Shown: positions 1 to 64,000 of the stretch, one piece after another
How the letters are laid out: each line of letters begins with the position of its first letter
Numbering within the stretch: the first letter of the stretch is position 1
Assembly (NCBI GenBank): GCA_963832345.1
Contig: CAWHTW010000005.1
Coordinates: forward strand, 148,512 to 212,511
Origin: an uncultured Flavobacteriaceae bacterium
Lineage (GTDB): Bacteria > Bacteroidota > Bacteroidia > Flavobacteriales > Flavobacteriaceae
Direction: 5' to 3'
Length of the DNA: 64,000 nucleotides
The notes under the pieces: model-generated
The model's database searches: none
Told to the model about the DNA's origin: nothing
What the model saw: the letters and a program-made list of their open reading frames with translations, nothing else
Made by a program: the position numbers and the translations under genes

Positions 1-223
1 CGAAAAGCACCACTTTCTTATCGCCCGTGTTCGTTTTATGGGCGTGTTTGGCAAACCATTTATAGAATGGCTGTTTGGCAAAATCGGGCAAGGTCCGTCG
101 CCTGTCGAAATTCGCGGTACGTTCCAAAATGAATCGGAACAGACCGCTCTTTTGAACCGTGTTTACCGTGCCGGCCTTCCACCCGGAAATCCGCTTCGCT
201 GCGTTTGCCGAATCACGGATCAG
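1..223 (-). pseudogene. Open reading frame continuing the upstream FAD/Fe-S oxidase in a different frame (LIRDSANAAKRISGW...DFAKQPFYKWFAKHAHK...). It runs off the window start. It is probably the shifted C-terminal part of the same gene
   Basis: My translation of the minus strand downstream of the stop at 225-227 gives a stop-free, protein-like frame to position 1. Dld/GlcD-GlcF-type fusions are normally about 950-1000 aa, which makes the 654-aa call look truncated. Confidence 0.35.
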
Positions 224-224
224 C

Positions 225-2189
225 CTATCCCTTAAAGCTACTACCATGTTCGTCGTAATACATTTGCAGGGTGTCACTTTTCATCTTAGCCATATCGACA
301 TTACTGGGGCATTCCGATTTACAGGCCTTACAGGAAAGGCAGAGCTCCATGACCTTGTGGAGGCGCTGGCTCGATAGGCCTTCTTCCCCGAATTGGCCCG
401 ACATGGCCATTCGAAGGGCATTTGCCCTGCCTCGCGTGGAATGTTCCTCGTCCCTTGTGGCCTTAAAACTGGGGCACATGGTTCCCCCAAGAATTTTTCG
501 GCATTCCCCTACGCCCGTACACATATGTACCGAAGCTTCAAAACCTTGTTCGGATTTATACTGATATTCGGTTTTTACGGACTGATCTTTATAGCCGGTA
601 CCATAGCGCAAATTATGTTCGATAGTCTGTGCTTCCACAATTTTGCCCGGGTTCATCAGGTTATCGGGGTCGAAAAGTTTTTTGATTTCTAAAAAGGCAC
701 CGTACAGGTTATCCCCGAAAAAGCGCTTGTTATAGGCACTCCGTACCAGACCGTCGCCGTGTTCCCCGCTCCATGATCCTTTGTATTTTAGTACCAATTC
801 AAAGGTGTCTTCGGTAATGGCCTTTAAGCGGTCAATGTCCTCGGCCAACCGGAGGTCCAATATGGGCCGGACATGGATTACGCCCACACTGGCATGGGCA
901 TACATCGCCGCCTTAGTACCGTGCTTTTCGCATATCTTCAATACTTGATCGATATATTCGGGCAAATGCTCGGAAGGGATGCCCGCATCTTCAATAAACG
1001 CCAGAGGCTTTTTGTTTCCTTTGATACCCAACATCAATCCTAATCCCTTATGGCGGATGACCCATACATCATCATAGGCCTGTCCTTCGAGAAAAATAGG
1101 ATAGGCGTAACCGGACCTGTTTGCCTTTAATTGCGCAATCATTCGCTTTGGCCTATCCATGACATCATTCAAAGTATCCCCATAAAATTCCACGATCAAT
1201 ATGGCGGCGGGGTTGCCCACTATAAAATGGGAATGGTGCTTTGTAGTTAAATTTTCCCTGCTGAGGTCAACCACGGTCTTGTCCAATATTTCTATGGCCG
1301 AAGGTTTATAAGGCAACATGGATGCAACGGCGGAAATCGCTTCCAATACATCTGAAAAATGTACGACACAAACGGATTTGTGCTTGGGCAGGTCTACCAG
1401 ATTGAGTTTAAGTTCAAGGGTCGTCGCCAAGGTACCTTCGCTGCCACAGACGAGTTTGGCGAGGTTCCATCGCTCGGTGTATACGAATTCGTCAAGATTG
1501 TAGCCACCGACCCTCCGCATCACTTTGGGAAAGCGATTTTTGATTTCATCGGAATGTTGGTCTATCAATCTTTTAAAGGAGGTGTACAAAGCCCCCTCCC
1601 TATTTTTTTGGGCGGACTTTGCTTGGTACGCTTCGGGGGAACAGTTTTTAAGCACTAGTTCAGTACCATCGGCCAGTAGCACTGAAGCTTCTAGAACATG
1701 ATCTACGGTCTTGCCATATAGGATGCTTTTGGTCCCCGAGGAATTGTTGCCGACCATTCCCCCTACATTTGCCCTGCTACCTGTGGCGGGATCGGGAGCG
1801 AAATGGAGTCCGTAGGCTTGCAGTTCCGCATTGAGGTCGTTCCTGACCATCCCCGGTTGGACACGCACCCATTTTTCGGATTCGTTTAATTCCAATAACT
1901 TGTTCATGTGTTTGGAAAAATCCAAAATCATGGATTTCCCTACGGTTTGTCCGGCCAGACTGGTGCCTGCACCTCTGGGAAGAATGCTTATTTTGTTTTT
2001 ATTTGCAACGGAAACGGCTTTTTTAACATCTTCGGCATCCTTGGGCAACACTATGGCGATGGGCGAAATCTGGTAGATACTGGCATCGGTGGCGTACATG
2101 CCCAAGGAGTAATCGTCAGTCAGCACCTCGCCCGTGATCGCATTCCGTAAGTCATCGAATAGATCTTTCATTTGCTTGGTTTCATCCAA
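225..2189 (-). CDS. FAD-binding oxidase (D-lactate dehydrogenase / GlcD-like) fused to a 4Fe-4S ferredoxin-type domain. Apparently truncated or frameshifted at the C-terminus
   Basis: N-terminal FAD_binding_4-like region (ISILPRGAGTSLAGQ). The C-terminal region has two CxxCxxCxxxCP-type clusters (CTGVGECRKILGGTMCP and CLSCKACKSECP). It is adjacent to the lactate permease. Confidence 0.8.
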   Translation of the reverse strand: MDETKQMKDLFDDLRNAITGEVLTDDYSLGMYATDASIYQISPIAIVLPKDAEDVKKAVSVANKNKISILPRGAGTSLAGQTVGKSMILDFSKHMNKLLELNESEKWVRVQPGMVRNDLNAELQAYGLHFAPDPATGSRANVGGMVGNNSSGTKSILYGKTVDHVLEASVLLADGTELVLKNCSPEAYQAKSAQKNREGALYTSFKRLIDQHSDEIKNRFPKVMRRVGGYNLDEFVYTERWNLAKLVCGSEGTLATTLELKLNLVDLPKHKSVCVVHFSDVLEAISAVASMLPYKPSAIEILDKTVVDLSRENLTTKHHSHFIVGNPAAILIVEFYGDTLNDVMDRPKRMIAQLKANRSGYAYPIFLEGQAYDDVWVIRHKGLGLMLGIKGNKKPLAFIEDAGIPSEHLPEYIDQVLKICEKHGTKAAMYAHASVGVIHVRPILDLRLAEDIDRLKAITEDTFELVLKYKGSWSGEHGDGLVRSAYNKRFFGDNLYGAFLEIKKLFDPDNLMNPGKIVEAQTIEHNLRYGTGYKDQSVKTEYQYKSEQGFEASVHMCTGVGECRKILGGTMCPSFKATRDEEHSTRGRANALRMAMSGQFGEEGLSSQRLHKVMELCLSCKACKSECPSNVDMAKMKSDTLQMYYDEHGSSFKG

Positions 2190-3849
2190 ATATAAAAATA
2201 AGCCCTAAAAGTCCGACTACCAACAAATAATAGAGGGTCGGTAATATCGTTTTTCTGAGCACCATACCTTCCCTTCCGAGAAAGCCTACGGTCGCCGAAG
2301 CGGCTACCACATTATGGATCGCTACCATATTCCCTGCCGCTGCGCCCACGGCCTGGAGCGACACCACGATAAAGGATGGCATCGCCAGTTTTGCGGCCAC
2401 CCCATATTGGAACAAGGTAAACATCAAGTTGCTCACGGTGTTGCTGCCCGCGATAAAGGCACCCAACGCCCCTATGGACGGAGCGAACATGGGATAGATG
2501 TCACCCACATTACCAGCCACCCATTCCGCCATGGCAATGGGCATTCCGGGAAGTTCCGAAGGGTTTATCCCGGAATTGATGTAGATACGTACCATAGGAA
2601 TGGTGAAAACGAGCACGAACCCTGCGCCCAACAGCATTTTTGCACTGTCCCCAAAAGCGATCTTGACCTTATCGGATTTCATTTTATGTAGCCCTATAGC
2701 AATAATTCCTGCCAAGAGCAAAATGGTGCCGGGCAGATAAAGTGGACTACTGGATGCGGATATCGACGTACCCAATATCTCCGTCCATGTAATGTTAATG
2801 TCGGTCAGCCATGTTTTTAATGGCAGCTGTGGAAGTCGAGACAACACCAATAGCACGGCCATCATAAGATAGGGCATCCATGCTTTGGCCAAAGACATTT
2901 TTTCCCGTCCGTCACCGTCGCCCAATTTTACGTTCAATGTACCGAACCATCTGGAAGGCCAATTCTTTTCATCGTCGAAGTCCCATGTTTCCTTCGGAAC
3001 CAAAAAACCGCGTTTTGCTGCGAACACCACAATGGGTATGGCTACGAGTGCCCCGAGCATCGAGGGAAACTCCGGCCCCAAAAATAGTCCCGTAAGCACG
3101 TAGGGTACCGTAAATGCGAGGCCCCCAAAAATGGTAAAGGGTAGTATCCGTAGACCTTCCCTCCAAGATTTGTTCTTCCCAAAAAAACGGGTCATCATAC
3201 AGACCATCAAGGTGGGCATAAGGGTTCCGGTAATACCGTGCAGAATGACTACTTCGGAAGTCACCAACTGTATGTAATCGGAAAGTGCGAGTCCCGATGT
3301 GGTTAGCTCAGCCGTAAATTCCGGACTTTGGATGCCCCCGCTCACCCCGACCAGTATGGGCGTGCCCACAGCTCCAAAAGACACCGCGGTACTCTGCACC
3401 ATCATGCCCAACATTACCGCACAAAAGGCCGGAAACCGCATCCCTACCAAGAGGGGCGCTACGATAGCCGCGGGCGTTCCAAAACCTGCAGCCCCTTCGA
3501 TAAAGGAACCGAACAGCCAAACAATGATAACCACCTGTACCCTACGGTCCTCGGATATATCTGCAAAACCCTCACGTATCGCCCTGAGTGCCGTTGAATA
3601 TTTAAGCAGGTTCAGCAGAACAATGGCACCAAATATTATATATAGGATGTCGAAAGTAATGAACAACCCTTGAATACTGGAGGCCACGATATCGACGACG
3701 GCAATATCCCAAACTGTAAAGGCGACAACGACCGTAACTAAAAAGGAAATGGGCATAGCGATTTTCGCGGGAGTTCGAAACCCTACCAAAAGAATTGCGG
3801 CAGTAAGGATTGGAACGACGGCCAGAAATGCCAATAACGATGGTGCCAT
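2182..3849 (-). CDS. lctP: L-lactate permease (LctP family)
   Basis: 555-aa polytopic membrane protein with a typical LctP N-terminus and conserved blocks (GFGTPAAIVAPLLVGMRFP, GNMVAIHNVVAASATVG). It overlaps the oxidase gene by 8 bp, as in an operon. Confidence 0.9.
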   Translation of the reverse strand: MAPSLLAFLAVVPILTAAILLVGFRTPAKIAMPISFLVTVVVAFTVWDIAVVDIVASSIQGLFITFDILYIIFGAIVLLNLLKYSTALRAIREGFADISEDRRVQVVIIVWLFGSFIEGAAGFGTPAAIVAPLLVGMRFPAFCAVMLGMMVQSTAVSFGAVGTPILVGVSGGIQSPEFTAELTTSGLALSDYIQLVTSEVVILHGITGTLMPTLMVCMMTRFFGKNKSWREGLRILPFTIFGGLAFTVPYVLTGLFLGPEFPSMLGALVAIPIVVFAAKRGFLVPKETWDFDDEKNWPSRWFGTLNVKLGDGDGREKMSLAKAWMPYLMMAVLLVLSRLPQLPLKTWLTDINITWTEILGTSISASSSPLYLPGTILLLAGIIAIGLHKMKSDKVKIAFGDSAKMLLGAGFVLVFTIPMVRIYINSGINPSELPGMPIAMAEWVAGNVGDIYPMFAPSIGALGAFIAGSNTVSNLMFTLFQYGVAAKLAMPSFIVVSLQAVGAAAGNMVAIHNVVAASATVGFLGREGMVLRKTILPTLYYLLVVGLLGLIFIFG

Positions 3850-3891
3850 ACTTCAATTGCGTCAAGTTGTTATTTCGCTCCAGGTTTAGCT

Positions 3892-5268
3892 TCAGGTGCG
3901 GTAAACATTTTTATCCAAAAAAGAGTTTCTGAATTTTCCATCTGGATCGTATTGCTTCGCCAACTGAATAAAGTCGTCCATTTTCTCGTATCGGGAATGT
4001 AAAATTTCCGGCTTTAAGGTAAACATTTTGCCCCAATGCGGAAGCACTCCGAACGGCGAAAGTACTTCCTCTATTTGCGGAAGTATGTTTTGCACCTCTT
4101 CCCAATGTTGTTTCCATGTAAAGTGAAAAGCGATGCAATCCCTTTTGTAACAGGGACTCATCCAATATTCATCGGCCGAGATGGAACGCACCTCGGAAAT
4201 CATCAATTGTGGAAATATAGTATCCTTTAGACCTACCAATGCCATATAAGCATCTACCGCATCTTCCCTGCCCACAAAATATTCCGATTGTAGTTCTTCG
4301 CCGCTACTTGGGGTAAAGCCCATCTTAAAATGCGGCAGACGTTCATGCCATGGGCCCGCAACCCCCATTTGTTCCGTGCAGTTTTGGGCGGGCATTACGG
4401 TAATGGGATGTAGGTTTTTAGTCGCTGGGGATGCACCATAAAAAGCACCGAAATCCTTCAATTCTCTGTCCATTCTGCTTTTAATCCATACTTGGCTAAC
4501 GACATCGTTCTGATAATCGGTAAACAGGCTTACGCTGTACCCGCTGGACATGATTTCATCAAAATTTTTTTGTAGCGCACTTACCGGAAGGTTCTGGAAT
4601 AGGTCTTGCCGAACGTCGAATGTGTTTTCGATTTCAAGAGTCATCTGGGTTATGATTCCCAACGCCCCAAGACCGACGACCGCTCCGTAAAAATTCGGCT
4701 GATCTCTGTCCAATTTTACAATTTCGCCATTGGCGGTTACCAGTTCGATAGCCGTTACCGCACTGGGCAGGTTACCATTGGTCATTCCGGATCCATGGGT
4801 GGCCGTAGCACATGCACCCGCAATGGAAATATGGGGCAGAGAGGCCAAATTGTGAAGTGCATAGCCATTTTCTTGCAATGTCGGAGCCAGCTCGCCATAC
4901 CGTATTCCCGCTTCTACCGTCACGGTTTGGGCCTCTTCATCGATACCGATGACCTTGTCGAGGTTTTTGGTCGAGATTTGCTCCATGGGGCTGTCCGCAA
5001 TGTTATTGAAGCAATGTTTGGAGCCAAGGGCTTTGTGTTTTCCCGATTCTTTGACCAAAGCCTGAAGTTCTCCAATAGTTTTAGGTTCACGTAAATTTTC
5101 GGCCTTATACGTATAATTTCCCGCCCAATTTTTTCGGGCCTCGGCAAGAATCCCATCATCTGCCGTACCGGTTTCTGCCTTTGAGGAAGTTTTCGGTTTG
5201 CAATTTAGAAGACTTACTACACCTATGGCGATGGCGGGCGACATGGCAATAAAATTTCTTCGTTTCAT
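3892..5268 (-). CDS. Secreted FAD-linked oxidoreductase of the D-arabinono-1,4-lactone oxidase / gulonolactone oxidase family
   Basis: N-terminal Tat/Sec-like signal (MKRRNFIAMSPAIAIGVVS). PCMH-type FAD-binding domain followed by an ALO-type C-terminal domain. 458 aa. Confidence 0.7.
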   Translation of the reverse strand: MKRRNFIAMSPAIAIGVVSLLNCKPKTSSKAETGTADDGILAEARKNWAGNYTYKAENLREPKTIGELQALVKESGKHKALGSKHCFNNIADSPMEQISTKNLDKVIGIDEEAQTVTVEAGIRYGELAPTLQENGYALHNLASLPHISIAGACATATHGSGMTNGNLPSAVTAIELVTANGEIVKLDRDQPNFYGAVVGLGALGIITQMTLEIENTFDVRQDLFQNLPVSALQKNFDEIMSSGYSVSLFTDYQNDVVSQVWIKSRMDRELKDFGAFYGASPATKNLHPITVMPAQNCTEQMGVAGPWHERLPHFKMGFTPSSGEELQSEYFVGREDAVDAYMALVGLKDTIFPQLMISEVRSISADEYWMSPCYKRDCIAFHFTWKQHWEEVQNILPQIEEVLSPFGVLPHWGKMFTLKPEILHSRYEKMDDFIQLAKQYDPDGKFRNSFLDKNVYRT

Positions 5269-6040
5269 ATTTTTGGATTTACCGGAGGATTAATACATTT
5301 TCAAAACATACCCTAAAATACGGACTATTGTTTTCTAGTTGATGGAATATCACTAAAAATCCCATAAAATTAGTGTATTGAGAACCAATTTCTTAGAAGT
5401 CGATTCTTTATGCTCCGCAGCAAATTCCGGGTCTATAGCTACACCGAGACCAGGGCCTCTTGGCCCTTTATACCGTCCCTGATTCGCAGATCCGATGTAG
5501 TGCATTTCAAGTGAATTTCATCGTCGAACCCTTTGAACTCATGATACAGAGCGTCATTGGGCAAGATTGATACGAAGTGCATCCTATACAAATACCCCAG
5601 ACCTGATCCGGAAAAATGAGGAAACATGAAACCTTATTACTGAAAATGGCTTTATTTTCAAGCTGTCAAATTGAATTGTCTTCTCATAGTCCTTTAATTC
5701 CATCCCTTAATTCATTCATTCTTTTAATCAGAGGATTATTAAGCCAAGAAACCGATGATATACCTTCAAAATTTTTCTTAACTTCGCGCTTCGTTTCGCG
5801 AAAGCGGTCATACGAAGTTTACAAAACTGTTAATATCACAGTTTTTAAGGTAGTATCTTAATCGAAAAATAAGGGGGAAGGTTCCGTCCTTTATTTTTCG
5901 TCTCGCTATCATGTAAAGGGCAATATTTATTTTTTTTGAAATAAAATGCGAATAATTTGGACTTAAAACCTGAATTAATAGGGAGTCTTACATGAATTGA
6001 TGTGAAATTATAGTTGATCGATAATCGATAAGATAACTCA

Positions 6041-6117
<77 letters not shown>

Positions 6118-6127
6118 AGTAAACACA

Positions 6128-6156
6128 GGGCCTCCAAGCGATTGGAGGCCTTTTTG
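6128..6156 (+). terminator. Rho-independent terminator just after the tRNA
   Basis: Perfect hairpin GGCCTCCAA-gcga-TTGGAGGCC followed by TTTTT. Confidence 0.65.
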
Positions 6157-6394
6157 ATTTCCATCCGTACAACATACGTACAACATTTGAGGTTTTTAAT
6201 TTTAATACAGGAAACGGTTTTACCCTTTCAGATAATGGTAGTAAGAAGAGGGAAGGCTACACTTTGGCCCGGCGCAGGTTGGTTAACTTTCATCCGGCGC
6301 GCTATGCTCACTTTAGTCCGGCGGGGGTGGTATACTATGGCCGTTGTTTGCAGGGATACGTCGGTAATTGATAATTTTGGTAGAAATCCCAGAC

Positions 6395-7579
6395 TTAAGC
6401 CTTTTTTAAAATAAGATTTTTAAATTTTTTGTAGTAGTAAGTTCTATTGAAGTAACCATTTTCAATAATGAACAGGAATCCGAGATAACTAAAATTTAAA
6501 TTTACCTTAAAGAGAAGAAATACTAAAACCCCCAAAATTGTTACTGCCAAAAAATAACTGACTCCGATTATTATTACATTCAAAATTGGGAATTTTAGCA
6601 ATACCGTCGTTAATTGATCTTTTGGGGTTTTTATGACAAATGAAACTGCTAAAAAAGTTACCCACAAAAACAAAATAAGTAAAAATGAAATTTGATTATA
6701 TCCCTGTTTTAAGGATAGGTATGTGTTAAGTAGAATCAGTGGACCCTGTACATCGCCATAGATACCTTGATGGGTATCCGAATAAAAATCCCCGATGACA
6801 ATCAACCTATCTTTATAGTACCCCGGTAGGTTTTCTTTAGATACTGAAAGTAATTCACCTATATCCATGACAGGGTACTCCTTGGTTTCAAACAAATGAT
6901 AGTTTCTTATGCCCAAATAAGGTATAAAATCATTTGGCATAATTTTATTATCTAAAATATTCCACAACCAGAAACTTTTTGATTTACCACTGTGAATTTC
7001 CCCATACATTTTTAGCGGCAAAGATTTAGTATCTGTTTCTGTATTAAAGAGTCTATATTTATAAAATATACCACCAGCTTTATCAATAGATCCTAATCCA
7101 AAATTCAAATCTTTAAAAATCTTTGGAATTAAATCAAATGAATCCCTTTGGGGTAGTATATATCTTGGTTTTTCAATGAGAATTTCTTTTAGTTCTGCGT
7201 CATCCGGGGATGCATGGTCAAAAAAAATGTCACATAAAATGTACTTATAGCCGATACTGTCCTCAATTCTCTCAAAAAGGGTCTTTAATTTATTTCGGTC
7301 AGTAATTGGGACATTTCCATAGGGAAATCCACTTTCATCAAGATTATCAACAAGTATATTTTCAAAACTTGTATTGATTAATAATAAATCATTAAAACTA
7401 GGGACCTCGTTTCTTCCTATAACCTTCTCCTTAATAAAGTGGCTGAAAAGAAGAACATTGGCGTCAATGGCTGGAAAAAGATAAATGGTCTGTGAGATAA
7501 ACAAAAAAATTAAACTTAATGTAGCATTGATTGTACAAAACCGTATCATCTTTCTATTTCGTTCAAGAAATCTTTTCAT
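6395..7579 (-). CDS. CHASE2-like extracytoplasmic sensor domain membrane protein. No output domain
   Basis: One N-terminal TM segment, a ~300-aa extracytoplasmic domain, then three C-terminal TM helices. This is the CHASE2 topology. It overlaps the upstream gene by 4 bp. The region is very AT-rich. Confidence 0.55.
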   Translation of the reverse strand: MKRFLERNRKMIRFCTINATLSLIFLFISQTIYLFPAIDANVLLFSHFIKEKVIGRNEVPSFNDLLLINTSFENILVDNLDESGFPYGNVPITDRNKLKTLFERIEDSIGYKYILCDIFFDHASPDDAELKEILIEKPRYILPQRDSFDLIPKIFKDLNFGLGSIDKAGGIFYKYRLFNTETDTKSLPLKMYGEIHSGKSKSFWLWNILDNKIMPNDFIPYLGIRNYHLFETKEYPVMDIGELLSVSKENLPGYYKDRLIVIGDFYSDTHQGIYGDVQGPLILLNTYLSLKQGYNQISFLLILFLWVTFLAVSFVIKTPKDQLTTVLLKFPILNVIIIGVSYFLAVTILGVLVFLLFKVNLNFSYLGFLFIIENGYFNRTYYYKKFKNLILKKA

Positions 7580-8337
7580 AATAGGTCAAGGACATCAATT
7601 CCATAAATAGTAACTAAATAATCGGAAATGAGATTTGAAGTTTCTTCCTCTGAAATCCCTTTTTTAACTAAATAATTCCTGTAAACTTTAATTTCTTCCT
7701 TTATTTCTGAAATTTGCTTAGGAATGAAAACCATCATTTTGATATTTCTTGATTTGTTGTCGATACCATCGTAATAATAAATCTGACATCCTTCAATGGT
7801 CTTAGCAGATCTATTTGATATATCAATTACGGAATTATCTATTTCTAAAAAACCTTTAGCATCGATTGGCAATCTTCGCTCCATAACATCCCCTTTATTT
7901 GATGTTAGTTTTAGGAAATAGTGGCTCGCTTTAGAGTTTAGTCTTTTAGATATTTTAATTTTTTTAGAATTTAACAATTTACTATTCTCAAAAAAAAGAT
8001 AGGTATAATTGGCGATTTCACCCCTTGTACCTGTATAATCCTTAATTGGGAGTAGATTTTCCTTTAAGAAATAAAAAAACTCCCCGTTCGGTATGCGTTC
8101 TTGCCTCAAAGGGGACAAAACCAATCTTCCTCTAAAGTTGCTCAATAATATTGAGATATCATCCTCAGAAGAAAATCTAAAATTTGGATTACCTTTAAAT
8201 TCATCACCAATTTTTAAATAGGCTTTGGCAGTATCTATTTTTATATTTCCTCTGACATGAAGTACATGGAATATTTCCTGAGAAAATCCATTAAGGTACA
8301 GTATAGATGTACTGAGAAGAAGAATGACATTTTTCAT
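7576..8337 (-). CDS. Secreted protein, possibly FecR-like. First gene of the operon with the CHASE2 gene
   Basis: Signal peptide MKNVILLLSTSILYLNGFSQ. The segment HVRGNIKIDTAKAYLKIGDEF...DISILLSNFRGRLVL has a FecR-domain-like periodicity. It is translationally coupled to the CHASE2 gene. Confidence 0.4.
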   Translation of the reverse strand: MKNVILLLSTSILYLNGFSQEIFHVLHVRGNIKIDTAKAYLKIGDEFKGNPNFRFSSEDDISILLSNFRGRLVLSPLRQERIPNGEFFYFLKENLLPIKDYTGTRGEIANYTYLFFENSKLLNSKKIKISKRLNSKASHYFLKLTSNKGDVMERRLPIDAKGFLEIDNSVIDISNRSAKTIEGCQIYYYDGIDNKSRNIKMMVFIPKQISEIKEEIKVYRNYLVKKGISEEETSNLISDYLVTIYGIDVLDLL

Positions 8338-8348
8338 GATTAACGTCC

Positions 8349-11300
8349 TTGATTGTAAAAATATTAAAATTTAAAGATATGTTAAAAAAACAAAGATTCT
8401 ATAAAGACTCCGGACAATTGAAAACATGGTTAATAGCTATTTGCATCATAACAGCTTTATATAGTATTTCGAATCATAAACTATATGCGCAGGAAAGAAT
8501 TTTAATCGAAGCCCAAAAGGGCATAGATATCGCGAAGACCTCCTTTGAAAATGGACAACACAATAAAGCCATTTTGTTAGTTCAAGGTGTCAAGAAAAAT
8601 TTGATACAAGAAGGTAATTTAAATCAATTCAATCATTTCGAGACCTACTATCAAGCTACAAATCTTGAAATGTCAATAAATCAAAAAATTAATCAACCTC
8701 TAAAAAATTATAACCTTTTCAAATCTCAAAGCGTTGAATTGAATAAAATGATGCGCTCTGACCATATCAGATGGTATTTCTTTGATTCTAGGCTAAACGA
8801 ACTTTTGTTCTTGTTTAAGTCACGTAATACAACTATCACCATCATAACTGATTTGGAAATACAACTTAAAAAATTGAAGTTTTTTTTGGATTCCCTTTCT
8901 TTTGAGAACAATAGCATTAAGACCAATATACACGATTTGATTGTTACGTATGAAAGAATTTATGCCATTACCGAAGATATTTTGAACAAAAAGGTCGTAA
9001 AGTCAAGAGATTATGAAAGCCTATTGGAAGATAAAAAAATGATAGAAGAGAATCTTGTCATTAAAGTCTTTAATAAAAAGGAAATAGACCTTTTGGGATT
9101 GGGGTATGATTTTACCGGTTACAAGAGGTGGTCAAATTATACAGGAATTTTCCAAGATGTTAGTCTTGCGAAGAATGAAATTGAACGTGTGAAAACAATC
9201 ATTAGTCATGGATTTTACAATCGGGCAATTGAAAAATCCAATTTATTGTTGAAAGAATTCAATAGCTATTATCATGAGAACAACTTACCTCAAACCTCAT
9301 TGCTTTTCAAGGAGGCTATATACCAGAATCTTTCAAAAGCCCACCTAAAATTAAAGAATTTTGAGGATTCCAAATACTTTTTAGATAGCGCAAAAAATAT
9401 TTACAACAATATAGATTACAGCTACAAAGAAGGTTCTAGAAGGTTTAAGTATGAAAATCTTTACATAGATTATTACTTATTTGAAAAGGAATACAATGAG
9501 GCCATCAAATATGCCTTGTTAAAGTTAAATTTTAGTCCGTATTACAAGGGGGAAGCTGGTCAAATAGCAACCCTTCATTATGCTGCAGGAAATTATGATG
9601 AGGCTATTCAGTACCACAAAAAAATTTCGGAATGGAATAAGAATGAGCTTAAAAAATATGGGGGTTTTTCTGAGAATAAGACTTTGGACTGGTTTATTGG
9701 CAATGCCTTCTTAGCCAAAGGCGAAATAAAAGATGCAGAGGCTTATTTAAATCCTATTTTTATCGAGTTGACCAATAAAGATAAACTAGATTCTGAAGAA
9801 GAGGATTTACTTCGGGTTTGTTTGATTGATTTAGCTATAATTAATTCAATAAACCGAAATTGGGAAACCGCTGACATTTTGATGTCCACGTATTTAAGAA
9901 ATTATTCCACACCCATATTTCAACATTTGCTTTCGGCGACAGAGAACGATAGAGATGACATTCTGCTCGAAGATTATTACAATCCAGATGTAATATTCAA
10001 TTATCTCTCAAATAGAAATTCTAATACTGGGGAAGTCGTTGGTGGGGGCTACAATGTCGCGCTACTATCAAAAATGCTATTGTTCGAAGTCTCCCGAAAA
10101 ATTCCTCAGATAGTTTCCAGAAGCAAGAACAAAGTTATGAGGGAATTGAATTCTAGATTACTTGAGATAAAACATGCTCTAAAATCTGTTGATGTGAAGG
10201 AAAAGGATTCGTTAATGGACTACGCTAGATATTATGAATGGGAGATCATAAATACATGGAAAGACCCAATTTTAAGTGGGTTGAGCGGGTCACTGGTAAA
10301 TTGGAAAAATATTCAGGATAAATTGAATTATGGCGAGGCTGCTATCGAATTTATCACCTTTAGGCCATATGGATTTGAGAATAATAATAAAGAGGTAATA
10401 TATGGAGCTTTCATAATTGGAAAGGGCTATGAATGGCCAAAGTTTATTACTTTATTTTCAGAAAACGAATTGAATCTCTTATTAAAACCTTTCAAGGACA
10501 CCAAGCAATCAGATAAAGAAAAAATTCAAGAGATTTATGAAGCTAAGGGCGAAAAAATTTATGAGCTGATATGGGAACCTTTAGAGAAGTACCTAATAAA
10601 CATTCCGAAAATATATTATTCTCCTGCAGGTATTTTGAATAGCATTGCCTTTTCAGCTTTAAAAAATAAAGAGGGAAAAGCAATTTCAGATAGACATTCC
10701 CTCGTTCGATTAGTGAGTACAAAAAACATCTCTGATTCTGAAAATTTTGCCAAACTTTCTGGAGTCGTTTTATTTGGTGATATAGCTTACAACGCCGCAA
10801 ATAGATCCGGCTTTAAAGAGGTTTCTGAAGAAACTTCGAGAGGCTCTTCATTTAATAGTTTGCCGGGGACAAAGAAAGAAATTGATGAATTGAACAAGAT
10901 TCTCAAATCAAACAATATTGAAAGCCACCAATATGATCAAATGTTCGCCAGCGAGGAAAATTTATTTAAAATATCCAATGATAATTCAATAGATGCCATA
11001 CACATCGCAACTCATGCATTCTATATACCACCTTTGGAAGAAGACGAACTTCTTTTCACACCAATGATTGGTTGGTCAATTTTTAAGGAAGAAGATGACC
11101 CCATGAATCGTTCCGGACTTGCGTTGTCGGGAGCAAATCAATTTTGGTTAAGTGGAAATCCAATAAATCAAAATGGATATGATGGCATATTGACAGCAAA
11201 TGAAATCTCAAATTTGAACTTAAAGGGTATTAAATTGGTCGTACTTTCAGCTTGTGAGACTGCATTGGGAGATTCCAGGGATAACGAAGGGGTTTTTGGT

Positions 11301-11516
11301 TTGCAAAGGGGATTGAAAATGGCTGGTGTCGACAATCTTTTATTATCTCTTTGGAAAGTTGATGATCAGGTAACCCAAGAATTCATGGTAGAATTTTATA
11401 AAAAGTTGATATCCAATGACTATTCAATTGAGTCAGCATTCTACAAAACACAAAGTCAAATCAAGAATAAGTATCCAGACCCATATTATTGGGCGGCATT
11501 TGTGCTAATTAGATAA
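8349..11516 (+). CDS. TPR-repeat protein with a C-terminal CHAT (caspase-like) peptidase domain. A likely signal peptide suggests the true start is at M11 (8379)
   Basis: 1055 aa. N-terminal h-region WLIAICIITALYSISNHKLYAQ-E. Many TPR-like Y/F/A-rich repeats. The C-terminus has the CHAT catalytic dyad motifs IHIATHAFY (His) and LVVLSACETALGD (Cys). It is divergent from the CHASE2 operon. Confidence 0.85.
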   Translation: MIVKILKFKDMLKKQRFYKDSGQLKTWLIAICIITALYSISNHKLYAQERILIEAQKGIDIAKTSFENGQHNKAILLVQGVKKNLIQEGNLNQFNHFETYYQATNLEMSINQKINQPLKNYNLFKSQSVELNKMMRSDHIRWYFFDSRLNELLFLFKSRNTTITIITDLEIQLKKLKFFLDSLSFENNSIKTNIHDLIVTYERIYAITEDILNKKVVKSRDYESLLEDKKMIEENLVIKVFNKKEIDLLGLGYDFTGYKRWSNYTGIFQDVSLAKNEIERVKTIISHGFYNRAIEKSNLLLKEFNSYYHENNLPQTSLLFKEAIYQNLSKAHLKLKNFEDSKYFLDSAKNIYNNIDYSYKEGSRRFKYENLYIDYYLFEKEYNEAIKYALLKLNFSPYYKGEAGQIATLHYAAGNYDEAIQYHKKISEWNKNELKKYGGFSENKTLDWFIGNAFLAKGEIKDAEAYLNPIFIELTNKDKLDSEEEDLLRVCLIDLAIINSINRNWETADILMSTYLRNYSTPIFQHLLSATENDRDDILLEDYYNPDVIFNYLSNRNSNTGEVVGGGYNVALLSKMLLFEVSRKIPQIVSRSKNKVMRELNSRLLEIKHALKSVDVKEKDSLMDYARYYEWEIINTWKDPILSGLSGSLVNWKNIQDKLNYGEAAIEFITFRPYGFENNNKEVIYGAFIIGKGYEWPKFITLFSENELNLLLKPFKDTKQSDKEKIQEIYEAKGEKIYELIWEPLEKYLINIPKIYYSPAGILNSIAFSALKNKEGKAISDRHSLVRLVSTKNISDSENFAKLSGVVLFGDIAYNAANRSGFKEVSEETSRGSSFNSLPGTKKEIDELNKILKSNNIESHQYDQMFASEENLFKISNDNSIDAIHIATHAFYIPPLEEDELLFTPMIGWSIFKEEDDPMNRSGLALSGANQFWLSGNPINQNGYDGILTANEISNLNLKGIKLVVLSACETALGDSRDNEGVFGLQRGLKMAGVDNLLLSLWKVDDQVTQEFMVEFYKKLISNDYSIESAFYKTQSQIKNKYPDPYYWAAFVLIR

Positions 11517-12337
11517 AAGAAAATACAAATCAATTTGTTAACAATTTCTTATAAAAAAGAATTACATATACAATGCAATTTTCCAACAAATAAATTTCTC
11601 AAAATTGATTAATTGGCACCTACTCTTTAGATTTAAATAACCGTCCCTCACTTCCTATTCGAGAGTAATTTAACATTTCACAGGCTTAGGTTTTAACCTA
11701 CCGTGCAATCCGTCCTGAAAGCTTCTTTTTTTGAAGGCAAAAAACAACATTCATTCTTGGAAAACGGCAAAAAGGTCGCCCATTTTTAAATGGTCAAAAA
11801 TGAGTATTACAAAAACTTAAAAGTCAAGGTACAAACTAAAATTAACTGCATTCACGAGCTGCTTGGGGCAACCCAGGCCCTGGGAACCCGACCAAAATCC
11901 AGCTGAAAATAACCCTTCTTTGCCTTCCCCCTATCCACAAAAAGCGCCCGATAGGGCAATAGCGTTAGGGATAGGAGCGGCATTGGCCGCCGAGTGCGGT
12001 TAGGTTTCGTTTTCGTGGAAAGCGACAACGGAGCTCTTTCACGGATTACGAAACCTTACGGTACAAAAGGCCAATAAAGTGGATAGCCCGGCCAACGCCC
12101 AAAAACTAGAATTTAATATTTTGATTAGCGACCCTCTTTTTCAATGATGATGATTTCTTCCTAAAAAGGTACTTCTCCCAACTTTGGCTTAACATCATAT
12201 TTCTCATCCAGGTATTCGTTGATTTCGATCAATCTTTTTTGTGCCAGCTCGAGCCGTTCGGTCTTTTCAAAATGTAGCTCCAGTACTTTCCTTTTGAGTA
12301 TTTCATGAGTGAACGGGTTAAGGAATAGTATCGCACT

Positions 12338-13606
12338 CTATTTTCTCATTTGGTATGCGGTTTTTATTTTATGGTTACCTTTCACTTGCTTTTCAAAACG
12401 TCCAAAATTTTTACTTTCAGCGTATTTCTCCTGTATATATCGCAATACTTCGGGATTTAGCGGTCTAAAATGCAGTTCATCGGATGGTTTTCTTGTCTCG
12501 GCAAAGTGCCATTTGCCGGTTTTGTAGTGTTTTTTCAGAAAGGCCTGCCTATTTTGGTTTACTAATTGTACGGCATCTTTCTCAACCACGAAGTTCTTAT
12601 TCATGATGACCTCCTTGCAGAGATAGTATTTCATTTTTATAGGTAGTTTAGAGGTTTTGATGATACTGTCATAGGTGTTCCACTCTATCCAACTCTGGGA
12701 GGATTCATGATGCTTGCGACCAACATGCAAAATGCCATCTTTAACACCGAGCAACAGATCGAACTTAAGTTTTGCAATCAGCTCGATTTGGCTGTCCAAG
12801 AAGAGTCGTTTGAATTCGTCGACCGTGAAATAATAGGTCTCGGCCTTTGGCACCACCACAAGAAAAGATCGGAAGGACAAATAATGGACGTTCGCTTCCG
12901 ATAGCGTGGCGACAATTCTCCCCTTCGGAAGATGCAACCGGAACTGCTTTCCTATAAAAAGTTCGGGATTTTCCAATACTCCTCCATCCGGCTTTAAAAT
13001 GGCGTTTTTAAAATATTTGTTGCCGTGGAAAGCCTCCGAAATACAATGGTTGTAAGTTCCCTGTATTCGTGCCAGGTCCGCTACAGTCATCAAGGGTATA
13101 TCGTTTCCGAGAAAAGTATGTTCCAATATCAGGTTATCCGATTGGTCGGGATGTATCCGAACCATATATTGCGTGAATTCCCCGGTGTCGAGGTCCCTCC
13201 ATTTCAGGATATTCTCATATTCGCTATATGCTGCTTTGAAAACTTTGGTTTCGGGCTCGTATCCAATTTGGACGTCGGCACGGGACAGCTCCCCTTCCAA
13301 AATCTTGATACGCCCTATCGGTTTAACTTTGGCATCGCTGTCCATCAAGCGCTGTTTCAGCTTTTGCCGGGCCAACCGGTCTTTAAGGTCGTTGTCGATG
13401 TAGCCGTCCTTGGCCAATTTCAGTTTTTTCAGATATCCGAGCCGTTTTATGTCGGCCACCTCCCCGGGGTCCACTTGGCCGTAATCCATGATCCCGAATT
13501 CCCTGAACTCGTCGTCCGCCGCTTTATCGTAGATATTTTTTAAGGTATGCACCAAGCTATTGGCCCTCCTTAGCGAGTTGCGGAAGCTTTTTTTCTTCTG
13601 TTCCAT
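12338..13606 (-). CDS. Hypothetical protein (ICE-associated). The start is chosen at the second Met to limit overlap with the upstream gene. The C-terminus probably continues in another frame to about 12165
   Basis: 473-aa ORF with no motifs I can assign and no tyrosine or serine recombinase signatures. Downstream of the stop a 48-codon stop-free frame reads ...ILKRKVLELHFEKTERLELAQKRLIEINEYLDEKYDVKPKLGEVPF. Confidence 0.5.
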   Translation of the reverse strand: MEQKKKSFRNSLRRANSLVHTLKNIYDKAADDEFREFGIMDYGQVDPGEVADIKRLGYLKKLKLAKDGYIDNDLKDRLARQKLKQRLMDSDAKVKPIGRIKILEGELSRADVQIGYEPETKVFKAAYSEYENILKWRDLDTGEFTQYMVRIHPDQSDNLILEHTFLGNDIPLMTVADLARIQGTYNHCISEAFHGNKYFKNAILKPDGGVLENPELFIGKQFRLHLPKGRIVATLSEANVHYLSFRSFLVVVPKAETYYFTVDEFKRLFLDSQIELIAKLKFDLLLGVKDGILHVGRKHHESSQSWIEWNTYDSIIKTSKLPIKMKYYLCKEVIMNKNFVVEKDAVQLVNQNRQAFLKKHYKTGKWHFAETRKPSDELHFRPLNPEVLRYIQEKYAESKNFGRFEKQVKGNHKIKTAYQMRK

Positions 13607-14531
13607 ATTGTCCGGGTTTTTGATATAAGCGTTCGTAAATCTTTTTTTTGAATTGTAGGGAGTACATAGGGTCGATCCTGACCCCGTTTTTAATGACCTC
13701 GTAATGCAAGTGATAGCCTGTGGAGCTACCCGACGTTCCCACGGTACCGATGAGTTCATGTTGTTCGATCGTTTGGCCCTTGGATACCAGCACTTGGTTC
13801 AAATGGCCATATAAGGTCCGGAAACCGAACCGGTGTTTGATTACGATATGGGTACCGTACCCGGATCGGGAATAGGTAACGGAAACCACGGTTCCAGATG
13901 CGGATGCATACACATGTTTGTCCGGGGCCGCCGCCAAGTCGATTCCAAAATGCTTTTTTTTCTTGTTCGATATAGGATGCTTTCGGATACCATATTCGCC
14001 GGAAAGCCGATAATCACCTTTTTCCAGTGGAACCGTGGATGGGATCTGATCCAATATTCGGGGTGCATAGGCCAAATAAGGTTCTAAAGGAGGAACATAG
14101 GAGTAATCCGGTATCCGGTAGAGATATCCGACCAGTTTTTCCTCTATGTGTTTTAAGAGCTGCCCGCGTTCCTTTTGCAGTACAAGGGTATCCTTGACGG
14201 TTGAATTCAGGTTGGATTCCAGTTGGCTCCCATAATTCTTTAGCGCGAACGAGGTATCCTCTAAACTATCGTCCCATAGTTCCAAAACAGGGCCGGAAAC
14301 ATAGAAACCGGTCAAAACCAGCAAAAACCCGATAGCCGCAATATGCTTCCTATCAATTGATTTTAAGTAAGATACAAACTCCGAGGGAAGATTTTTACAA
14401 AAAGGGGATGCTAATTCAAAACTTTTCATATATTTGCTGTATAATATGCAAATATATATATTATTTACCAATATGAAAGAAAAAGCGAAAATATGATCAA
14501 TACGTGGTTGACAGAAGATCATCGAATACAT
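13557..14531 (-). CDS. M23 family metallopeptidase (peptidoglycan endopeptidase). It is probably the cell-wall hydrolase of the conjugation machinery
   Basis: Motifs HFGIDLAA...GYGTHIVIKH...GTSGSSTGYHLHYEV, which are typical HxxxD / HxH of LytM/M23. N-terminal TM segment. Confidence 0.85.
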   Translation of the reverse strand: MYSMIFCQPRIDHIFAFSFILVNNIYICILYSKYMKSFELASPFCKNLPSEFVSYLKSIDRKHIAAIGFLLVLTGFYVSGPVLELWDDSLEDTSFALKNYGSQLESNLNSTVKDTLVLQKERGQLLKHIEEKLVGYLYRIPDYSYVPPLEPYLAYAPRILDQIPSTVPLEKGDYRLSGEYGIRKHPISNKKKKHFGIDLAAAPDKHVYASASGTVVSVTYSRSGYGTHIVIKHRFGFRTLYGHLNQVLVSKGQTIEQHELIGTVGTSGSSTGYHLHYEVIKNGVRIDPMYSLQFKKKIYERLYQKPGQYGTEEKKLPQLAKEGQ

Positions 14532-15716
14532 CTTCCCAAGCTATTGGAGCAATTGGGCTATACGTGCACAGCGTCCCAGAGCACCCATCGCATTTACGGG
14601 CGCAAGGGCAGCTCTTGTGCGGTGCTGTTCACGGAAGATGGTTTTATGTACTATAGGGTGGAGCGCCCCGAGGAAAAACTTTCCGCTTCGCACTTGATTA
14701 TCGAGCATGTTTCGAAAAACGAGTCACTGAACAATACGTCGGTTTGGGATAGAACGGATGCCAGTTATCAACAGGTTTTGGAGAACAAGGATTTATTGAT
14801 TCCATCGGAAAAACTGGATATGGAAAAAGTATCCAAGGATTTTAATCATTTTCGGCAGTATCCCCTCCCGTTAAAGAGCGATCAGGATGACTTCTATTCG
14901 GGTGCCGAGGAACTCCAACCCTTTAATAACCGGATTTTCGAAGACGTCGATGGCCGGGTCCTTTTCCCCCTATACAATCTTCAAAATGAAAATTGCGGAT
15001 TTTTTATGGACGGGACAGGAGGCATATCCGGCTACAAGGAATCATCCCTAAAAAATTCACTTTGGTTTTCCAATATTCCAGATACTATCGATTGGTTGGT
15101 GGTTTTTAACAATCCAAAAGAAGCGTTGGCCTTCCACAAAAAGTTCCGGTTAAAAAATGCGGTCTATTTGGCCTTGGGTGCCATCAACTATGAAACATCC
15201 AAGATACTGCTGCGGATACAGCAATCCACAAAGGTCAAAAAAATCGTGCTGACGTTTACGGGCAGCAAAAAAATAGAGGGCTATTTGCGGGACCTCAACT
15301 TTATATCCTTTATGGAACGATCCAACTTTGACCTAACGGTAAAGGAGCGGGACATATTGGTCCGGTTTCGCAAAACGGACGACAAATCGTTCTTGGGTTT
15401 TTTTAACAGCACCAAAACCTTTAATCAGGGTCTGGCCAAAAGTTTCCTCAAATACAGTAAAACATTGGACCAGAACAGGATCAACCAACAGAGTATCATG
15501 GTCGCCAAAACGGATGAACAGATCAAGGTAAGGATTCCCTTGGAGGTCAACGCCATCAAGTTCTTTGTCTGGTCTTACTATAAAAATTACTTGAACCAAA
15601 ACATGGATATACTGAAACCCGTACGGCCCAGCTGGTGCCTGGAATGGGAATCGACTCAAAGTATATCTTCTAAAGGAAAGGAGGTGCAATGGAAAGATTA
15701 CAGAATAGCCTTATAA
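14493..15716 (+). CDS. DUF3991/primase-like protein with a degenerate toprim region. It is a paralog of the 16750 gene
   Basis: Its N-terminus (HLPKLLEQLGYTC) matches that of the downstream toprim protein (PAYLQHLGYKL). The toprim-like block (VVFNNPKEALAF) lacks the DxD motif. Confidence 0.45.
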   Translation: MINTWLTEDHRIHLPKLLEQLGYTCTASQSTHRIYGRKGSSCAVLFTEDGFMYYRVERPEEKLSASHLIIEHVSKNESLNNTSVWDRTDASYQQVLENKDLLIPSEKLDMEKVSKDFNHFRQYPLPLKSDQDDFYSGAEELQPFNNRIFEDVDGRVLFPLYNLQNENCGFFMDGTGGISGYKESSLKNSLWFSNIPDTIDWLVVFNNPKEALAFHKKFRLKNAVYLALGAINYETSKILLRIQQSTKVKKIVLTFTGSKKIEGYLRDLNFISFMERSNFDLTVKERDILVRFRKTDDKSFLGFFNSTKTFNQGLAKSFLKYSKTLDQNRINQQSIMVAKTDEQIKVRIPLEVNAIKFFVWSYYKNYLNQNMDILKPVRPSWCLEWESTQSISSKGKEVQWKDYRIAL

Positions 15717-15839
15717 AAATGGAAAGAGAGGGCTCCCCCTCCCTTTCTGTAATATTCCTTAACTCACAAATCACTCCTGATTTGAAAGTTATTCAAAGTT
15801 AAACAAATAAATATTCCTTAACAATTAAAATCACTCACA

Positions 15840-16667
15840 ATGGAAAAGCAAGTAGAAAAAGTTTTTGTAAAGATCAACCAAGTATGGCAAAAGGGAACAG
15901 CAGTTTCCGAAGATGGCCAAATTTTCAAGGTAAAGACGAACGACAATCTTTCGTTCGAGATCGAAAAGGACAGTAAATTTCTGGAGTTCCAAAAATCTCC
16001 CGCGCAACAGTTTGCGGTCGGTGATGCCAAGGAACGTTTGGAAGGTGCCTATGTCAGTTTCGACAAACTTCCCGAGAACGTTCAGGATGCAATAGTGCAA
16101 GGCAGGGAGTATCTGCACGCTTCATCCTACATCAACGATGGCAAAATGAAGGAAAGCGTAAAGATGGTGCAGATGCTGTACAGCCCTACCTCTGGTTCAA
16201 AATTGGACGTTCAGATCCGGCGTAACGAACCCGTAAAGCTGGAGCAGGCCAAAGCCTTTAACCACCAGTTCGGCAGGCAGGAGTTCGATGCCATGGTCAA
16301 AAACGGACATACCATCGCCTTTACCGGTTCGAACAGGAACGGGGATACGTTTACCAAGCTCGCCTATTACGAGCCGAAGCTGAACGACATCCGCACAAAG
16401 TCCGGTTTGACGGCCAATACCTATTTTTATGGACAACGGTTGACCAAAATACAAGCGGAGGCCATCAATAAGGGTCAGGAGACGGAAATCACTATCAATA
16501 CCAAAAAAGGAAAAAAGTCCTATTTGGTAGGTTATAGCCCCAGGACCGAGCGATTTATCACTAAAGGCGTAGAGCAATCGAAGATGAACAAAATAGCGGT
16601 CAAGAATCCGGTTGCCGTGCGCTCGGAAAAAAAAAGGAAAAGTGCTAACAAATCCATGAGCCTGTAG
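15840..16667 (+). CDS. Hypothetical protein, conjugative-element associated. Basic C-terminal tail
   Basis: 275-aa ORF with good coding appearance between the two primase-like genes. No motif I can assign. Confidence 0.5.
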   Translation: MEKQVEKVFVKINQVWQKGTAVSEDGQIFKVKTNDNLSFEIEKDSKFLEFQKSPAQQFAVGDAKERLEGAYVSFDKLPENVQDAIVQGREYLHASSYINDGKMKESVKMVQMLYSPTSGSKLDVQIRRNEPVKLEQAKAFNHQFGRQEFDAMVKNGHTIAFTGSNRNGDTFTKLAYYEPKLNDIRTKSGLTANTYFYGQRLTKIQAEAINKGQETEITINTKKGKKSYLVGYSPRTERFITKGVEQSKMNKIAVKNPVAVRSEKKRKSANKSMSL

Positions 16668-16749
16668 GCACTGGCGACCTTTAAAATTAACTGGTTTAAA
16701 CAAAAAGGCCGATGTACATTTTATATCGGCCTTTTCTATCCATAATGAA

Positions 16750-18096
16750 ATGCAAAGTTATTCCGAAAATCCGTCATATTATAAACGGTTGATAGCCAAA
16801 ATCAATGCGGAGGCCGACTTTCCGGCCTATCTCCAACATTTGGGTTACAAGCTCCTGAAAAAAAGTGCAGGTTCGCTGGAATTTAGAAACGGGGATGACC
16901 GAATTGTATTGAATATCGCCAGAAATCCTGTGACCTATTTCAACCGAAGCGATTCTACCGACAAGGGTCTGTTCTTTAAATTCATAAGAAAAAAGCACTA
17001 TAATTTTTATCGGACCGTAATTGCCGGTCTAGAAATCATTGACCGGAGCTATGCGTTGGACGAAACCACTTTGGAAAACAAACGGAACACGGCGCCCTTA
17101 AAATCATTGGAAGAGAACTACACTATTGTCCCATTACGAAAAGCGGATTATTTGACCCGAACAAGGGGAATTTCCCAAGCTACGCTCGATGATGAACTTT
17201 TTCAAGGAAGAATATTCAATGCATTCCATATCAAGGATAAAGTAGGGAAAATCGGCAATATCGCTTTCCCGAAATATGGCCTTGACGGCCATCCAAAAAA
17301 CTATATCCTGTACAATAGGCCCTATTTTGACCGCAGGGAAAACAAGCGTAAAAAGTTTCGGCTTACCCTGAACAAGAACGACCGTTACTTGTTCTATTCA
17401 AAGCCAATTTCAAATCCCGAACATATCGTCTTGGGGGAAAGTGCCATCGATCTCCTCTCCTATCACGAACTTCATGGCGCTCCCAAAAACCTTTATATCT
17501 CCTTTGGGGGAAATATCTATGCAGAAAAACTGGCATTCTTTGCCCAACTTATCGAACCATTTCTCGAAAATGAGAAAACACAAGTAATATCGGCAATGGA
17601 CAATGACATAGCCGGACGGGAATCTGACCTGAAAGTGTTACCGACCCTTATTAATCAATGCAATTCTAAGGTCTATATCGAATATAGTTTAAAACGGGGA
17701 AGAGTCAATTTGGTAATGCACTATGTCGAATGGCATAGAACTCAAATATCCTTGGACAAGAGTGCCATCGATGAGACTTTGAAATCCAGTTCAATAAAAA
17801 ATAATCCTTCTTTGAACTCGATCCGTACCACGGCTTTTTCCGATAAACTGGTCTTGGAATTTTCCTTGGAAGAACTGCCGAACACTTTTCAAATGTCGGA
17901 CAACAACAAAAATGCATTCAATATATTACTTGGATCCATAGGCAACCTGTATTTGCCCTATAAACTTAAGATTCAAAAATCCAAGGGAAAGGATTGGAAC
18001 GATGATTTGAGGGAATACAAAAACGCCAAAATCAAATCAACAAAAAATACCGTCAAAAAGAAATACAATAAAAACAGAACAATATCAATATCATAA
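16750..18096 (+). CDS. Toprim domain protein (DUF3991-type DNA primase/TraP-like) of Bacteroidetes conjugative elements
   Basis: Toprim motifs GESAIDLLS (Glu) and SAMDNDIAGRE (DxD). N-terminal LQHLGY motif shared with the paralog. Confidence 0.7.
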   Translation: MQSYSENPSYYKRLIAKINAEADFPAYLQHLGYKLLKKSAGSLEFRNGDDRIVLNIARNPVTYFNRSDSTDKGLFFKFIRKKHYNFYRTVIAGLEIIDRSYALDETTLENKRNTAPLKSLEENYTIVPLRKADYLTRTRGISQATLDDELFQGRIFNAFHIKDKVGKIGNIAFPKYGLDGHPKNYILYNRPYFDRRENKRKKFRLTLNKNDRYLFYSKPISNPEHIVLGESAIDLLSYHELHGAPKNLYISFGGNIYAEKLAFFAQLIEPFLENEKTQVISAMDNDIAGRESDLKVLPTLINQCNSKVYIEYSLKRGRVNLVMHYVEWHRTQISLDKSAIDETLKSSSIKNNPSLNSIRTTAFSDKLVLEFSLEELPNTFQMSDNNKNAFNILLGSIGNLYLPYKLKIQKSKGKDWNDDLREYKNAKIKSTKNTVKKKYNKNRTISIS

Positions 18097-18100
18097 AAAA

Positions 18101-18349
18101 ATGGAGCCACTACCGGAAGAATTACAGGACAACCAATACTATATCGAATTGTTGGATGCCTTGATCGAGGAGAACGATATGGAATTGAAACACCGCTTGC
18201 AAAAAGCGGATACCTATGGGCAGTTCGTCAATGAACAGGCCGGAATGATAATGGACAGGACCATTGAACATATCCGGGAGAACGAATCATCGTTTTCAAT
18301 AGCCTCATCCATAGTATTAGATGAATGGAAAAAACGCATGTTTTCCTGA
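18101..18349 (+). CDS. Small acidic hypothetical protein upstream of the coupling protein
   Basis: 82-aa ORF. Its end overlaps the start of the T4CP gene. Confidence 0.35.
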   Translation: MEPLPEELQDNQYYIELLDALIEENDMELKHRLQKADTYGQFVNEQAGMIMDRTIEHIRENESSFSIASSIVLDEWKKRMFS

Positions 18350-20885
18350 TTACAGACCAATACTCCTTAACCCGCTCAAAAAAATAATGGACGATAGAAA
18401 GATGGCCTTTTCCGCTATGCTGATTTCCACCGCGCTCTTTATGGCCATCGGTTTTATGGACTATTATGCATTGGTCCGCTACCACCAGTGGGACAATACC
18501 TTAACACAAATAGTTTACCGATTTTTTACCAAGTTCGAACTCTTAAGACGGCCCTATTACGGCAAGCTACTCCTTCTGATGCTGATTACCGGATCGGTAT
18601 TGCTCTATAACCCTAAAAAGAAGGAAGGAAAATCGTTGGGCCAAGGCCTGTTCCTCTATATCATGGGTAGTTCTTTATTATTTCTCCCGGACGTTTTCAA
18701 CTATACGACTGTAATTACGGCATGGAGTTCCCTAGGCATCTATTTTCTAGGATTCGTTTTTACGTTATCCGGTGCCGTGCATTTATTTCAGGTGATGAAC
18801 TTTACCAATGCGGCAACGAAAGATCCCTTTAACGACGAGAACGAAACCTTCCTGCAAACCGAGAAACGTATCGAAACCCCCTACTCCGTAAACATCCCCT
18901 ATGAATACCGGTACAAAGGGAAAATCCGTCAAGGCTGGATCAATTTTGTAAACCTGTTTAGGGCCCTGTTGATTGTCGGAACGCCTGGGAGCGGAAAATC
19001 GTTTGCTCTTATAGAGGAAATCATCGAACAGTTGACCAACAAACTGTTTACGCTATTGGTCTATGATTTCAAGTTCGATACGCTGAGCAAGATTACCTAT
19101 AACTATTGGCTACGAAAAAAGGAACAGCTTAAACACAATCCTGAAAAACTGGCACTGTTGCCCGAGTTCTATGTAATCTGTTTTGACAACGTGGAAAAAT
19201 CCCACCGCTGTAATCCTATCAACCCTTATTTGTTGAAAAGCCAAACGGACGCTTCCGATGCCGCCACCATCATCATGAAAAACCTGAACCGGGAATGGAT
19301 CAAGCGCAACGATTTCTTCTCCAAAAGTGCCATTAGCTTTGTGTCCGGCCTCATTTGGTACCTCAAGAAAAAATCGGAGGAAAAGGGCATCAATATCTGT
19401 ACGCTGCCCCACGTCATTATCCTGTCCACCGTAAATATCGAATACCTGTTGCAGATCATGTTGGAGGATATCGAGGTACGGAGTCTGATGATTCCCTTTA
19501 AGGATGCCCTGGACCGGGAGGCCGTGCAGCAATTGGCCGGGCAAACGGCAAGTGCCCAAATTTCTCTGTCGATGTTGGCCAACAAGGAAATTTTCTACAT
19601 CATGACCGGCAACGATTTCCAGTTGGACCTGAACAACTCCAAAAAACCGAAAATCCTTTGTATCCAGAACAATCCGGACCGTTCCGAGATCTATTCCGCC
19701 CCAATCGGCCTGTACATCAATAAAATTCTACAGGTGGTCAACAAACCGGGCGGGCGGCCTTTAGGTCTCATTTTGGACGAGCTCCCCACCATCTTTATCA
19801 TGGGCCTGAGAAAGATCATCGATACCGGAAGGTCACATTATGTAGCGACCGTTTTGGGCATACAGAGCATTTCCCAATTGATCGCCGACTACGGAAAGGA
19901 ATTGGCGGAGGTAATCTTCGACAATTGCTCCAACGTCTTTAGCGGGGCCGCCAAAGGGGAGACCGCAAGGCGCATCAGCGAGATTTTCGGAAAGATCCAT
20001 CAGGAAAAACACGCCAAGACCATTTCAAGGAACGATACTACCACCAATATCAGCACCGCCATGTTGGAAATCCTGCCCAAAAGCAAGATTACCGGCATGT
20101 CAACTGGGCATTTCGGGGGAATCGTCGCGGACACCTTTGAAAACCAGATAAAGAACAAACTCTGTTATGGATTGGTAAAGCCCAATATGGAATCGAAAAA
20201 GATCCAGGGCAAATTCGACTTCCCGATCATCAACGATTTTAAACTTCCCGACCACGATGAACAGATGTCAGAAAAAATAAAATCGTTAGGTGAACTGGAT
20301 TTTTATGACAGAATAGCCCAACTGGATTGCGGCCAGGTCGATTACATCGACTTTTACAACGGCTATATCAATGATTTTGCAGGGAAACATTATGGGGAAC
20401 AGGAGGAAAGGGACGGTTTCATGGCCCTGGTCAGGGAACTGAAACTTTTTGACCATCTCCAGATTATCAAGGAAATTAAAAATGGAGGGAAACCCAATCA
20501 AGACCTGGAACATTTTGTGTCCGGACTGGTGGATCGGATGCTCGTTCAACAGGAAATCGACCGGATATTGAACGATAACTTTCTCGATGTCATAAATGAT
20601 GTCGACACACTGGTAAGGGACGAATATTATGAATTGACCGGCGAACACCTTGAATCCGCCATTTTTGATAAGGACAAGGTGGGCGACGAGGTGGACGAAG
20701 CTATCGACCAGGAGCGCGAGCTTTCCTATCATTACGTACACCAGTTGGAAGGCGACGGTTCCGAAGAAAAAGCTACTTTTGAAAGAAACGATACCATCGG
20801 GGACGAGCGTTTATTTGTTAATGACAACGACGATGACAATACCTACTACTCCTCTTATCCCGTAGAAGAAATACAGCACAAATGA
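18321..20885 (+). CDS. Type IV coupling protein (VirD4/TraD-like conjugative ATPase) with a long acidic C-terminal extension
   Basis: Two N-terminal TM helices. Walker A LIVGTPGSGKSFAL and Walker B LGLILDELPT. 854 aa. A later Met (MDDRK, about 18387) is a plausible true start. Confidence 0.85.
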   Translation: MNGKNACFPDYRPILLNPLKKIMDDRKMAFSAMLISTALFMAIGFMDYYALVRYHQWDNTLTQIVYRFFTKFELLRRPYYGKLLLLMLITGSVLLYNPKKKEGKSLGQGLFLYIMGSSLLFLPDVFNYTTVITAWSSLGIYFLGFVFTLSGAVHLFQVMNFTNAATKDPFNDENETFLQTEKRIETPYSVNIPYEYRYKGKIRQGWINFVNLFRALLIVGTPGSGKSFALIEEIIEQLTNKLFTLLVYDFKFDTLSKITYNYWLRKKEQLKHNPEKLALLPEFYVICFDNVEKSHRCNPINPYLLKSQTDASDAATIIMKNLNREWIKRNDFFSKSAISFVSGLIWYLKKKSEEKGINICTLPHVIILSTVNIEYLLQIMLEDIEVRSLMIPFKDALDREAVQQLAGQTASAQISLSMLANKEIFYIMTGNDFQLDLNNSKKPKILCIQNNPDRSEIYSAPIGLYINKILQVVNKPGGRPLGLILDELPTIFIMGLRKIIDTGRSHYVATVLGIQSISQLIADYGKELAEVIFDNCSNVFSGAAKGETARRISEIFGKIHQEKHAKTISRNDTTTNISTAMLEILPKSKITGMSTGHFGGIVADTFENQIKNKLCYGLVKPNMESKKIQGKFDFPIINDFKLPDHDEQMSEKIKSLGELDFYDRIAQLDCGQVDYIDFYNGYINDFAGKHYGEQEERDGFMALVRELKLFDHLQIIKEIKNGGKPNQDLEHFVSGLVDRMLVQQEIDRILNDNFLDVINDVDTLVRDEYYELTGEHLESAIFDKDKVGDEVDEAIDQERELSYHYVHQLEGDGSEEKATFERNDTIGDERLFVNDNDDDNTYYSSYPVEEIQHK

Positions 20886-21283
20886 AGAACATAGAAGAAT
20901 TGCAGAACGCCAAGGCCAAGGATTTTAAATTTATCGGCAAGCGATTAAAAAAAATTCGTGAAGAACTCAAGGAGAACGACGATGTGGAAGACAAACGTTT
21001 TAGCCGGTTTTCCGCCAAGAACGTATCCGAAAGTCTGGGTGTGGAATACAATGCCCTGATCAACATAGAACGTGGTACCATATCCGTGCTTACCATGAAG
21101 GCAATTCTGTTCTATCACAGCCTTGGGTACAATCCCATGTGGATATTGTTGCCCGACAACGAGTTTATTCCCAAACAGAATATCGGGGACAATCTCGTGT
21201 ACCAGTCCGATGTACAGGATTCTTATAAGGAAATGGAAAATACAATAGTGGCAGCTTTGACGGAATTCAAGGGTAAGATTTAA
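20882..21283 (+). CDS. XRE-family helix-turn-helix transcriptional regulator
   Basis: HTH_3-like segment FSAKNVSESLGVEYNALINIERG. 133 aa. Overlaps the T4CP stop by 4 bp. Confidence 0.7.
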   Translation: MKNIEELQNAKAKDFKFIGKRLKKIREELKENDDVEDKRFSRFSAKNVSESLGVEYNALINIERGTISVLTMKAILFYHSLGYNPMWILLPDNEFIPKQNIGDNLVYQSDVQDSYKEMENTIVAALTEFKGKI

Positions 21284-21347
21284 AGTATTTTGCCTAGCAT
21301 AGTTAGGAATAGGGTTTAAATTATTTAACAAAAAAGGTGTTGTACTA

Positions 21348-22337
21348 ATGGAAATGCAATCGCAATTTGAACATATTATCCAATTGATCGAAAAGGCGAA
21401 ACAACGTGCCTTTCAAAAAGTAAATACCGAAATTATCGATCTTTATTGGCAAATCGGCGGGTTTCTTCACCAAAAGGTCGATGCGGCCAATTGGGGAAAG
21501 TCGGTCGTCAATGAACTGGCCGATTATATAAAGACCGTTCAGCCCAACACCAAGGGGTTTTCGTCCCAAAATCTATGGCGGATGAAGCAATTTTACGAAA
21601 CCTATAACGGGAACAAAAAACTCTCGGCACTGCTGAGAGAAATTCCTTGGTCGCACAATATGGTCATAGTATCGGGTGCTAAAAGCGATGGGGAGAAAGA
21701 GTTTTATATGAAATTGGTAAAAAAGGAAAGGTTGTCGCTTAGGGAGTTGGAACGCCAACTGGACAGCTCTTATTATGAGCGTGTAATGCTGGGCAAGGCA
21801 AAACTCTCGGCACTGCCGAGAGAATTCCCACAGGACATTACCAGCATCTTCAAGGATACCTATGTTCTGGAAATGTTGCAGTTGCCCCAGACGCATTCCG
21901 AAAATGAGCTCAAAGGCAAAATAACGCAGAACATAAGCAAGTTTCTATTGGAGTTCGGAAGGGATTTTGCCTTTATGGGCGAAGAATACCCATTACAGGT
22001 AGGAAATCAGGATTTCGCCATCGATCTGCTGTTTTATCATAGGACCCTTCAATGTATGCTGGCCGTGGAACTCAAAATAGAGCGGTTCAAGCCCGAGTTT
22101 TTGGGACAGCTCAATTTTTATTTGGAGGCATTGGACAGGGATGTGAAAACCAAAAATGAAAATCCTAGTATCGGCATCTTGCTCTGCAAGGGAAAGGATG
22201 ATACCGTGGTAGAATACGCCCTTAGCCGCAGTTTGTCGCCTACCTTGGTGGCGGACTACAAAACCCAATTGCCGGACAAGCGCGTGTTGAAAGAGAAATG
22301 GCAAGAGATACTAGATCAATTGGATGAAACCGATTGA
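21348..22337 (+). CDS. DUF1016 / YhcG-like PD-(D/E)XK nuclease family protein
   Basis: Family-typical N-terminus (FEHIIQLIEKAKQRAFQKVNTEIIDLYWQIG) and a C-terminal PD-ExK block IDLLFYHRTLQCMLAVELKI. Confidence 0.75.
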   Translation: MEMQSQFEHIIQLIEKAKQRAFQKVNTEIIDLYWQIGGFLHQKVDAANWGKSVVNELADYIKTVQPNTKGFSSQNLWRMKQFYETYNGNKKLSALLREIPWSHNMVIVSGAKSDGEKEFYMKLVKKERLSLRELERQLDSSYYERVMLGKAKLSALPREFPQDITSIFKDTYVLEMLQLPQTHSENELKGKITQNISKFLLEFGRDFAFMGEEYPLQVGNQDFAIDLLFYHRTLQCMLAVELKIERFKPEFLGQLNFYLEALDRDVKTKNENPSIGILLCKGKDDTVVEYALSRSLSPTLVADYKTQLPDKRVLKEKWQEILDQLDETD

Positions 22338-22617
22338 GGGAAAATGCGATATATTTCAATAGGTCTTACTATAGTCGCAACATTTCATTTGGAATAGAAG
22401 AAACGCCCACGCCCTTATTTTTTTTATTTACTTCTAATTTTAAATCTTTTATTTGATATCCAATACGTTTTAAATCTTTGTAAAAGGTGCGTTTTGTAAA
22501 GAGTTCAACATTAATACTCCATACTTCAGAATGTAATTTATATTTTATTTACGATAGGGCCTAGATTGTTTTTTTTGAGGAAAGCGAATAATTTTATTTT
22601 TAGAGTCCTCACACACA

Positions 22618-23949
22618 TTAACAAGGATAATCATTTTCTACCATTTCAATTAACTTCTCGGATGGTGTCAATCTATATCCTTTCAATAATTGAGAAGCTA
22701 CTCTATAGACAAGTTCTACATTTACCATATTACCTAAAACACGAAACGAGGCAGATTTTGTTTTCGGCAATTTAATGCTATCAGGAAGTGATTGAGCCTT
22801 ACATCCTTCCTCCGGGAGAATATATCTCATGTATTTTCCGATAATTGGTACTTGTGTAGATACCGTAACCAATGATGGCAAATAATTATTTTTTTTAACT
22901 CTAACCCCCGACCCCCTAAACTGAATCAGTTTATCGGTAAATAGTCTCTCGCCATTTGGGCAGTTCCATTCAAATTTTTTCCAGCTTTCCACTTTAAATT
23001 TTCGAATTTTCCTCAGTGTACCTAAACTAATATAATCCTTGTTAACCTTGTAAAAATTCCGATTGTTGTTGATATATCTCTGCTTCCATGATGGAGGAAG
23101 ACCTAATTGAGTTTTCACGTAATTAGGCAAATTTTCACGAACTTCTTCTAAACTATTGCAATTCTTCAAAGGATATCCGTAAGCCCCTTTATGCTTTTGC
23201 CATTCAGAAAGAGATAGTGAATTCCATTTTACATCTACTGGATAATTTGCACCAAACTCCATAGACCATAAAGGTCTATATGGCTCCGTTCCCGCAGGAA
23301 GTTCATTGATGAATTCACCCCAAGTTTGCAGCACTTCTATTTTCTCCCTTTCTAAATTTGAAGTGGTTTCTTCCTTAGATATTATACTAGTTACGGAATT
23401 GACATATTTTTCCTCCTTTACCCATTCAATGTTTTTTATATCATCACGATTTAAACTGCCGACAACGAAAATTCGCTCTCTATGTTGAGGAATATTTATA
23501 TAATGGGGGGAAAGAATTCTTTTATCAAAAAAATATCCCAGGTCATCAAGTTCTTTCGAAATATAATCCCACGTATGACCAGAATCATGAGTAACTAAGT
23601 TCCTAACATTCTCTAAGATGAAAAATTTTGGTTTATGATAAGATAAAATTTTTAAAATTTCATCAAATAACTTACCCCTTGCTTCTTTCATTCCGTTTTG
23701 ATTCCCAGCCTTAGAGAACGTTTGGCACGGAAATCCTGCACATAGTATATCGTGTTTAGGTATTTTTTTAATATCAATTTTGGTAATATCACCATGACAT
23801 TGAAGGTCATGATTTTCTTGATAGAGGAGTCTTAGTTCATTACTCAACTCTGATGCAAACACACATTGGTGTCCAAGTTTTTCAAGCGCAATATGAAAAG
23901 CACCAATTCCTGCAAAGAGATCAATAAATTTTAAATTTCCCCCTTCCAT
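22618..23949 (-). CDS. DNA (cytosine-5)-methyltransferase
   Basis: C5-MTase motifs I (IDLFAGIGAF), IV (GFPCQTFSKAG), VI (ILENV), VIII (QHRERIFVVG) and X (VLGNMVNVELV) are all present. 443 aa. Confidence 0.9.
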   Translation of the reverse strand: MEGGNLKFIDLFAGIGAFHIALEKLGHQCVFASELSNELRLLYQENHDLQCHGDITKIDIKKIPKHDILCAGFPCQTFSKAGNQNGMKEARGKLFDEILKILSYHKPKFFILENVRNLVTHDSGHTWDYISKELDDLGYFFDKRILSPHYINIPQHRERIFVVGSLNRDDIKNIEWVKEEKYVNSVTSIISKEETTSNLEREKIEVLQTWGEFINELPAGTEPYRPLWSMEFGANYPVDVKWNSLSLSEWQKHKGAYGYPLKNCNSLEEVRENLPNYVKTQLGLPPSWKQRYINNNRNFYKVNKDYISLGTLRKIRKFKVESWKKFEWNCPNGERLFTDKLIQFRGSGVRVKKNNYLPSLVTVSTQVPIIGKYMRYILPEEGCKAQSLPDSIKLPKTKSASFRVLGNMVNVELVYRVASQLLKGYRLTPSEKLIEMVENDYPC

Positions 23950-24789
23950 CTATACAATATTTTTATTTACGAAATCTATAATACTTTTGTTCAAGTCATC
24001 ATCTGTAGGAGAATAATATTTTATTATTCTAGCTCGATCAAATACCATAGAATTTCCAAATTGTGAATGGGCTCTTCTTAATTTCTCCGAATCTAAAAAA
24101 TATACTACGCTAAGCAATGTTGTAGGAGGTTTTATTGCAAACGTAATGTATTCGTCTTGCCATCTTTGATATATGGCCTTTTTATCATTGTAATGTTTAC
24201 CAACACAGGCTTGTCCTAAAACAATTAAATTACCTATGTTTCTTCCGTCCAATGGCTTATATACGATAAAATCGACTCCATCATCCTGTGCCCTCTGGGG
24301 TAGGTTCGAAAAGATTCCCTCGTTCTCCTTTATATCATTCGATATCTGTCTCAATCTTTCCTCGGTAAGGTTTGACCTGCCCTCTCCAACCATAACTATT
24401 TCCGCTCCTTCACCTAAAAAATTTTTAACGGCATTGGCGGATATGTATTCAAATAGTTCCGCTGAGCCGTCAATATTTGCATTTGTCCCTCCCGTCTCCG
24501 ATTTAAAAGCCAAAAAGCGATGAAGGTATTTTTTTATATTTACTTCCTCATTGTCTTCGACATTAAGAATACTAAACCCGTTTTCTGGTGTTAAGATATT
24601 CAGATTATACATCTCAGTAAACCTAAATTGTAGTTGTGTTAATTGGTTCTTTCTATATTCCAACCTATTAATAGTCTCAATTTCTTCCTCGGGAAAAGTT
24701 TCACTTAAAAACTCATCGATAATTTCTTCAAATTCGATATGCGGTTCTAAAAGGGATATCCTATTTTCTATAACATCAATTTCTCTCAT
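23950..24789 (-). CDS. Hypothetical protein. It may be the nuclease or specificity partner of the methyltransferase
   Basis: 279-aa ORF abutting the MTase start codon (stop-start with no gap). A possible degenerate PD-(D/E)XK-like block (DDGVDFIVYKPLDG...LIVLGQACVGK). No confident domain. Confidence 0.4.
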   Translation of the reverse strand: MREIDVIENRISLLEPHIEFEEIIDEFLSETFPEEEIETINRLEYRKNQLTQLQFRFTEMYNLNILTPENGFSILNVEDNEEVNIKKYLHRFLAFKSETGGTNANIDGSAELFEYISANAVKNFLGEGAEIVMVGEGRSNLTEERLRQISNDIKENEGIFSNLPQRAQDDGVDFIVYKPLDGRNIGNLIVLGQACVGKHYNDKKAIYQRWQDEYITFAIKPPTTLLSVVYFLDSEKLRRAHSQFGNSMVFDRARIIKYYSPTDDDLNKSIIDFVNKNIV

Positions 24790-24796
24790 ACCCGAT

Positions 24797-25915
24797 TTAA
24801 TCGATATCTAAAGTAACATTAGTACTTTCGACTTTATCAACTACGTTGGCCCCATATAGTTTTTTCAACTCCTCCCTATTATCAGGTTGTGTATTCCCCC
24901 AATTTTGCTGAATATGGGTTAATGACCTATGTATACTCGTGCATGAATTTTTAATAATGTTGTCGTATGAATCGGATAGTAATAAGGCAGCATCCTTATC
25001 TTCACCTCTTTCAAAAGCTTTCGTAGATATGGGGTTTTTCAATATCGGTTTGAGATATTTATTCAGTTCCCTACTCTCTTTTATTGGTGGATTTGCCGTA
25101 AACACCCACCTAATCAGGTTTTTGGTCTCGTTTTCCTTGTCCTCCGGGATAATATTTTCATAATCCTCAGGATCTAGCCTGTTATAACTATCAATACCGA
25201 TGTAATTTGCAACAGATGTTCTTCCAGATTTGCCTAAAGCAACTTCGAGTAGCGAAAACTTATTTTCGATTTTAGCTTGTAGAGAAGAATCGGATTCTAT
25301 CAATTTTTGCATAGACTGAAAAATGCAATATTTATAAAAATGATTCAGGACATCCGATCTACTATTGTTTGTCTCATCAACAAATTTTGTTATTGCAGTA
25401 CTTACAAGATTACTATCTAATTTTCTTCTTTCTTCAAGGACCTGTTTATACACATATTTGGATTGCGCAAGTGGCTCCCATCTAACTACACCTCCAAGGT
25501 GTCTAACCCCCAGATAAGCTGTTACACTGTCTCTATCGTTAGCTTTTACGACAGGTATAGTCGAAAGCCTCTCCATCAACTCATCACTTGCAATGTAATC
25601 ATCCCTTCTTCCCAAAGAGATTGAATTATTTCTATATTCTTCGTCGCAAAGTATCTTAACGGTAGTCAGCCTCCTATTGCCTTCGACTACGATGTAATTA
25701 TCTTCCCCATCATTTGCAGGAATGACGACCATAGGTTCAACAGGAAAATATCCGTTTTTGAGAATTGAATCTTTCAGGTCATTAATTCCAAAATTATCAT
25801 AGATAAATTTAGCAAGATTAACTTGAGTTATCTGAGGAGAAATACTTTGATGAATTCTAGGGTTCTCTTTATCCAACAGTAATTGGCTCAAAGGAATGTT
25901 TTCAATTACGAACAT
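24797..25915 (-). CDS. ParB/Srx-like nuclease N-terminal domain protein
   Basis: ParB box motifs LDKENPRIH and VVEGNRRLTTVKIL (GxxRxxA-type). 372 aa. It is the first gene of a tight three-gene operon with the MTase. Confidence 0.65.
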   Translation of the reverse strand: MFVIENIPLSQLLLDKENPRIHQSISPQITQVNLAKFIYDNFGINDLKDSILKNGYFPVEPMVVIPANDGEDNYIVVEGNRRLTTVKILCDEEYRNNSISLGRRDDYIASDELMERLSTIPVVKANDRDSVTAYLGVRHLGGVVRWEPLAQSKYVYKQVLEERRKLDSNLVSTAITKFVDETNNSRSDVLNHFYKYCIFQSMQKLIESDSSLQAKIENKFSLLEVALGKSGRTSVANYIGIDSYNRLDPEDYENIIPEDKENETKNLIRWVFTANPPIKESRELNKYLKPILKNPISTKAFERGEDKDAALLLSDSYDNIIKNSCTSIHRSLTHIQQNWGNTQPDNREELKKLYGANVVDKVESTNVTLDID

Positions 25916-26131
25916 AGGGACTGGCGTCTTTTAAGCAAAAATATACAATATTTTTAGAGTACGGTGTGATAATTATTTTTGGGTATGTACCAATAAACGC
26001 TGTTCAAAGGGTCACAAGAGGTTTATATATTAAAATAACAAAAACTTTAATAACCTGAATTATGACATTGCTGTGTTCAACCCATAAGTGCTACACGATT
26101 AGGATTTTCAAATAGGTACACTGTCCGTTTG

Positions 26132-27847
26132 TTAAACAAAATTGCCTTTGAACCTTCCATAATCCGTAAGCTCATCTCGAAACCCGTTGAAAACTTCCAC
26201 TTTATGATAACTGGATTTCCCTAGCAGTGAACTGAACGCGTACACACTTCTTCGCATAAGACGGGCGAGTTTGGCGTTCACTTTATTATTGGCAGCGGCC
26301 ACTATTTTTTCCCGAAGCCCATTTTCCAAGTGAAACTTTAAGATTTCCGGCGCTAGATTTGGCCGTATACCGTCGTTGGCAATCATAAATGCGGCCTTAT
26401 CGTACAACCGCTTTTCAATCAAGTACGAAACCCATAGATTTTTGAGGTGACCTTGCCCTTGCCTTGTGATATCATCGAGTATAGGTCTTTGGCCATTAAG
26501 CAAAGCGTCCAGATCTTTCGAGGTCGATAGGTACATTTCGGTCTTTTGAAGTAGCGGTATTCCTTCGGGGAATTTCGAATAGATGGAGTGCAGGAAGATG
26601 TTTTGGTCCTTCTTAATGAAATAGAATCCCTTATGGTTGAAAAGTCGAATGTAATCCTTGGCCGATTTTTCAAAGGGAGCATGAAGTTTTTCCGCTGTAT
26701 TTTGATACGCCTTCAAACTCAATTTATCAAATTTCCGGCGATTATTATCCGACATGGCCATGTACAGCCTTGGAAAAATTACCGGAAGGAAGATAGCACT
26801 GCCATTAATTCCGGCTTCCTCATGGGATAGGTCATTGACCAATGCATCAAGCACTTTTTCATTCTGGTTGATAAATCCGGTCGAAACATAGGACTGGGCG
26901 GTTTCGGGCACACTAAAATTGGATATGGCCATGGAAACCTGATGCCTGTTCGAATTAAGATAGGCTATATTGCCCCGTACATATTTTACTCCAAGACTTT
27001 GCAAAAGGTCAAAAACGATGGCTTTTTCGGTTTTAACGTCGAATATATCTTGATCGAAAACGTTTTTGATTAAGGGCGCCTTACGATGAAGTACTTCCTT
27101 CTCCTTTTTACTTTCGTCTACATAAATGGCATTTTTGGTATGATCGAATTCCGACTTTACGATAGTCTCCAACGAGTTCCGGTTCTTATGGAGATAGGTG
27201 TTCAAGAAGGCAAAACTTTCGGAAGACCGTACAAATGGCATTAGACCGTTTATGTTGTTGCCCCTAACAAATTCGGACAGCAGACCTTCTTTGTAACCGT
27301 TCAAATAAGCGGTGTAAAAGGCATTTCCGATTAGTTTACGGACTTCCAAAACCATTTGTTTGCCACCGAGGTCCAATTCCGTTTTGATGCCACTATCATC
27401 CCCGACCAAGACCGGATTTGTTCCAAAGCCGATATGGGAACTGATTTCGGAGCTTTGAAAAAGATATCCCGATTTATCGAAAATCGTAAAATTCAATGCC
27501 TTGCCATCTTTATCGAATAGCACTTTGGCTTCGATTTTCTGGTACGCTTTTAAAACCGCTGTAAAGTCTTTCGGGTTGATACGCTTAAAAAGTTGAAGGG
27601 TGGTCAACACTTGTTTTTCCAACCTTTTTCTATGCATAGGCAACAATTTGGACTGTGATTGCTTTTTGAAAATAGCCTGAAGTTTTGGACCGCTCAATCT
27701 TGGGTGGACGGTGTACCCATCGATAAATCGTGATCTGTAGCCGTTGTCGATGGCAACCCCATAGGAGACACCGATACGTCCTTTGCCATTAGTTACGGGT
27801 TTTACGACAACATGATAGGGTGCCACCAACTGGCCAAGCTTCTGCAA
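26132..27847 (-). CDS. C-terminal portion of the MOB relaxase, or a relaxase-associated protein. It overlaps the N-terminal relaxase ORF in a different frame
   Basis: 571-aa ORF that begins inside the last 59 bp of the 211-aa relaxase ORF. No NTP-binding motifs. The same DNA encodes ...FAEAWPVGG* in one frame and MQKLGQLVAPYHVVVKPVTNGK in the other. Confidence 0.5.
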   Translation of the reverse strand: MQKLGQLVAPYHVVVKPVTNGKGRIGVSYGVAIDNGYRSRFIDGYTVHPRLSGPKLQAIFKKQSQSKLLPMHRKRLEKQVLTTLQLFKRINPKDFTAVLKAYQKIEAKVLFDKDGKALNFTIFDKSGYLFQSSEISSHIGFGTNPVLVGDDSGIKTELDLGGKQMVLEVRKLIGNAFYTAYLNGYKEGLLSEFVRGNNINGLMPFVRSSESFAFLNTYLHKNRNSLETIVKSEFDHTKNAIYVDESKKEKEVLHRKAPLIKNVFDQDIFDVKTEKAIVFDLLQSLGVKYVRGNIAYLNSNRHQVSMAISNFSVPETAQSYVSTGFINQNEKVLDALVNDLSHEEAGINGSAIFLPVIFPRLYMAMSDNNRRKFDKLSLKAYQNTAEKLHAPFEKSAKDYIRLFNHKGFYFIKKDQNIFLHSIYSKFPEGIPLLQKTEMYLSTSKDLDALLNGQRPILDDITRQGQGHLKNLWVSYLIEKRLYDKAAFMIANDGIRPNLAPEILKFHLENGLREKIVAAANNKVNAKLARLMRRSVYAFSSLLGKSSYHKVEVFNGFRDELTDYGRFKGNFV

Positions 27848-28424
27848 AACTGCGGACTTTGTATTTTTGAAGGGTGCTATTCAGAATATCCTGGATATAA
27901 AACTTTACCCCGTTCGAGTCGTCCTTTTTGATTTCAGGAAGACGATATAGCGGTAGTTCCTTGTTAAACTTTTTTTCGGGAGATGGCGACAGCCCGAACT
28001 GTTGTTCCAAATAATTTTGGGTTGCACTGTTTCTCCGATAATCATGTGAAAGATCTATCAAGTTTCCATCTTCTTTAACCGTACTGGAAATAATATGAAC
28101 ATGCTGATGTTGGGTGTCGAAGTGACGAACCACTACAAAAGGTTGTTCCCCATAGCCCATGTTTTCCATATAGGCCTTGGACAGTTTGTAGAAATCCGCG
28201 TCGTTCAATCTCTCGCCATGGGGCAGGTTTATTGAAATATGGACATACCGTTTTTGCGATCCATGACGGCTGCCCAGATGATGTAAAATCCTCGTAAATT
28301 GTTCTTTGGTCGTATCCGTTTCGGAATAGGTATTTTGAAATCCGAGCACCCGCATTTTGGCTTTGTCGAACACATATTTAACAACGCCATGGACACTTTC
28401 CCGATACAGAATCCGTGCAATCAT
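27789..28424 (-). CDS. mobB: Conjugative relaxase, N-terminal catalytic domain (3-His MOB_P/MobB-type)
   Basis: Catalytic Tyr region near the N-terminus and motif HFDTQHQHVHIISS (HxDxxHxHxH). The call is only 211 aa. It is translationally coupled to the upstream mobA. Confidence 0.7.
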   Translation of the reverse strand: MIARILYRESVHGVVKYVFDKAKMRVLGFQNTYSETDTTKEQFTRILHHLGSRHGSQKRYVHISINLPHGERLNDADFYKLSKAYMENMGYGEQPFVVVRHFDTQHQHVHIISSTVKEDGNLIDLSHDYRRNSATQNYLEQQFGLSPSPEKKFNKELPLYRLPEIKKDDSNGVKFYIQDILNSTLQKYKVRSFAEAWPVGGTLSCCRKTRN

Positions 28425-28808
28425 CTATCTTGTTTTATCATCCAAAAGCATAAAAATCTTATCTAACAGCTCACTTGATTTTTGCATCTCGAGCTCCAAC
28501 TTTGAATTCGGTCTCCTCAAATTTTTGTAGTTGGCTACCTTGACCAGTTGATTGATATTGGTTCCGATTTTGCTGATCTGATAGGTCAGGTTCGAGATCG
28601 AATCCGAAATCTGTGTTTCCATGACCGCGTCATTCTGTAAAATCAACCTTCGCAAAAATGGTCCCAGCACACCCCTTTTTTTAAAATCAAGATTGTAGGA
28701 TTCCAATAAAATCCTGATGGAATTCATTTCCCCGTCATTAAAACGAAGGTTAACGGTATGCTCCCTTTTAAGTTTCCCCAGTCGCTTTCTTCCCACTTTC
28801 TTTTGCAT
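28425..28808 (-). CDS. mobA: Relaxosome accessory protein (Bacteroides MobA / MobC-family RHH protein)
   Basis: 127-aa basic protein (MQKKVGRKRLGKLKREHTV...). This is the typical first gene of Bacteroidetes mobA-mobB modules. Its stop abuts the relaxase start. Confidence 0.65.
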   Translation of the reverse strand: MQKKVGRKRLGKLKREHTVNLRFNDGEMNSIRILLESYNLDFKKRGVLGPFLRRLILQNDAVMETQISDSISNLTYQISKIGTNINQLVKVANYKNLRRPNSKLELEMQKSSELLDKIFMLLDDKTR

Positions 28809-29173
28809 GGTGGATACGGATTTTTTGGTAATGGATTAATTTTTCACTTCGTCAGAAGTAGTCATTTTAAGGCACTTAAAAGATAACTTGCTATCCGCCT
28901 GCGGATAAATATAAACAATATACACGTATCATATCTATCTAATAATCAAAATTTTAAGTTAGTTTACCACATGAAAACAGATGAAAACAAATGCCAATTA
29001 TAAACTCCTGAACGCCTCTATAAAATACACGAAAACGAAGGTCAAGAAGTAAAGGGTTTTAAGTTTTAAGGGTTTATTTCGTTGCATCCGAAGTTGAATT
29101 CCAAGAACTTTTATACAGTTTTTTTATTGATTGGTTCGGCACCAAAACAATTGTGGCAAGTGGACAAATAAAT

Positions 29174-29282
29174 GCAAGGCGGCGATTTTTTTTTCGCCGT
29201 TTTGCTTTTATGGGCGGTTCCGAGGAGGTTTGAAATCGAGGGGCTTTTCGCCCTCGATTTTAAACTTCCGCAGGAACATGGG
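29174..29282. repeat. Copy 1 of a duplicated structured element in the mob-tra intergenic region. Candidate oriT or regulatory RNA
   Basis: Hairpin GCAAGGCGGCGA-T7/9-TCGCCG..TTGC, then a GGAGGTTTGAAA...TTTCAAACTTCC 12-bp stem that encloses a short GC hairpin, then CGCAGGAACATGGG. Confidence 0.6.
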
Positions 29283-29429
29283 AAAGGAACACGTAGCTTA
29301 AAAAATATACAGCGAAACTTACAAAGCCAACTTATGGTTACAACACCCGCTTTTTATAAAACGGATGAAAAGAGAATTCGACGGATTGAAGATTGACTGA
29401 CTCAATAATCTAGCATTGGCTTAATAAAG

Positions 29430-29585
29430 GCAAGGCGGCGATTTTTTTCGCCGCCTTGCTTTTATGCGCGTTTCCGAGGAGGTTTGAAAATTCGGAACGG
29501 AAAGCCTCCCGGAAGCGGGCGGGCGAAGGTCGGCCGCTCGGGCGGCTTGGAGTGTAGGGTTTTCAAACTTCCGCAGGAAAATGGG
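29430..29585. repeat. Copy 2 of the same element. It has a perfect first hairpin and a longer GC-rich insert inside the 12-bp stem
   Basis: GCAAGGCGGCGATTTTTTTCGCCGCCTTGC. Then GGAGGTTTGAAA, a ~70-nt GC-rich loop and TTTCAAACTTCCGCAGGAAAATGGGGG. Confidence 0.6.
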
Positions 29586-29697
29586 GGATACGACCATTGA
29601 CATTATCCCAAAGGATATAAGAAAAACGGCCATTCTTCGTTCTATAACAGTTGGGGGCACGGTTCTATGACCGTTCTCTTTCCTAAGACAATATATA

Positions 29698-30054
29698 TTG
29701 AACCTCTTCTGGATAATATTGATCGGTGCCGTAGTACTCTATTATGGGTACGTCTTCTGGGTCTTGAAAATTAAAAAGGACCCAAAAGGAAAAAAAGTTT
29801 CTGAAAATGATTCATATTTGCAAAATAATTATATATTTGTAAATAATAAATCATTTGAACAAACCGATTTAGGAGACATACTCGACCAGGTAGTAGAGGA
29901 TACGGAAAACAATTCCAAGCTACTGGATGCTTTTAAAAAGGGTTCATCTGATGAAGATGATATAAATTCCTTAACTCACAGAAAGCATGAAAAACTCAAG
30001 GTTATCCGTAGCAAGGATTCCGTGGACGATGAACCCACCGACCCCGAATCCTAA
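29698..30054 (+). CDS. Doubtful small membrane protein at the head of the tra operon. It has a TTG start
   Basis: An ORF with a non-ATG start. One N-terminal TM helix followed by an acidic tail. It overlaps the likely TraE start. It may not be real. Confidence 0.25.
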   Translation: MNLFWIILIGAVVLYYGYVFWVLKIKKDPKGKKVSENDSYLQNNYIFVNNKSFEQTDLGDILDQVVEDTENNSKLLDAFKKGSSDEDDINSLTHRKHEKLKVIRSKDSVDDEPTDPES

Positions 30055-30346
30055 AGACTTCCTCTTCCTTTTATTGTTGATCCTTTTTATTCCGACAGAC
30101 CTGTTTTCGCAACTCAACGAACTGGTCAGCGAATTCCAAAAGACCGAAAGCGAGGCCGAGAGCATTGCCGACAGTATCGTCGGCGTCGTAAAGACCATCG
30201 CCGGGGTTTCGGTAATCATCGGTTCCCTGGTCTACCTCTATCTCAGGGAACAACAAAGCGACCTTACCAAAAAGGTAGGCAATACGATCATCGGTATCGC
30301 CATTTTCTTCATCCTATTGGCCGTAGGCGATAGCATCCGTTCCTAA
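30029..30346 (+). CDS. traE: TraE-like (VirB2/pilin-like, DUF4134-type) conjugative transposon protein
   Basis: Signal-like N-terminus MNPPTPNPKDFLFLLLLILFIPTDLFSQ and a second hydrophobic helix near the C-terminus. About 105 aa. The start is chosen at the internal Met of the 29987 ORF. Confidence 0.55.
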   Translation: MNPPTPNPKDFLFLLLLILFIPTDLFSQLNELVSEFQKTESEAESIADSIVGVVKTIAGVSVIIGSLVYLYLREQQSDLTKKVGNTIIGIAIFFILLAVGDSIRS

Positions 30347-30358
30347 CCCTTAAAATCT

Positions 30359-30688
30359 TTGGTTATGGACCAGGAGTACCTACATATCAAAAAGGGACTT
30401 CAGAAAGAAGTACTCTTTATGGGCCTAAAGGCGGTCTATATCAATTACTGTATCTATCTGGGACTTGCCAGCATCGTTATCGGGCTCGGGCTATCGACCC
30501 TCATTCCCACCGCTTTGGCCCTGTTGCTAACGACGCTGTTAATCTTGGCGGTGTTCGGAGTCCTGATGTTCTATTCGAAAACCTACGGGGCAAAAGGCTT
30601 CGTGAAAAAGTTGGCCGATGCCCAGGGACCGAATTCCGTTAAAGTATCCAATCCGTTTAAAACACTGTTATTATGGAAAAACAACTAG
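30359..30688 (+). CDS. traF: TraF-like (VirB3-like, DUF4133-type) small membrane protein
   Basis: Two adjacent TM helices and a short basic tail. It lies immediately upstream of the VirB4-like ATPase and overlaps it. Confidence 0.5.
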   Translation: MVMDQEYLHIKKGLQKEVLFMGLKAVYINYCIYLGLASIVIGLGLSTLIPTALALLLTTLLILAVFGVLMFYSKTYGAKGFVKKLADAQGPNSVKVSNPFKTLLLWKNN

Positions 30689-33234
30689 ACCTTTGCGATG
30701 CCTTCCCCATTTACGGGTACGAACGCCGTTCCTTGATATCGAAGGAAAAAGGCTGCGTGACCATTCCCCTTAAATTGGACCTTCCCGAAGTCTTCACTTT
30801 GGATGTTTCGGAATATGTACAACTGAACGAGTTGTTCTTTAACATCATAGATATCCTCGGAGCGAACACCGTGCTGCACAAGCAAGATCATTTCTTCGGG
30901 GAAACCTATAGACCCCATCGAGCTCGTTTACAGGGCGACTTTTTGGAGCGTGCGAACGAGTTCCATTTCAACGAACGTTCCTTTTTACGTGCCCAACACT
31001 ATCTGTATATCAGTATCGTTCCCAAAAATTATATCCGGTATTCTTCCAAGCGTGCCAACTCCTTCCTGAACAAAAAGCGGGATTTCTATTTGGAAAATAG
31101 CGTTCCGGAAGAATTTGTGAATACCACCGTGCTATCGGATTTTGAAAGCAAGGTCGAGAGCGTCAAGGATCTTATCAACGCTTCCGGACTGATGACGGCT
31201 GAAATAATGGATTATGACAGCCTGTTCTCTGAAAACGGACTGTACGCTATATACTTTGCGCTGTCCCTGGACAACACCGGATTGCCCGACATTGATTTTA
31301 CCAATAGCGCTATTCAGGTAGGAAATAAAAAAGCGCAGTTCTTTAGCGTCGAGAACCTGGACCAGTTTACAAAGGAGCACCTGTCCACCAACGAGGTCTA
31401 TGGGAAGTTTTCCTCCAAATACCACCGATTTCCCGTAGGCAATCTTTTTTCCATCGGTTTCAGGATTCCCCATGAACATATCATCAACCAATACATCTAC
31501 ATCCCCGAACAGGATAAGGTAATGAAACAACTGCGCAAAAAGGCGAAACGTTTTAACCAGTTTTCCAACGAAAAAAAGGACGACAGCAACGCCATCTATG
31601 CCAATCAGATCTATGCCTTTAACAGGGACGTTCTCGAAAACCATAAGGAGATAGTCTTTTACCATCTGAACGTATTGGCTTTTGGGGATAGCCACAAGGA
31701 ACACCGCCATTTGTGCAATTCCGTTTCCGGTGCCTTTAAAAAGTTGAAGATCAATGTCAAGGAAAACTACATCGACCGTAAAAATCTTTTCTTCGGGGGC
31801 GTTCCCGGAAACGCTATCGGGATACCTTCGGATATGTACATGCCCATGTCGAGCGATATGGCCTCCTCCCTGCTCTATTTTGAAGGGGAATATAAGGATG
31901 CCACGGCTTCGGTGGATGGACTGCGCCTGGTGGACCGTACCACCGGAAGACCTTTATCTGTAAGTGTTTACAGGTTGCCGGAAGAAAAGGATTGGATATT
32001 CAACCGGGGCATGTTGGTAGCCTCGGGTTCCGGCGGCGGTAAATCATTTGTCGCCAACCACTATATCGCCTCCGAACTGCGCCAAGGTGCCGAGGCGGTC
32101 ATTATGGAGGATGGCAATTCCTATGATAGGATTACAGAGGTTTTCGGGGGAGTTACTATCGAACACGACGACGAAAATCCGTTTACGTTCAATCCCTTTC
32201 AATTGGACGGCTATGATTTTGTCGTTAATACGGATGGAAAAAAGGTATTGACCGAGGATAAGACCATCAATTTGGTTACCCTGTTGAAACTGATCACCGG
32301 GGACGAAAAAAACCACAGGGCCAGCCAGCTTACCTTGGAGGTCAAAAATACGGTCTTTGAGATCTTGGTCGCTGGCTACTATGAAACCATGTGGGAAGCC
32401 GAAAACGGACGTTTCAATTTCGACGGTTTCTTTGAGTACTGCAAGGAGCATATTCTAGGGTTAATACAGACCAAGGGGATTTCGAGGGAAATATTCGACC
32501 CGAAGGTTTTCCTGTTCCTTTTGGAAAAATATTACAAGGACGGACCCAGGGGGAAACTGCTCAACCACGAGGACGAACGGATAGCCCGATTGAGCGATGA
32601 AAAGATCGTGTACTTCAAATTGGGCAAGCTTATCGACAACGAACTGCTCTTCCCGATCACCGCTTTGATGATCATGGAGATTTTCAGCAAAAAACTGAGC
32701 GACCGTTCCAAACTGTCCATCAATAAGATGATGGTAGTGGACGAGGCTTGGAAGGCATTGGACCGGAAGGAACTGGTGGACTATTTCAACAGCCAATCCC
32801 GAATGGCGCGGAAGTACGGCGGACAGCCCATCTTCATTTCCCAAAAGGTGGACGACTTTATCGCTTCGGAGGTCATCAAGAACGCCATCGTAGTGAATTC
32901 CCATATCAAGGTATTTCTCGATATGCGCGACTTTGCCAAATCCTTCGACAAGATCCAATCCGTTATGGGACTGGGCGAAAAGCAAAAGCAATTGATTCTG
33001 TCCATAAACAAAGACCTGCCCGAGGACAGAAAACTGCGGGAGGTCGCTTTCTGTTGGATGGACCGGGTAAAGGTATACGGCGTTGAAACCTCCTTGGAGG
33101 AGAAATGCATCTACGAGACCAATGCCACCGAAAGCGGCAAGATCATACAACTTTTCAAGAACAATCATAAGAACTGGGAACTCACGGCCAAGGCATATGC
33201 CCACCGGAGTTCCATAAAACCGGAAACGACATGA
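30673..33234 (+). CDS. traG: TraG, the VirB4-family conjugal transfer ATPase
   Basis: 853 aa. Walker A MLVASGSGGGKSFVANHY and Walker B MMVVDEAWKAL. This size and position are typical for Bacteroidetes TraG. Confidence 0.9.
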   Translation: MEKQLDLCDAFPIYGYERRSLISKEKGCVTIPLKLDLPEVFTLDVSEYVQLNELFFNIIDILGANTVLHKQDHFFGETYRPHRARLQGDFLERANEFHFNERSFLRAQHYLYISIVPKNYIRYSSKRANSFLNKKRDFYLENSVPEEFVNTTVLSDFESKVESVKDLINASGLMTAEIMDYDSLFSENGLYAIYFALSLDNTGLPDIDFTNSAIQVGNKKAQFFSVENLDQFTKEHLSTNEVYGKFSSKYHRFPVGNLFSIGFRIPHEHIINQYIYIPEQDKVMKQLRKKAKRFNQFSNEKKDDSNAIYANQIYAFNRDVLENHKEIVFYHLNVLAFGDSHKEHRHLCNSVSGAFKKLKINVKENYIDRKNLFFGGVPGNAIGIPSDMYMPMSSDMASSLLYFEGEYKDATASVDGLRLVDRTTGRPLSVSVYRLPEEKDWIFNRGMLVASGSGGGKSFVANHYIASELRQGAEAVIMEDGNSYDRITEVFGGVTIEHDDENPFTFNPFQLDGYDFVVNTDGKKVLTEDKTINLVTLLKLITGDEKNHRASQLTLEVKNTVFEILVAGYYETMWEAENGRFNFDGFFEYCKEHILGLIQTKGISREIFDPKVFLFLLEKYYKDGPRGKLLNHEDERIARLSDEKIVYFKLGKLIDNELLFPITALMIMEIFSKKLSDRSKLSINKMMVVDEAWKALDRKELVDYFNSQSRMARKYGGQPIFISQKVDDFIASEVIKNAIVVNSHIKVFLDMRDFAKSFDKIQSVMGLGEKQKQLILSINKDLPEDRKLREVAFCWMDRVKVYGVETSLEEKCIYETNATESGKIIQLFKNNHKNWELTAKAYAHRSSIKPETT

Positions 33235-33848
33235 AAAAAATACTCCTGATCAAGATCATCCTGTTCCCATTTTTTGTCTGCGGCCAGATTCCCGTAACAG
33301 ATGCGGCAACCAATGGTAGTATAGGCATCGTAAACAACCAACTGTTGAACATGAACATGCAACTGAAGGCCATGAACAAAAACTTGGTGCGTTTGATAAA
33401 CCTGTTGGAAAAGAACAACAACCTCACCTCCAAATCCAAGGAAATCCTAAAGGAGGAACTGGAGGCCAAAAAGAAGGCCCCCGAATATGTAACCCAATCG
33501 ACGGACGTGCGAACGACCTTGGACCTAAAGGATAAAATCCTTGAGACCTACCGAACATCCAGAAATACCGTCCAGGATTTCAAGCATTTGGAACGAAAGG
33601 AGATACAGGAATTTTTACTGTATTCCACGGAGGCCATCATCGATACCAAGAACCTTTTTAAGCAATGCAACCAGATCTTAAGGACCGAATCAATCATCCA
33701 ACCCGAGGAACGGTTGAAGGAGGTTACATCCATCAATACAAAACTGGAAAAAATCTTGGATGAATTGATAGCCTACAACAACCGATTGGAACAACGCAAT
33801 TCCTATCGGGCGGCACGGAAGACAATGATCAACCTAAATAAAGACTGA
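33231..33848 (+). CDS. TraI-like periplasmic conjugative protein
   Basis: Signal peptide MKKILLIKIILFPFFVCGQ and a coiled-coil-rich body. It occupies the position of TraH/TraI in CTnDOT-type operons. Confidence 0.45.
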   Translation: MKKILLIKIILFPFFVCGQIPVTDAATNGSIGIVNNQLLNMNMQLKAMNKNLVRLINLLEKNNNLTSKSKEILKEELEAKKKAPEYVTQSTDVRTTLDLKDKILETYRTSRNTVQDFKHLERKEIQEFLLYSTEAIIDTKNLFKQCNQILRTESIIQPEERLKEVTSINTKLEKILDELIAYNNRLEQRNSYRAARKTMINLNKD

Positions 33849-33849
33849 T

Positions 33850-34770
33850 ATGATGGCCATTAACACCATGGAAAAAGGAATCCGCGAATCGGTCAACGAG
33901 CTTTTCGACCAGTACATCATAGACGCATTCGAAACCGTAGATCCGATCATCAACATCGGGCAGCAGTTCGCCTATATCGGTATTGCGATCATTGCCTTGC
34001 GCGTATTCCTTAACGAACAGAAACGCGCGGATATTTTTGAATACCTCAAATGGGTTCCCTTGGCCTTTGTCCTGTTGAAATACAAGGTCTTCACCATGGC
34101 CATCTTTGATTTTTACCAAAGGATCGGCCTATCCCTTAAGGCCAACGATGTTTCTTGGGACATCCTCCAGACAAAGATCTTTACGTCCCAATCCGAGTCC
34201 ATGGAAAAACTTGGCGATTCCTGGAACCTGTTCACCTTGGACGGCGCGGCTTTGGAATCGCTGTCGCTGGCCCTTATGACCTCGGGGGTAACCTCCATTG
34301 CCTCGATAATTTCCACGGTGGTATTCGTTGGCATAAAAGCGATGTCCGTCGTCTATCTCTTCGTACTCATCGTTTTCGGACCGCTCAATATCGGCCTCTC
34401 CTTTATTCCGGCACTGGCGGGTATGTGGAAGGCCTGGCTGCAGAAGTTCATGAACGTCTGTCTATGGATTCCCATGCTCTATTTGATCGATAATTTTCTA
34501 TTGCATGTCATGGAAAAACTGATCGACACCCTACTTACCAATGGAGAACCTAATTTGGGATTGGTGCTTACCAGTGCCCTATTGGTCCTGATGAACATTT
34601 TTGTCTACTTCAAGGCCCCTTCGCTATCGAATTTCATAGTCCAAGGCATGAACGTAGGTGCGACCCAAATGAAGGACAAGGCAAAGCATTATGCGAAGAA
34701 AACGGCACAGGCCGCAATGGACGCAAAAAGTGGTGGGATCACCAAAGGGGTAAGGACCCTGGTGCAGTAG
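33850..34770 (+). CDS. traJ: TraJ (VirB6-like polytopic membrane protein)
   Basis: 306 aa with five to six TM helices and a conserved GPLNIGLSFIPALAGMWKAW block. Operon position. Confidence 0.7.
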   Translation: MMAINTMEKGIRESVNELFDQYIIDAFETVDPIINIGQQFAYIGIAIIALRVFLNEQKRADIFEYLKWVPLAFVLLKYKVFTMAIFDFYQRIGLSLKANDVSWDILQTKIFTSQSESMEKLGDSWNLFTLDGAALESLSLALMTSGVTSIASIISTVVFVGIKAMSVVYLFVLIVFGPLNIGLSFIPALAGMWKAWLQKFMNVCLWIPMLYLIDNFLLHVMEKLIDTLLTNGEPNLGLVLTSALLVLMNIFVYFKAPSLSNFIVQGMNVGATQMKDKAKHYAKKTAQAAMDAKSGGITKGVRTLVQ

Positions 34771-34809
34771 AACGATAAAAACTGATTTTAAACTGACACC
34801 CTTGAACAA

Positions 34810-35427
34810 ATGAACGGTAATTATAAAGTTTTCAACGATTTAAGCAAGGTTCATAAAAGAAGTATCAATCTTCTTATCCTATCTTTAGTGTCCATGTTCT
34901 GCTGCGCCCTGTTCAGCATCTTTATTATTTACAAAACCAACGAAAGCGTAAAAAACAGATTTTATCTGCTGGACAAGGGCCAAAAAGTGGCCGCCGTGCG
35001 TATCAAAGACCCCAAACGCGCACTTCATATTTTATGCGAGGGACACGTACGTAATTTCCACGAACTGTTCTTTTCACTTGAACCTGATCTACGATTTATT
35101 AAATCGAATATAGAGGGCAAGGCGCTCTATATGATCGACCATTCCGGCAAACGGCTTTACAACCGTCTGGTAGATCAAAATTATTATGAAGATGTGGCAA
35201 AAAGCGACTACTCCATCGAAGTGGAACAGGATTCCATTTTGATCGAATATGGTAGATATCCCTTTCCGTTCCGCTTTGTGGGTAAACAAAAAATCACAAA
35301 GGACGGCGACACCGAATTTAGGAATCTAGAGACCACGGGCTACATCACCGAAACGAAATCGACGCCGAACAATCTGAACGGTCTTAAGATCATTCATTTC
35401 AATGTCGTTGACAATAACGATCTATAA
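34810..35427 (+). CDS. traK: TraK (VirB8-like bitopic protein)
   Basis: 205 aa. One N-terminal TM helix (LLILSLVSMFCCALFSIFIIY) followed by a periplasmic domain. Operon position. Confidence 0.65.
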   Translation: MNGNYKVFNDLSKVHKRSINLLILSLVSMFCCALFSIFIIYKTNESVKNRFYLLDKGQKVAAVRIKDPKRALHILCEGHVRNFHELFFSLEPDLRFIKSNIEGKALYMIDHSGKRLYNRLVDQNYYEDVAKSDYSIEVEQDSILIEYGRYPFPFRFVGKQKITKDGDTEFRNLETTGYITETKSTPNNLNGLKIIHFNVVDNNDL

Positions 35428-35437
35428 GGGTAACGGT

Positions 35438-36439
35438 ATGGCTCTGAACCGACATAAATTCGACCGATGGATAAGGCAACATAGGTATTTTGCCATGGCC
35501 TTGCCCATCGTTATCGTACTATCGATTTTTTTCGTCACTACCAGTCTGGAATCGATGGAGGCCAAAGACGCGGCGACCGGCGAGAACGGCTACAATAACA
35601 CCCTGCCCAACCAGACCAAAGAACTGGAGGTCAAACAGCCCAACACCCTGTATAAGCAATCCTTAAAGGACTCCTTGGAGCGCATTCGGGAAAATGGCAC
35701 TATACGAAACATAGTCGATTCGGAAAAGGAAAAAGATTCCCTGGAGAAAATTCTTTTGGAACTGGAGAACTTTTCGATGGACGATCCATTGACCGAACCA
35801 GGTTTTGAGAAAGAGACCGAAAACAACGAAATAGATTTGCCACCAAAAACTACGGACCCTCAAACCGAGGCTCAAAAACAGTTGGAATATCGCAATATGT
35901 TATTAAAGGCAAGGGACGAAAGATTGGCAAGAAGCCAGGACTATTCCGCTACATATAGTCCGATTATATCGGAAAAAGCTTCCCCGCCGATAAATATTCC
36001 GGCATCCGTTTACCGTAACCAATTTGTGTTGCCCGGCGATAGGGTCACTCTGATCTTAAGGGAGTCCGCTGCTTATAATGGCCATAGCTTTCCCAAAAAC
36101 ACATTCGTCTATGCTACCGCGAATATCAAAGGTTCCAGAATAGTTTTGGAGGTATCGAATATCGACAGGGTACCGATGGATTTAACGGCCAAGGACCAAC
36201 AGGACGGCAACATCGGTCTATATAGCCAAAGGGCGGGCGAACTATGGTCCGAATTCAGTCTTGATGTCCAGGATGATGCCCTGAGCGCCGCATCCGAAGA
36301 ACTGGCGGATGCATCGCAAACACCAATGGTCAATACCATCACCAGTTCCTTTGGTAGTTTTTTCAAAAAGAAAAGATATCGCGAAAACGACAAGGTACTA
36401 TTGATGAACGGTCATAATCTGTATCTGGTTACCAAATAA
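35438..36439 (+). CDS. traM: TraM (VirB10-like)
   Basis: N-terminal TM helix, a Glu/Lys-rich linker, and a conserved C-terminal domain (VLPGDRVTLILRESAAYNGHSFPKNTFVYATANIKGSRIVLEV). The start is set at MALNRH of the 35402 ORF. Confidence 0.7.
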   Translation: MALNRHKFDRWIRQHRYFAMALPIVIVLSIFFVTTSLESMEAKDAATGENGYNNTLPNQTKELEVKQPNTLYKQSLKDSLERIRENGTIRNIVDSEKEKDSLEKILLELENFSMDDPLTEPGFEKETENNEIDLPPKTTDPQTEAQKQLEYRNMLLKARDERLARSQDYSATYSPIISEKASPPINIPASVYRNQFVLPGDRVTLILRESAAYNGHSFPKNTFVYATANIKGSRIVLEVSNIDRVPMDLTAKDQQDGNIGLYSQRAGELWSEFSLDVQDDALSAASEELADASQTPMVNTITSSFGSFFKKKRYRENDKVLLMNGHNLYLVTK

Positions 36440-36444
36440 AAGGC

Positions 36445-37410
36445 ATGAAAAAACTGCTTTTCATAGTGATTTTAAGCTGTTTAGCCCATAAGGCACAAAG
36501 CATGACGGATACCTTGGAAGTATCCAAGCGCTACAAAACCATATTAATATTCCCGGAAAATATCGCCGAAAGTATTATCGGAAACGATTTCGGGTTTGTG
36601 GTTGACCTGCCGAATCCCAACGGCAGTAAATACAATGGCAGGATATTGAAACTGTACTATGACGAATTGGGCAAGGAAAACTCCAATTTCACGAACCACA
36701 CCGTTATTACCGATTCCGGCAATGTCTATGATTTTATCCTAAAACTGACCGATATTCCTGAAAAACTTACTTGGTACATCGGCCCTGAAATGGCCTTGAA
36801 AAACATAGATAAAAACCAAAGTGTACCTAGGATAAGTGAGCAGACCGATACTTTACAGTTAGAGACTACCGGGCCAATAGCCAAAGAACCGACCTCCGCC
36901 CTAATCCAAACCACAAAATTGGATAGGGAATCGGCTACCAAATTGGCCACCAAGGAACTTTACGAAAACGATCCGATGGAATATTATCGATTGCGCTGTT
37001 ACTATATGCAGTTCGACAAGGCCAAGGTCGGCCGCTATTTTTCAAGGGCGGACAACCTGTTCCTATGGCTCAAAGGGGTCTATTACAATGAGGAGGAACT
37101 ATACTTTCAGTTTAAGATCGAGAACAAGGAGGGGCTGAACATGGACGTCAATTTTTTCAAGTACAGCCTGGCATCGAACTACAGGAACAGCAGCAGTAAT
37201 CAAAGATTGGAGGTCAAACCCATTTTTCTATACAAGCAACCCAGAACGGTAGAAGGAAAGAGCGAAAACCATTTTGTAGTGGTCTTCAAAAAATTGGCCT
37301 TGGACGAAAACACGGAACTTATGGTCGAACTGGACGAGGAATCGGGAAACCGGAACCTGTCCCTTGCCATTGGGCATCATATCGTTAACAACCCCATACA
37401 CTTTGAATGA
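36445..37410 (+). CDS. traN: TraN (VirB9-like, DUF4138-type secreted protein)
   Basis: Signal peptide MKKLLFIVILSCLAHKAQS. 321 aa. Position after TraM. Confidence 0.7.
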   Translation: MKKLLFIVILSCLAHKAQSMTDTLEVSKRYKTILIFPENIAESIIGNDFGFVVDLPNPNGSKYNGRILKLYYDELGKENSNFTNHTVITDSGNVYDFILKLTDIPEKLTWYIGPEMALKNIDKNQSVPRISEQTDTLQLETTGPIAKEPTSALIQTTKLDRESATKLATKELYENDPMEYYRLRCYYMQFDKAKVGRYFSRADNLFLWLKGVYYNEEELYFQFKIENKEGLNMDVNFFKYSLASNYRNSSSNQRLEVKPIFLYKQPRTVEGKSENHFVVVFKKLALDENTELMVELDEESGNRNLSLAIGHHIVNNPIHFE

Positions 37411-37955
37411 TGAGAAAGAGAACAATTTTGTTTTTTGTGGTTTTGACCTGTACGGCATTTTGCTTTTCGCAAAACGCTAACTATGCCTCCTCCGTTGGTC
37501 TTAGCGGAGGCTATGCGGAGGACGGTTTTGGTATCATGGCTACCTACAATTACCATCTTAATCGGAATCGGTATGCTCAGTTGAGCATCTTTGCCGCCGT
37601 GGCCGAGGACAAAGGCTCGTTCGACATTCCTTACAACATCTTTACGGTACAGCCTGGATATTTCATCAAGGTATGGGAACAGAAGAATTTTAAGAAATAT
37701 GCATTGAATCTGGGGGGTGGGGCAATCATCGGTTATGAGGTCATCAACAACGGTAACAGCCTGTTGGAGACGGGGGCTATTATCGATGCCAAAAGCCAGT
37801 TCATATACGGTGGCTATCTGGGCCTGGAGGGCGAACTGACCCTTAGCAACAATTTCTCCCTATTGTTGAAGGCCAACGAATATTACCATATCAACAGCGA
37901 CATAGGAAACTTCTATCCGTATGCGGGCCTGGGTCTGCGCTACTTCCTGTTTTAA
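37407..37955 (+). CDS. TraO-like outer-membrane beta-barrel protein
   Basis: Signal peptide, alternating amphipathic beta-strands, C-terminal ...GLGLRYFLF ending in Phe. 182 aa. It overlaps the TraN stop. Confidence 0.55.
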   Translation: MMRKRTILFFVVLTCTAFCFSQNANYASSVGLSGGYAEDGFGIMATYNYHLNRNRYAQLSIFAAVAEDKGSFDIPYNIFTVQPGYFIKVWEQKNFKKYALNLGGGAIIGYEVINNGNSLLETGAIIDAKSQFIYGGYLGLEGELTLSNNFSLLLKANEYYHINSDIGNFYPYAGLGLRYFLF

Positions 37956-37965
37956 ACCTATCGAA

Positions 37966-39222
37966 ATGAAAAAACTATACACACCGACCAAAGTCGCCAT
38001 GGGCATCCTGGCCTTGATTTCCGTCATTGTCCTAGCATGTAGTAAGGATTTCGAGGACGTAATCCTGGATGATTTCGATTTTAGCTTTTCGGGGGAACAT
38101 CCCGATGAAGGCTATGTATTCGAAAAGGCCAGAACGACGTTCTCGTTGGTACCGGAAAAAGAAATTACTACCGTGGATTATTTCATGCGGTTCTCCTCAG
38201 ACAATGGCAAAGGCTATTTTCTGTCCATGGAAGGCGATACGATCCGTGAAAGGGATACCCTGAACATAACCGATCGGAATTGGGCCTATAACTATGTGGC
38301 CATCGATACCGGTGCGCACAAGATCAGGTTCACGGCCTGGGATTCCCATGCCCGGACAAAGGAACTGGAATTGCTGTACAACGCCAAATACGCCAGTTTC
38401 AGTTTTTTGCTCAACAAAGGGACCGACGAGTTTATCATCAATTCCAATAATCCCGTAAACATTACCCTGTTGCGCGACAAGGAAACCGAAGACCCCAACA
38501 ATAATGGGGATTTCGAGGTCAGCTATCAGATCGACAACGGAACGGGCCAACTCTATTTGGGGAACCAAGTTTTTGATGCCGGAAAACCCTTCGTTTTACA
38601 AAAAGGGATTTCCGAAATGGAATATCTTCCGGAAAATCTGGGTGAGCATAAACTCACCGTTACCGTCAAGGCTCCCGACGGTGCCACCTTGACCAAAGAA
38701 CTGCTCCTTGACGTGCTGAACCTTGATTTTAGCATCAATGCGACGGTGGCATCGACCAAGGTGGAACTGGATACCAATTTGGCGATTGCCATCGACCTTA
38801 ATACGAAGGGCGAACAATCCGACGTCACTTATGAAATCTCGCATGCTTTCGCTTCCAATAGCGAGGGAGGCGGGACGGTCAGGGACCATAACGGCGGGGT
38901 AATGGAACCTGGCCAGTACAGGAATATTGTTCCCGATTCCTACAACTATACCTTTACCAGCACCGAACTGGGAAAACGGAAAATATACTTTGACCTACGC
39001 GATTCTAACGGACAGGTAAAAAGGGACAGCGTCGAGGTCGAGGTGGCCAATATCCCCTTCGTTTTTTCCGGCAATTCAGAAAGCAATTCGGTATTCGAGG
39101 CCGAGCGCCTCACCCACTTAATGCAAGTAAACTTAGCAGAATTGATGGTTGCCTTGCAAGAAAGTGAGGCAAAAGGCCCTCGAAATCTATTCTGGAAAGT
39201 GATCAAACACCAGAAGATGTAA
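37966..39222 (+). CDS. Lipoprotein in the TraQ position, of unknown function. It is the last gene of the tra operon
   Basis: Lipobox ILALISVIVLACSKD. 418 aa. No motif I can assign. The start is set at the internal MKKLYT. Confidence 0.55.
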   Translation: MKKLYTPTKVAMGILALISVIVLACSKDFEDVILDDFDFSFSGEHPDEGYVFEKARTTFSLVPEKEITTVDYFMRFSSDNGKGYFLSMEGDTIRERDTLNITDRNWAYNYVAIDTGAHKIRFTAWDSHARTKELELLYNAKYASFSFLLNKGTDEFIINSNNPVNITLLRDKETEDPNNNGDFEVSYQIDNGTGQLYLGNQVFDAGKPFVLQKGISEMEYLPENLGEHKLTVTVKAPDGATLTKELLLDVLNLDFSINATVASTKVELDTNLAIAIDLNTKGEQSDVTYEISHAFASNSEGGGTVRDHNGGVMEPGQYRNIVPDSYNYTFTSTELGKRKIYFDLRDSNGQVKRDSVEVEVANIPFVFSGNSESNSVFEAERLTHLMQVNLAELMVALQESEAKGPRNLFWKVIKHQKM

Positions 39223-39285
39223 AAGTTACGCTCAGAGCGAGCATGGAAAAAATTATTTAGACCAAAGACTCAAAAAACAATAGAT

Positions 39286-40256
39286 ATGAAAAAGGTAATT
39301 GATAACACTGATAATGATTTTCGCGTTTTTAGGGTGAATGGCTCAAAAATTAATATAGACCCAAATGTAAAAGTTAAAGTCACTCCAGATCTTAAAATGA
39401 CCATGGGGCCTACTTCGAAATAGACTTAGGTGCACATATAGAGCAAGCCATGAACAGTGTTGACGGTATGTTCGGAATGGGTTTTGGGAAATTCAGGGGA
39501 CAGATGGAAAGAAAAGTACCAACAGGACACCGAGGAAATTGAAATTCCGCTAAGCAAGCCCGGCGAAAAAGGGAAACTAGAAATTGAATCGAATAATGGT
39601 AAGGTTAAAGTGTCAGCTTACAATGGCCCTACTGTTAAGGTTAAAATGATTAAGTACAGCAAAAAAGTGGAACGTGAATCAGGTAAAGATGGAATGCGTT
39701 TATTGAGTAGTGGCGGTTTTAATGTGTAAGCGAAGAGTCAACAACATTGTAAAAGTTGAGCCCGATGGCTGGAATAGCCGAGTTGACTTTGAAATTCAGG
39801 TACCTACGAACTTAGCCATGAATGTGGAAACTTATAACAATGGAGCAATTGAAATTGACGGAGTGAATGGAGAGCACAGTATAGAAAGTTACAATGGATC
39901 AATTGCACTCAACAATATCAGCGGTTCTGCCAGTGCAAGCACCTACAATGGTGAGGTTAAGGCTAGCTTTAAAAGTGTTACGGCTAATGCCCCAATGATC
40001 TTTCAGTACCTATAATGGTAATGTAGACTTGACTGTTCCAGCAGGCACTAAGTTTTCAGCAAAAATGAAAACTGGTCGAGACATCTTTACTGACTTCGAA
40101 AATTTTGCGCTGCAAAAGTCAACTCCTAAAAAGAGCAAAGAAGGCAACGGTTATAAGGTAAAGTATGAAGACTGGGTGCAAGGAAAGCTCAATGGCGGTG
40201 GAGCCGAAGTAATGATGGAAACGCGAAATGGCAACATTTACATTCGAAAAGGATAA
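39286..40256 (+). pseudogene. DUF4097-like (putative adhesin / YvlB-like beta-helix repeat) gene, broken by multiple frameshifts
   Basis: My translations show the coding sense hopping between frames about four times across this span. Frame 1 carries MKKVID...MTMGPTSK* (39286-39423) and the 39457 ORF. A frame-2 stretch DLGAHIEQAMNSVDGMFGMGFGKF bridges them. The 39710 ORF is in frame 2 again and the 40029 ORF in frame 0 (...MIFQYL* then STYNGNVDLTVPAGTKF). The repeated NG-x-V/I-x-V units are typical of DUF4097. Confidence 0.6.
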
Positions 40257-40276
40257 GTCAATTATTAGTAATTTTG

Positions 40277-40312
40277 ATCCTGTGAGTGTAAGTTCACAGG
40301 ATTTTTTTATTT
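40277..40312 (+). terminator. Rho-independent terminator
   Basis: ATCCTGTGA-gtgtaagt-TCACAGGAT followed by TTTTTTTATTTTT. Confidence 0.6.
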
Positions 40313-40397
40313 TTACGTACCTCAATAAATCGAAGTACCGTCATATTTCTCTTTTCCGAGAAGAAATATATTTTCACCAAAATAAATTTATGTACTG

Positions 40398-40877
40398 ATG
40401 AAACGTCCTTTAAGAATTTTTTTGATGTCCTTTTTATGTGCCATAAGTCTTGCTATAGGAGCTTATGCCCAAAACGCTACGGCCACTGTTAATCAATTAG
40501 TGAGTAAGTATGGCAGTATTCCCAATTACCGATTGAATATTACTTATGAGGCCAATAATGCCGACATGGGCTTTAACAATATTCAGGAAGGCGTATTGAT
40601 TGTTAAGGGAAATCAATATATCCTTAAATATGGGCCAAACGAAACATGGTTAAATAACGGTGAATACGAATCTGTAGGAACGAAGGAGGAAGATCATTCT
40701 CAAATCATGTATTTCTGCTTGGGCAGAAACACCGAGGCTATAATAGATTACGGTAGCATTTTAAGCTTTTATGGTGCAGGCCATACAGCAACCATGGCTG
40801 GCGATATGATCAGGCTTGTACCAATAAGCGAGCAACCATATACAGAGTTGCACTTAAAGTTGAGGGTGGTGAGCTGA
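40398..40877 (+). CDS. LolA-like outer-membrane lipoprotein carrier/sorting protein. The C-terminal ~48 residues continue in another frame to 41020
   Basis: Signal peptide MKRPLRIFLMSFLCAISLAIGAYAQ and a LolA-like beta-sheet pattern. After the stop at 40877 the adjacent frame reads ...KVEGGELKMIKAVDKLGTEHIYTLSGYSTSIPDTKFTINRWEYAELID. Confidence 0.5.
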   Translation: MKRPLRIFLMSFLCAISLAIGAYAQNATATVNQLVSKYGSIPNYRLNITYEANNADMGFNNIQEGVLIVKGNQYILKYGPNETWLNNGEYESVGTKEEDHSQIMYFCLGRNTEAIIDYGSILSFYGAGHTATMAGDMIRLVPISEQPYTELHLKLRVVS

Positions 40878-41045
40878 AGATGATTAAGGCAGTAGATAAA
40901 TTAGGAACAGAGCATATCTACACCCTTTCTGGCTATAGCACGAGCATTCCTGATACAAAATTCACAATTAACCGTTGGGAATATGCTGAGTTGATTGACG
41001 AGCGCAGCAAATGCAAATAAGGACTGAAGATCTAAAAATGAACTA

Positions 41046-41075
41046 AAAGACCGATTTATTTCGGTCTTTTTTTGT
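41046..41075. terminator. Bidirectional terminator between convergent genes
   Basis: AAAGACCGA-tttatt-TCGGTCTTT flanked by A-run and T-run. Confidence 0.55.
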
Positions 41076-41150
41076 TTACGGCCAGTTCGAAAACATCGTG
41101 GCGTTGATAATGCCCCGTAACATCCAAGTCCAAGTTTCTCCTCATAACAT

Positions 41151-41998
41151 TTACTCAAATCTAACCTCTGCGGTAAAGACACCTTCTACATCCCACTGTG
41201 GCGCTAAGATTGTTTCGCCACTCGGGCCGAAAATACAGCTACCTCCATTTAAAATCATGTGTTCGGGTTTTCCTTCAAACTCTTGGGGAAGTTTAAACTC
41301 AGCAGGAATATCTTTGACTCTCATGATTTGGCCAACACCTACAGCGAAACAACGTCCTTCAAAAGCATATGAACGTGTAGCCACTTGTAGCATTTCATGT
41401 ACTTTAGGCCAAACGGCTACATGAATATGTTCGCCAGAATTGTGCATGGTTTGGCGTGTTAGCGGCATCCAATGTTCCCAACAAATCAATCCACCAATTC
41501 GGCCAAATGGAGTGTCAACCGCCTGTAAGCCAGCACCATCTCCTTGTCCGTAGAGTAACCTTTCCGTATGGGTTGGCATTAGTTTGCGGTGATGATTCGC
41601 CAATTCTCCTTTTTCATTCCAAGTAAGCAAGACTATTGTAAATGGTGCCATTGCCAATACCAGAAGCCAACTTTTTCGTTAATACCCATCACCACTACCA
41701 CGCCCAACTCTTTAGCCCATTTGCCAATTTGTTTTACTTCTGGGCCGTTAACATCTAAGCTGTGCTCATGTGTTCTGGCAAAAACGGTTTTGGTGGCTGG
41801 AAAATCCCATCGAGCATACTCATCACAGTAATCAATCCAGGCAGGATAACCAGTAAACCAAGTTTCTCCAAAAGTGACGAGTTGAGCACCTTTAGCAGCG
41901 GCTTCTCGTAGGAGTGCTTCCACCTTCTGCATTGACTTTCCAACATTCAAGTACTCTGGTGCAGACTGTACAACTCCGATGGTTACTTTCTTATTCAT
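41151..41998 (-). pseudogene. Nitrilase / carbon-nitrogen hydrolase family gene split into two ORFs by a frameshift near 41640
   Basis: The 41633-41998 ORF carries the N-terminal GETWFTGYP Glu motif. The 41151-41657 ORF carries HRKLMPT (Lys) and GGLICWEHWMP (Cys). The two overlap by 25 bp in different frames. Confidence 0.65.
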
Positions 41999-42109
41999 GC
42001 TGCCATATTACATAATTGAAGAGTAAAATGTAAGGGTGGATCATGAGAAAGGAAAAGTTTACTATTAAATTTCAGTCATCGGCGTCATTACGCTAGTAGC
42101 CAATGCTAA

Positions 42110-42342
42110 CAATCTCTCGGCACAGCCGAGCGACTGTAAGGCAGTGGTTATGTTCAGAACAGAAGACGCTCGCTTGCGCGAGTGACCAATAGCTTTTAAA
42201 GCCTTGGTTGGAGCTTAGATCAACTAAATAGTTGGCAAAACCATAGTTAATCACTCGGCACAGCCGAGCGATTGTTCAGGTGGCCATGTTCAGAACAGCA
42301 GTCGCTCGCTTGCAGCGAGTGACCAATAGCTTTTAAAGCTCG
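42110..42342. repeat. REP-like repeat cluster. Two ~90-bp copies plus similar spacers, upstream of the RAYT
   Basis: Each copy contains TCACTCGGCACAGCCGAGCGATTG (palindrome CTCGGC-aca-GCCGAG) and CAGCAGTCGCTCGCTTGCAGCGAGTGAC (a second imperfect palindrome), followed by ...TAGCTTTTAAAGC. Confidence 0.7.
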
Positions 42343-42379
42343 ACTTTATTATATTCAAAGAATTAGTTTAACCAAATCC

Positions 42380-42912
42380 ATGTCAGAGTTAAGAAAAGCC
42401 AATACTGATCTACCCTACTTTATTACACTAACCGTAGTAGATTGGATTGACATATTCACTAGACAGGTTTACTGCGATAAGGTGATCGAGAGCCTAATTT
42501 TTGTGTTGAGAACAAGGGCTTGATCGTTTTTGAGTATGTCATTATGCCGAGTCATATTCATATGATTGCGCAATCTTTAGATGGAAATTTGAATTTCATA
42601 TTGCGTGATTTTAAGAGCTTTACTGCAAAACAAATCATAAAGGAAATAGCAGATAACCACCAATATGAGAGTCGCTCCAAATGGCTTTTGCATATGTTTG
42701 AGTTCAATGCGAAATACTACCGTCAGAATTCAAAATATATGTTTTGGCAAAAAACGAATCACCCCATTGAGCTTAATTCTGCTAATATTCAATATCAGAA
42801 AACGGAATACATTAGAAATAATCCTGTTGAAGCTGGACTGGTGACTGATGGAGAGTTTTGGCAGTATTCAAGTGCAAACCCCAATTCACCACTCAAAACA
42901 AGTAGAATGTAA
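42380..42912 (+). pseudogene. REP-associated tyrosine transposase (RAYT / IS200-like Y1 transposase), frameshifted near 42500
   Basis: The N-terminal frame reads MSELRKANTDLPYFITLTVVDWIDIFTRQVYCDKVIESLIFV...*. The downstream frame reads ...ENKGLIVFEYVIMPSHIHMIA (HuH motif HIHM) and contains a candidate catalytic Tyr. Combined length is about 177 aa, typical for RAYT. Confidence 0.65.
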
Positions 42913-42940
42913 AGTTGGCAAGATGCCAAAATGCTAGTTG

Positions 42941-43190
42941 TCACTCGGCACAACCGAGCGATTGTGGCAGTAGTCATGTTCAGAACAGCAGTCGCTCGCT
43001 TGCAGCGAGTGACGAGTAGCTCTTAAAGGCTTCTTGGGGCTTAGATTACTACATGGTTGGCAAAATGCTAATAACACTATCTTATCACTCGGCACAGCCG
43101 AGCGATTGTGACAGTAATTATGCTCAGAATAGCAGTCGCTCGCTTGCAGCGAGTGACGGGTAGCTCGGCACAGCCGAGCGATTGTTCAGC
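42941..43190. repeat. REP-like repeat cluster. Two full copies and one partial copy, downstream of the RAYT
   Basis: The same two-palindrome unit as at 42110-42342. The inter-copy spacer also resembles the upstream spacer (GGGCTTAGATTACTACATGGTTGGCAAAATGC vs GGAGCTTAGATCAACTAAATAGTTGGCAAAACC). Confidence 0.7.
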
Positions 43191-43193
43191 AAC

Positions 43194-43220
43194 AAAAAAA
43201 GTCAAGCCTTTCGACTTGAC
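43194..43220 (-). terminator. Rho-independent terminator of the flotillin operon
   Basis: On the minus strand: GTCAAG-tcgaaagg-CTTGAC followed by TTTTTTT. Confidence 0.55.
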
Positions 43221-43222
43221 TT

Positions 43223-44665
43223 TTAAAGTTTTAAGTTGATAAGGTTTAGGACTATCCCTCTCCTCTTTCTCTTTACTTCTTCTGCCATTTGCTGGATTTC
43301 CTCAGCAGACTTTCCTTTCAAATAGTCTGGCAATTGCATCCCTGCCATGTTGAACATGTCTTGCAATGGAGGAACTGATTTATAAAGTCCAGAAATAAAG
43401 TTGGCGGTTGAATTTTTACCATCCGTAGTGTTGCCACCTTCCCAAACAGTAACCTTATCAATCTTAATATTCTTAATCGCTTCAGTTTGTAATCTTACCA
43501 ATTCAGGCAATTTATCTGCAATAAGTAGAAGTACAGCATCTCTAGAGTTTTCACCAGCGGCTTTTACAATTTGTTCTAAACCTTGTGCTTGTTTGGTGAG
43601 TACTTCGTAAATACCTTTTGCTTCAGCTTCTTTCATATAAAGAATAGCATCAGCTTCACCCCTAGCTTTTCTTCTAATCATTTCTGCTTCAGCTTCAGCT
43701 GCAATTTCAACACGCTGCTTATCAATTTGAGCAGGGATTACAACATCAGCCGTTTGGCTCGATTTGTCTCTTTCTGCCCTTGCGTTTTCTGCTTGTTGTT
43801 CGGCAGCGTAGGCTTCTTCTAATGCTCTTGCCGACTGTACTTTTTCAGCTGCTGTTGCGATTTTTCTCGCCTCCGCTTCTTTTTCCAAACGAAGGGCATC
43901 TGACTGTGCTACCTTGATCTTCGCTAAGTTTTCACCCTCTACAGCACTTGCTCCAGCAGCTGCTACTTGTGTACGTTGGTCTTGGTGCGCGTTGGCCTGT
44001 CCAATTAAACCATCACGGTCTTTTTCAGCTACGCTTTTAATGGCATCATTAATGGCTTTTGCGGCCGCTTCCTTACCTAATGCCTCAATATAGCCGGACT
44101 CATCCTTGATATCGGTTACGTTTACGTTGATGAGCTTTAGACCAATTTTCTTCAATTCTTGCTCAACATTGGATGCCACATTGGCTAAGAATTTATCTCT
44201 GTTAGAGTTTATTTCTTCGATGTCCATAGTAGCTACTACCAAACGCAACTGACCGAAAATAATGTCTTTCGCTAAGTCATGAATATTTTGCTGAGAAAGG
44301 CCTAAAAGTCTTTCGGCAGCATTGGTCATTACGCCTTCTTCAGTAGAAATACCAACGGTAAACCTTGAAGGCACATCTACACGAATATTTTGTCTACTTA
44401 GTGCATTGGTTAAATTCACCTCAATCGAAATTGGGGTGAGGTCAAGAAAGGCATAATCTTGGATTACTGGCCAAATAAAAGCCGCGCCCCCATGAATACA
44501 TTTGGCCGACCGACCGGTATCGGAGCCTGCATTGTTACCCACTTTGCCGTAAACGACAAGAATTCGATCTGAAGGACAACGCTTGTACCTTCTGAAGATG
44601 CCTATAAGCATCACAAAGATGAAGACGACCGCAACGGCAATAATTATGATAAAAGTTTCGCTCAT
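43223..44665 (-). CDS. Flotillin-like SPFH/band-7 protein (YqiK/FloT-type)
   Basis: N-terminal TM helix, SPFH domain, and a long Ala/Glu-rich coiled-coil (EAEARKIATAAEKV...). 480 aa. Confidence 0.85.
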   Translation of the reverse strand: MSETFIIIIAVAVVFIFVMLIGIFRRYKRCPSDRILVVYGKVGNNAGSDTGRSAKCIHGGAAFIWPVIQDYAFLDLTPISIEVNLTNALSRQNIRVDVPSRFTVGISTEEGVMTNAAERLLGLSQQNIHDLAKDIIFGQLRLVVATMDIEEINSNRDKFLANVASNVEQELKKIGLKLINVNVTDIKDESGYIEALGKEAAAKAINDAIKSVAEKDRDGLIGQANAHQDQRTQVAAAGASAVEGENLAKIKVAQSDALRLEKEAEARKIATAAEKVQSARALEEAYAAEQQAENARAERDKSSQTADVVIPAQIDKQRVEIAAEAEAEMIRRKARGEADAILYMKEAEAKGIYEVLTKQAQGLEQIVKAAGENSRDAVLLLIADKLPELVRLQTEAIKNIKIDKVTVWEGGNTTDGKNSTANFISGLYKSVPPLQDMFNMAGMQLPDYLKGKSAEEIQQMAEEVKRKRRGIVLNLINLKL

Positions 44666-44675
44666 ATTGATTAGG

Positions 44676-45257
44676 TTAATTTTTAGACACTAAAAGTATG
44701 TTATTGTTGATGACGTCTTTCACATTGACAACCGAGCCCATCGGGATGTCTATTTCGTCATCAGTTATGGCTTCCAGTTCTCTTAAAGAGCCCTGCACCT
44801 TAATCAATACCCTACCCACATTTCCCCTTTCGGCAGAAATGCGCATGTACACCTCACCAACTCCGCCTTTTGCATTGTTGATATTCATTGTACCGCTATC
44901 GGTAAGTTTACTAAAAAAGTAAAAAAGCGAGGCCATTATGCTCATCATAACAAGGCCCGAGATTGTAGCAATAATCAGTGTGGTTAAACCACTATATCCA
45001 GAGTCTATTGAGGCAATTCCTGCCCAAGAAAAAATGGTAAAAAAGCCAATAAAATTTTTGAGGGTGAAAAATTGAAAACCCGCCCCGCCATCGTTATCTA
45101 CGTCAAAATCGGCATCTCCATCTACTTCCATCTCACCACCAATAAAGGTCATGATCATTTGAATAATGAAAATGATCGAAAATGGAATGGCCAGCCCCCA
45201 GTAGATTTTGTGGGTTGTTTCTAGGGCATCCCACCATTCTGAAAAGTTAAAAGACAT
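44676..45257 (-). CDS. NfeD-like membrane protein (YqiJ-type partner of the flotillin)
   Basis: Multiple TM helices plus a C-terminal OB-fold-like soluble domain. It lies immediately upstream of the flotillin. Confidence 0.65.
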   Translation of the reverse strand: MSFNFSEWWDALETTHKIYWGLAIPFSIIFIIQMIMTFIGGEMEVDGDADFDVDNDGGAGFQFFTLKNFIGFFTIFSWAGIASIDSGYSGLTTLIIATISGLVMMSIMASLFYFFSKLTDSGTMNINNAKGGVGEVYMRISAERGNVGRVLIKVQGSLRELEAITDDEIDIPMGSVVNVKDVINNNILLVSKN

Positions 45258-45409
45258 AGCTATAAAATTAGATGTCTTAAAGTATCGAATTATAATAAGC
45301 CACAGCTCACTAATTGTCGAGGAGGGTTAAACCTTAGGTTGAAAGGTTACGGGGGCGGACGGTGTGGCTGAGGACAGACACCAAACAGTTCAACAAGTAA
45401 TATTAACCC

Positions 45410-46177
45410 TTATTTAAAACTGAAGTTGACGTCTTCGTTGATGATTTCAGAAAGGACTTCAAGTGCTCCGTTGTTATAAAGTTCAGCAATGTCCATTATG
45501 TCCATGCTTTCATTTTCCGGCTTCATATTAATGTAGTCTTGAATGAGCACACCTTCAACTCTACGTGCGTTTATGGCCTCTCGAAAGCGCATTCCTCCCT
45601 CATCAGTATGGTATAAATAGGCTAAGTAATCCATACTGTAGTCTTCTTTGTCAAACCAATACAGAAAAACATCATCGAAATCTTCCCCACCACCTTCTTT
45701 CGCGAAAGTTACCTTCACTTCATAGTAGGTTTTACCTTTGATTTCTGTTTCGCCAATGTAGGTTTTATTGACCGCGGCATCGTTTAAGCCAAAAGGAAGT
45801 CTGAAAAAGTAGATGACTGAATTGACCGACCTAGTGTAGGCCGCTCTTTTTTCTTCTGTCATGGAAGTAGAGTCTCCATCGGTCAAACGAATCAAACCCT
45901 CATTGTCCATGCGATCAAATACGATTTGCCCGATACTGTCCGTTTGGGTACGTGTATAAACATAAGCACCATTGTTGTTCTCGTAGGTATAATCAATATT
46001 GCGGAAGCTCAGCGAAAAAGTGGCATTATTGAGCCCTTCCATCCCGTGAAAAGCAATTGACTCGTCTACAATCTCTTGCACTTTACTTTTCTGTTCAACT
46101 GTCTCCTTTTTCTCTGAGGATGAACAAGCACTGATTATAACAAGTAAAAAAAATAAGGCAGATGTGTTGTAGTTCAT
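45410..46177 (-). CDS. Hypothetical lipoprotein
   Basis: Lipobox LLVIISACSSSEKK. 255 aa. No assignable motif. Confidence 0.55.
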   Translation of the reverse strand: MNYNTSALFFLLVIISACSSSEKKETVEQKSKVQEIVDESIAFHGMEGLNNATFSLSFRNIDYTYENNNGAYVYTRTQTDSIGQIVFDRMDNEGLIRLTDGDSTSMTEEKRAAYTRSVNSVIYFFRLPFGLNDAAVNKTYIGETEIKGKTYYEVKVTFAKEGGGEDFDDVFLYWFDKEDYSMDYLAYLYHTDEGGMRFREAINARRVEGVLIQDYINMKPENESMDIMDIAELYNNGALEVLSEIINEDVNFSFK

Positions 46178-46334
46178 TTTTATCAGATTTGAAATAGGAG
46201 CTTACGGCTAAGATAAAACAAAGTTAGTGATATAGCCTCCTATTCAATAGTTATGCAAGATAACCGACATTGTTAGAAACAATGTCGTCTCTAAAAGCCA
46301 TCAACCTGAACTATTAGAGACGACTAATCAACAT

Positions 46335-48530
46335 TTAGTGATGCCCAGAATGTCCGAAATCAATAATGATTCCCGCGTTTACAACAAAGCCTTCTAAAGG
46401 TGCCCAAATATCTAATTGTTCCGGGTTCGTTTCATTCCGTAGGTTTATGTTCTCAAATCTTGACTGACGCGTATCAGTAAAGTTTTCAAAATTTGTATAA
46501 ACACTAATGTGCTCGAACTTTCGTAGAATCATCAAACCTGCAATCCAATAATTGTCTGTCATTGTAAAGTCTCTTCTAAATTGCTCTCCTGTGTAATAGG
46601 CTTCGAGCCCTATCCTCCATTTTCCTTCTTCTTCATACACCAATACGGCACCAATGTTATGCTTGGCTGTTAGTGGTTTTTGCGCGTCTCTACCATCAAA
46701 CTTCTCTTGCGTGTCTATCAAAGCATAGTTTACAAAGAGTTTAAAGTCGTTGTAAGTCAACTTTAAATTAGTTTCTAAACCTTGGGTGAATACATGCTCA
46801 CCCGCGTTTTCAAACCTAAAAATATTTTGGTTAGTATTGGGCTGCCTCAAAACCAAAGGATCGTTAAGGGTGGTGCGGAAGAAAAGCTGATTAATGCTAA
46901 AAGTCCAACGCTCGCCAATTGCGGTTTTGTAGTTGATGTCAAAATTCACACCTGCAGATTGCTCCGCATCTAAGTCGTTAAGGTTAGAGCCGTCTAAGCC
47001 TCTGAATGACAGCCGTTCGGTATCTTCGGTGAAAATAGTAGGCGTTTTGTAACCTAACCCACCGCCAAGTCGGTAAGAAAACTTAGATTGAGGATTGTAA
47101 AATAAGGCCAGCCTCGGCAGAGCAAACCATCCAAATTGATTATTATAATCTAACCGCATTCCTGATTCAATAGAAAATGTTGACGACAACTGGGCTAAGG
47201 ACTGAACAAAAAGACCAGTAGTCAATTGTTCATAATCGCGGTCCGCATTTGTTCCGCTCTGTTCTTCAAACTGATCGGAATACACATTGGCACCCAACAC
47301 CCAGCGGCTAGTTTCTCTTCCGAAAGAATACGTGGCTTCGCTAAAGGTTGCGTACTGTTGCCCATCGAAAAGCAAGTTGGGCTCCCGAATTGTTCTATCG
47401 AAACTCAACAAACTATTTTTAATGGATAGAGATTTGTTTTCGCCAAAGGCTTTATCATAACTCAATTGATAAGATAGCCTGTTCGTTATATTTTCCTGCA
47501 AATAGGCATTAGCACTACTTTGCTCAGCTTCAATGGCATCTAAATTACCTCCCAAACGGTCTTCAAAAGTTCCGCTAAGCGCAAGCCTTAACTTGCTGTC
47601 TTCGGTTGGGTAATAGAAAAAAGTTGGGTTGAAGGTTAAGCTTTGAGACTTGGGTATATCCGAAAAGTTATCGCCATTAACTTCATAGTCGTTCTGGTTA
47701 TTTGCAGATGCAAAAAGACTGACCCCTAATTTGTCATTTCGCTTTGCGTAAAATGTGTTTAGCGTGGTGCCACCAGCCGAAGTTTGATCCAACATAAGTC
47801 TGAATCTGGCTTCGTCTTCTGGCTGAATGCTTACCAGGTTCACAAGCCCTGCAATGGCTCCTCCGCCATAAAGTGTAGCGTTACTGCCTTTAATTACCTC
47901 GACCTGTTTTAGGTCCAAAGGTGGAATTTGCATAATACTTAAACCACCTGAAAAGCCACCGTACAATGGAAAACCATCCTTTAAAAGTTGAGTGTAGCGT
48001 CCATCCAATCCTTGAATTCTAATACTTTGGTTGGCTGAACTCGGTGAGGTGATTTGCATTTGAATGCCTGTGCTTTCGCGAAGCAACATAGCAATGTTAG
48101 CAGATTTCATTACTGCTTTTTCCTCTAACTCTTCGGTGCCTAAAAATTCAATACGGGTGGGTATTTCTTCAATGCTTCGGCTAGACCGCGTAGCTGTAAC
48201 AATAGCTTCTTCGCTTTCTTCTACCGATGGTTCCAACAATATTTTTATAGGTGTATTACCAAGTTGGCCAAAAACAAAGTTTAAGGTTTGTGTCTCATAC
48301 CCCACGAATGAAAAGCGAATATCGGCTTCAGTTCCGTTTAAATCGGTCAGCGTCACAAAACCATTGGCGTCTGTAAAGCCGCCTTTCGAAGCAGAAACAA
48401 AAGCTGTAGCCCCAACGAGCGGTTCTTTGGTGTCGTTGTCTAAAACTTGAAATCTAATATTGGTTTGGCCAACGGCCATATGTGTAAACAGCATCGTTAG
48501 ACACGATGCCAAAAGGATTCTTTTGATCAT
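46335..48530 (-). CDS. TonB-dependent outer-membrane receptor (SusC/CarboxypepD_reg-like N-terminus)
   Basis: Signal peptide, a carboxypeptidase-regulatory-like N-terminal domain, plug-domain motifs, and a C-terminal beta-barrel. 731 aa. Confidence 0.85.
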   Translation of the reverse strand: MIKRILLASCLTMLFTHMAVGQTNIRFQVLDNDTKEPLVGATAFVSASKGGFTDANGFVTLTDLNGTEADIRFSFVGYETQTLNFVFGQLGNTPIKILLEPSVEESEEAIVTATRSSRSIEEIPTRIEFLGTEELEEKAVMKSANIAMLLRESTGIQMQITSPSSANQSIRIQGLDGRYTQLLKDGFPLYGGFSGGLSIMQIPPLDLKQVEVIKGSNATLYGGGAIAGLVNLVSIQPEDEARFRLMLDQTSAGGTTLNTFYAKRNDKLGVSLFASANNQNDYEVNGDNFSDIPKSQSLTFNPTFFYYPTEDSKLRLALSGTFEDRLGGNLDAIEAEQSSANAYLQENITNRLSYQLSYDKAFGENKSLSIKNSLLSFDRTIREPNLLFDGQQYATFSEATYSFGRETSRWVLGANVYSDQFEEQSGTNADRDYEQLTTGLFVQSLAQLSSTFSIESGMRLDYNNQFGWFALPRLALFYNPQSKFSYRLGGGLGYKTPTIFTEDTERLSFRGLDGSNLNDLDAEQSAGVNFDINYKTAIGERWTFSINQLFFRTTLNDPLVLRQPNTNQNIFRFENAGEHVFTQGLETNLKLTYNDFKLFVNYALIDTQEKFDGRDAQKPLTAKHNIGAVLVYEEEGKWRIGLEAYYTGEQFRRDFTMTDNYWIAGLMILRKFEHISVYTNFENFTDTRQSRFENINLRNETNPEQLDIWAPLEGFVVNAGIIIDFGHSGHH

Positions 48531-48564
48531 TATTAATTGAATTAGGTGTTTAAAATCTAGGTCT

Positions 48565-48891
48565 TTACGTAGTGCTTAACCTAGATTTTGGCGGTTCCCA
48601 AATTTCAAAAAAAACAACCGTGCCGTTGGTAGAAACTTCAGTTAGAAACGGTTCTAGTAATGGTTCGGTAGCAGATTGAGTCAGTGTATAAATTGAAGAA
48701 AGCGGAACACGGCAGCATGCGCAAGCACAAAATGGCGTACAGGTATCTGTATCCTCCTCATGTTCTTGATTCTCGCATGCCTCTAACTGCGCTGTCTCCT
48801 CGGTACAGTTGTCTTCTAACCATCCTTCGGCACAAGGCATAAGGCTGAAAAGTAGAATTGAAAAAGCCATGATGGTTTTTGACCACTGCAT
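48565..48891 (-). CDS. Small secreted Cys-rich protein next to the TonB receptor
   Basis: Signal peptide. Cys cluster CTPFCACACCRVP and CENQEHEED acidic patch. 108 aa. Confidence 0.45.
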   Translation of the reverse strand: MQWSKTIMAFSILLFSLMPCAEGWLEDNCTEETAQLEACENQEHEEDTDTCTPFCACACCRVPLSSIYTLTQSATEPLLEPFLTEVSTNGTVVFFEIWEPPKSRLSTT

Positions 48892-48957
48892 ATAGGCAAA
48901 TTTAATCTTTCAGTGTATGCAACAAGGCATCAATTGGAGAAAGTTATCCTTTTCGTT

Positions 48958-50283
48958 TTAATTTAATTGATCGAGGAGCGTTTCTAACCCCATGCCCCTT
49001 GAACCTTTAAGCAGAATGGTGCAATCTTCTATCTTGTTCGCACTCAGGAATTCAGCCAATGCAGCTTTATTGGCAAAGTAATGTGCAGCATTATTTACTT
49101 CAGAAGCTGCTTTCATATGGGGGCCACAAAAAATCACCTGTTGCAAGCCTAAAGCAGAAGTCATCCGACCGATCTCTTTGTGTTCATTTTCACTGTCTTC
49201 ACCAAGCTCCAGCATATCGCCTAAAATGGCGACTTTGTTCTTGACGTCTAACATTCCCAAATTTTCCAAGGCAGCTTTCATCGAGGTTGGATTCGCATTG
49301 TAGGCGTCCATCAGAATAGTGTTACTACCCATGTTTATTATCTGTGACCGATTATTATCCGGTACGTAGTTAGCCACTGCACTTTTGGCTTTATCCATGT
49401 CTACCTCAAAATATTTACCTACACAAAGCGCAACTGCTATATTTTCAAAATTATAGGCTCCGCTCAACGTTGTGGTTGTTCTAGTTCCATCAATACTTTC
49501 GAATACAATGTTTGGCTTTGCCTCAATTAGTTCTAGCGTAAGAAAATCGCCTTGTGCAGGATAGTAGACTGGAGATTTAATCCTTCGTTTGGCGATGTGA
49601 GAAAGTATTTCGTTTTGTGAGTTCACGAATATCACGCCCTGATTTTCAATCAACCAATGGTACATTTCAGACTTCCCTCTAATGACACCTTCAATTCCAC
49701 CAAAACCCTCTAAATGCGCTTTCCCAATATTTGTAATAAGTCCGTGAGTAGGTTCGGCAATTTTACAAAGGGCTGCAATTTCGCCCACATGGTTGGCACC
49801 CATTTCTATAATGGCCACCTCAATTTCTGCATTTATACGAAGTAGTGTGAGCGGCACGCCAATGTGATTATTGAGGTTACCCTTTGTGGCCAGCACCTTG
49901 AATTTAGTAGCCAACACATCGCGCATTAACTCTTTGGTAGTGGTTTTTCCGTTCGAACCGGTAACGCCAATCACTGGAATTGACAGTTGTTTTCGATGAT
50001 GATTTGCTAAAGTCTGTAGGGTTTCCAGTACATCTTCAACTAAGACACATCGTTCATCGGTATTGTAATCAGCATCGTCAATTACGGCATAAGAAGCGCC
50101 AAGCGACAGCGCTTCAGCCGCCATTTTATTCGCATTAAAATTTGGCCCTTTCAAGGCGAAAAAAATATTCCCTTCCTCAATCTTACGGGTATCAGTACTT
50201 ACTCCCGTGGCCGATTGAAACTTTTCATAAAGTGAAACTATACTCATGCCTAATGTGTATTGATGCTTAAAATTGAGTGACAA
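48958..50283 (-). CDS. murF: UDP-N-acetylmuramoyl-tripeptide--D-alanyl-D-alanine ligase
   Basis: ATP-binding VIGVTGSNGKTTTKEL. Mur ligase middle and C-terminal domain layout. 441 aa. Confidence 0.85.
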   Translation of the reverse strand: MSLNFKHQYTLGMSIVSLYEKFQSATGVSTDTRKIEEGNIFFALKGPNFNANKMAAEALSLGASYAVIDDADYNTDERCVLVEDVLETLQTLANHHRKQLSIPVIGVTGSNGKTTTKELMRDVLATKFKVLATKGNLNNHIGVPLTLLRINAEIEVAIIEMGANHVGEIAALCKIAEPTHGLITNIGKAHLEGFGGIEGVIRGKSEMYHWLIENQGVIFVNSQNEILSHIAKRRIKSPVYYPAQGDFLTLELIEAKPNIVFESIDGTRTTTTLSGAYNFENIAVALCVGKYFEVDMDKAKSAVANYVPDNNRSQIINMGSNTILMDAYNANPTSMKAALENLGMLDVKNKVAILGDMLELGEDSENEHKEIGRMTSALGLQQVIFCGPHMKAASEVNNAAHYFANKAALAEFLSANKIEDCTILLKGSRGMGLETLLDQLN

Positions 50284-50361
50284 GATAATACAGAATTGCG
50301 AGCTATGCCGTTCCTAAATTAGCATTCGCTTAAATCTTTACATTTGCAGTAAGAAATTACG

Positions 50362-52546
50362 ATGAGGATAATTATTGCAGTTCTTTTCTTCAGCATTACC
50401 AGTTCACTGAATGGGCAGTTTGCCTTTAGGTATGTCAATGACATTCCGCTTACGATAGACGGCACAGAGCTTTCACGTGCTTGGGAAGGCGGAATAAATT
50501 CGGCTCAGTTTCAGCAAATGGACCTCAACAACGATGGGGTCGAAGATTTAGTGATTTATCACAGGATGTCTGGCGAGCTGACTACTTACTTGGCGGAAGG
50601 CAATAAGTTTGTCTGGGCACCGGCTTACAAGTCCTTTTTTCCAAAAGAAATAAATCATTGGTTGATTTTGGCCGATTATAACTGTGATGGAAAGAAAGAC
50701 ATCTTTACCAGTGTTCCGCAAGGGGTTACTGTTTTTAAAAATATAAGTACTGAGTGACTTGCCGGAATGGGAACAAGCCGTTGATTTTTTAAGGTTCGAT
50801 TCTGGGGTGAATATACAAGTAAATGCATCGGATATTCCCGGCATTGCAGATGTAGACGGTGATGGTGACTTGGATATTCTGGCTTACCGATTTACCACAG
50901 CCAGCACAATTGACTATTATCAAAACACAGGGGTTGACAACGGAGATTGTGAACAACTTACGTTTACACGTGCCACAAGGCGGTGGGGCGAATTTGCCGA
51001 ATGTGAGTGTAACACTTTTGCATTCTCTGGTTCGCAATGCAGCATTGCAGGTGCCGCCAATACCAGCAATGATTTAAACGGACCCAATGCGGTTGCCCAT
51101 GCTGGAGGTAAAACCATACTTGTTTTCGACAATGACAATGACGGAGATTTAGACCTGATAACCTCCGATGAATTTTGCCAAACGCTTTATTTCATGGAAA
51201 ATGTGGGCGATGCACAAAATGCGTTAATGACCTCTTTTGAAAGTTATCCGGCCACGCACCCAGCGGCCTTTCAAATTTTTCCTTCCGCTTCATTACTTGA
51301 TGTAGATTTTGATGGCAATAAAGACTTGGTAGTTTCAACCAATGCTGACGCGAATGTGGCCAACAGCATTGACTTTACAACCACATCAAAACTTTACACC
51401 AATGGGGCAAACAATCTCAACCCATCATTCAATACCGCTTCCGTTCCTTTTCTGCAAAATGACATGCTCGATTTAGGCGAAAATACTTATCCCGCCACGG
51501 CCGACTTTGATGGTGACGGAGATTTAGATTTGTTCGTTGGTACCCGTGGATTGATTGATCAAGGTCAATTTTCGGCCTCTGTTTTTATGTTTGAGAATAC
51601 AGGAGGGCGATTTTCTCCAGCTTTTGAGTTAATCGAAAATGACTTCCTTGACCTTAAAAGTGAAGCCCTTAGAAATATTAAAATTCAATTTGCTGATGTG
51701 AATGCTGACGGTAGAAAGGACTTTATTTATCAGTCTACTACTGCTGCAAATGAAACAAAAATACGCTATCGACTCAATCAAGGGAACTTCAGTTTTGGTG
51801 CAGCACAGGAAATTTCAATTTCAGTAAACGAGAGCGACAACCCGTATTTTTATGACGTCAATGGTGATGGCCATCTAGATTTACTGCTGGCCACAAGGTT
51901 TGGTGGGCTAAGCTTATATACAAATGAAGGTAATTTTAGTTTTACTGCCCCCATTGTAAATTACGCTGGAATAGAGCCCAACTTCTTGGCATTGAACCCA
52001 AGTGTTTTTATTGTCGATTTGGACAGCGATGGAATTGTGGAGTTAGTGAAAACTGATTTATCTGGAGAGGTTAAAATTTACGCTGGAGCGATCGGAGAAG
52101 ACTTTACTCCTTCTTCTATAACTACCAACCTTTTGCAAAACAGTTTGAGGAATGACCTAAGCCCAAGCAACATCGGTGAAGTTTCTTGGCTAACAGCTGC
52201 CGACCTCTATGGAGAAGGAAAACCGACTTTAATCATCGGCAATAACCGTGGCGGGATTAATCTGCTCAAAAATGAAAGTACGAGCGAAAGTGCTACAGAT
52301 AGCAGGCCAATTCAACTTACTTTATTTCCTAACCCAACCTTGCGAAGTTTTTTTATTAGAACAGATGCTGACGCTACTGCCTCCATGTTCAATGTTTCGG
52401 GACAAAAAGTTTTTGATGCATTACCTATTCAAGCAGGTGTTTCAACAGAAATAAATACGGAAAGCTTAGCCGCAGGCATCTATTTGGTAAGAGTGACTAA
52501 TGGCTTAAATGCCCCAAGTGTAAAACGAATTCTAATTCAGAAATGA
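50362..52546 (+). CDS. FG-GAP/VCBS-repeat protein with a T9SS C-terminal sorting domain. The annotated ORFs 50362-50757 and 50759-52546 are one gene interrupted by a frameshift near 50750
   Basis: Signal peptide on the first ORF. Repeated DxDxDGxxD (FG-GAP) motifs across both ORFs. The C-terminal LFPNPT...GIYLVRV...KRILIQK matches the type-A Por secretion tail. The second ORF has a TTG start and no signal peptide. Confidence 0.7.
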
Positions 52547-52935
52547 TCCTATTCATTCATCTCCAAATCAAAGCCATTTCAGAAATTGAATTTGAGAGCC
52601 ACTGGGTGAAAAGTGTGAAAACTCATTTTCCTCAGGCCGTTGTGTTTGAAGCAGACAATCATTCTGACCCTAATGTAATTCAGCAAGGCGCAAACTTTTT
52701 GTTAGAGGCCAGCAAAGTTGTGTTAATGCTAGAGTCGTCTCCAAATGAAAAACCCGGTAAGGCTGCTTTAATCATTGAAAAGGTGCTGAGGTCTAAGAAC
52801 CATTCCCCTTTAATAGTTTTGAATGGCGAAAATGCGCTGATCGAGAAAATGGCGAAAGTATCGAAAAAGGAGATTTTTGTTTTTAAGGAACTGTCAGAAA
52901 CGATCAATAAGATTGAAGAGCACCTAAAAAACTAA
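52543..52935 (+). CDS. Hypothetical protein
   Basis: 130-aa ORF overlapping the upstream stop. No motif. Confidence 0.4.
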   Translation: MILFIHLQIKAISEIEFESHWVKSVKTHFPQAVVFEADNHSDPNVIQQGANFLLEASKVVLMLESSPNEKPGKAALIIEKVLRSKNHSPLIVLNGENALIEKMAKVSKKEIFVFKELSETINKIEEHLKN

Positions 52936-52984
52936 GCATCAATAGGTTTCAGAAGCCAGTTTGGAATGAATGGCCGTACAATCC

Positions 52985-53764
52985 TTAGACTCCCTTCATA
53001 TCAAAATCATCAGCATCTAAGTGGGCTGGAAATTTAGCACGGAAGTCATCTAAGTCGGGTCTGCTTAGATTAACCGTTAGAATTTCTTCTTGGTCTGAAA
53101 ATGCCAATGTTTCGCCCTTTGGCGAATAAGCTCCTGAGTGACCGTTATAATCAATTCCGTTTCCATCTGCTTCCACCCTATTTAAACCTACAGCATAACT
53201 GACATTTTCAATTGCCCTGGCCTTTAATAAAGCGTCCCATGCATTTACACGGGCAGCGGGCCAATTCGCAACATACAGTAGCAGATCGTATTCTAAATTT
53301 CTGTTTCTAGACCAAACAGGAAAGCGCAAGTCATAACAAACCATCGGACATATTTTCCAGCCTTTCCACTCAACAATCAATCTTTCTTTTCCGAAATCAA
53401 AATGCTCGTGCTCATCGGCCATTCTAAAAAGGTGTCGTTTGTCGTATTTATGCCAATCGCCATTTGGCTGCATCCAAATCAACCGATTAAAAACCTCACC
53501 TTCCTCTTTCACCATAAACGATCCACAAACCACGGCTTCAATTTGCTCGGCCATCTGTTTCATCCATTTGAAAGTGGTAAAGTTCATGGGTTCTGCAAGC
53601 TCAGTATGTTGCATCGAAAAGCCAGTTTGAAACATCTCGGGAAGCAGCACAATGTCCGTTTCCCCTTTCAAAGACCAAATTTTCTCTTCGAACATGGCCA
53701 AGTTGGAACCTATACTATGCCAATGAATATTGCTTTGAACAAGTGAAATCCTTAAATCTTGCAT
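52985..53764 (-). CDS. Carbon-nitrogen hydrolase family amidohydrolase (YafV/omega-amidase-like)
   Basis: Catalytic triad context LLPEMF (Glu), WHKYDKRHLF (Lys), CYDLRFP (Cys). 259 aa. Confidence 0.8.
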   Translation of the reverse strand: MQDLRISLVQSNIHWHSIGSNLAMFEEKIWSLKGETDIVLLPEMFQTGFSMQHTELAEPMNFTTFKWMKQMAEQIEAVVCGSFMVKEEGEVFNRLIWMQPNGDWHKYDKRHLFRMADEHEHFDFGKERLIVEWKGWKICPMVCYDLRFPVWSRNRNLEYDLLLYVANWPAARVNAWDALLKARAIENVSYAVGLNRVEADGNGIDYNGHSGAYSPKGETLAFSDQEEILTVNLSRPDLDDFRAKFPAHLDADDFDMKGV

Positions 53765-53955
53765 AAAGCGAAGTTATGAGTTTGTGCCAATAATGCTTTA
53801 TAGAAGGGGTTGAAAATGATACTAATCATTGTGAAATTAGCTTCTTTTCAGAGGTCGGAAAAAGTAGTAGTCTCCTTTACAAACAAGCCTTATGAGTTAC
53901 GGGAAACAAAAAAAGCCGTTTCTCAACGGCCTTTTCTATATCATGTTGAAGTAGA

Positions 53956-54960
53956 TTACTTCTTATCCTTATCGTCAGACTTTCTACGAGAAGGTGTTTT
54001 TTGCTCAGGATTAGCAATCGACTCTCTCATGTCGGTATCCGCCTGAATGTTCTCCATTTTATAGTAATCCATTACTCCCAATCGACCGCTTCTAAAAGCC
54101 TCGGCCAAGGCCCTAGGCACTTCTGCTTCTGCTTCAATAACCTTAGCTCTTGCCTCTTGAGACTTGGCTTTCATTTCTTGCTCTTCGGCCACAGCCATTG
54201 CTCTTCTTTCTTCAGCTTTCGCTTCAGCTACTTTCAAATCGGCTTGTGCTTGATCAGTTTGTAGAATTGCACCAATGTTCACCCCTACATCTACATCCGC
54301 AATGTCAATCGAAAGAATTTCGAATGCTGTTCCAGCGTCCAAACCACGACTTAACACTAGTTTTGATATTTTATCTGGGTTGGCCAATACTTCTTTGTGG
54401 GAAGCTGCAGAACCAATTGAGGTTACAATACCTTCACCAACTCTGGCAAGAATGGTGTCTTCACCCGCTCCACCTACTAATTGTTGAATGTTGGCACGAA
54501 CCGTTACTCTGGCCACAGCCACCAACTGAATACCATCTGCCGCCACAGCAGCTACCTTTGGGGTAGTAATTACTTTCGGGTTTACAGAAATTTGAACCGC
54601 TTCAAAAACATCTCTACCTGCGAGGTCAATCGCAGTTGCCTGCTTAAAGCCTAAGGTAATGTTTGCCTTATCGGCCGAAATAAGTGCTTTAATTACAGAA
54701 GGAACGTGACCACCAGCTAAGTAATGCGTCTCTAACTCCGTTGTTGTTAACTCCAATCCAGCCTTTGTAGCCGTAATCATGGCGTCTACCACAATTCTAG
54801 GCGGCACTTTTCTAATGCGCATGAACACAAGTTCAAGCAAGCCTACTTTAACATTCGAAAACCTAGCCGTAATCCATAAATTGACTGGCACAAAATAGAA
54901 AAAGGCAAAAAACAGAATTATACCGGCTCCAATAGCTACCAGCGTTATGTATTCATTCAT
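53956..54960 (-). CDS. floA: Flotillin-like protein FloA (YqfA/UPF0365 family)
   Basis: Near-collinear with FloA: [17 protein letters not shown]...HYLAGG...AIDLAGRDV...[22 protein letters not shown]...[11 protein letters not shown]...[11 protein letters not shown]. Confidence 0.85.
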
Positions 54961-54962
54961 AT

Positions 54963-55436
54963 CTAATTATTTATTCGTTCAACTGTAATTCTATTTCCTG
55001 AAATCTTAATGATCTCAACCTTACTCCCTGACTCTACATGAGAGCCCATTGATACTACCTCATAGGTTTTATCACCAAACTCTCCTTTACCAAAGGGTTT
55101 CAAGTCAGATGTCGCTATGCCTTCCATCCCAACTTCCAACCCAAGAGAGTAGCCTTCATTAAATTTACCTTTATTGGTATCCTTGAGTGAAAATCGATCC
55201 CATGATTTGGACTTGAAACTAAAATAAATGGCCACTACCGAAAAGAGAAAAGAGCCCACTAGCATGTAATTACCTGCCAAAGTGCCGTGTTTCTCGTAAG
55301 TAAGATAGATTCCAACACAGGTAAGTGCAAAACCGACCACGCCCACAACAGTAGTGCCTGGGACAAAGAGTAATTCGATATAAATCAGAATTAACCCAAT
55401 GATTACCAACAAAATTATAGCAATCCACTCTCCCAT
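54963..55436 (-). CDS. NfeD-family short membrane protein (partner of FloA)
   Basis: Two N-terminal TM helices plus a C-terminal OB-fold-like domain. It lies immediately upstream of floA. Confidence 0.6.
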
Positions 55437-55482
55437 TAGTTCGGTTTTTAAACTTGTCCGAATATACTATTAATTAGCAACA

Positions 55483-56961
55483 TCAATAGGCTTTTGCGAA
55501 AAGTACGCGGCCAGACGATGGTTTACCTGAATAGATACAAACTCCAGTTTCTTCTTTTCTATCTAAAGGAATACAGCGGATAGTTGCTTTGGTTTCCGTT
55601 TTGATTTTGTCTTCGGTTTCAGCCGTACCGTCCCAATGCGCAGAAACGAACCCGCCTTGTTCTTCAAGCACTTTTTTGAAGTCATTGTAAGTGTCAACTT
55701 CAGTTGTGTTCTCTTTCCTGAAATCGAAGGCTTTCTGATAAATAGAGCTCTGAATTTCTTCCAACAGGGCTTCTACTTTATCGGCCAAATTATTTTCTAA
55801 ACTGAAAAGCTCTTTTTCACCCGTATCTCTTCTGGCAATTTCAACCGAATTATTCTCCAAGTCTTTAGGCCCAATTGCGAGTCTTACCGGCACACCCTTC
55901 AGTTCCCATTCAGCAAATTTGAAACCTGGCTTATAAGTATCGCGGTTATCAAACTTCACAGAGATACCTTTGGCTTTTAAACCTTTGGTAAGCTCGGCTA
56001 CTTTGTCGGAAATGGTTTGAAGCTGCTCTTCTCCTTTATATATAGGTACAATAACCACTTGAATTGGAGCCAATTTAGGTGGCAGCACCAATCCTTGATC
56101 GTCTGAATGCGCCATAATCAAAGCACCAATTAACCTAGTACTTACACCCCATGAGGTTCCCCAAACATAATCTTGTTTCCCTTCTTTGCTGGTGAATTTC
56201 ACATCGAAAGCCTTAGCAAAATTCTGCCCTAAAAAGTGAGAAGTTCCAGCTTGAAGCGCCTTACCGTCTTGCATCAAAGCTTCGATACAGTAGGTTTCCA
56301 AGGCACCTGCAAATCTTTCGCTCTCTGATTTTATACCTTTTACCACTGGCATGGCCATAAATTCTTCAGCAAATTGAGCATAGACATTCATCATTTGCAC
56401 TGATTCATCAACGGCCTCTTGTTTTGTAGCATGTGCCGTGTGTCCTTCCTGCCATAAAAACTCAGCTGTTCTTAAAAACAAGCGCGTGCGCATTTCCCAT
56501 CGAACTACGTTCGCCCATTGATTAATTAGCAGAGGTAAGTCTCTGTAAGACTGTACCCAATTTTTATAAGTGCTCCAAATCACGGTTTCAGAAGTTGGTC
56601 TCACGATCAGCTCTTCTTCCAATTTAGCATCAGGGTCAACCACAACTCCTTTTCCGTCTGGGTCATTCATCAATCGGTAATGAGTCACAACAGCACATTC
56701 TTTAGCGAAGCCTTCTACGTGGTCGGCCTCTTTGCTTAAGTAAGATTTTGGTATAAAAAGAGGAAAGTAGGCATTCACATGTCCTGTCTCTTTAAACATT
56801 CTATCAATCTCAGCCTGCATTTTCTCCCAGATGGAAAAGCCATATGGCTTGATTACCATGCAACCCCGCACAGGTGAGTTTTCGGCTAAATCAGCTTTTT
56901 TCACCAGTTCATTGTACCACAACGAGTAATCTTCACTTCTTTTAGGTAATCCTTTGCTCAT
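55483..56961 (-). CDS. proS: Proline--tRNA ligase (archaeal/eukaryote-like class II type)
   Basis: The start is set at [16 protein letters not shown]. Class II motifs are present. The C-terminal zinc-binding-like domain ends ...AKAY. Confidence 0.9.
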
Positions 56962-57091
56962 ATCAGTTCTTTGGTATGAATCTTGTTTGTTAACGGTTGT
57001 TAAAATAGTTGATACAAAGATATACCATTCAGTTATTTTATCGACCCATTTTAATAAATACACGTTAACTTAAAGCCAGAGAGGAAGCATT

Positions 57092-58603
57092 ATGAAAAGA
57101 AAAGACTACATCCGGATATTATTGGCACCCCTAGGCATGCTTACAGTTTTTGCCTGTTCGCCAAATCAGTTTCAAACCAATCAGGAATATGATGATGTCT
57201 ACTTTACATCATCTGACCGTATGTCTAAGCCCACCATCATTGAGTCAACCGAAGAGGTAAATTCAAGCAATGAGCAGGCTTTCTCTTTAGGTGATTATTC
57301 AAATGAGTCAGTAGACCCGGTTTTGGTCAGCAAATACAATAACGGCCAGTCGGACGAGGTAACATATTACGAAGAAGGTCTTAGGGTTAAGCAAGCAAGC
57401 GAATTGAACTACGATGATTTCGTTTTTGATTACGAAAACGAAAACTTGGCCTATTATGACCTACCTCTAGATTGGGAGTCAGATTGGGATCGCAGTAGCT
57501 TTAACCGATTGATGCTCACCGATTATCAATTTCAGTTGGCTTGGTACGATCAATATTATTTAGGTAGTTCGGGCAGAATGAACAGCTACTTATCTGGCAC
57601 AACTGGCAGGGCCAATAGAAGGTTTAACAGTGGCTTTGGTAGACCTAGCGTAGGTATCGATATTGGTTTTTCTTCTTTTGGTTTCTCACCTTTCTACTCA
57701 GCCGGAATGACTTTCGTAAACTTAAATCCTTTTGGTTTCTACGACCCGTTTTGGAGTCCTATTCCAGATCCATTCTGGAGAACCAATCGTAGGTTTAATT
57801 CATTCTATGCATTTGGAGGATTTGGATTCAATGATCCATGGGGATGGAATAATTTCGGATACAACCGCCCTTGGGGATGGAATAGATTCGGAGGAAATAA
57901 CTTCTATACCAGCAACTATTATTTTGGAGATGGAAATATTGTTAATCGCGATGGCCGTTCAGTTTCAAGAGGGGCAAGAATTTCGTCTACATCGGTAAGT
58001 AGTGTTAGAACGGACGCAGTGAATGGTTCCGTAGCCAATACTAGGTCATCGGCCTATGTCAACAATGGTGTTACCAGAAGCTCTAGACCAACTAGTTCTA
58101 CAAACAGCGTTAGAAGCGCAAGAAGTAGTTCAACGGTTTTAGCACCTACCACGCGTAGCTCTAGAGTGAGCACAAACGCTTACCAATTCTCTGACGACAG
58201 CCGTTTGACCAGATCAAACATTGTAAGAAGCAGTAGTTCAACTAGGTCGTCAAGAGTTTCTTCCACTGCCAGAACTAGTTCTTACAGAAGTACAGCCTCT
58301 TCAAGTAGAAGCAGCGCTAATAGTAACTTATTCTCAAGATCAAGTTCATCGAGAACAGCTACACCTACCTACAGTAGGTCATCAAGTAGTTCTAGAAGTT
58401 CAGGCGTTTCTTCAAGCAGATCATCCAGGTCATCTTCTAGTTCTTCCAGAAGCAGTGGGGTGTCTTCCAGCAGAAGTAGTTCATCAGGATCAAGTGTTCG
58501 ATCATCGTCAAGCTCTTCTTCGAGAAGTGGCGGATCCTCAAGTAGTAGCTCAAGATCGAGCAGCGGTAACTCAAGTTCTTCAAGAAGCGGTAGAGGTAAT
58601 TAA
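57092..58603 (+). CDS. Lipoprotein with an aromatic/Gly/Asn-rich repeat core and a ~180-aa Ser/Arg-rich low-complexity tail
   Basis: Lipobox LTVFACSPNQ. Repeats of NRRFNS, GFGF, PWGWN. The C-terminus is dominated by (S/R/T) runs (SSRSSRSSSSSSRSSGVSSSRSS). Confidence 0.55.
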   Translation: MKRKDYIRILLAPLGMLTVFACSPNQFQTNQEYDDVYFTSSDRMSKPTIIESTEEVNSSNEQAFSLGDYSNESVDPVLVSKYNNGQSDEVTYYEEGLRVKQASELNYDDFVFDYENENLAYYDLPLDWESDWDRSSFNRLMLTDYQFQLAWYDQYYLGSSGRMNSYLSGTTGRANRRFNSGFGRPSVGIDIGFSSFGFSPFYSAGMTFVNLNPFGFYDPFWSPIPDPFWRTNRRFNSFYAFGGFGFNDPWGWNNFGYNRPWGWNRFGGNNFYTSNYYFGDGNIVNRDGRSVSRGARISSTSVSSVRTDAVNGSVANTRSSAYVNNGVTRSSRPTSSTNSVRSARSSSTVLAPTTRSSRVSTNAYQFSDDSRLTRSNIVRSSSSTRSSRVSSTARTSSYRSTASSSRSSANSNLFSRSSSSRTATPTYSRSSSSSRSSGVSSSRSSRSSSSSSRSSGVSSSRSSSSGSSVRSSSSSSSRSGGSSSSSSRSSSGNSSSSRSGRGN

Positions 58604-58628
58604 TTAAATTTTACAAAAACTCACGAAA

Positions 58629-60167
58629 ATGAAATTTGGAATAAAGCTTATTTTAATAAGCCTGGGCGTGGTTTGCCTGTTTCAAACCTCTCAGGCACAG
58701 ATACAACCTGGCTCTTTCGGGTATTATAATGATGCCTTAAGATTTAGCCAGACTCAGAATTACGGGACGGCTCGCTTTTCAGGGCTGGCAGGTTCGGGCT
58801 CAGTTTTAGGTGGCGACATAAGTTCTGCCATTTACAATCCGGCTGGACTTGGTATGTTCAACCGTTCACAGTTTGTTTTCACCCCTGGGTTTTCTTCAAA
58901 TGTGGCGGATGCTACTTTTTTCGATACCCAAAATTCAGATGAGTCAAGCCGTCTTACAATTGCTAACATGGGGGTAGTTATAAATTTCGGTAAAGGAGAT
59001 TTAGTACCTGGGTCTTTCAGAGGCGGGTCACTGGCCATCACTTACAACCGGCTGAATGACTTCAACAGAAATATTCTTATTAATGGTTTCAACCCAAACA
59101 ATTCGATTATTGACGGAATGTTACAACAAGCTGATGGACTGTTTCCAGATCAATTGTCTGGAATAGCTCAAACTGGTTACGATCATTATATAATTAACCC
59201 CGACCCGAATGATGAAACACTTTATAATTCTCCTGTTTTAGGTTTCCCAACACAAACAGAAAGAATTAGATCTACTGGATACACTGACCAGGTTAACATG
59301 GCCTATGGTGCCAATTTTGACGACAAAATATACTTAGGAGGTGGTATAGGGATTACTAATTCTAACTATACTAATAGTCGAATTTTCACAGAGAGCTTCC
59401 AAAATGAACCGCTTTCTACCTTTACGATTGATGAAAGATTAGACGTTAGCGGTACAGGCGTAAACTTTAATATTGGAGCAATAGTAAGACCAGTGGATAT
59501 TGTTAGGGTAGGGCTTTCTTACACTACTCCCACATTCTATAGTTTCAATGAAGAAGGTGACAACATCTACACTTCAGAATGGAATAACTATGACGTATCG
59601 AACTTTCGGGATGATCAGGGTAACCGATTGATTTTGGAAGATACAGTACTGAATACACTTCAGACTGCCACTGATGTTTTTGTTTCAAACTTCAACCTTA
59701 GAACACCTGCTCGCTTCAATGCTGGACTTGCCGTATTCTTCAATAAGAACGGCTTTATTACGGCTGATATTGAACACTTGAATTATGCCAACTCCAATGT
59801 TTCTTCAGCCGATTTCTTCGCTGGCAATGATAACACAACAATCGAAAATATTTACAACTCGGTGACCAACATTAAACTTGGTGCAGAGTATCGTTATAAG
59901 TTATTAAGGTTTAGGGCTGGTTTTGCTACCTATGGTGATCCTTACAACAGCGATTTCGATGGAATTGACATAGACAGATCAAGAAAGGTTCTATCAGGAG
60001 GTATTGGCATCAACATGGGTAAATACTTCTTCGACTTGGCTGTGATGAACACCCAGTTTGACGAGTCTTTCAGAAGCTATAGACTTACGAATTTAGACAG
60101 TTCTCCATCAGCCATTATTAACAACAATATTACAAATGCGAAGTTGACTTTTGGTTTGAACTTCTAA
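58629..60167 (+). CDS. Outer-membrane beta-barrel protein (FadL/OmpP1-like or PorV-like)
   Basis: Signal peptide, alternating beta-strand pattern, C-terminal ...KLTFGLNF ending in Phe. 512 aa. Confidence 0.55.
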   Translation: MKFGIKLILISLGVVCLFQTSQAQIQPGSFGYYNDALRFSQTQNYGTARFSGLAGSGSVLGGDISSAIYNPAGLGMFNRSQFVFTPGFSSNVADATFFDTQNSDESSRLTIANMGVVINFGKGDLVPGSFRGGSLAITYNRLNDFNRNILINGFNPNNSIIDGMLQQADGLFPDQLSGIAQTGYDHYIINPDPNDETLYNSPVLGFPTQTERIRSTGYTDQVNMAYGANFDDKIYLGGGIGITNSNYTNSRIFTESFQNEPLSTFTIDERLDVSGTGVNFNIGAIVRPVDIVRVGLSYTTPTFYSFNEEGDNIYTSEWNNYDVSNFRDDQGNRLILEDTVLNTLQTATDVFVSNFNLRTPARFNAGLAVFFNKNGFITADIEHLNYANSNVSSADFFAGNDNTTIENIYNSVTNIKLGAEYRYKLLRFRAGFATYGDPYNSDFDGIDIDRSRKVLSGGIGINMGKYFFDLAVMNTQFDESFRSYRLTNLDSSPSAIINNNITNAKLTFGLNF

Positions 60168-60168
60168 T

Positions 60169-60690
60169 TTAAAAGTTTTCAAGGTGCGAGATAATCTTAT
60201 CTAATGTGATACGGTTGTCTCGCATTTTTATTTGAGCCTCATCATAAAAAGAAACGCGTGTCGAGGCCAAATCACGGACTTCCTGAATTAAATCTTGGTG
60301 GTCGTAACTTTTAAACAAAGGACGATTTTCCACCCCTTGCTCCAGAATTCTCAAGGCTAAATCTCCAGCACTCACATCGAAGAAAATTGTTACGCCAGCC
60401 TCATTCATATAATCCATGTTATAATGAAAACAGGGCGTGCCACCACCAGTGGCCATCACAAATCGGTCATGCGCTGCACTTATATTACGTAACGTTTCCT
60501 TTTCAGCAATTCTAAAGTTCCCTTCTCCCTGATGTTCAAAGTATTCAGGAATGGTCATTCCTACAGATTTTTCTACCTCATGATCTAAATCCAGAAAAGG
60601 CACATTAAGACTGTCTGCAAGCTGACGCCCCATTGTACTTTTGCCACAACCGGGCAGCCCAACTAAGTAGATTTTATGAGGAGCCGCCAT
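60169..60690 (-). CDS. aroK: Shikimate kinase
   Basis: P-loop IYLVGLPGCGKSTMGR and a shikimate-kinase-like lid/SB region. 173 aa. Confidence 0.85.
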   Translation of the reverse strand: MAAPHKIYLVGLPGCGKSTMGRQLADSLNVPFLDLDHEVEKSVGMTIPEYFEHQGEGNFRIAEKETLRNISAAHDRFVMATGGGTPCFHYNMDYMNEAGVTIFFDVSAGDLALRILEQGVENRPLFKSYDHQDLIQEVRDLASTRVSFYDEAQIKMRDNRITLDKIISHLENF

Positions 60691-61712
60691 TATCTAAATT
60701 CAGACATTAAATCATTAGCAGCCGGGAGATCGTTGTAATGCCATTTTTTAATAATAGTACCATTCTGAATTAATACTAAACCTGGGTTGGAGCGAATCAT
60801 GGTTTTAAGTAGGGTAGCGTCTGAATACACGTAAGGTACTGCCAACTGCATTTCATGACGTAATTCTTCGAACTGAGGGCCAGATGATGCCGTAACCGCA
60901 ATCACTTCTACCCCATTGCTTACCGCCCTAATGAGCGAATTAAGCGCGGGATAAACACCTTCGTCTGTCTTAGCGACTTCGTGAATCACCACTAACAGTT
61001 TTCTGCCTGACAAAATACTCTGTGTTTCATCTGCCGTATCGCTCCACATGGCAAAGTTTGTAATCTTCGGTACTTCGTTAGGTTGACCAGCAGGAGGAAG
61101 CATTTCCGTAGGAATATGTGTGCCTTCCTTATAGGCTCGGAAGTCGATAAAAGGTAAGTGCGCAATGGCCAGAAACGAAATCACCAAACAGAAAACAACA
61201 GCACCACCCAAAACGATCGACTTCTGTTTAAAGGCCTCCGTAACTTGTTCCTTTCGTTGATTAAAAAATAGGATCAAGATCAAAACGAGTAGAATGATGT
61301 CTTTCGTAAACGATTCCCAAGGGGTTAATTTAATGGCATCTCCAAAACAGCCACAATCGGTTACCTTATTAAAGTAGGCTGAATAGAACGTGAGAAAAGT
61401 AAAGAACACGATCATTACCAATAGTAGAATATTGGTTAGTTTAGGCTTGTACTTTAGCAAAACTGCCAGACCCAATACAATTTCTAGCGTTGAAAGTAAA
61501 ACCGACAAGAACAATGCTGCTGGTTTTAACGCATCGAAAAAGGGGGCTATATCCACTGAAAAAACAGTGAAGTACTCTTCAAGTTTAATTTGAGTACCTA
61601 CCGGATCGTTGATTTTAATCAACCCAGAAAAGATAAAAAGTCCTCCGACAAGGAAGCGAGCAACATTGGTCAGTATTTTCATGATTTTCCGAATCCCATT
61701 AATATCAAACAA
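60690..61712 (-). CDS. DoxX/MauE-like membrane domain fused to a thioredoxin-like (TlpA-type) C-terminal domain. This is the BT_3928-like family
   Basis: Four TM helices with a CGCFG motif, then a soluble alpha/beta domain. 340 aa. Confidence 0.55.
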   Translation of the reverse strand: MFDINGIRKIMKILTNVARFLVGGLFIFSGLIKINDPVGTQIKLEEYFTVFSVDIAPFFDALKPAALFLSVLLSTLEIVLGLAVLLKYKPKLTNILLLVMIVFFTFLTFYSAYFNKVTDCGCFGDAIKLTPWESFTKDIILLVLILILFFNQRKEQVTEAFKQKSIVLGGAVVFCLVISFLAIAHLPFIDFRAYKEGTHIPTEMLPPAGQPNEVPKITNFAMWSDTADETQSILSGRKLLVVIHEVAKTDEGVYPALNSLIRAVSNGVEVIAVTASSGPQFEELRHEMQLAVPYVYSDATLLKTMIRSNPGLVLIQNGTIIKKWHYNDLPAANDLMSEFR

Positions 61713-62227
61713 AAAACAGCATAATTAATCATGTCCTGATAATTCGCGTCTATTCCTTCTGAAATAAGCGTTTTACCTTGATTGTCTTCAATCTGCTTAA
61801 CCCTTAGTAATTTCATTAAGATTATATCTGTCATAGAGCTCACCCGCATATCGCGCCAAGCTTCGTCATAATCATGGTTTTTATTGGTCAATAGATCAAA
61901 GGTCGCATCCACTTTCGCATCGAACATTGGCTCTAAGGCCTCTGCTGACAATTCAAACGGATCGTCTTCAGACATTTCCATTTGCAAAAGTGCAATTACA
62001 CAATAGTTGATTATGGCGATAAACTCTTCTTGAATATCATCGCCCACCTTCTGCATCCCCTTGTTTTGAATGGACTGAATGCGCTTTGCCTTGATCCAAA
62101 TTTGATCGGTGATAGAAGGCAGCCTCAGTATTCTCCATGCTGTTCCGTAGTCTTTCGTTTTCTTCAGAAATATGTCTTTACAGGCCTGTATAACTTGCTT
62201 ATATTCGCCTACTGTTTGTTCCTTCAA
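61679..62227 (-). CDS. DUF1599 domain protein
   Basis: 182-aa protein with the family-typical N-terminus (YKQVIQACKDIFLKKTKDYGTAWRILR). It sits in the common position between folP and aroK in Bacteroidetes. Confidence 0.55.
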   Translation of the reverse strand: MKEQTVGEYKQVIQACKDIFLKKTKDYGTAWRILRLPSITDQIWIKAKRIQSIQNKGMQKVGDDIQEEFIAIINYCVIALLQMEMSEDDPFELSAEALEPMFDAKVDATFDLLTNKNHDYDEAWRDMRVSSMTDIILMKLLRVKQIEDNQGKTLISEGIDANYQDMINYAVFCLILMGFGKS

Positions 62228-62257
62228 GGGGTGAGATTTAAATACTAAAGGGATTTT

Positions 62258-63115
62258 TTGAAAGCGAAAGATAAAATATTTCAGGTTAAAAAGACATTGA
62301 ACTTACGCGGAAATCTCATTTCGCTGGATAAGCCTGCGGTAATGGGTATTTTAAATATTACCCCCGACAGCTTTTACGCTTCGAGCAGGAAAAACAGCAC
62401 GGATGAAGTTTTACACATGGCAGAGGCCATGCTCTCTGATGGAGCACTTTTTTTGGACATCGGTGGTTATTCTTCAAGGCCAGGCGCAGACCATATTTCA
62501 GCCGAGGAAGAAACCCAACGGGTAGCCAAAGCCATAGCTGCTGTGAGCAAAGAATTCCCTGAAGCTTATATTTCCATCGATACGTTTAGAAGCAGTGTAG
62601 CCCAAGCTGCCATTGACGAAGGCGCCTGCATGGTTAACGATATTTCTGGCGGTAGCTTAGACGAAGCCATGTTTACCACAGTTGCTCGGCTACAAGTGCC
62701 TTATATTTTGATGCACATGCGTGGTACCCCTCAAAACATGGTAAAACAAAGTGACTATACAGACCTGCTGAAAGAGGTTTTATTCTACTTTTCAGAAAAG
62801 GCAGCGGCCTTAAAACTGTTGGGCGTAAAGGATATCATCATAGACCCTGGCTTTGGTTTTGCAAAAACTGCCGAGCAGAGCTATGAGATTCTGCGAAATT
62901 TGGACTATTTTAAAGGATTGCGGTTACCTTTGCTTGCAGGCCTTTCTAGAAAGTCGATGATTTATAAAACTTTGGGAATAAATGCCGAAGACGCGCTTAA
63001 TGGCACCACGGCACTTAACATGGCGGCACTGATGAATGGGGCATCCATTTTAAGAGTGCATGATGTAAAAGCTGCGGTAGAAACTGTTCACCTTTTTAAT
63101 AAAATACACGCGTGA
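62258..63115 (+). CDS. folP: Dihydropteroate synthase
   Basis: Pterin-binding motifs ILNITPDSF, DIGG, VNDISGG and a C-terminal RVHDV. Confidence 0.9.
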   Translation: MKAKDKIFQVKKTLNLRGNLISLDKPAVMGILNITPDSFYASSRKNSTDEVLHMAEAMLSDGALFLDIGGYSSRPGADHISAEEETQRVAKAIAAVSKEFPEAYISIDTFRSSVAQAAIDEGACMVNDISGGSLDEAMFTTVARLQVPYILMHMRGTPQNMVKQSDYTDLLKEVLFYFSEKAAALKLLGVKDIIIDPGFGFAKTAEQSYEILRNLDYFKGLRLPLLAGLSRKSMIYKTLGINAEDALNGTTALNMAALMNGASILRVHDVKAAVETVHLFNKIHA

Positions 63116-63963
63116 TATACGCTTTCAAAATAGGGTTTTTAGAGGTTCGTTGGGTCGATATTGTCGATATCCTCTTGGTGGGCGTATTGCTTTATCAGGT
63201 CTATAAGCTTTTAAAAGGAAGCGTTGCGGTAAGGGTGCTCATTGGCTTCCTCTCACTTTACCTAATTTACTTGGTGGTACGCGCGGCTCAAATGGAGTTG
63301 TTAGCCGGTATATTAGGCCAGTTTATGGGGGTTGGAGTTTTGGCTGCCATTATTATTTTTTCACAAGAGATCAGAAAATTTCTTCTGATTGTGGGAAAGA
63401 CCTCTTTTCGAAAAGACGGCATTTTGGAGTCGTTGTTAATTTGGCGAAAGCGAAAACCCAAGATCAACATGAATTTGAATGCGGTAATCGAAGCGTCAAA
63501 GAGTCTTTCTGGCACCAATACTGGGGCATTGATGGTTTTTTCAAGGAATACCGAATTGAAGTTTTACGCTGATTCTGGCGATTTACTTGACGCATTTATT
63601 TCTAAGCGCCTTTTGATTTCAATTTTCAATAAATACAGCCCATTGCATGATGGTGCGGTAATTCTGTATGAAGGAAGAATAAAAGCAGCGCGTTGCCTTC
63701 TGCCTGTAAGCGAAAGAGAGAACCTGCCCGCTCAATATGGATTGCGCCATAGAGCAGCTTTAGGCATGTCGGAAGCTACAGACACATTAATTCTAATTGT
63801 TTCAGAAGAAACAGGCCAAATGTCGATTGCCCGAAATGGTAAAATTGATACTAATCTTTCGGCACCAGAGGTCAGAAAACGCCTTAATCGCTATTTAAGC
63901 GAGGAAGAAGTAGCACCTGCAGAAAGCGAAAAGAAAGAGGATATCGAACCCGTAGCTTCTTAA
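63112..63963 (+). CDS. cdaA: Diadenylate cyclase CdaA (c-di-AMP synthase)
   Basis: Three N-terminal TM helices plus a DAC domain with DGA (LHDGAVIL) and RHRAA (GLRHRAALG) motifs. Overlaps folP by 4 bp. Confidence 0.85.
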   Translation: MIYAFKIGFLEVRWVDIVDILLVGVLLYQVYKLLKGSVAVRVLIGFLSLYLIYLVVRAAQMELLAGILGQFMGVGVLAAIIIFSQEIRKFLLIVGKTSFRKDGILESLLIWRKRKPKINMNLNAVIEASKSLSGTNTGALMVFSRNTELKFYADSGDLLDAFISKRLLISIFNKYSPLHDGAVILYEGRIKAARCLLPVSERENLPAQYGLRHRAALGMSEATDTLILIVSEETGQMSIARNGKIDTNLSAPEVRKRLNRYLSEEEVAPAESEKKEDIEPVAS

Positions 63964-64000
63964 GACCTTTCTATTTAAAATCTTTAAACTTCACCCAAAC

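What the first reader, a model, noticed from the sequence alone, without database searches (positions are those of the whole stretch)
6395..11516. AT-rich triad: secreted FecR-like protein, CHASE2 sensor, and signal-peptide-bearing TPR-CHAT (caspase-like) protease
Three genes form a compact module. A two-gene operon (7576-8337 secreted protein, 6395-7579 CHASE2-topology membrane protein, overlapping by 4 bp) is transcribed divergently from a 1055-aa TPR protein whose C-terminus carries an intact CHAT His/Cys dyad (IHIATHA ... LSACET). The TPR-CHAT N-terminus (KTWLIAICIITALYSISNHKLYAQ) looks like a cleavable signal peptide. If so, all three components face the envelope or periplasm. That would be unusual for CHAT proteases, which are usually discussed as cytoplasmic effectors (e.g. 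TPR-CHAT Csx29 of type III-E CRISPR systems). The module is far more AT-rich than its surroundings and sits directly beside a tRNA at an ICE edge. This location is typical of defence or conflict cargo. CHASE2 proteins with no cytoplasmic output domain, paired with a protease, suggest an uncharacterised envelope sensing and proteolysis system. I recall FecR/CHASE2/CHAT neighbourhoods from cyanobacterial annotations, but no function is known
Basis: partly seen in the sequence, partly recalled or inferred. Interest (0 to 1): 0.8.

Follow-up and report, generated by a model that had tools for sequence, protein, structure and literature searches.

The report
Exported caspase-like protease with CHASE2 partner
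A foreign, AT-rich three-gene cassette on a conjugative element encodes a caspase-like protease, a membrane CHASE2 protein with no output domain and an unannotated partner protein, all apparently facing the periplasm, and the same combination recurs in many Bacteroidota and Ignavibacteria without ever having been described.

Summary
The three genes are real and sit where stated. The 1045-aa protein has a strong CHAT domain (Pfam E=1e-51), and its His/Cys dyad is invariant in 9 homologues. The 394-aa protein belongs to a stand-alone CHASE2 subfamily with 1+3 TM helices and a roughly 15-aa cytoplasmic tail. The 253-aa protein is not detectably FecR: no member hit Pfam FecR, hhalign against E. 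coli FecR gave 0.2% probability, and no FecR fold match appeared. It founds an unannotated family ("X") with about 1000 cluster representatives. All TPR-CHAT homologues and X carry a signal peptide followed by Gln, the Bacteroidetes Q-rule, so the protease is exported.

Of 28 assessable loci, 22 pair X with the stand-alone CHASE2. Twenty-five add an exported protease: TPR-CHAT, Peptidase_C14 with repeats (sometimes plus a papain-like C1), or once trypsin plus TPR. Bacteroidota copies ride on mobile elements beside restriction-modification, Abi and Septu-like genes. X has an invariant Arg/Lys in a disordered inter-domain loop, a candidate cleavage site.

The best reading is an extracytoplasmic proteolytic surveillance or conflict module. 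That function is inferred, not shown. No known defence model or paper matches it.

The parts
6041..6117 (+). tRNA-Arg (anticodon TCT). It is the left landmark of the AT-rich island.
   Evidence: ARAGORN; Rfam tRNA at 71 bits. A terminator-like hairpin follows at 6127-6152.
6395..7579 (-). Stand-alone CHASE2-family membrane protein, 394 aa. TM1 covers residues 14-38 (nt 7466-7540). The periplasmic alpha/beta domain covers residues 39-296 (nt 6692-7465). Three further TM helices cover residues 297-380 (nt 6440-6691). The cytoplasmic tail is about 14 aa and Lys-rich. There is no output domain.
   Evidence: Pfam CHASE2 E=2.3e-4, below the gathering cut-off. 77 homologues, most carrying PF05226. 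Hydropathy. AF2 model with pLDDT 88.8. No solved relative.
7576..8337 (-). Protein X, 253 aa, member of an unannotated family. It has a signal peptide (residues 1-19, nt 8281-8337, cleavage GFS|QE), two beta-sandwich domains (about residues 22-97 and 112-208) and a C-terminal three-helix region (209-252). It is translationally coupled to the CHASE2 gene through an ATGA overlap.
   Evidence: No Pfam, NCBIfam or PADLOC hit. 1023 cluster representatives at E<=1e-3. AF2 model with pLDDT 80. Only generic Ig-like fold matches.
8023..8025 (-). Arg105 of X, in the motif [ST]-[RK]-[GSA], within a disordered inter-domain loop. It is a candidate P1 site for the partner protease (inference).
   Evidence: The residue is R or K in 47/47 diverse family members and in all 25 locus-derived X proteins. 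pLDDT is below 50 at residues 100-108.
8338..8378 (.). Very short divergent intergenic region: 41 bp to ATG 8379, or 80 bp to TTG 8418. The promoters must overlap the neighbouring coding sequences.
   Evidence: Sequence. Homologous loci have spacers of 45-284 bp.
8379..11516 (+). Exported TPR-CHAT cysteine protease, 1045 aa. The signal peptide covers residues 1-37 (nt 8379-8489), with Gln38 at +1.
   Evidence: Exact 1045-aa product in public gene calls. Signal peptide plus Gln in 9/9 homologues. Q-rule (PMC5837995).
9456..9665 (+). TPR-like repeats (residues 360-429) within a helical N-terminal region of about 680 aa.
   Evidence: Match to consensus TPR structures, E=1.2e-4. Pfam TPR_19/10/12 are sub-threshold. 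Homologues carry confident TPR hits.
10542..11510 (+). CHAT (caspase-fold) domain. The catalytic His879 is at nt 11013-11015 and Cys959 at nt 11253-11255.
   Evidence: Pfam PF12770 E=1.2e-51, 176 bits against a cut-off of 24. Dyad invariant in 9 homologues. Coordinates verified.

Best explanation
This is a horizontally acquired, entirely extracytoplasmic three-part module.

Shown or strongly supported:
1. A Sec-exported TPR-CHAT protease with an intact His/Cys dyad.
2. An inner-membrane CHASE2-family protein whose only large domain is periplasmic and which has no cytoplasmic output.
3. An exported two-beta-sandwich protein of a new family (X), translationally coupled to the CHASE2 gene.
4. X plus stand-alone CHASE2 forms a constant core across Bacteroidota and Ignavibacteria.
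5. That core is joined to an interchangeable exported protease fused or paired with a repeat or binding domain: TPR-CHAT, WD40-, Sel1- or WG-Peptidase_C14 with or without a papain-like C1, or trypsin plus TPR.

Inferred mechanism:
- The repeat domain of the protease recognises a periplasmic cue, such as invader-derived material or envelope damage.
- The activated protease cuts X at its invariant [ST]-[RK]|[GSA] linker.
- The processed X acts on the CHASE2 ectodomain.
- The four-helix membrane part of the CHASE2 protein delivers the output at the membrane (permeabilisation or another membrane-level change), because it has no kinase or cyclase.

Given its carriage on mobile elements next to restriction-modification, Abi and Septu-like genes, the most likely role is a conflict or defence function: against phage, conjation or interbacterial attack.
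For: - CHAT domain and dyad.
- CHASE2 family and topology.
- Signal peptide followed by Gln in every TPR-CHAT homologue (9/9), in X, and in the alternative C14, C1 and WD40-C14 partners. The Q-rule is established for Bacteroidetes (PMC5837995).
- Conserved neighbourhood: 25 of 28 assessable loci have an exported protease next to the stand-alone CHASE2, and X was detected in 22 of 28.
- ATGA or near-zero spacing between the X and CHASE2 genes recurs.
- The invariant basic residue lies in a low-confidence loop of X. By general knowledge, metacaspases, orthocaspases, gingipain R, separase and trypsins cut after basic residues.
- Mobile and defence context: the ICE in the window carries PDC-S02, MTase_II and PD-Lambda-5_A-like cargo of similar low GC. 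Related loci have type I RM plus a PtuA-like gene (L005, L006), Abi_2 and AbiH (L025), and integrases or resolvase (L002, L004, L005, L007, L025).
- Precedents for the two links: caspase-CHASE2 fusions (PMC3501461, PMC8195603) and an exported accessory protein with a CHASE2 kinase (PMC5192318).
Against: - No experiment exists, and there is no match to any PADLOC model.
- Three X-CHASE2 pairs have no protease within 8 kb and sit among ordinary chromosomal genes (L014/L034, L027, L028). The Ignavibacteria loci are not on obvious mobile elements. So the core pair may have a physiological role.
- Signal peptides were judged by inspection and hydropathy, not by SignalP.
- The cleavage-site idea rests only on conservation plus predicted disorder. 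The basic residue is also conserved where no protease is adjacent.
- Nothing shows that the CHASE2 membrane part can act as an effector.
- The specificity of this CHAT domain is unknown. By general knowledge, Csx29 does not cut after a basic residue.
Confidence: 0.4

Rival explanations
1. The module is a physiological envelope signalling or maturation system, not a defence system. X plus stand-alone CHASE2 would be a periplasmic sensing or scaffolding pair that controls exported proteases. These proteases would process the cell's own surface or periplasmic proteins, by analogy with the caspase-fold gingipain/PorU enzymes of Bacteroidota. Roles could include surface remodelling, gliding, aggregation or biofilm formation. 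Its presence on mobile elements would be incidental cargo.
For: - Protease-less X-CHASE2 pairs occur in housekeeping contexts (L027, L028).
- Ignavibacteria loci are chromosomal and sit next to T9SS-tailed BNR and GH81 proteins.
- The analogous LysM-FecR plus CHASE2 kinase operon regulates biofilm (PMC5192318).
- There is no PADLOC hit.
Against: - The distribution is patchy, the composition is strongly foreign (GC3 0.26-0.34), and the module sits inside integrase-bounded or conjugative elements beside RM, Abi and Septu-like genes.
- Wholesale swapping of protease class around a constant core is, by general knowledge, more typical of conflict systems.
Confidence: 0.3
2. The module is an offensive or nutritional secreted-protease system. 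The repeat-bearing CHAT and C14 proteases would be released to attack competitors, prey or host proteins. X and CHASE2 would serve as a membrane-bound regulator or as an immunity or chaperone pair.
For: All proteases carry signal peptides and binding repeats (TPR, WD40, Sel1, WG, CarboxypepD_reg). Several neighbouring genes in Ignavibacteria have T9SS tails.
Against: The TPR-CHAT and C14 proteins themselves lack a Por_Secre_tail or any other outer-membrane export signal, so they are likelier to be periplasmic. The tight coupling to an inner-membrane protein argues for action at the cell's own envelope.
Confidence: 0.12
3. The module is a classical outside-in CHASE2 system. The N-terminal hydrophobic segment of TPR-CHAT would not be a signal peptide, and the protease would be cytoplasmic, as in the known caspase-CHASE2 fusion proteins. 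CHASE2/X would sense outside and activate it inside.
For: In the described fusions the caspase domain precedes TM1 and is predicted to be cytoplasmic (PMC3501461, PMC8195603). SignalP was not run.
Against: - All 9 homologues keep a short N-terminal segment of basic residues, a hydrophobic stretch and a small residue at -1 followed by Gln at +1, as do the alternative C14, C1 and WD40-C14 partners.
- Even an uncleaved N-in anchor would place the CHAT domain outside.
- The CHASE2 protein has only about a 14-aa cytoplasmic tail with which to contact a cytoplasmic partner.
Confidence: 0.05
4. The adjacency is fortuitous. The CHAT gene and the X-CHASE2 operon would be unrelated cargo genes that happen to be neighbours.
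For: They are divergently transcribed and not in one operon in the window.
Against: The same divergent arrangement occurs in 8 distinct loci with X identity down to 25%. A co-directional arrangement occurs in Ignavibacteria. Protease adjacency holds in 25 of 28 loci.
Confidence: 0.02

Closest known systems
Caspase/metacaspase-CHASE2 fusion proteins (Trichodesmium metacaspase; EACC2-caspase-CHASE2 of Kaur et al. 2021)
   Same: A caspase-fold protease is functionally linked to a CHASE2 ectodomain flanked by 1+3 TM helices. They are proposed to have apoptosis-like or immunity roles (PMC3501461, PMC2853523, PMC8195603).
   Different: In the fusions the protease is fused N-terminally and predicted to be cytoplasmic. 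Here it is a separate, signal-peptide-bearing protein on the same side of the membrane as CHASE2. The CHASE2 protein has no other domain, and a third constant component (X) is present.
Exported LysM-FecR protein plus CHASE2 histidine kinase operons (Burkholderia 'BiofilmReg', P. aeruginosa PA4035/4036-type)
   Same: A small exported accessory protein is encoded immediately upstream of, and overlapping or abutting, a CHASE2 membrane protein (PMC5192318).
   Different: The accessory protein there is FecR/LysM. X shows no FecR signal. There the CHASE2 protein is a kinase with a response regulator. Here there is no cytoplasmic output, and a protease replaces the two-component output.
TPR-CHAT Csx29 (Craspase) of type III-E CRISPR-Cas
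   Same: A TPR region followed by a CHAT domain with a His/Cys dyad. The protease acts as the effector of a defence system.
   Different: The window has no CRISPR array and no cas genes. There is no sequence similarity to any solved CHAT protein at E<=1. Csx29 is cytoplasmic and RNA-activated, whereas this protein carries a signal peptide.
Bacterial gasdermin plus caspase-like/CHAT protease systems
   Same: A repeat-bearing caspase-fold protease sits next to a beta-rich protein of about 250 aa that could be activated by cleavage, with output at the membrane.
Toll/Spaetzle-type extracellular protease cascades (functional analogy only)
   Same: Extracytoplasmic proteases with recognition domains, a possible pro-ligand with a basic cleavage site, and a membrane receptor.
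   Different: There is no homology. The downstream step is unknown, because the receptor-like protein has no intracellular domain.

Membership tests
CHAT (PF12770, caspase-hemoglobinase fold) | Significant match to the family profile | tested here: met
   E=1.2e-51, 176.3 bits against a gathering score of 24. The match covers profile positions 2-287 of 289.
CHAT (PF12770, caspase-hemoglobinase fold) | Catalytic His and Cys after consecutive beta-strands | tested here: met
   H879 (HIATHA) and C959 (LSACET) are invariant in 9 homologues of 24-58% identity.
TPR repeats | Repeat profile matches above threshold | tested here: inconclusive
   Pfam TPR_19/10/12 all fall below the gathering scores. 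Consensus-TPR structures match residues 360-429 at E=1.2e-4. Homologues in L023 and L004 carry TPR hits.
CHASE2 (PF05226) | Match to the family profile | tested here: inconclusive
   The window protein itself scores 21.2 bits, below the 26.3 cut-off, with E=2.3e-4. Most of its 77 homologues, down to 26% identity, carry precomputed PF05226 hits. L038 scores 29.4 bits.
CHASE2 (PF05226) | Topology: one N-terminal TM, an extracytoplasmic domain of about 250 aa, then three TM helices | tested here: met
   Hydropathy segments at residues 11-38, 297-315, 335-353 and 348-369. AF2 helices at 9-29, 299-317, 340-357 and 364-393, with pLDDT 88.8. Lys-rich N-terminus and tail.
CHASE2 receptors (kinase, cyclase or GGDEF output) | Cytoplasmic output domain after the last TM | tested here: not met
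   The protein ends about 14 residues after the last TM. The whole subfamily is 370-450 aa.
FecR (PF04773) | Match to the family profile or to a FecR protein | tested here: not met
   No FecR hit for the window protein (E<=1), for 25 members at E<=10 or for 47 members at E<=1. hhalign of the X profile against E. coli FecR gives 0.2% probability. This is a weak test because it used a single FecR sequence.
FecR (PF04773) | FecR-like fold | tested here: inconclusive
Sec/SPase I exported protein (Bacteroidetes Q-rule) | Basic n-region, hydrophobic h-region, small residue at -1 and Gln at +1 | tested here: met
   Cleavage sites read LYA|QE for CHAT and GFS|QE for X. The same pattern occurs in 9/9 CHAT homologues and in the C14, C1 and WD40-C14 partners. 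This was a heuristic assessment; SignalP was not available. The rule is from PMC5837995.
Type III-E CRISPR Craspase | Adjacent gRAMP/Cas7-11, a CRISPR array and similarity to Csx29 | tested here: not met
   No repeat array in 64 kb. Neighbouring genes are ICE and defence genes, not cas. No PDB CHAT hit at E<=1.
Catalogued anti-phage defence systems (PADLOC 2.0) | Match of any component to a system model | tested here: not met
   There is only a chance-level CARF hit (E=0.12) for the CHAT protein, and none for the other two.
ICE cargo at a tRNA attachment site | Conjugation genes contiguous with the cassette | tested here: met
   T4CP at 18321-20885, TraG at 30673-33234, TraJ, TraM, TraN, TraQ and MobB.
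ICE cargo at a tRNA attachment site | An integrase and a direct repeat of the tRNA 3' end marking the element ends | tested here: not met
   No integrase was found among the scanned ORFs. There is no second copy of the tRNA 3' end. Only chance-level 12-13-nt matches were found.

The most novel reading that the evidence does not exclude
Bacteroidota and Ignavibacteria would possess a previously unrecognised periplasmic immune or proteolytic signalling pathway, analogous in logic to Toll/Spaetzle. Exported repeat-bearing caspase-fold proteases would detect invader material in the periplasm and cleave the pro-protein X at its invariant basic linker. The product would then switch a stand-alone CHASE2 protein into a membrane-disrupting or membrane-signalling state. 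This would be the first caspase-like defence acting wholly outside the cytoplasm. It would also give the first ligand and function for a CHASE2 domain.
Probability: 0.15. Interest if true: 0.88.

Novelty: new variant of a known kind. Interest (0 to 1): 0.62.

Why it matters
- CHASE2 is a widespread sensor domain whose ligand has been unknown since it was defined in 2003.
- Caspase-fold proteases are central to recently discovered bacterial immunity (Craspase, gasdermin activation), but always from the cytoplasm.
- This work gives a recurrent, mobile module in which the protease, a new partner family of about 1000 clusters and an output-less CHASE2 protein all face the periplasm.
- It therefore offers a concrete, small and genetically tractable system. 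One can test what CHASE2 binds, whether caspase-like proteolysis operates in the bacterial envelope, and whether it protects against phage, conjugation or contact-dependent attack.
- The invariant [ST]-[RK]-[GSA] loop of X and the Cys959 dyad are immediate mutational targets.

Tried and rejected
- Genome scan with the 31-sequence CHASE2 alignment failed because it had no conserved stretch. It was repeated with 10 sequences.
- The exact-sequence look-up of the window's X protein was not on record.
- A PDB sequence search with the X profile gave only a chance coiled-coil hit, GCN4 at E=0.22. The CHASE2 profile gave none.
- The AFDB Foldseek library was unavailable.
- hhalign against E. coli FecR was negative.
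- Full-text searches for CHAT+CHASE2+FecR, CHASE2+phage defense, CHAT+signal peptide/periplasm and CHAT+two-partner secretion found no description of this module.
- Rfam found only the tRNA in 5200-12600. Sigma-70 promoter matches were below the shuffle expectation, and Bacteroidetes promoters are not covered by the scan.
- The search for att-like repeats of the tRNA end was negative.
- A lipoprotein reading was rejected. X has no Cys in its signal peptide, and the Cys in the CHAT h-region lacks a lipobox and is not conserved.
Full report
**1. What is in the sequence.**

The ORF scan finds 6395-7579(-) at 394 aa, 7576-8337(-) at 253 aa and 8349-11516(+) at 1055 aa.
- The first two genes overlap by ATGA: the stop TGA of the upstream gene overlaps the ATG of the downstream gene.
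- The 1055-aa length comes from a mechanical TTG start that lies only 11 bp from the divergent ATG. The exact 1045-aa product from ATG 8379 is what public gene calls hold.
- TTG 8418 would give a more canonical 24-aa leader. Every candidate start keeps the hydrophobic N-terminus.
- tRNA-Arg(TCT) lies at 6041-6117.
- The triad has GC 0.32 (GC3 0.26-0.34). The rest of the window has GC 0.42, the conjugation genes have GC3 0.47-0.62, and the genes left of the tRNA have GC3 0.47-0.55.
- To the right lie Bacteroidetes-type conjugation genes: T4CP, TraG, TraJ, TraM, TraN/DUF4138, TraQ and MobB.
- Left of the tRNA are lactate permease and FAD oxidases.
- No integrase and no second copy of the tRNA 3' end were found. 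'ICE cargo next to a tRNA' is therefore supported, but a defined ICE edge is not.

**2. Domain tests.**

- *CHAT.* This is unambiguous: PF12770 at E=1.2e-51. His879 (HIATHA) and Cys959 (LSACET) are invariant in nine homologues of 24-58% identity.
- *TPR.* The evidence is weak. Pfam hits fall below gathering scores, and consensus-TPR structures match residues 360-429 at E=1.2e-4. Homologues do have confident TPR hits.
- *CHASE2.* The 394-aa protein scores below Pfam's cut-off (21.2 bits against 26.3). It has 77 homologues of 370-450 aa, most carrying PF05226. Its topology is canonical: one TM, an ectodomain of about 258 aa, three TM helices, then only about 14 residues. It is a stand-alone CHASE2 protein with no output domain. 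No solved structure resembles it.
- *The 253-aa protein, 'X'.* It has no hit in Pfam, NCBIfam or PADLOC. None of 25 plus 47 family members hit FecR, even at permissive thresholds. hhalign against E. coli FecR gives 0.2% probability. Its AF2 model (pLDDT 80) shows a leader helix, two beta-sandwich domains and three C-terminal helices. The model matches only generic Ig-like folds. The 'FecR-like' label is therefore not supported.
- *Size of the X family.* X belongs to an unannotated family with 1023 cluster representatives at E<=1e-3 and 517 at E<=1e-10.

**3. Localisation.**

- The TPR-CHAT N-terminus has basic residues, a hydrophobic stretch of about 14 residues and ...LYA|QE. X has ...GFS|QE.
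- Every TPR-CHAT homologue examined has the same design with Gln at +1: ASS|QR, LIA|QN, AFS|QT, IFG|QN, LYS|QT, VFS|QN, IFS|QS, VHS|QT.
- The same holds for the alternative proteases found with this module: C14-WG ...SDA|QI, C1 ...ATA|QR, C14 ...SQA|QP, and WD40-C14 ...IFA|QN.
- A Gln exposed by signal peptidase I is the documented Bacteroidetes 'Q-rule' (PMC5837995, PMC10653852).
- There is no lipobox, and no T9SS C-terminal domain on the proteases.
- The most economical reading is that the protease, X and the CHASE2 ectodomain all reside in the periplasm. SignalP could not be run, so this is a heuristic conclusion, although a strongly conserved one.

**4. Conservation of the neighbourhood.**

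The divergent arrangement of TPR-CHAT, X and CHASE2 recurs in the following places:
- metagenome contigs L001, L002/3, L006/7 and L029;
- Catalinimonas sp. 4WD22 (L004/8);
- Maribacter sp. MAR_2009_72 (L005);
- a Flavobacteriaceae MAG and a TARA contig (L009/L030).

X is only 25-58% identical across these loci.

In Ignavibacteria the genes are co-directional. One form is CHAT, CHAT, WD40-C14, CHASE2, X (L010, L013). Another is X, CHAT, CHASE2, X (L023/L031).

More distant loci keep the CHASE2 protein, and usually X, but exchange the protease:
- Peptidase_C14 with WG, Sel1 or CarboxypepD_reg domains;
- often a papain-like C1/DUF4384 protein in addition (L016-L018, L021, L025, L038-L041, L044-L046);
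- WD40-C14 alone (L011, L033);
- once Trypsin_2 plus a separate TPR protein (L015/L036).

The count is 28 distinct assessable loci including the window:
- 25 have an exported protease next to the stand-alone CHASE2 gene, and 24 of those proteases are caspase-fold;
- 22 have X detectable by HMM;
- 3 have X-CHASE2 without a protease (L014/L034, L027, L028).

**5. Context.**

- Bacteroidota copies sit in mobile, defence-rich DNA.
  - L002, L005, L007 and L025 have integrases.
  - L004 has a resolvase and transposases.
  - L005 and L006 have type I RM.
  - L006 has a PtuA-like ATPase.
  - L025 has Abi_2 and AbiH.
  - L006 has a TraN fragment.
- The window's ICE carries a second AT-rich cargo block with PDC-S02, a type II C5 methylase and a PD-Lambda-5_A-like protein.
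- Ignavibacteria copies and the protease-less pairs lie among ordinary chromosomal genes.

**6. A candidate cleavage site.**

- Residue 105 of X is Arg or Lys in 47/47 diverse family members and in all 25 locus-derived X proteins. It lies in the motif [ST]-[RK]-[GSA] and is followed by a linker of variable length.
- This is the one long segment of the AF2 model with pLDDT below 50 (residues 100-108).
- By general knowledge, caspase-fold enzymes of the metacaspase, gingipain-R and separase kinds, and trypsins, cut after basic residues.
- I therefore infer that X is a substrate or pro-form of the partner protease. This is inference only. The residue is also conserved where no protease is adjacent.

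**7. Mechanism.**

Shown:
- an exported, dyad-intact TPR-CHAT protease;
- an output-less CHASE2 membrane protein;
- a translationally coupled exported partner;
- a conserved module with interchangeable proteases;
- a mobile and defence-rich context.

Inferred:
- the repeat domains sense a periplasmic cue;
- the protease cleaves X;
- processed X engages the CHASE2 ectodomain;
- the output is at the membrane, because there is no cytoplasmic domain.

I give 0.4 to this conflict or surveillance reading and 0.3 to a physiological role in envelope signalling or maturation. The smaller rivals are a secreted offensive protease, a cytoplasmic protease, and chance adjacency.

**8. Comparison with what is known.**

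- Caspase-CHASE2 fusions are described (PMC3501461, PMC2853523, PMC8195603), but there the caspase is cytoplasmic.
- Exported LysM-FecR proteins pair with CHASE2 kinases (PMC5192318), which is a positional analogue of X. X is not FecR, and there is no kinase here.
- The module is not Craspase. There is no CRISPR array or cas gene, and no similarity to solved CHAT proteins.
- It is not a gasdermin system.
- It is absent from PADLOC.
- Full-text searches found no description of it.
- From my own memory, CHAT domains fused to two-partner-secretion domains exist, so exported CHAT proteins are probably not unprecedented. I could not verify this.

**9. Verdict.**

The FecR label is wrong, and the defence function is plausible but untested. 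I rate it a new variant of the known caspase-CHASE2 association. It is notable for being wholly extracytoplasmic and for exposing a large unannotated partner family. Interest 0.62.

Noticed in passing
window 21348-25915: A second compositionally foreign cargo block sits on the same ICE. It contains a YhcG/PDC-S02 nuclease (21348-22337), a type II C5 cytosine methylase (22618-23949), a 279-aa unknown protein, and a GmrSD_N / PD-Lambda-5_A-like protein (24797-25915). The last three have GC3 0.28-0.32, like the triad.
   Followed up: partly
window 26132-28424: The Bacteroidetes MobB-type relaxase appears split. A 211-aa ORF matches the first half of the model, and it overlaps a 571-aa ORF with no family hit on the same strand. 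No integrase was found anywhere in the 64 kb. The ICE may be decayed or its ends may lie elsewhere.
   Followed up: partly
window 42116-43189, with related copies at 21617-21831: A family of short hairpin-containing repeats (core CTCGGCACAGCCGAG..., units up to 88 nt, 78-100% identical) is clustered just right of the conjugation genes. A related pair lies inside the YhcG gene region. They look like REP/MITE-type elements.
   Followed up: no
window 29167-29585: Two copies about 254 nt apart of a composite direct repeat (families D4, D6, D10; 92-96% identical) lie in the non-coding stretch between the relaxase and the tra operon. This may be the oriT or a regulatory region.
   Followed up: no
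window 6363-6374 and 39294-39305: An exact 12-nt match (GGTAATTGATAA) occurs between the tRNA-to-CHASE2 spacer and a point 72 bp after the last tra gene (TraQ). About one such match is expected by chance, so it is not evidence for att sites, but the positions are suggestive.
   Followed up: partly
window 11517-12337: An 820-bp stretch with no ORF of 60 aa or more lies downstream of the CHAT gene. It contains two terminator-like hairpins (11945-12003), and GC rises towards ICE values across it. It has no Rfam match.
   Followed up: partly
L015 9137-13291 (same as L036): A variant module: CHASE2, X, a 419-aa unknown protein, a Trypsin_2 serine peptidase and a separate 276-aa TPR protein. A serine protease plus TPR replaces the TPR-CHAT fusion.
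   Followed up: partly
L038 2711-4489, L040 876-2648: The CHASE2 proteins in these C14-associated loci are about 590 aa, roughly 180 aa longer than the rest. The extra region has no Pfam hit, and no separate X gene was detected there.
   Followed up: no
L010 10117-11811, L019 1030-2745, L015 6315-7613, L014 9970-12744: In Ignavibacteria the module is repeatedly flanked by T9SS-tailed (Por_Secre_tail) BNR/YCF48-like or GH81 proteins. This could be shared synteny or a functional link.
   Followed up: no
L016 7362-7997, L021 9017-9856: ORFs adjacent to CHASE2 have X-like N-termini: a signal peptide, Gln, and then a 'Y-K-[IV]...G' pattern. They fall below my X HMM threshold. The X family is probably broader than counted.
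   Followed up: no

Follow-up and report, generated by a model that had tools for sequence, protein, structure and literature searches.

What is the function of three closely packed genes that lie between the coupling protein (T4CP) and the relaxase of a conjugative element from an uncultured Flavobacteriaceae bacterium, and do they belong together? In the 64,000-nucleotide stretch of DNA that we analysed (here called the window), all three are on the minus strand and encode a ParB/Srx-fold protein of 372 aa (24797..25915), a winged-helix and PD-(D/E)xK-fold nuclease of 279 aa from an unannotated family (23950..24789), and a C5 cytosine DNA methyltransferase (MTase) of 443 aa (22618..23949). 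The original prediction had described three tightly packed open reading frames, and their coordinates, lengths and strands were confirmed: 7 nt separate the ParB-like gene from the nuclease gene and 0 nt separate the nuclease gene from that of the MTase, where TAG is followed by ATG. Judged from sequence, this trio is probably a self-contained, horizontally acquired restriction-modification (R-M) type module, the smallest version of an uncharacterised family that is widespread. It had been proposed to be unlike described system types, and no description of it was found in PADLOC or in the literature that could be searched.

To delimit the system, we compared the trio with the genes around it. 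Profile searches place the T4CP at 18321-20885 and the relaxase domain at 27789-28424, and a DUF1016_N + YhcG_C protein matches its profiles at 21348-22337 (plus strand), so the expected positions of the DUF1016/YhcG protein and of the whole block hold. The gene for a predicted XRE-type regulator, whose start overlaps the T4CP stop (20882-20885), does give a helix-turn-helix (HTH) match, but a weak one that falls below the cut-off (HTH_19, E = 0.0015, 18.8 versus 30.2 bits). The AT-rich block is smaller than had been thought. It comprises the trio (GC 0.34-0.36, GC3 0.28-0.32) and its two flanking intergenic regions, but not the HTH and DUF1016 genes (GC3 0.55 for each), which resemble the backbone (T4CP 0.59, relaxase 0.48). 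The trio is thus compositionally foreign on this Bacteroidota conjugative element. Because the HTH and DUF1016 genes are not conserved neighbours of the trio and have backbone composition, they lie outside the system, contrary to the earlier view that they are cargo with it.

Where the DUF1016 and MTase genes converge, an AT-rich spacer (22338..22617, no strand assigned, GC 0.29) bounds the foreign cassette on its downstream side. Prediction of intrinsic terminators gave none in it, and both terminator and promoter scans were uninformative, with counts like those in shuffled sequences. On the other side of the trio, the intergenic region at 25916..26131 (minus strand, GC 0.33) contains a putative operon promoter by the known Bacteroidota consensus: TATTTTTG at 25943-25936 is a TAnnTTTG-type −7 box. 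Also upstream of the operon is the motif AAATATTGTATA (25953-25942), which we considered as a family-wide operator and rejected, as it is found upstream in only one of 80 loci.

The 372-aa protein contains both of the ParB-box motifs expected of it, LLLDKENPR and VVEGNRRLTT. Its N-terminal NTP-binding domain (D15-x-x-N-P-R20 and E78-G-N-R-R82) is followed by a central, KorB/ParB-like region of helices for DNA binding and, at the C terminus, a helical hairpin. This three-part architecture resembles ParB/KorB, and KorB is the protein's best structural neighbour. The intact NTP-binding box, the DNA-binding region and the dimerisation-type hairpin all support an R-M module. The E-G-N-R-R box is invariant across phyla and aligns with the GERR box of ParB and Noc. 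In ParB, the Glu of this box is required for CTP hydrolysis, as seen in E-to-A mutants; in the window's protein it is an Asn (GNRR), a replacement that counts against the R-M reading. Profiles place the protein only loosely: TIGR00180 (E = 1.5e-4, 21.6 versus 58.45 bits) and GmrSD_N (23 versus 33.2 bits) stay below their cut-offs, and PF02195 was not reported at E ≤ 0.1. The PADLOC model PD-Lambda-5_A matches at E = 3e-22, over only profile positions ~3-165 of 466, which is the shared N-terminal domain; PD-Lambda-5_B was unmatched by the five window proteins scanned. Based on the conserved box and the fold, we propose that the protein may be an NTP switch that closes as a clamp on DNA. The NTP specificity of ParB-CTPase-fold proteins is not predictable from sequence (PMC12704722).

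No clear domain had been seen in the 279-aa protein, and searches of Pfam, NCBIfam, PADLOC and PDB sequences were indeed all blank; by these comparisons it belongs to no described family. Forty-five diverse relatives were likewise unmatched in Pfam and NCBIfam, and DUF1524 gave no match in the nuclease. Its fold is that of a restriction endonuclease, with an N-terminal winged helix and a C-terminal PD-(D/E)xK nuclease. The candidate catalytic residues are E114, D169/D173 and Q193 (with K198/K203), and E114, D173 and Q193 are invariant and fall on the canonical helix, beta-2 and beta-3 when placement is read from DSSP topology. The family consensus has a D...QxK-type signature. The window's clade has another residue in place of the Q-x-K lysine (QAC...GK), which makes the geometry of the active site there uncertain; this replacement weighs against an R-M module, as does the fact that MspJI, the nearest solved nuclease, is modification-dependent (5mC).

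The third gene was correctly recognised as encoding a complete C5 MTase. The full-length match (PF00145, 231 bits against a 22-bit cut-off; TIGR00675, 221 against 100.65) includes motifs I, IV (PCQ), VI (ENV), VIII and X, seen in the translation as FAGIGAF, PCQ, ENV, QHRER and GNMVNV, and residues 5-206 align with M.HhaI at E = 1e-47. A large variable (target-recognition) region spans approximately residues 171-375. When this region is compared with each domain of the ParB-like/nuclease pair, all rho values lie between 0.35 and 0.47 and no domain stands out; this lack of a single clearly co-varying domain counts against the R-M module.

To understand whether the three genes form a unit, we examined their relatives. 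A species-level genome set yielded at least 561 confirmed loci of this kind, and 80 were fetched for neighbourhood analysis. The nuclease gene lies directly 3′ of the ParB-like gene in 76 of the 80, with a median gap of −4 nt and overlap in 48 of the 76 pairs. A C5 MTase reading frame occurs within ±6 kb of 67 of these 76 pairs (directly downstream on the same strand in 30), an N6_N4 MTase accompanies two further pairs, and 38 of 61 trios have the MTase lineage of the window. Distances are correlated most strongly between ParB-like protein and nuclease (Spearman rho 0.86), followed by nuclease and MTase (0.59) and ParB-like protein and MTase (0.47; Mantel p = 0.001). These data show that coupling of the ParB-like protein to the nuclease is strict, with co-evolution, and that a dedicated C5 MTase lineage is frequently linked to the pair. 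The trio itself is seen on an integrase element of Arenibacter, in a defence island of Marinifilaceae (beside Abi_2 and DUF2971), on an Elizabethkingia chromosome, on a Microbacterium AICE and on a Neisseria chromosome, and its carriers include Elizabethkingia anophelis CP121098 and Arenibacter sp. F26102. This recurrence as a cassette in unrelated contexts supports the earlier view that the three genes form a single functional unit. The pair is also found inside multi-ATPase restriction clusters. For three pairs (L023, L043 and L048), no DNA MTase lies within ±6 kb and the flanking genes are housekeeping ones, an observation against the R-M module: a pair that attacks unmethylated DNA should kill these hosts, as no MTase is linked, unless an unlinked one exists.

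How might such a module work? We predict that the C5 MTase would mark host and element DNA at its own target sites, and that restriction would be the activity of a two-protein unit made from the translationally coupled genes. The ParB-like protein may act as an NTP-gated DNA sensor or clamp that tells unmethylated from methylated DNA and then recruits or licenses the winged-helix PD-(D/E)xK protein, which would cut the DNA. We predict that the two proteins form a complex, that NTP is needed, that methylation is sensed in this direction and that DNA is cleaved; the presence of a ParB-like partner as an obligatory companion (76 of 80 loci) argues against a nuclease that cuts alone, without NTP, at the site of the MTase. 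On the conjugative element, the module could be cargo with a role in defence that doubles as an addiction or stabilisation device. It is possible, if doubtful, that the trio represents a distinct mechanistic class of R-M system, in which a ParB-type NTP-gated clamp would perform both self/non-self sensing and long-range communication along DNA, loading at unmethylated target sites, sliding, and delivering or activating its dedicated nuclease. These tasks fall to a helicase-type motor in type I systems and to a sliding switch in type III systems.

If the ParB-like protein does gate restriction, this would be a new route by which R-M systems couple nucleotide use to DNA cleavage. ParB-CTPase-fold proteins are increasingly seen as versatile nucleotide switches beyond chromosome segregation, and, to our knowledge, few of the roles that they play on mobile elements have been described; the family offers a compact three-gene setting in which to study one with an obligate nuclease and a dedicated 5mC MTase. 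Members of the family occur in several hundred species or more, spread over many phyla, and its nuclease is missing from Pfam, NCBIfam and PADLOC models. The R-M reading would account for recurrent 'hypothetical' genes, or genes mis-annotated as 'partition protein', beside Dcm genes, and would supply defence-finder tools with a new model. On this element the cassette is likely defence and addiction cargo that affects what becomes of DNA entering its host.

Other explanations of the trio must be weighed. It might be an ordinary type II R-M system whose ParB-like protein is a mere transcriptional controller, of the C-protein or KorB/VirB type, that sets when the nuclease is expressed once a new host has been entered. 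The position of the ParB-like gene at the head of the operon fits this, as do the helical DNA-binding region, the structural similarity to KorB, a transcriptional repressor, and a short motif seen twice, at the operon promoter and just ahead of the MTase start. However, the promoter motif is restricted to close relatives, and 372 aa with an NTP-binding box invariant across phyla far exceeds known C-proteins. The protein is also coupled to and co-evolves with the nuclease, even in loci whose MTase is far away, divergent or missing, and the same pair sits in multi-ATPase restriction clusters; we consider this explanation unlikely. Somewhat more improbable is that the pair is a modification-sensing effector, type IV-like or SspE-like, in effect a split GmrS/GmrD analogue. 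SspE uses host phosphorothioate as its self mark, and the pair would either read 5mC in that way or attack differently modified foreign DNA, with the MTase co-travelling rather than acting as a classical protector. GmrSD, SspE and BrxU work by combining a ParB/DUF262 NTPase with a nuclease (PMC4619093, PMC9646914, PMC12065111), and the weak GmrSD_N match, the resemblance to 5mC-dependent MspJI with a D...Q(xK) signature and the pairs without a linked MTase all agree with it. Against this, 67 of 76 pairs have a linked MTase, often translationally coupled and co-evolving, beside which a 5mC-dependent cutter would destroy itself. In addition, EGNRR stands in place of the DGQQR box of DUF262, the GmrSD_N score is sub-threshold, and a DUF1524/HNH domain is absent.

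Two further readings were rejected. The original prediction had raised methylation-based anti-restriction. In this reading the trio would help the conjugative element to evade restriction or to establish itself, the MTase pre-protecting transferred DNA with the aid of a ParB-like DNA binder. Although the cassette does lie between T4CP and relaxase, and ParB-MTase fusions are known on mobile elements (PMC12704722), this MTase is neither an orphan nor fused to ParB; it is coupled to an ever-present nuclease with conserved catalytic residues. The cassette is also found in non-conjugative contexts, namely chromosomal islands and small integrative elements, and shows no specific tie to the leading regions of conjugative elements; its composition is that of recent cargo, not element backbone, and the PD-Lambda-5_A models match the shared N-terminal domain only. 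This reading is therefore very improbable. Hardly credible at all is that the ParB-like protein serves the element in partition or centromere binding and has no relation to the adjacent R-M genes. The ParB fold, the TIGR00180 match and the ParB label given in some records favour it, but that match is far below its cut-off. The protein is not a partition protein: its gene neighbours in the window are the relaxase and the nuclease, with no adjacent ParA, a deviant ParA-type Walker A motif is present in just two of 80 related loci, and the gene occurs in chromosomal islands, strictly coupled to the nuclease. Nor did the arrangement that could have reduced the trio to a standard endonuclease beside a separately conserved partition ParB appear in the family.

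How does the preferred R-M module compare with known systems? Among the closest are the NTP-dependent type II R-M systems of the CglI/NgoAVII type, with M, R and N proteins (PMC4267653), and the multi-gene R-M neighbourhoods of MORC/paraMORC (GHKL), SF2 helicase and Dcm genes (PMC2292703). GmrSD, SspE and BrxU similarly use a ParB-superfamily NTPase and an endonuclease as sensor and effector, and GmrS and GmrD can be separate genes (PMC4619093), but these systems act on modified DNA with a DGQQR box, a DUF1524/HNH nuclease and no cognate MTase in the operon, whereas the trio has an EGNRR box, a PD-(D/E)xK nuclease and a linked C5 MTase. PD-lambda-5 and the phage and plasmid ParB-MTase fusions also tie a related ParB N-domain to DNA methylation (PMC9519451, PMC12704722); in the window, in contrast, the MTase is a separate C5 enzyme. 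The canonical CTP-gated clamps ParB, KorB and Noc share the N-domain fold, the GxRR phosphate-binding box, a helical region that binds DNA and a helical domain at the C terminus, but the ParB-like protein differs in its GNRR box, its obligate nuclease partner, its lack of ParA or partition context and its scores below family cut-offs. As in classical type II R-M systems, the MTase adjoins a nuclease of restriction-endonuclease fold; unlike theirs, this nuclease is outside the endonuclease families described in Pfam, NCBIfam, PADLOC and PDB sequences. Its closest solved folds are the MspJI/Mrr-type and SdaI-type PD-(D/E)xK nucleases, from which it differs in having no detectable sequence similarity, no SRA-like domain and, in the window's clade, no Lys at Q+2; SdaI has the same order of N-terminal winged helix and C-terminal nuclease. 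In a plasmid collection, neither the 10.5-kb region (megablast) nor the nuclease (tblastn) found a match, and the ParB-like query gave five distant matches, two of which were inspected.

The trio of minus-strand genes encodes a ParB-like protein (24797-25915, 372 aa), a nuclease (23950-24789, 279 aa) and a C5 MTase (22618-23949, 443 aa), with gaps of 7 nt and then 0 nt; an ORF scan returned exactly the gene coordinates predicted earlier. Together with a DUF1016/YhcG gene (21348-22337, plus strand) and an HTH-like ORF (20882-21283, plus strand, 133 aa), the trio is flanked by a TraG-type coupling protein (T4CP, 18321-20885) and a MobA/VirD2-type relaxase (26132-28424, minus strand). The original prediction treated this whole stretch as AT-rich cargo, which holds for the trio and the intergenic regions on either side of it (GC 0.29-0.36, GC3 0.28-0.32) but not for the HTH and DUF1016 genes, which share a GC3 of 0.48-0.59 with the T4CP and relaxase. 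Because AT-rich composition is confined in this way, the foreign cargo is the three-gene cassette, about 22338-26131. The HTH-like ORF had been called an XRE regulator, an assignment that scores below threshold; its start has an ATGA overlap with the T4CP stop codon (20882-20885), and thus it is probably translated together with the transfer genes instead of regulating the cargo. For the DUF1016_N and YhcG_C PD-(D/E)xK protein, PADLOC gave a match to its single-gene defence candidate PDC-S02 (E = 1.7e-125), and the gene is backbone-like in composition (GC3 0.55). Neither it nor the HTH gene is a conserved neighbour of the cassette elsewhere, so the DUF1016 gene probably represents a separate defence candidate carried by the element.

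To the 372-aa ParB-like protein, GmrSD_N and ParB models match only below threshold, and the protein covers the N-terminal ~165 positions of the PADLOC PD-Lambda-5_A profiles and also matches PDC-M38A. AF2 models it with confidence (pLDDT 93.4), with a long helical hairpin at the C-terminus. In 55 homologues, the most distant at 23% identity, D15, N18, R20, E60, E78-G-N-R-R82, H139, G142 and W146 are invariant; profile alignment places VVEGNRRL on the GERR box of Noc and ParB, with GNRR in place of GERR. Profile searches of the 279-aa protein gave no standard REase match and, more broadly, no match in Pfam, NCBIfam, PADLOC or PDB sequences. A confident AF2 model (pLDDT 89.7, pTM 0.90) shows a winged helix at the N-terminus and a PD-(D/E)xK domain at the C-terminus, and E114, D169-x-G-x-D173, Q193 and D251-R-x-R254 are invariant family-wide; by DSSP, the core helix carries E114, the start of beta-2 carries D173 and beta-3 carries Q193. 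The broad consensus, G-Q-C-K, gives a D...QxK site like that in MspJI/Mrr, whereas the window clade has GQACVGK, displacing the Q-x-K lysine. This is a small, coherent family (489 clusters at 50% identity); its members, about 190-410 aa long, all stand alone, and none is a fusion. The third protein is a complete C5 MTase, as predicted (PF00145, 231 bits); M.HhaI matches its N-terminal half (E = 1e-47), and its variable region spans roughly 200 aa.

At least 561 ParB-like loci were confirmed in a species-level genome collection, spanning Bacteroidota, Actinomycetota, Planctomycetota, Acidobacteriota, Pseudomonadota, Nitrospirota, Chloroflexota and others, and 80 were fetched for neighbourhood analysis. 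In 76 of these 80 a nuclease homologue lies directly 3′ of the ParB-like gene (median gap -4 nt, overlapping in 48/76); of the four exceptions, three (L016, L035, L050) sit on contigs that are truncated or very short. Similarity matrices correlate most strongly between ParB-like protein and nuclease (rho 0.86), then nuclease and MTase (0.59) and ParB-like protein and MTase (0.47; Mantel p = 0.001). A C5 MTase ORF lies within ±6 kb of 67/76 pairs in variable positions, 30 directly downstream as in the window and the rest upstream, divergent or convergent; an N6_N4 MTase replaces it in two pairs. The window's MTase lineage serves 38 of the 61 complete trios, and identity across its variable region averages 0.45. 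The cassette is also found in a small integrase element (Arenibacter), beside Abi_2/DUF2971 (Marinifilaceae), in an actinomycete AICE and on chromosomes (Elizabethkingia, Neisseria), and is therefore not tied to conjugation. In one Gemmatimonadaceae MAG (L032, 6867-8087), a Mutator-family transposase sits between a split ParB-like gene and the nuclease, an example of a pair inactivated by an IS element.

The original prediction was right in its core intuition, and the feature is real: the cassette is mobile and compositionally foreign, and combines a competent-looking C5 MTase with an obligatory, co-evolving pair. That pair encodes a predicted ParB-type NTP-binding, DNA-binding protein and a predicted REase-fold nuclease. 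We favour, as reasonably probable, the reading of the trio as an R-M-type defence and addiction module, in which a ParB-like:nuclease complex would form the restriction half and the MTase would protect self DNA. On a more specific and more tentative view, the ParB-like protein would load on unmethylated sites as an NTP-gated clamp or sensor and license the nuclease. Such logic would parallel the sliding switch in type III enzymes, as well as the way R and N are arranged in CglI/NgoAVII (PMC4267653).

Other roles can be proposed for the pair. An SspE/GmrSD-like modification-sensing system, which we consider improbable, is kept alive by three pairs with no DNA MTase within ±6 kb (L023, L043, L048), a pair inside a type I R-M locus (L062), the GNRR box, the displaced lysine and the nearest solved nuclease, MspJI, which is modification-dependent. 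That the ParB-like protein is instead a controller protein is unlikely, though slightly less so. An anti-restriction role is essentially excluded. So is partitioning: a ParA-type Walker A motif occurs in only 2/80 loci. On a Persicobacter plasmid the ParB-like gene is mislabelled as a partition protein. Surveys of ParB-fold proteins and ParB-DUF262 defence systems cover MTase fusions, HNH fusions, GmrSD, PD-T4-2, Dazbog, SspE and Menshen, and the pair is absent from them; the literature searched held no description of it, and putative listings may exist in REBASE. We class the cassette as a putative R-M system that has a ParB-type protein as partner. It is found widely, has gone unannotated and hints at its mechanism, which we infer in its entirety.

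Several further features of the window deserve mention. The 12-mer AAATATTGTATA has exactly two copies in the 64 kb, both on the minus strand: one (25942-25953) lies ~27 nt upstream of the ParB-like ATG and overlaps a TAnnTTTG-type -7 box, and the other (23951-23962) runs across the nuclease stop up to the MTase start. This motif may act as a promoter or operator and so place the MTase under separate control. Similar copies, ATATTGTA, precede the ParB-like gene in Arenibacter, Marinifilaceae and Elizabethkingia, but only 1/80 of the broader loci has one upstream. At ~27840 the relaxase gene breaks into two ORFs, of 211 aa and 571 aa, that lie in different frames. A Logan assembly made independently from reads (ERR12040027_54219, L094) agrees with the window across 12.2 kb save for a single A that the window lacks at this point (GCAGAGC, against GCAGAAGC in Logan), and it encodes a single 763-aa relaxase; the split reflects either a mistake in assembly or a genuine frameshift that inactivates the gene. 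Another block that is strongly AT-rich (6395-11516, GC about 0.30-0.34), close to a GC drop from about 0.49 to about 0.30, may likewise be conflict or defence cargo. It encodes a 1055-aa TPR and CHAT (caspase-like) protein (8349-11516, plus strand) and, divergently, two further proteins: one of 394 aa that is weakly CHASE2-like and one of 253 aa that has no annotation.

What the first reader, a model, noticed from the sequence alone, without database searches (positions are those of the whole stretch)
42110..43190. REP-like palindromic repeat clusters flanking a (frameshifted) REP-associated tyrosine transposase
There are five copies, one partial, of a ~90-bp unit. Each carries two palindromes (CTCGGCACAGCCGAG and GTCGCTCGCTTGCAGCGAGTGAC). 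Two copies lie upstream and three downstream of a small HuH (HIHM) Y1-transposase gene. The spacers between copies are also related, giving a ~140-bp higher-order unit. This is the architecture of REP/BIME elements with their RAYT. It is rarely annotated in Bacteroidetes. The RAYT itself appears frameshifted near 42500, so the repeats may now be orphaned
Basis: partly seen in the sequence, partly recalled or inferred. Interest (0 to 1): 0.65.

Follow-up and report, generated by a model that had tools for sequence, protein, structure and literature searches.

The report
Palindromic repeat arrays flanking their transposase
This is a small single-copy "REP-associated" transposase gene of a marine Roseivirga bacterium sitting between arrays of the hairpin-forming DNA repeats it is thought to move. 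It is a known kind of system in this bacterial phylum, so the finding is correct but largely ordinary.

Summary
The core CTCGGCACAGCCGAGCGAYTG occurs five times, all on the + strand and only at 42.1-43.2 kb (0 expected by chance). The second palindrome occurs four times, one copy degenerate. Together they flank a 177-aa HuH/Y1 gene.

Once the frameshift is repaired, the gene passes NCBIfam REP_Tyr_transpos (80.9 against a cutoff of 80). It keeps the HuH, WQ and Y-x3-NP motifs. The model of a 94%-identical orthologue matches E. coli TnpAREP (4ER8) best.

The locus is a REPtron of the Bacteroidetes-specific TnpA_Y1 subclass 2.6, which is RAYT group 5 (Quentin 2018). That paper's supplement already lists near-identical REPs from Flexibacter litoralis.

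Details added here:
- The REP arm has two hairpins: a lineage-specific, covarying one, and an invariant one (GTCA-CTCGGC-ACA-GCCGAG-CGACTG).
- The second palindrome is an inverted variant with compensated stem changes, so each unit is a REPIN-like pair.
- The exact core is found in about 50 Bacteroidota species at only 1-10 copies each, and is mostly extragenic.

The frameshift is a 1-nt deletion at 42495. It belongs to a local cluster of about ten 1-nt indels hitting four adjacent genes, and dN/dS is 0.04. It is therefore either very recent or a sequencing error.

Verdict: new member of a known kind, modest interest.

The parts
42099..42205 (+). Distal upstream REP unit. It holds a remnant of hairpin 1 (about 42099-42109), hp2 at 42112-42136 (ATCT-CTCGGC-ACA-GCCGAG-CGACTG), a ~26-nt spacer, a degenerate hp3 at 42163-42186 (1-nt loop deletion plus substitutions), and an AT-rich tail hairpin AGCTTTTAAAGC.
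   Evidence: This unit is absent from the Tara Roseivirga orthologous locus L102, where it shows as a 99-nt insertion in the window.
42206..42339 (+). Proximal upstream REP unit. It holds a spacer with a degenerate hairpin 1 (TTGGCAAAACCA, 42232-42243), hp2 at 42250-42274, a 24-nt spacer, hp3 at 42299-42323 (CAGTCG-CTCGCT-TGC-AGCGAG-TGAC) and a tail hairpin. hp3 is the left bracket of the core REPtron.
   Evidence: It folds either as two short hairpins or as one long REPIN-like hairpin, z = -3.9.
42380..42912 (+). RAYT / TnpAREP gene (177 aa when repaired), interrupted by loss of one T at 42495. As written it reads as ORF 42380-42523 (47 aa) plus ORF 42520-42912 (130 aa, which carries HuH and Tyr). 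Motifs are SHIH (residues 58-61), WQ (123-124) and Y144-IRNNP.
   Evidence: frameshift; NF047646 80.9 against a cutoff of 80 after repair; invariant H59, H61, W123, N148, P149; profile hits 4ER8, E = 1.9e-4; AF2 model of the 94%-identical P0001, best fold match 4ER8.
42915..43029 (+). First downstream REP unit, the best preserved. It holds an intact hairpin 1 (TTGGCA-AGA-TGCCAA, 42915-42929) starting 3 nt after the stop codon, the linker AATGCTAGTT, hp2 at 42940-42964 (GTCA-CTCGGC-ACA-ACCGAG-CGATTG), a spacer, hp3 at 42989-43013 and a tail. hp1 plus hp2 form the right bracket of the core REPtron.
   Evidence: The same hp1-linker-hp2 layout is seen in R. ehrenbergii, R. seohaensis and Roseivirga MAGs and, with different hp1 stems, in other genera.
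43030..43157 (+). Second downstream REP unit: a spacer with a degenerate hairpin 1 (43057-43071), hp2 at 43084-43108 and hp3 at 43133-43157.
   Evidence: Part of it is a 77-nt insertion relative to L102, so array length varies between species.
43160..43190 (+). Partial fifth copy: hp2 only (GTAG-CTCGGC-ACA-GCCGAG-CGATTG, 43160-43184), abutting the preceding hp3.
43197..43224 (-). Intrinsic terminator of the neighbouring flotillin/Band_7 gene (43223-44665, - strand). It is not part of the repeat family but marks the right edge of the REP array.
   Evidence: It is conserved in L082 and L080. The weak Rfam CRISPR-DR53 hit (E = 0.87) is this hairpin.

Best explanation
The locus is a REPtron: a single-copy, vertically inherited REP-associated tyrosine transposase gene together with arrays of its cognate REP doublets. 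The gene belongs to RAYT / TnpAREP, TnpA_Y1 subclass 2.6, which is RAYT group 5 and is the Bacteroidetes-specific group.

Shown here:
- The enzyme has the HuH-Y1 fold and motifs of E. coli TnpAREP.
- The repeats are two related palindromes, GTCA-CTCGGC-ACA-GCCGAG-CGAYTG (hp2) and its inverted variant CAGTCG-CTCGCT-TGC-AGCGAG-TGAC (hp3).
- hp2 and hp3 share the same flanks and differ by compensated stem changes, so each unit is an inverted REP pair (REPIN-like).
- hp2 is preceded by a second, lineage-specific hairpin (hp1) and a ~10-nt linker carrying (A/G)TA.
- The gene itself sits inside an hp3 ... hp1-hp2 bracket. The same bracket delimits the 110-150-nt gene-less dispersed copies in other genera.

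Inferred by analogy with E. coli TnpAREP and IS608/ISDra2 TnpA:
- On single-stranded DNA, for example the lagging-strand template, the enzyme binds the invariant hp2/hp3 hairpin.
- It cleaves nearby through a 5'-phosphotyrosine intermediate coordinated by the HuH metal site, then rejoins.
- This excises, copies or re-inserts REP doublets. Together with slippage or unequal exchange between units, it would produce the species-variable tandem arrays at its own flanks.

In this particular sequence the reading frame is broken by a 1-nt deletion. If the deletion is real, the repeats are currently without a resident enzyme.
For: Protein evidence:
- The repaired ORF scores NF047646 REP_Tyr_transpos 80.9 against a cutoff of 80. 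IS200 NF033573 scores only 21.5 against 55.
- H59, H61, W123, N148 and P149 are invariant and Y144 is nearly invariant across 28 homologues.
- The family profile hits 4ER8 best, E = 1.9e-4, aligning MSExR, HuH, WQ and YIxxNP.
- The AF2 model of P0001 (94% identical, pLDDT 92.7) has 4ER8 as its top fold hit, E = 1.8e-6, TM 0.63/0.67, followed by ISDra2 and IS608 TnpA.

Repeat evidence:
- Five plus four copies lie only at this locus in the window, with 0 expected by chance.
- Units fold as hairpins with z from -2.8 to -4.5.
- The exact core occurs in 101 loci (116 copies) from about 50 Bacteroidota species. 18 loci have a RAYT homologue (41-93% identity) directly adjacent, and the rest are dispersed.
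- 94 of 116 copies lie outside stop-free stretches of at least 120 codons, although 83% of bases lie inside such stretches.
- In 15 of 16 interpretable RAYT-adjacent loci the polarity is hp3-type upstream and hp2 downstream.
- Dispersed copies are inverted pairs bounded by CAGTCG...CGACTG.
- hp1 is supported by covariation: 5 of 5 pairs have double changes (on a set selected for having a hairpin). Without selection, 39 of 110 unique copies have a hairpin of at least 5 bp with a 3-nt loop at -34..-11. The downstream control zone gives 5 of 110, and shuffles give a mean of 1.9.

Context:
- The synteny nitrilase - RAYT - flotillin - 193-aa gene - DUF6503 is conserved across Roseivirga.
- dN/dS is 0.04-0.05.

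Literature:
- Subclass 2.6 is described as ~179 aa, NH[LIV]H / WQ / YIH[QN]NP, Bacteroidetes, and flanked by atypical secondary structures that also occur elsewhere in the genome.
- F. litoralis REPs GCTGTCGCTTGGCTCTGCCGAGTGAC and TCACTCGTTAAAAACGAGCGATAGC are listed in PMC6006769.
Against: - Copy number is very low for a REP family. There are no copies outside the locus in the remaining 63 kb of the window, and only 2-3 exact-core copies per Roseivirga genome, mostly at the RAYT locus. Mobility in this genus is therefore not demonstrated.
- There is no GTAG directly at the hairpin foot.
- No cleavage site, target site or empty-site comparison was obtained. Strand choice is unresolved: the extended stem has an A.C mismatch on one strand and a G.T wobble on the other.
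- The gene is not intact in the sequence given.
- NCBIfam membership is marginal (80.9 against 80), and Pfam Y1_Tnp is below its gathering score (18.7 against 23).
Confidence: 0.88

Rival explanations
1. The frameshift is a sequencing or assembly error. The RAYT is intact in the organism and the repeats are not orphaned. On this reading the block 39.7-42.5 kb is simply a low-quality stretch of the assembly.
For: Seven frame-disrupting events (about ten single-base indels, none in long homopolymers) fall in four consecutive genes at 39.7-42.5 kb: the DUF4097 gene has 2 events, the lipoprotein 1, the nitrilase 3 and the RAYT 1. The next 5 kb (43.2-48.5 kb) has only in-frame differences from congeners. 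All the affected genes are otherwise highly conserved: nitrilase pieces are 94-98% identical in amino acids to congeners, and RAYT dN/dS is 0.04-0.05. All four congeners and the metagenomic orthologues have an uninterrupted 177-aa ORF.
Against: The rest of the window shows long intact ORFs, so errors would have to be strictly local. RAYT decay does occur in this genus. R. seohaensis carries HIN instead of HIH in the HuH motif. Roseivirga sp. PB_MBin.40 has lost the gene at the syntenic locus while keeping REP remnants. A block of recently inactivated genes next to a newly inserted conjugative element is conceivable.
Confidence: 0.55
2. The unit hp3 - gene - hp1/hp2 is an autonomous IS200/IS605-type insertion sequence, and the palindromes are its left and right subterminal hairpins. 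It is not a domesticated RAYT with REPs.
For: The gene is bracketed by the same ends (CAGTCG...CGACTG) that bound the gene-less dispersed elements, as with an IS and its MITE derivatives. The fold is shared with IS608 and ISDra2 TnpA.
Against: - The Tyr motif is Y-x3-NP with WQ (class 2), not Y-x3-Q (PMC6006769).
- The IS200 NCBIfam model scores 21.5 against a cutoff of 55.
- The gene occupies one syntenic position in all Roseivirga genomes examined, with dS 0.65-1.1 and dN/dS 0.04. That indicates vertical inheritance, not recent transposition.
- The ends are inverted, not direct as in IS608.
- No tnpB is present.
Confidence: 0.04
3. The hairpin arrays are primarily host regulatory structures, such as bidirectional terminators or mRNA-stabilising 3'-UTR hairpins between convergent or divergent genes. 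The RAYT association would be historical, with no present-day mobilisation.
For: - Copy number is tiny (1-10 per genome), yet the 25-nt core is invariant across genera whose RAYTs are only 41-65% identical. That suggests selection on the sequence beyond simple selfish spread.
- Copies are extragenic.
- REP elements in E. coli act as 3'-UTR regulators (abstract of bioRxiv 10.64898/2026.03.23.713779, listed).
- hp1 on the minus strand scores as terminator-like.
Against: - The hairpins lack T-tracts.
- Rfam finds nothing.
- Near-identical multi-hairpin elements at many unrelated sites within one genome imply recent copying (P01_H01_bin.61 and P01_C01_bin.28).
- Tight physical linkage to RAYT in 18 loci is not explained by regulation alone.
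- The two readings are not mutually exclusive.
Confidence: 0.12

Closest known systems
TnpA_Y1 subclass 2.6 REPtrons of Bacteroidetes (Quentin et al. 2018, BMC Genomics 19:475, PMC6006769), equal to RAYT group 5 of Bertels et al. 2017 (PMC5581495)
   Same: - Length is 177 aa against a median of 179.
- The WQ motif and a Y-I-x-x-N-P tyrosine motif are present.
- The host phylum is Bacteroidetes and the gene is low-copy.
- It is flanked by 'atypical' hairpins without GT[AG]G at the foot, copies of which occur elsewhere in the genome.
- Their Table S1 lists Flexibacter litoralis REPs GCTGTCGCTTGGCTCTGCCGAGTGAC and TCACTCGTTAAAAACGAGCGATAGC. These are the hp2/hp3 types found here.
   Different: - The HuH context here is S-H-I-H rather than the consensus N-H-[LIV]H. 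Both occur among close homologues.
- The tyrosine motif is YIRNNP rather than YIH[QN]NP.
- Assignment to 2.6 rests on motifs, length, taxon and REP similarity. It was not checked with a tree that includes their reference sequences.
- I did not find the following in what I read of that paper (text passages and part 6 of 8 of Table S1): the two-hairpin arm (covarying hp1 plus invariant hp2), the compensated hp2/hp3 pair, the tandem ~140-nt arrays, and the breadth of conservation of the 25-nt core.
E. coli K-12 REPtron (TnpAREP/YafM with Y and Z2 REPs; PDB 4ER8; Ton-Hoang 2012, Messing 2012)
   Same: - The enzyme has the HuH-Y1 monomer-type fold and is the best sequence-profile and fold match.
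- The gene is single-copy and flanked by several REPs arranged as inverted pairs.
- More than one REP subtype occurs in one REPtron.
   Different: - Only about 15% sequence identity.
- E. coli REPs carry GTAG at the hairpin foot and number in the hundreds per genome (from the literature read and my own knowledge).
- Here the conserved tetranucleotide-like (A/G)TA(G/T) lies 7-9 nt upstream of the hp2 core, a second hairpin precedes it, and copies number 1-10.
REPINs of Pseudomonas fluorescens SBW25 (Bertels & Rainey 2011, PMC3116915)
   Same: Two inverted REPs separated by a short spacer can fold into one long hairpin. They flank a single-copy RAYT and are dispersed in extragenic space.
   Different: Copy number is orders of magnitude lower. 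Each arm has two hairpins. The REP core is conserved across families and orders rather than being species- or genus-specific.
IS200/IS605 family (IS608, ISDra2) and their MITE-like derivatives
   Same: The fold and presumed ssDNA hairpin-guided chemistry are shared. So is the relation between a gene-carrying unit and gene-less units with the same ends.
   Different: The tyrosine motif is Y-x3-NP, not Y-x3-Q. The ends are inverted rather than direct. The gene is single-copy and syntenic, and there is no tnpB. The IS200 HMM scores far below its cutoff.

Membership tests
RAYT / TnpAREP (class 2 TnpA_Y1) | HuH metal-binding motif | tested here: met
   S-H-I-H at residues 58-61. H59 and H61 are invariant in 28 and in 37 homologues.
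RAYT / TnpAREP (class 2 TnpA_Y1) | Catalytic Tyr in a Y-x3-N-P context, plus a conserved W(Q/E) | tested here: met
   Y144-IRNNP and W123-Q124. N148, P149 and W123 are invariant and Y144 is conserved in at least 90%. These align with DYIYINPV and WQ of 4ER8.
RAYT / TnpAREP (class 2 TnpA_Y1) | HuH-Y1 fold closest to TnpAREP | tested here: met
   AF2 model of orthologue P0001 (94% identical), pLDDT 92.7. The top PDB hit is 4ER8, E = 1.8e-6, TM 0.63/0.67. The window's own interrupted ORF was not modelled.
RAYT / TnpAREP (class 2 TnpA_Y1) | Passes the curated family HMM | tested here: met
   NF047646 scores 80.9 against a cutoff of 80 after restoring the missing T, which is marginal. My first mis-joined translation scored 79.0. 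Pfam Y1_Tnp scores 18.7, below 23, as reported for class 2 in PMC6006769.
RAYT / TnpAREP (class 2 TnpA_Y1) | Intact open reading frame | tested here: not met
   A 1-nt deletion at 42495 causes a stop at 42521-42523. It may be a sequencing error.
RAYT / TnpAREP (class 2 TnpA_Y1) | Single-copy, vertically inherited gene at a conserved chromosomal position | tested here: met
   The same nitrilase - RAYT - flotillin synteny is seen in five Roseivirga genomes or MAGs. dS is 0.65-1.1 and dN/dS is 0.04-0.05. Copy number in the source genome itself cannot be tested from 64 kb.
RAYT / TnpAREP (class 2 TnpA_Y1) | Flanked by palindromic repeats that also occur dispersed, extragenically, in the same genome | tested here: inconclusive
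   Flanking is met. Dispersed extragenic copies are met in other genera, with up to 10 exact copies per genome. In the window there are none outside the locus, and congeners have only 0-2 exact-core copies away from the RAYT locus.
RAYT / TnpAREP (class 2 TnpA_Y1) | Sequence-specific cleavage and rejoining of single-stranded REP DNA | not testable with these tools
   This needs biochemistry with an intact orthologue.
TnpA_Y1 subclass 2.6 / RAYT group 5 | About 179 aa, NH[LIV]H / WQ / YIH[QN]NP, Bacteroidetes host | tested here: met
   177 aa, SHIH (homologues carry either SH or NH), WQ, YIRNNP (homologues mostly YIHxNP). All hosts of the core are Bacteroidota except two chance hits. No tree with the reference set was built.
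TnpA_Y1 subclass 2.6 / RAYT group 5 | Atypical flanking hairpins without GT[AG]G at the foot; REP types like those tabulated for the subclass | tested here: met
   The foot is GTCA / CAGTCG. The F. litoralis entries of Table S1 differ from rc(hp2) by 2-3 bases.
Canonical REP/BIME (enterobacterial/pseudomonad type) | High copy number (more than 100 per genome) | tested here: not met
   1-10 exact-core copies per genome across about 50 species representatives. This counts exact matches only, so it is a lower bound.
Canonical REP/BIME (enterobacterial/pseudomonad type) | 5' GTAG/GTGG tetranucleotide directly at the hairpin foot | tested here: not met
   A conserved (A/G)TA(G/T) lies 7-9 nt upstream of the CTCGGC stem. 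The foot itself is GTCA.
REPIN | Two REPs in inverted orientation with a short spacer, able to form one long hairpin | tested here: met
   hp2 and hp3 are inverted variants 24 nt apart. The minimum-free-energy fold of units B and C is a single long hairpin. Dispersed inverted pairs of 110-150 nt occur in other genera.
IS200/IS605 insertion sequence | Y-x3-Q motif, IS200 HMM, multiple near-identical copies, direct LE/RE hairpins | tested here: not met
   The motif is Y-x3-NP. NF033573 scores 21.5 against 55. The gene occupies a single syntenic position. The ends are inverted.

The most novel reading that the evidence does not exclude
This RAYT subclade and its bipartite REP (covarying hp1 plus an invariant 25-nt hp2, GTCACTCGGCACAGCCGAGCGACTG) form an ancient, essentially frozen partnership. 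It appears to have been maintained across Cytophagales and Flavobacteriales at only 1-10 copies per genome, with the enzyme under strong purifying selection (dN/dS 0.04). That combination is hard to reconcile with a selfish replicating REPIN population. It would point to a domesticated host function of the RAYT-hairpin pair, such as site-specific ssDNA processing at a handful of chromosomal sites, with independent losses now under way in Roseivirga (a frameshift, HuH changed to HuN, and a gene deletion).
Probability: 0.2. Interest if true: 0.55.

Novelty: new member of a known kind. Interest (0 to 1): 0.3.

Why it matters
The finding adds a clean, well-resolved example of the least-studied RAYT group (subclass 2.6 / group 5). 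That group's REPs were described only as 'atypical secondary structures found by manual inspection'. The anatomy worked out here gives concrete substrates for biochemistry: a two-hairpin arm, a compensated hp2/hp3 pair, and the gene lying inside the same bracket as the gene-less copies. It also gives a search pattern for annotating these elements in Bacteroidota. The combination of very low copy number, deep conservation of the core and strong constraint on the enzyme bears on whether RAYTs are maintained for a host function. For genome annotation, the practical points are that the two ORFs are one RAYT gene and that the 39.7-42.5 kb stretch deserves a quality check.

Tried and rejected
- Rfam scan of 41.9-43.4 kb at E up to 1. 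The only hit was a chance CRISPR-DR53 match on the flotillin terminator, so no known RNA family is present.
- Exact-protein look-up of the window's flotillin to find the source contig. Nothing is on record, so the source genome could not be retrieved and its genome-wide REP count could not be made.
- Single-sequence phmmer against PDB. There was no significant RAYT hit. The family profile was needed.
- Unbiased metagenome sample of 80 RAYT-family loci at 38-91% identity. Only L107 (91%) and L108 (55%, loop variant CAGGAG) carry the core. The core is therefore specific to a subclade, not to all subclass-2.6-like genes.
- A look-alike palindrome at 21804 (CTCTCGGCACTGCCGAGAGA). It lies inside a 329-aa ORF and lacks the GTCA/CGACTG flanks, so it was rejected as a REP copy.
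- The two gammaproteobacterial hits, L046 (Povalibacter) and L059 (Salinisphaera). They lack the GTCA flank, and L046 also lies inside a long stop-free stretch. About 1.1 chance matches are expected in 596 Gb by my calculation, so they were rejected as chance.
- Programmed frameshifting. Rejected because all orthologues have one continuous ORF.
- Full-text literature search for the core sequence. No paper was found.
- Using wobble asymmetry (A.C against G.T at stem position 4) to decide the active strand. This is uninformative because the two ends are inverted copies.
Full report
**1.

- Reading 41.7-43.7 kb and the repeat finder show an 88-nt family at 42251, 42941 and 43085. Shorter families tie in a fourth unit at about 42102-42202 and a partial fifth at 43150-43185.
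- The 21-nt core CTCGGCACAGCCGAGCGATTG occurs five times with at most 1 mismatch, all on the + strand and all between 42116 and 43184. It occurs nowhere else in the 64 kb, and 0 copies are expected from shuffles.
- The second palindrome is exact at 42299, 42989 and 43133 and degenerate at 42163-42186.
- Start-to-start spacings of 138 and 144 nt, with related spacers (D2-D4, D9), confirm the ~140-nt higher-order unit.
- Two units lie upstream and two and a half downstream of a small gene that reads as two ORFs, 42380-42523 and 42520-42912.

**2. The gene is a RAYT**

- Alignment with three congeners shows that the window lacks one T of GAGAGCCTTAA, at position 42495.
- With that base restored the 177-aa product scores 80.9 on NCBIfam NF047646 'REP-associated tyrosine transposase' (cutoff 80). 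It scores only 21.5 on the IS200 model (cutoff 55).
- Homologues are abundant: 429 hits, typically 176-177 aa, many named RayT by their sources. The best is 94% identical, from an uncultured Roseivirga.
- Across 28 homologues, H59 and H61 (HuH), W123, N148 and P149 are invariant. Y144 is nearly invariant (Y-I-x-x-N-P).
- A profile of the family hits E. coli TnpAREP (4ER8) best, aligning the MSExR N-terminus, HuH, WQ and YIxxNP.
- An AlphaFold model of the 94%-identical orthologue (pLDDT 92.7) has 4ER8 as its top fold match (E = 1.8e-6). ISDra2, IS200 and IS608 TnpA follow.

**3. Anatomy of the repeats**

- The first palindrome with its flanks is GTCA-CTCGGC-ACA-GCCGAG-CGAYTG (hp2).
- The second is CAGTCG-CTCGCT-TGC-AGCGAG-TGAC (hp3).
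- The reverse complement of hp3 has the same flanks as hp2. Its stem differs by two compensated positions (GC/GC becomes CT/AG).
- Each ~90-nt unit is therefore an inverted REP pair. It can fold as two short hairpins or as one long REPIN-like hairpin, with z from -2.8 to -4.5.
- Upstream of hp2 there is a third element, hp1 (TTGGCA-AGA-TGCCAA). It is intact only at 42915-42929, 3 nt after the stop codon, and degenerate in the other units. These degenerate remnants are what make the spacers look related.

**4. Evidence from other genomes**

- A scan of 185,579 species-representative genomes for the exact core found 101 loci with 116 copies.
- All are Bacteroidota: Hymenobacter, Roseivirga, Cyclobacteriaceae, Cytophagaceae, Fulvivirga, Ohtaekwangia, Amoebophilus, Vicingaceae, Schleiferiaceae, Fluviicola and other Flavobacteriales.
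- The exceptions are two gammaproteobacterial singletons that lack the GTCA flank. About one chance match is expected in 596 Gb by my calculation.
- Eighteen loci have a RAYT homologue (41-93% identical) directly beside the core. The rest are dispersed copies.
- 94 of 116 copies lie outside stop-free stretches of at least 120 codons, which cover 83% of the bases. The family is therefore extragenic.
- Copies per genome range from 1 to 10 (hand count). This is far below classical REPs.
- Context alignment shows the general arm:
  - a hairpin with a 5-8-bp stem and a 3-nt A-rich loop, whose stem sequence differs between lineages (GCAGC, TTGTT, CTACC, GAGCC, TTGGCA, CTTAGC, CCGGGTT and others);
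  - a ~10-nt linker with a conserved (A/G)TA;
  - then the invariant GTCA-hp2-CGACTG.
- On a set chosen for having the hairpin, all five hp1 pairs show double compensatory changes.
- Without selection, 39 of 110 unique copies have a hairpin of at least 5 bp with a 3-nt loop in the -34..-11 zone. The downstream control zone gives 5 of 110, and shuffles give a mean of 1.9.
- Longer context shows that dispersed copies in Hymenobacter, Vicingaceae and two Bacteroidota MAGs are 110-150-nt inverted pairs bounded by CAGTCG...CGACTG.
- RAYT genes sit inside the same bracket, with an hp3-type hairpin upstream and hp1-hp2 downstream. This holds in 15 of 16 interpretable loci.
- In the window the core REPtron is therefore hp3 (42299-42323) - gene - hp1 (42915-42929) - hp2 (42940-42964), with extra units on both sides.
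- Array length differs between species: 1+1 units in R. ehrenbergii, 1+2 in a Tara MAG, about 5+2 in R. seohaensis, and 2+2.5 here.

**5. Specificity of the core**

An unbiased sample of 80 metagenomic RAYT-family loci, mostly 38-55% identical, contained the core only in the 91% and one 55% relative. The core therefore belongs to a subclade, as expected if each RAYT lineage has its own REP.

**6. Comparison with what is known**

- Quentin et al. 2018 (PMC6006769) define TnpA_Y1 subclass 2.6, which equals RAYT group 5 of Bertels et al.
- Their description is a median of 179 aa, NH[LIV]H / WQ / YIH[QN]NP, and mostly Bacteroidetes hosts. [quoted passage not shown]
- Their Table S1 lists, for Flexibacter litoralis, GCTGTCGCTTGGCTCTGCCGAGTGAC and TCACTCGTTAAAAACGAGCGATAGC. 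These are the hp2 and hp3 types seen here.
- Bertels et al. 2017 report about 31 occurrences of flanking 16-mers for group 5.
- The locus is thus a new member of a described kind. I found no paper containing the exact core.

**7. The frameshift**

- It is real in the sequence as given, but it is not isolated.
- Against the syntenic Tara Roseivirga locus and three congeners, the window carries seven frame-breaking events (about ten single-base indels, none in long homopolymers) in four adjacent genes between 39.7 and 42.5 kb:
  - the DUF4097 gene has 2 events;
  - the lipoprotein gene has 1;
  - the nitrilase gene has 3;
  - the RAYT gene has 1.
- The following 5 kb has only in-frame differences.
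- The affected genes are otherwise highly conserved. RAYT dN/dS against congeners is 0.04-0.05 at dS 0.65-1.1.
- The events are therefore either very recent or, somewhat more likely, a local sequence-quality problem.
- RAYT decay does happen in the genus. R. seohaensis has HIN in place of HIH. Roseivirga sp. PB_MBin.40 lacks the gene at the syntenic locus but keeps REP remnants.
- Whether the repeats here are 'orphaned' cannot be decided from the sequence.

**8. Mechanism**

- Shown: the fold, the catalytic motifs, the hairpin architecture, the physical linkage, and the extragenic dispersal in related genomes.
- Inferred from E. coli TnpAREP and IS608/ISDra2:
  - binding of the invariant hairpin on single-stranded DNA;
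  - HuH/Tyr-mediated cleavage near the hairpin and rejoining;
  - copying or excision of REP doublets as a result.
- Array expansion at the gene's flanks would come from this activity or from slippage.
- Not established: the cleavage site, the active strand, the target site, and any activity in Roseivirga.

**9. Verdict**

The system is already described at the family level, so novelty is limited to anatomical detail and to the breadth of core conservation. Interest is 0.3.

Noticed in passing
window 39286-42523: Four consecutive genes each carry one to three frame-breaking single-base indels relative to Roseivirga orthologues. They are the DUF4097-like gene (39286-40253), a lipoprotein gene (40398-41017), the CN_hydrolase/nitrilase gene (41059-41998, - strand) and the RAYT gene. 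There are seven frame-breaking events (about ten single-base indels), none in long homopolymers. Genes from 43.2 to 48.5 kb are intact. This is either a low-quality patch of the assembly or a block of recent pseudogenes next to the conjugative element.
   Followed up: partly
window ~18300-39222 (possibly from ~6.1 kb): A Bacteroidetes-type conjugative transposon. Its genes are a T4 coupling protein (18321-20885), a C5 DNA methylase (22618-23949), a relaxase and MobC (26132-28808), DUF4134/DUF4133 pilin-like genes, TraG (30673-33234), a TrbL-like gene, TraM, DUF4138/TraN and a TraQ-like gene (37921-39222). In congeners a HEAT_2 gene occupies the position just left of the DUF4097 gene. Only its last 48 codons are recognisable in the window (39114-39257), which suggests the element's right junction lies there. 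A tRNA-Arg lies at 6041-6117, and low-GC segments lie at 6-12 kb and 22-26 kb.
   Followed up: partly
L080:2371-2904 (Roseivirga seohaensis SW-152): The orthologous RAYT has H-I-N instead of H-I-H in the HuH motif (CATATTAATATG). The second metal-binding histidine is lost in an otherwise intact 177-aa ORF. The same locus has the longest REP array, about five units upstream.
   Followed up: partly
L082:1180-1890 (Roseivirga sp. PB_MBin.40): The syntenic nitrilase-flotillin interval lacks the RAYT gene. It keeps one hp1-hp2 unit with a truncated hp3 and a degenerate second unit, and it has an unrelated ~60-codon ORF in place of the RAYT. This is a natural example of REP remnants without their enzyme.
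   Followed up: partly
window 43223-44665 (- strand): The flotillin/Band_7 gene is 480 aa here, as in R. ehrenbergii (97.7% identical). It is 521 aa in the Tara and other Roseivirga MAGs. The difference includes an in-frame 132-nt gap at about 43949.
   Followed up: no
window 8349-11516: A 1055-aa protein with a C-terminal CHAT (caspase-like) domain lies in a low-GC (32-36%) segment. It is preceded by two ORFs with no Pfam match (6395-8337, - strand), next to tRNA-Arg. It may be a defence or island cargo.
   Followed up: no
L092 / L093 (Bacteroidota MAGs P01_H01_bin.61 and P01_C01_bin.10): One hp2 copy is preceded by a ~60-nt tandem repeat (…CCAACTTTACAAACTGGGAGAGCA(A/G)G…) instead of hp1. The flanks in the two MAGs are identical over the 50 nt upstream and 90 nt downstream shown.
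   Followed up: no
A3 / A4 alignments of the RAYT subclade: Besides the catalytic motifs, the N-terminal M-S-E-x-R-K and an E-S-R-x-x-W motif (residues 97-102) are invariant. The second motif lies in the region that PMC6006769 describes as a subclass-specific insertion possibly involved in recognising the unusual REPs.
   Followed up: no
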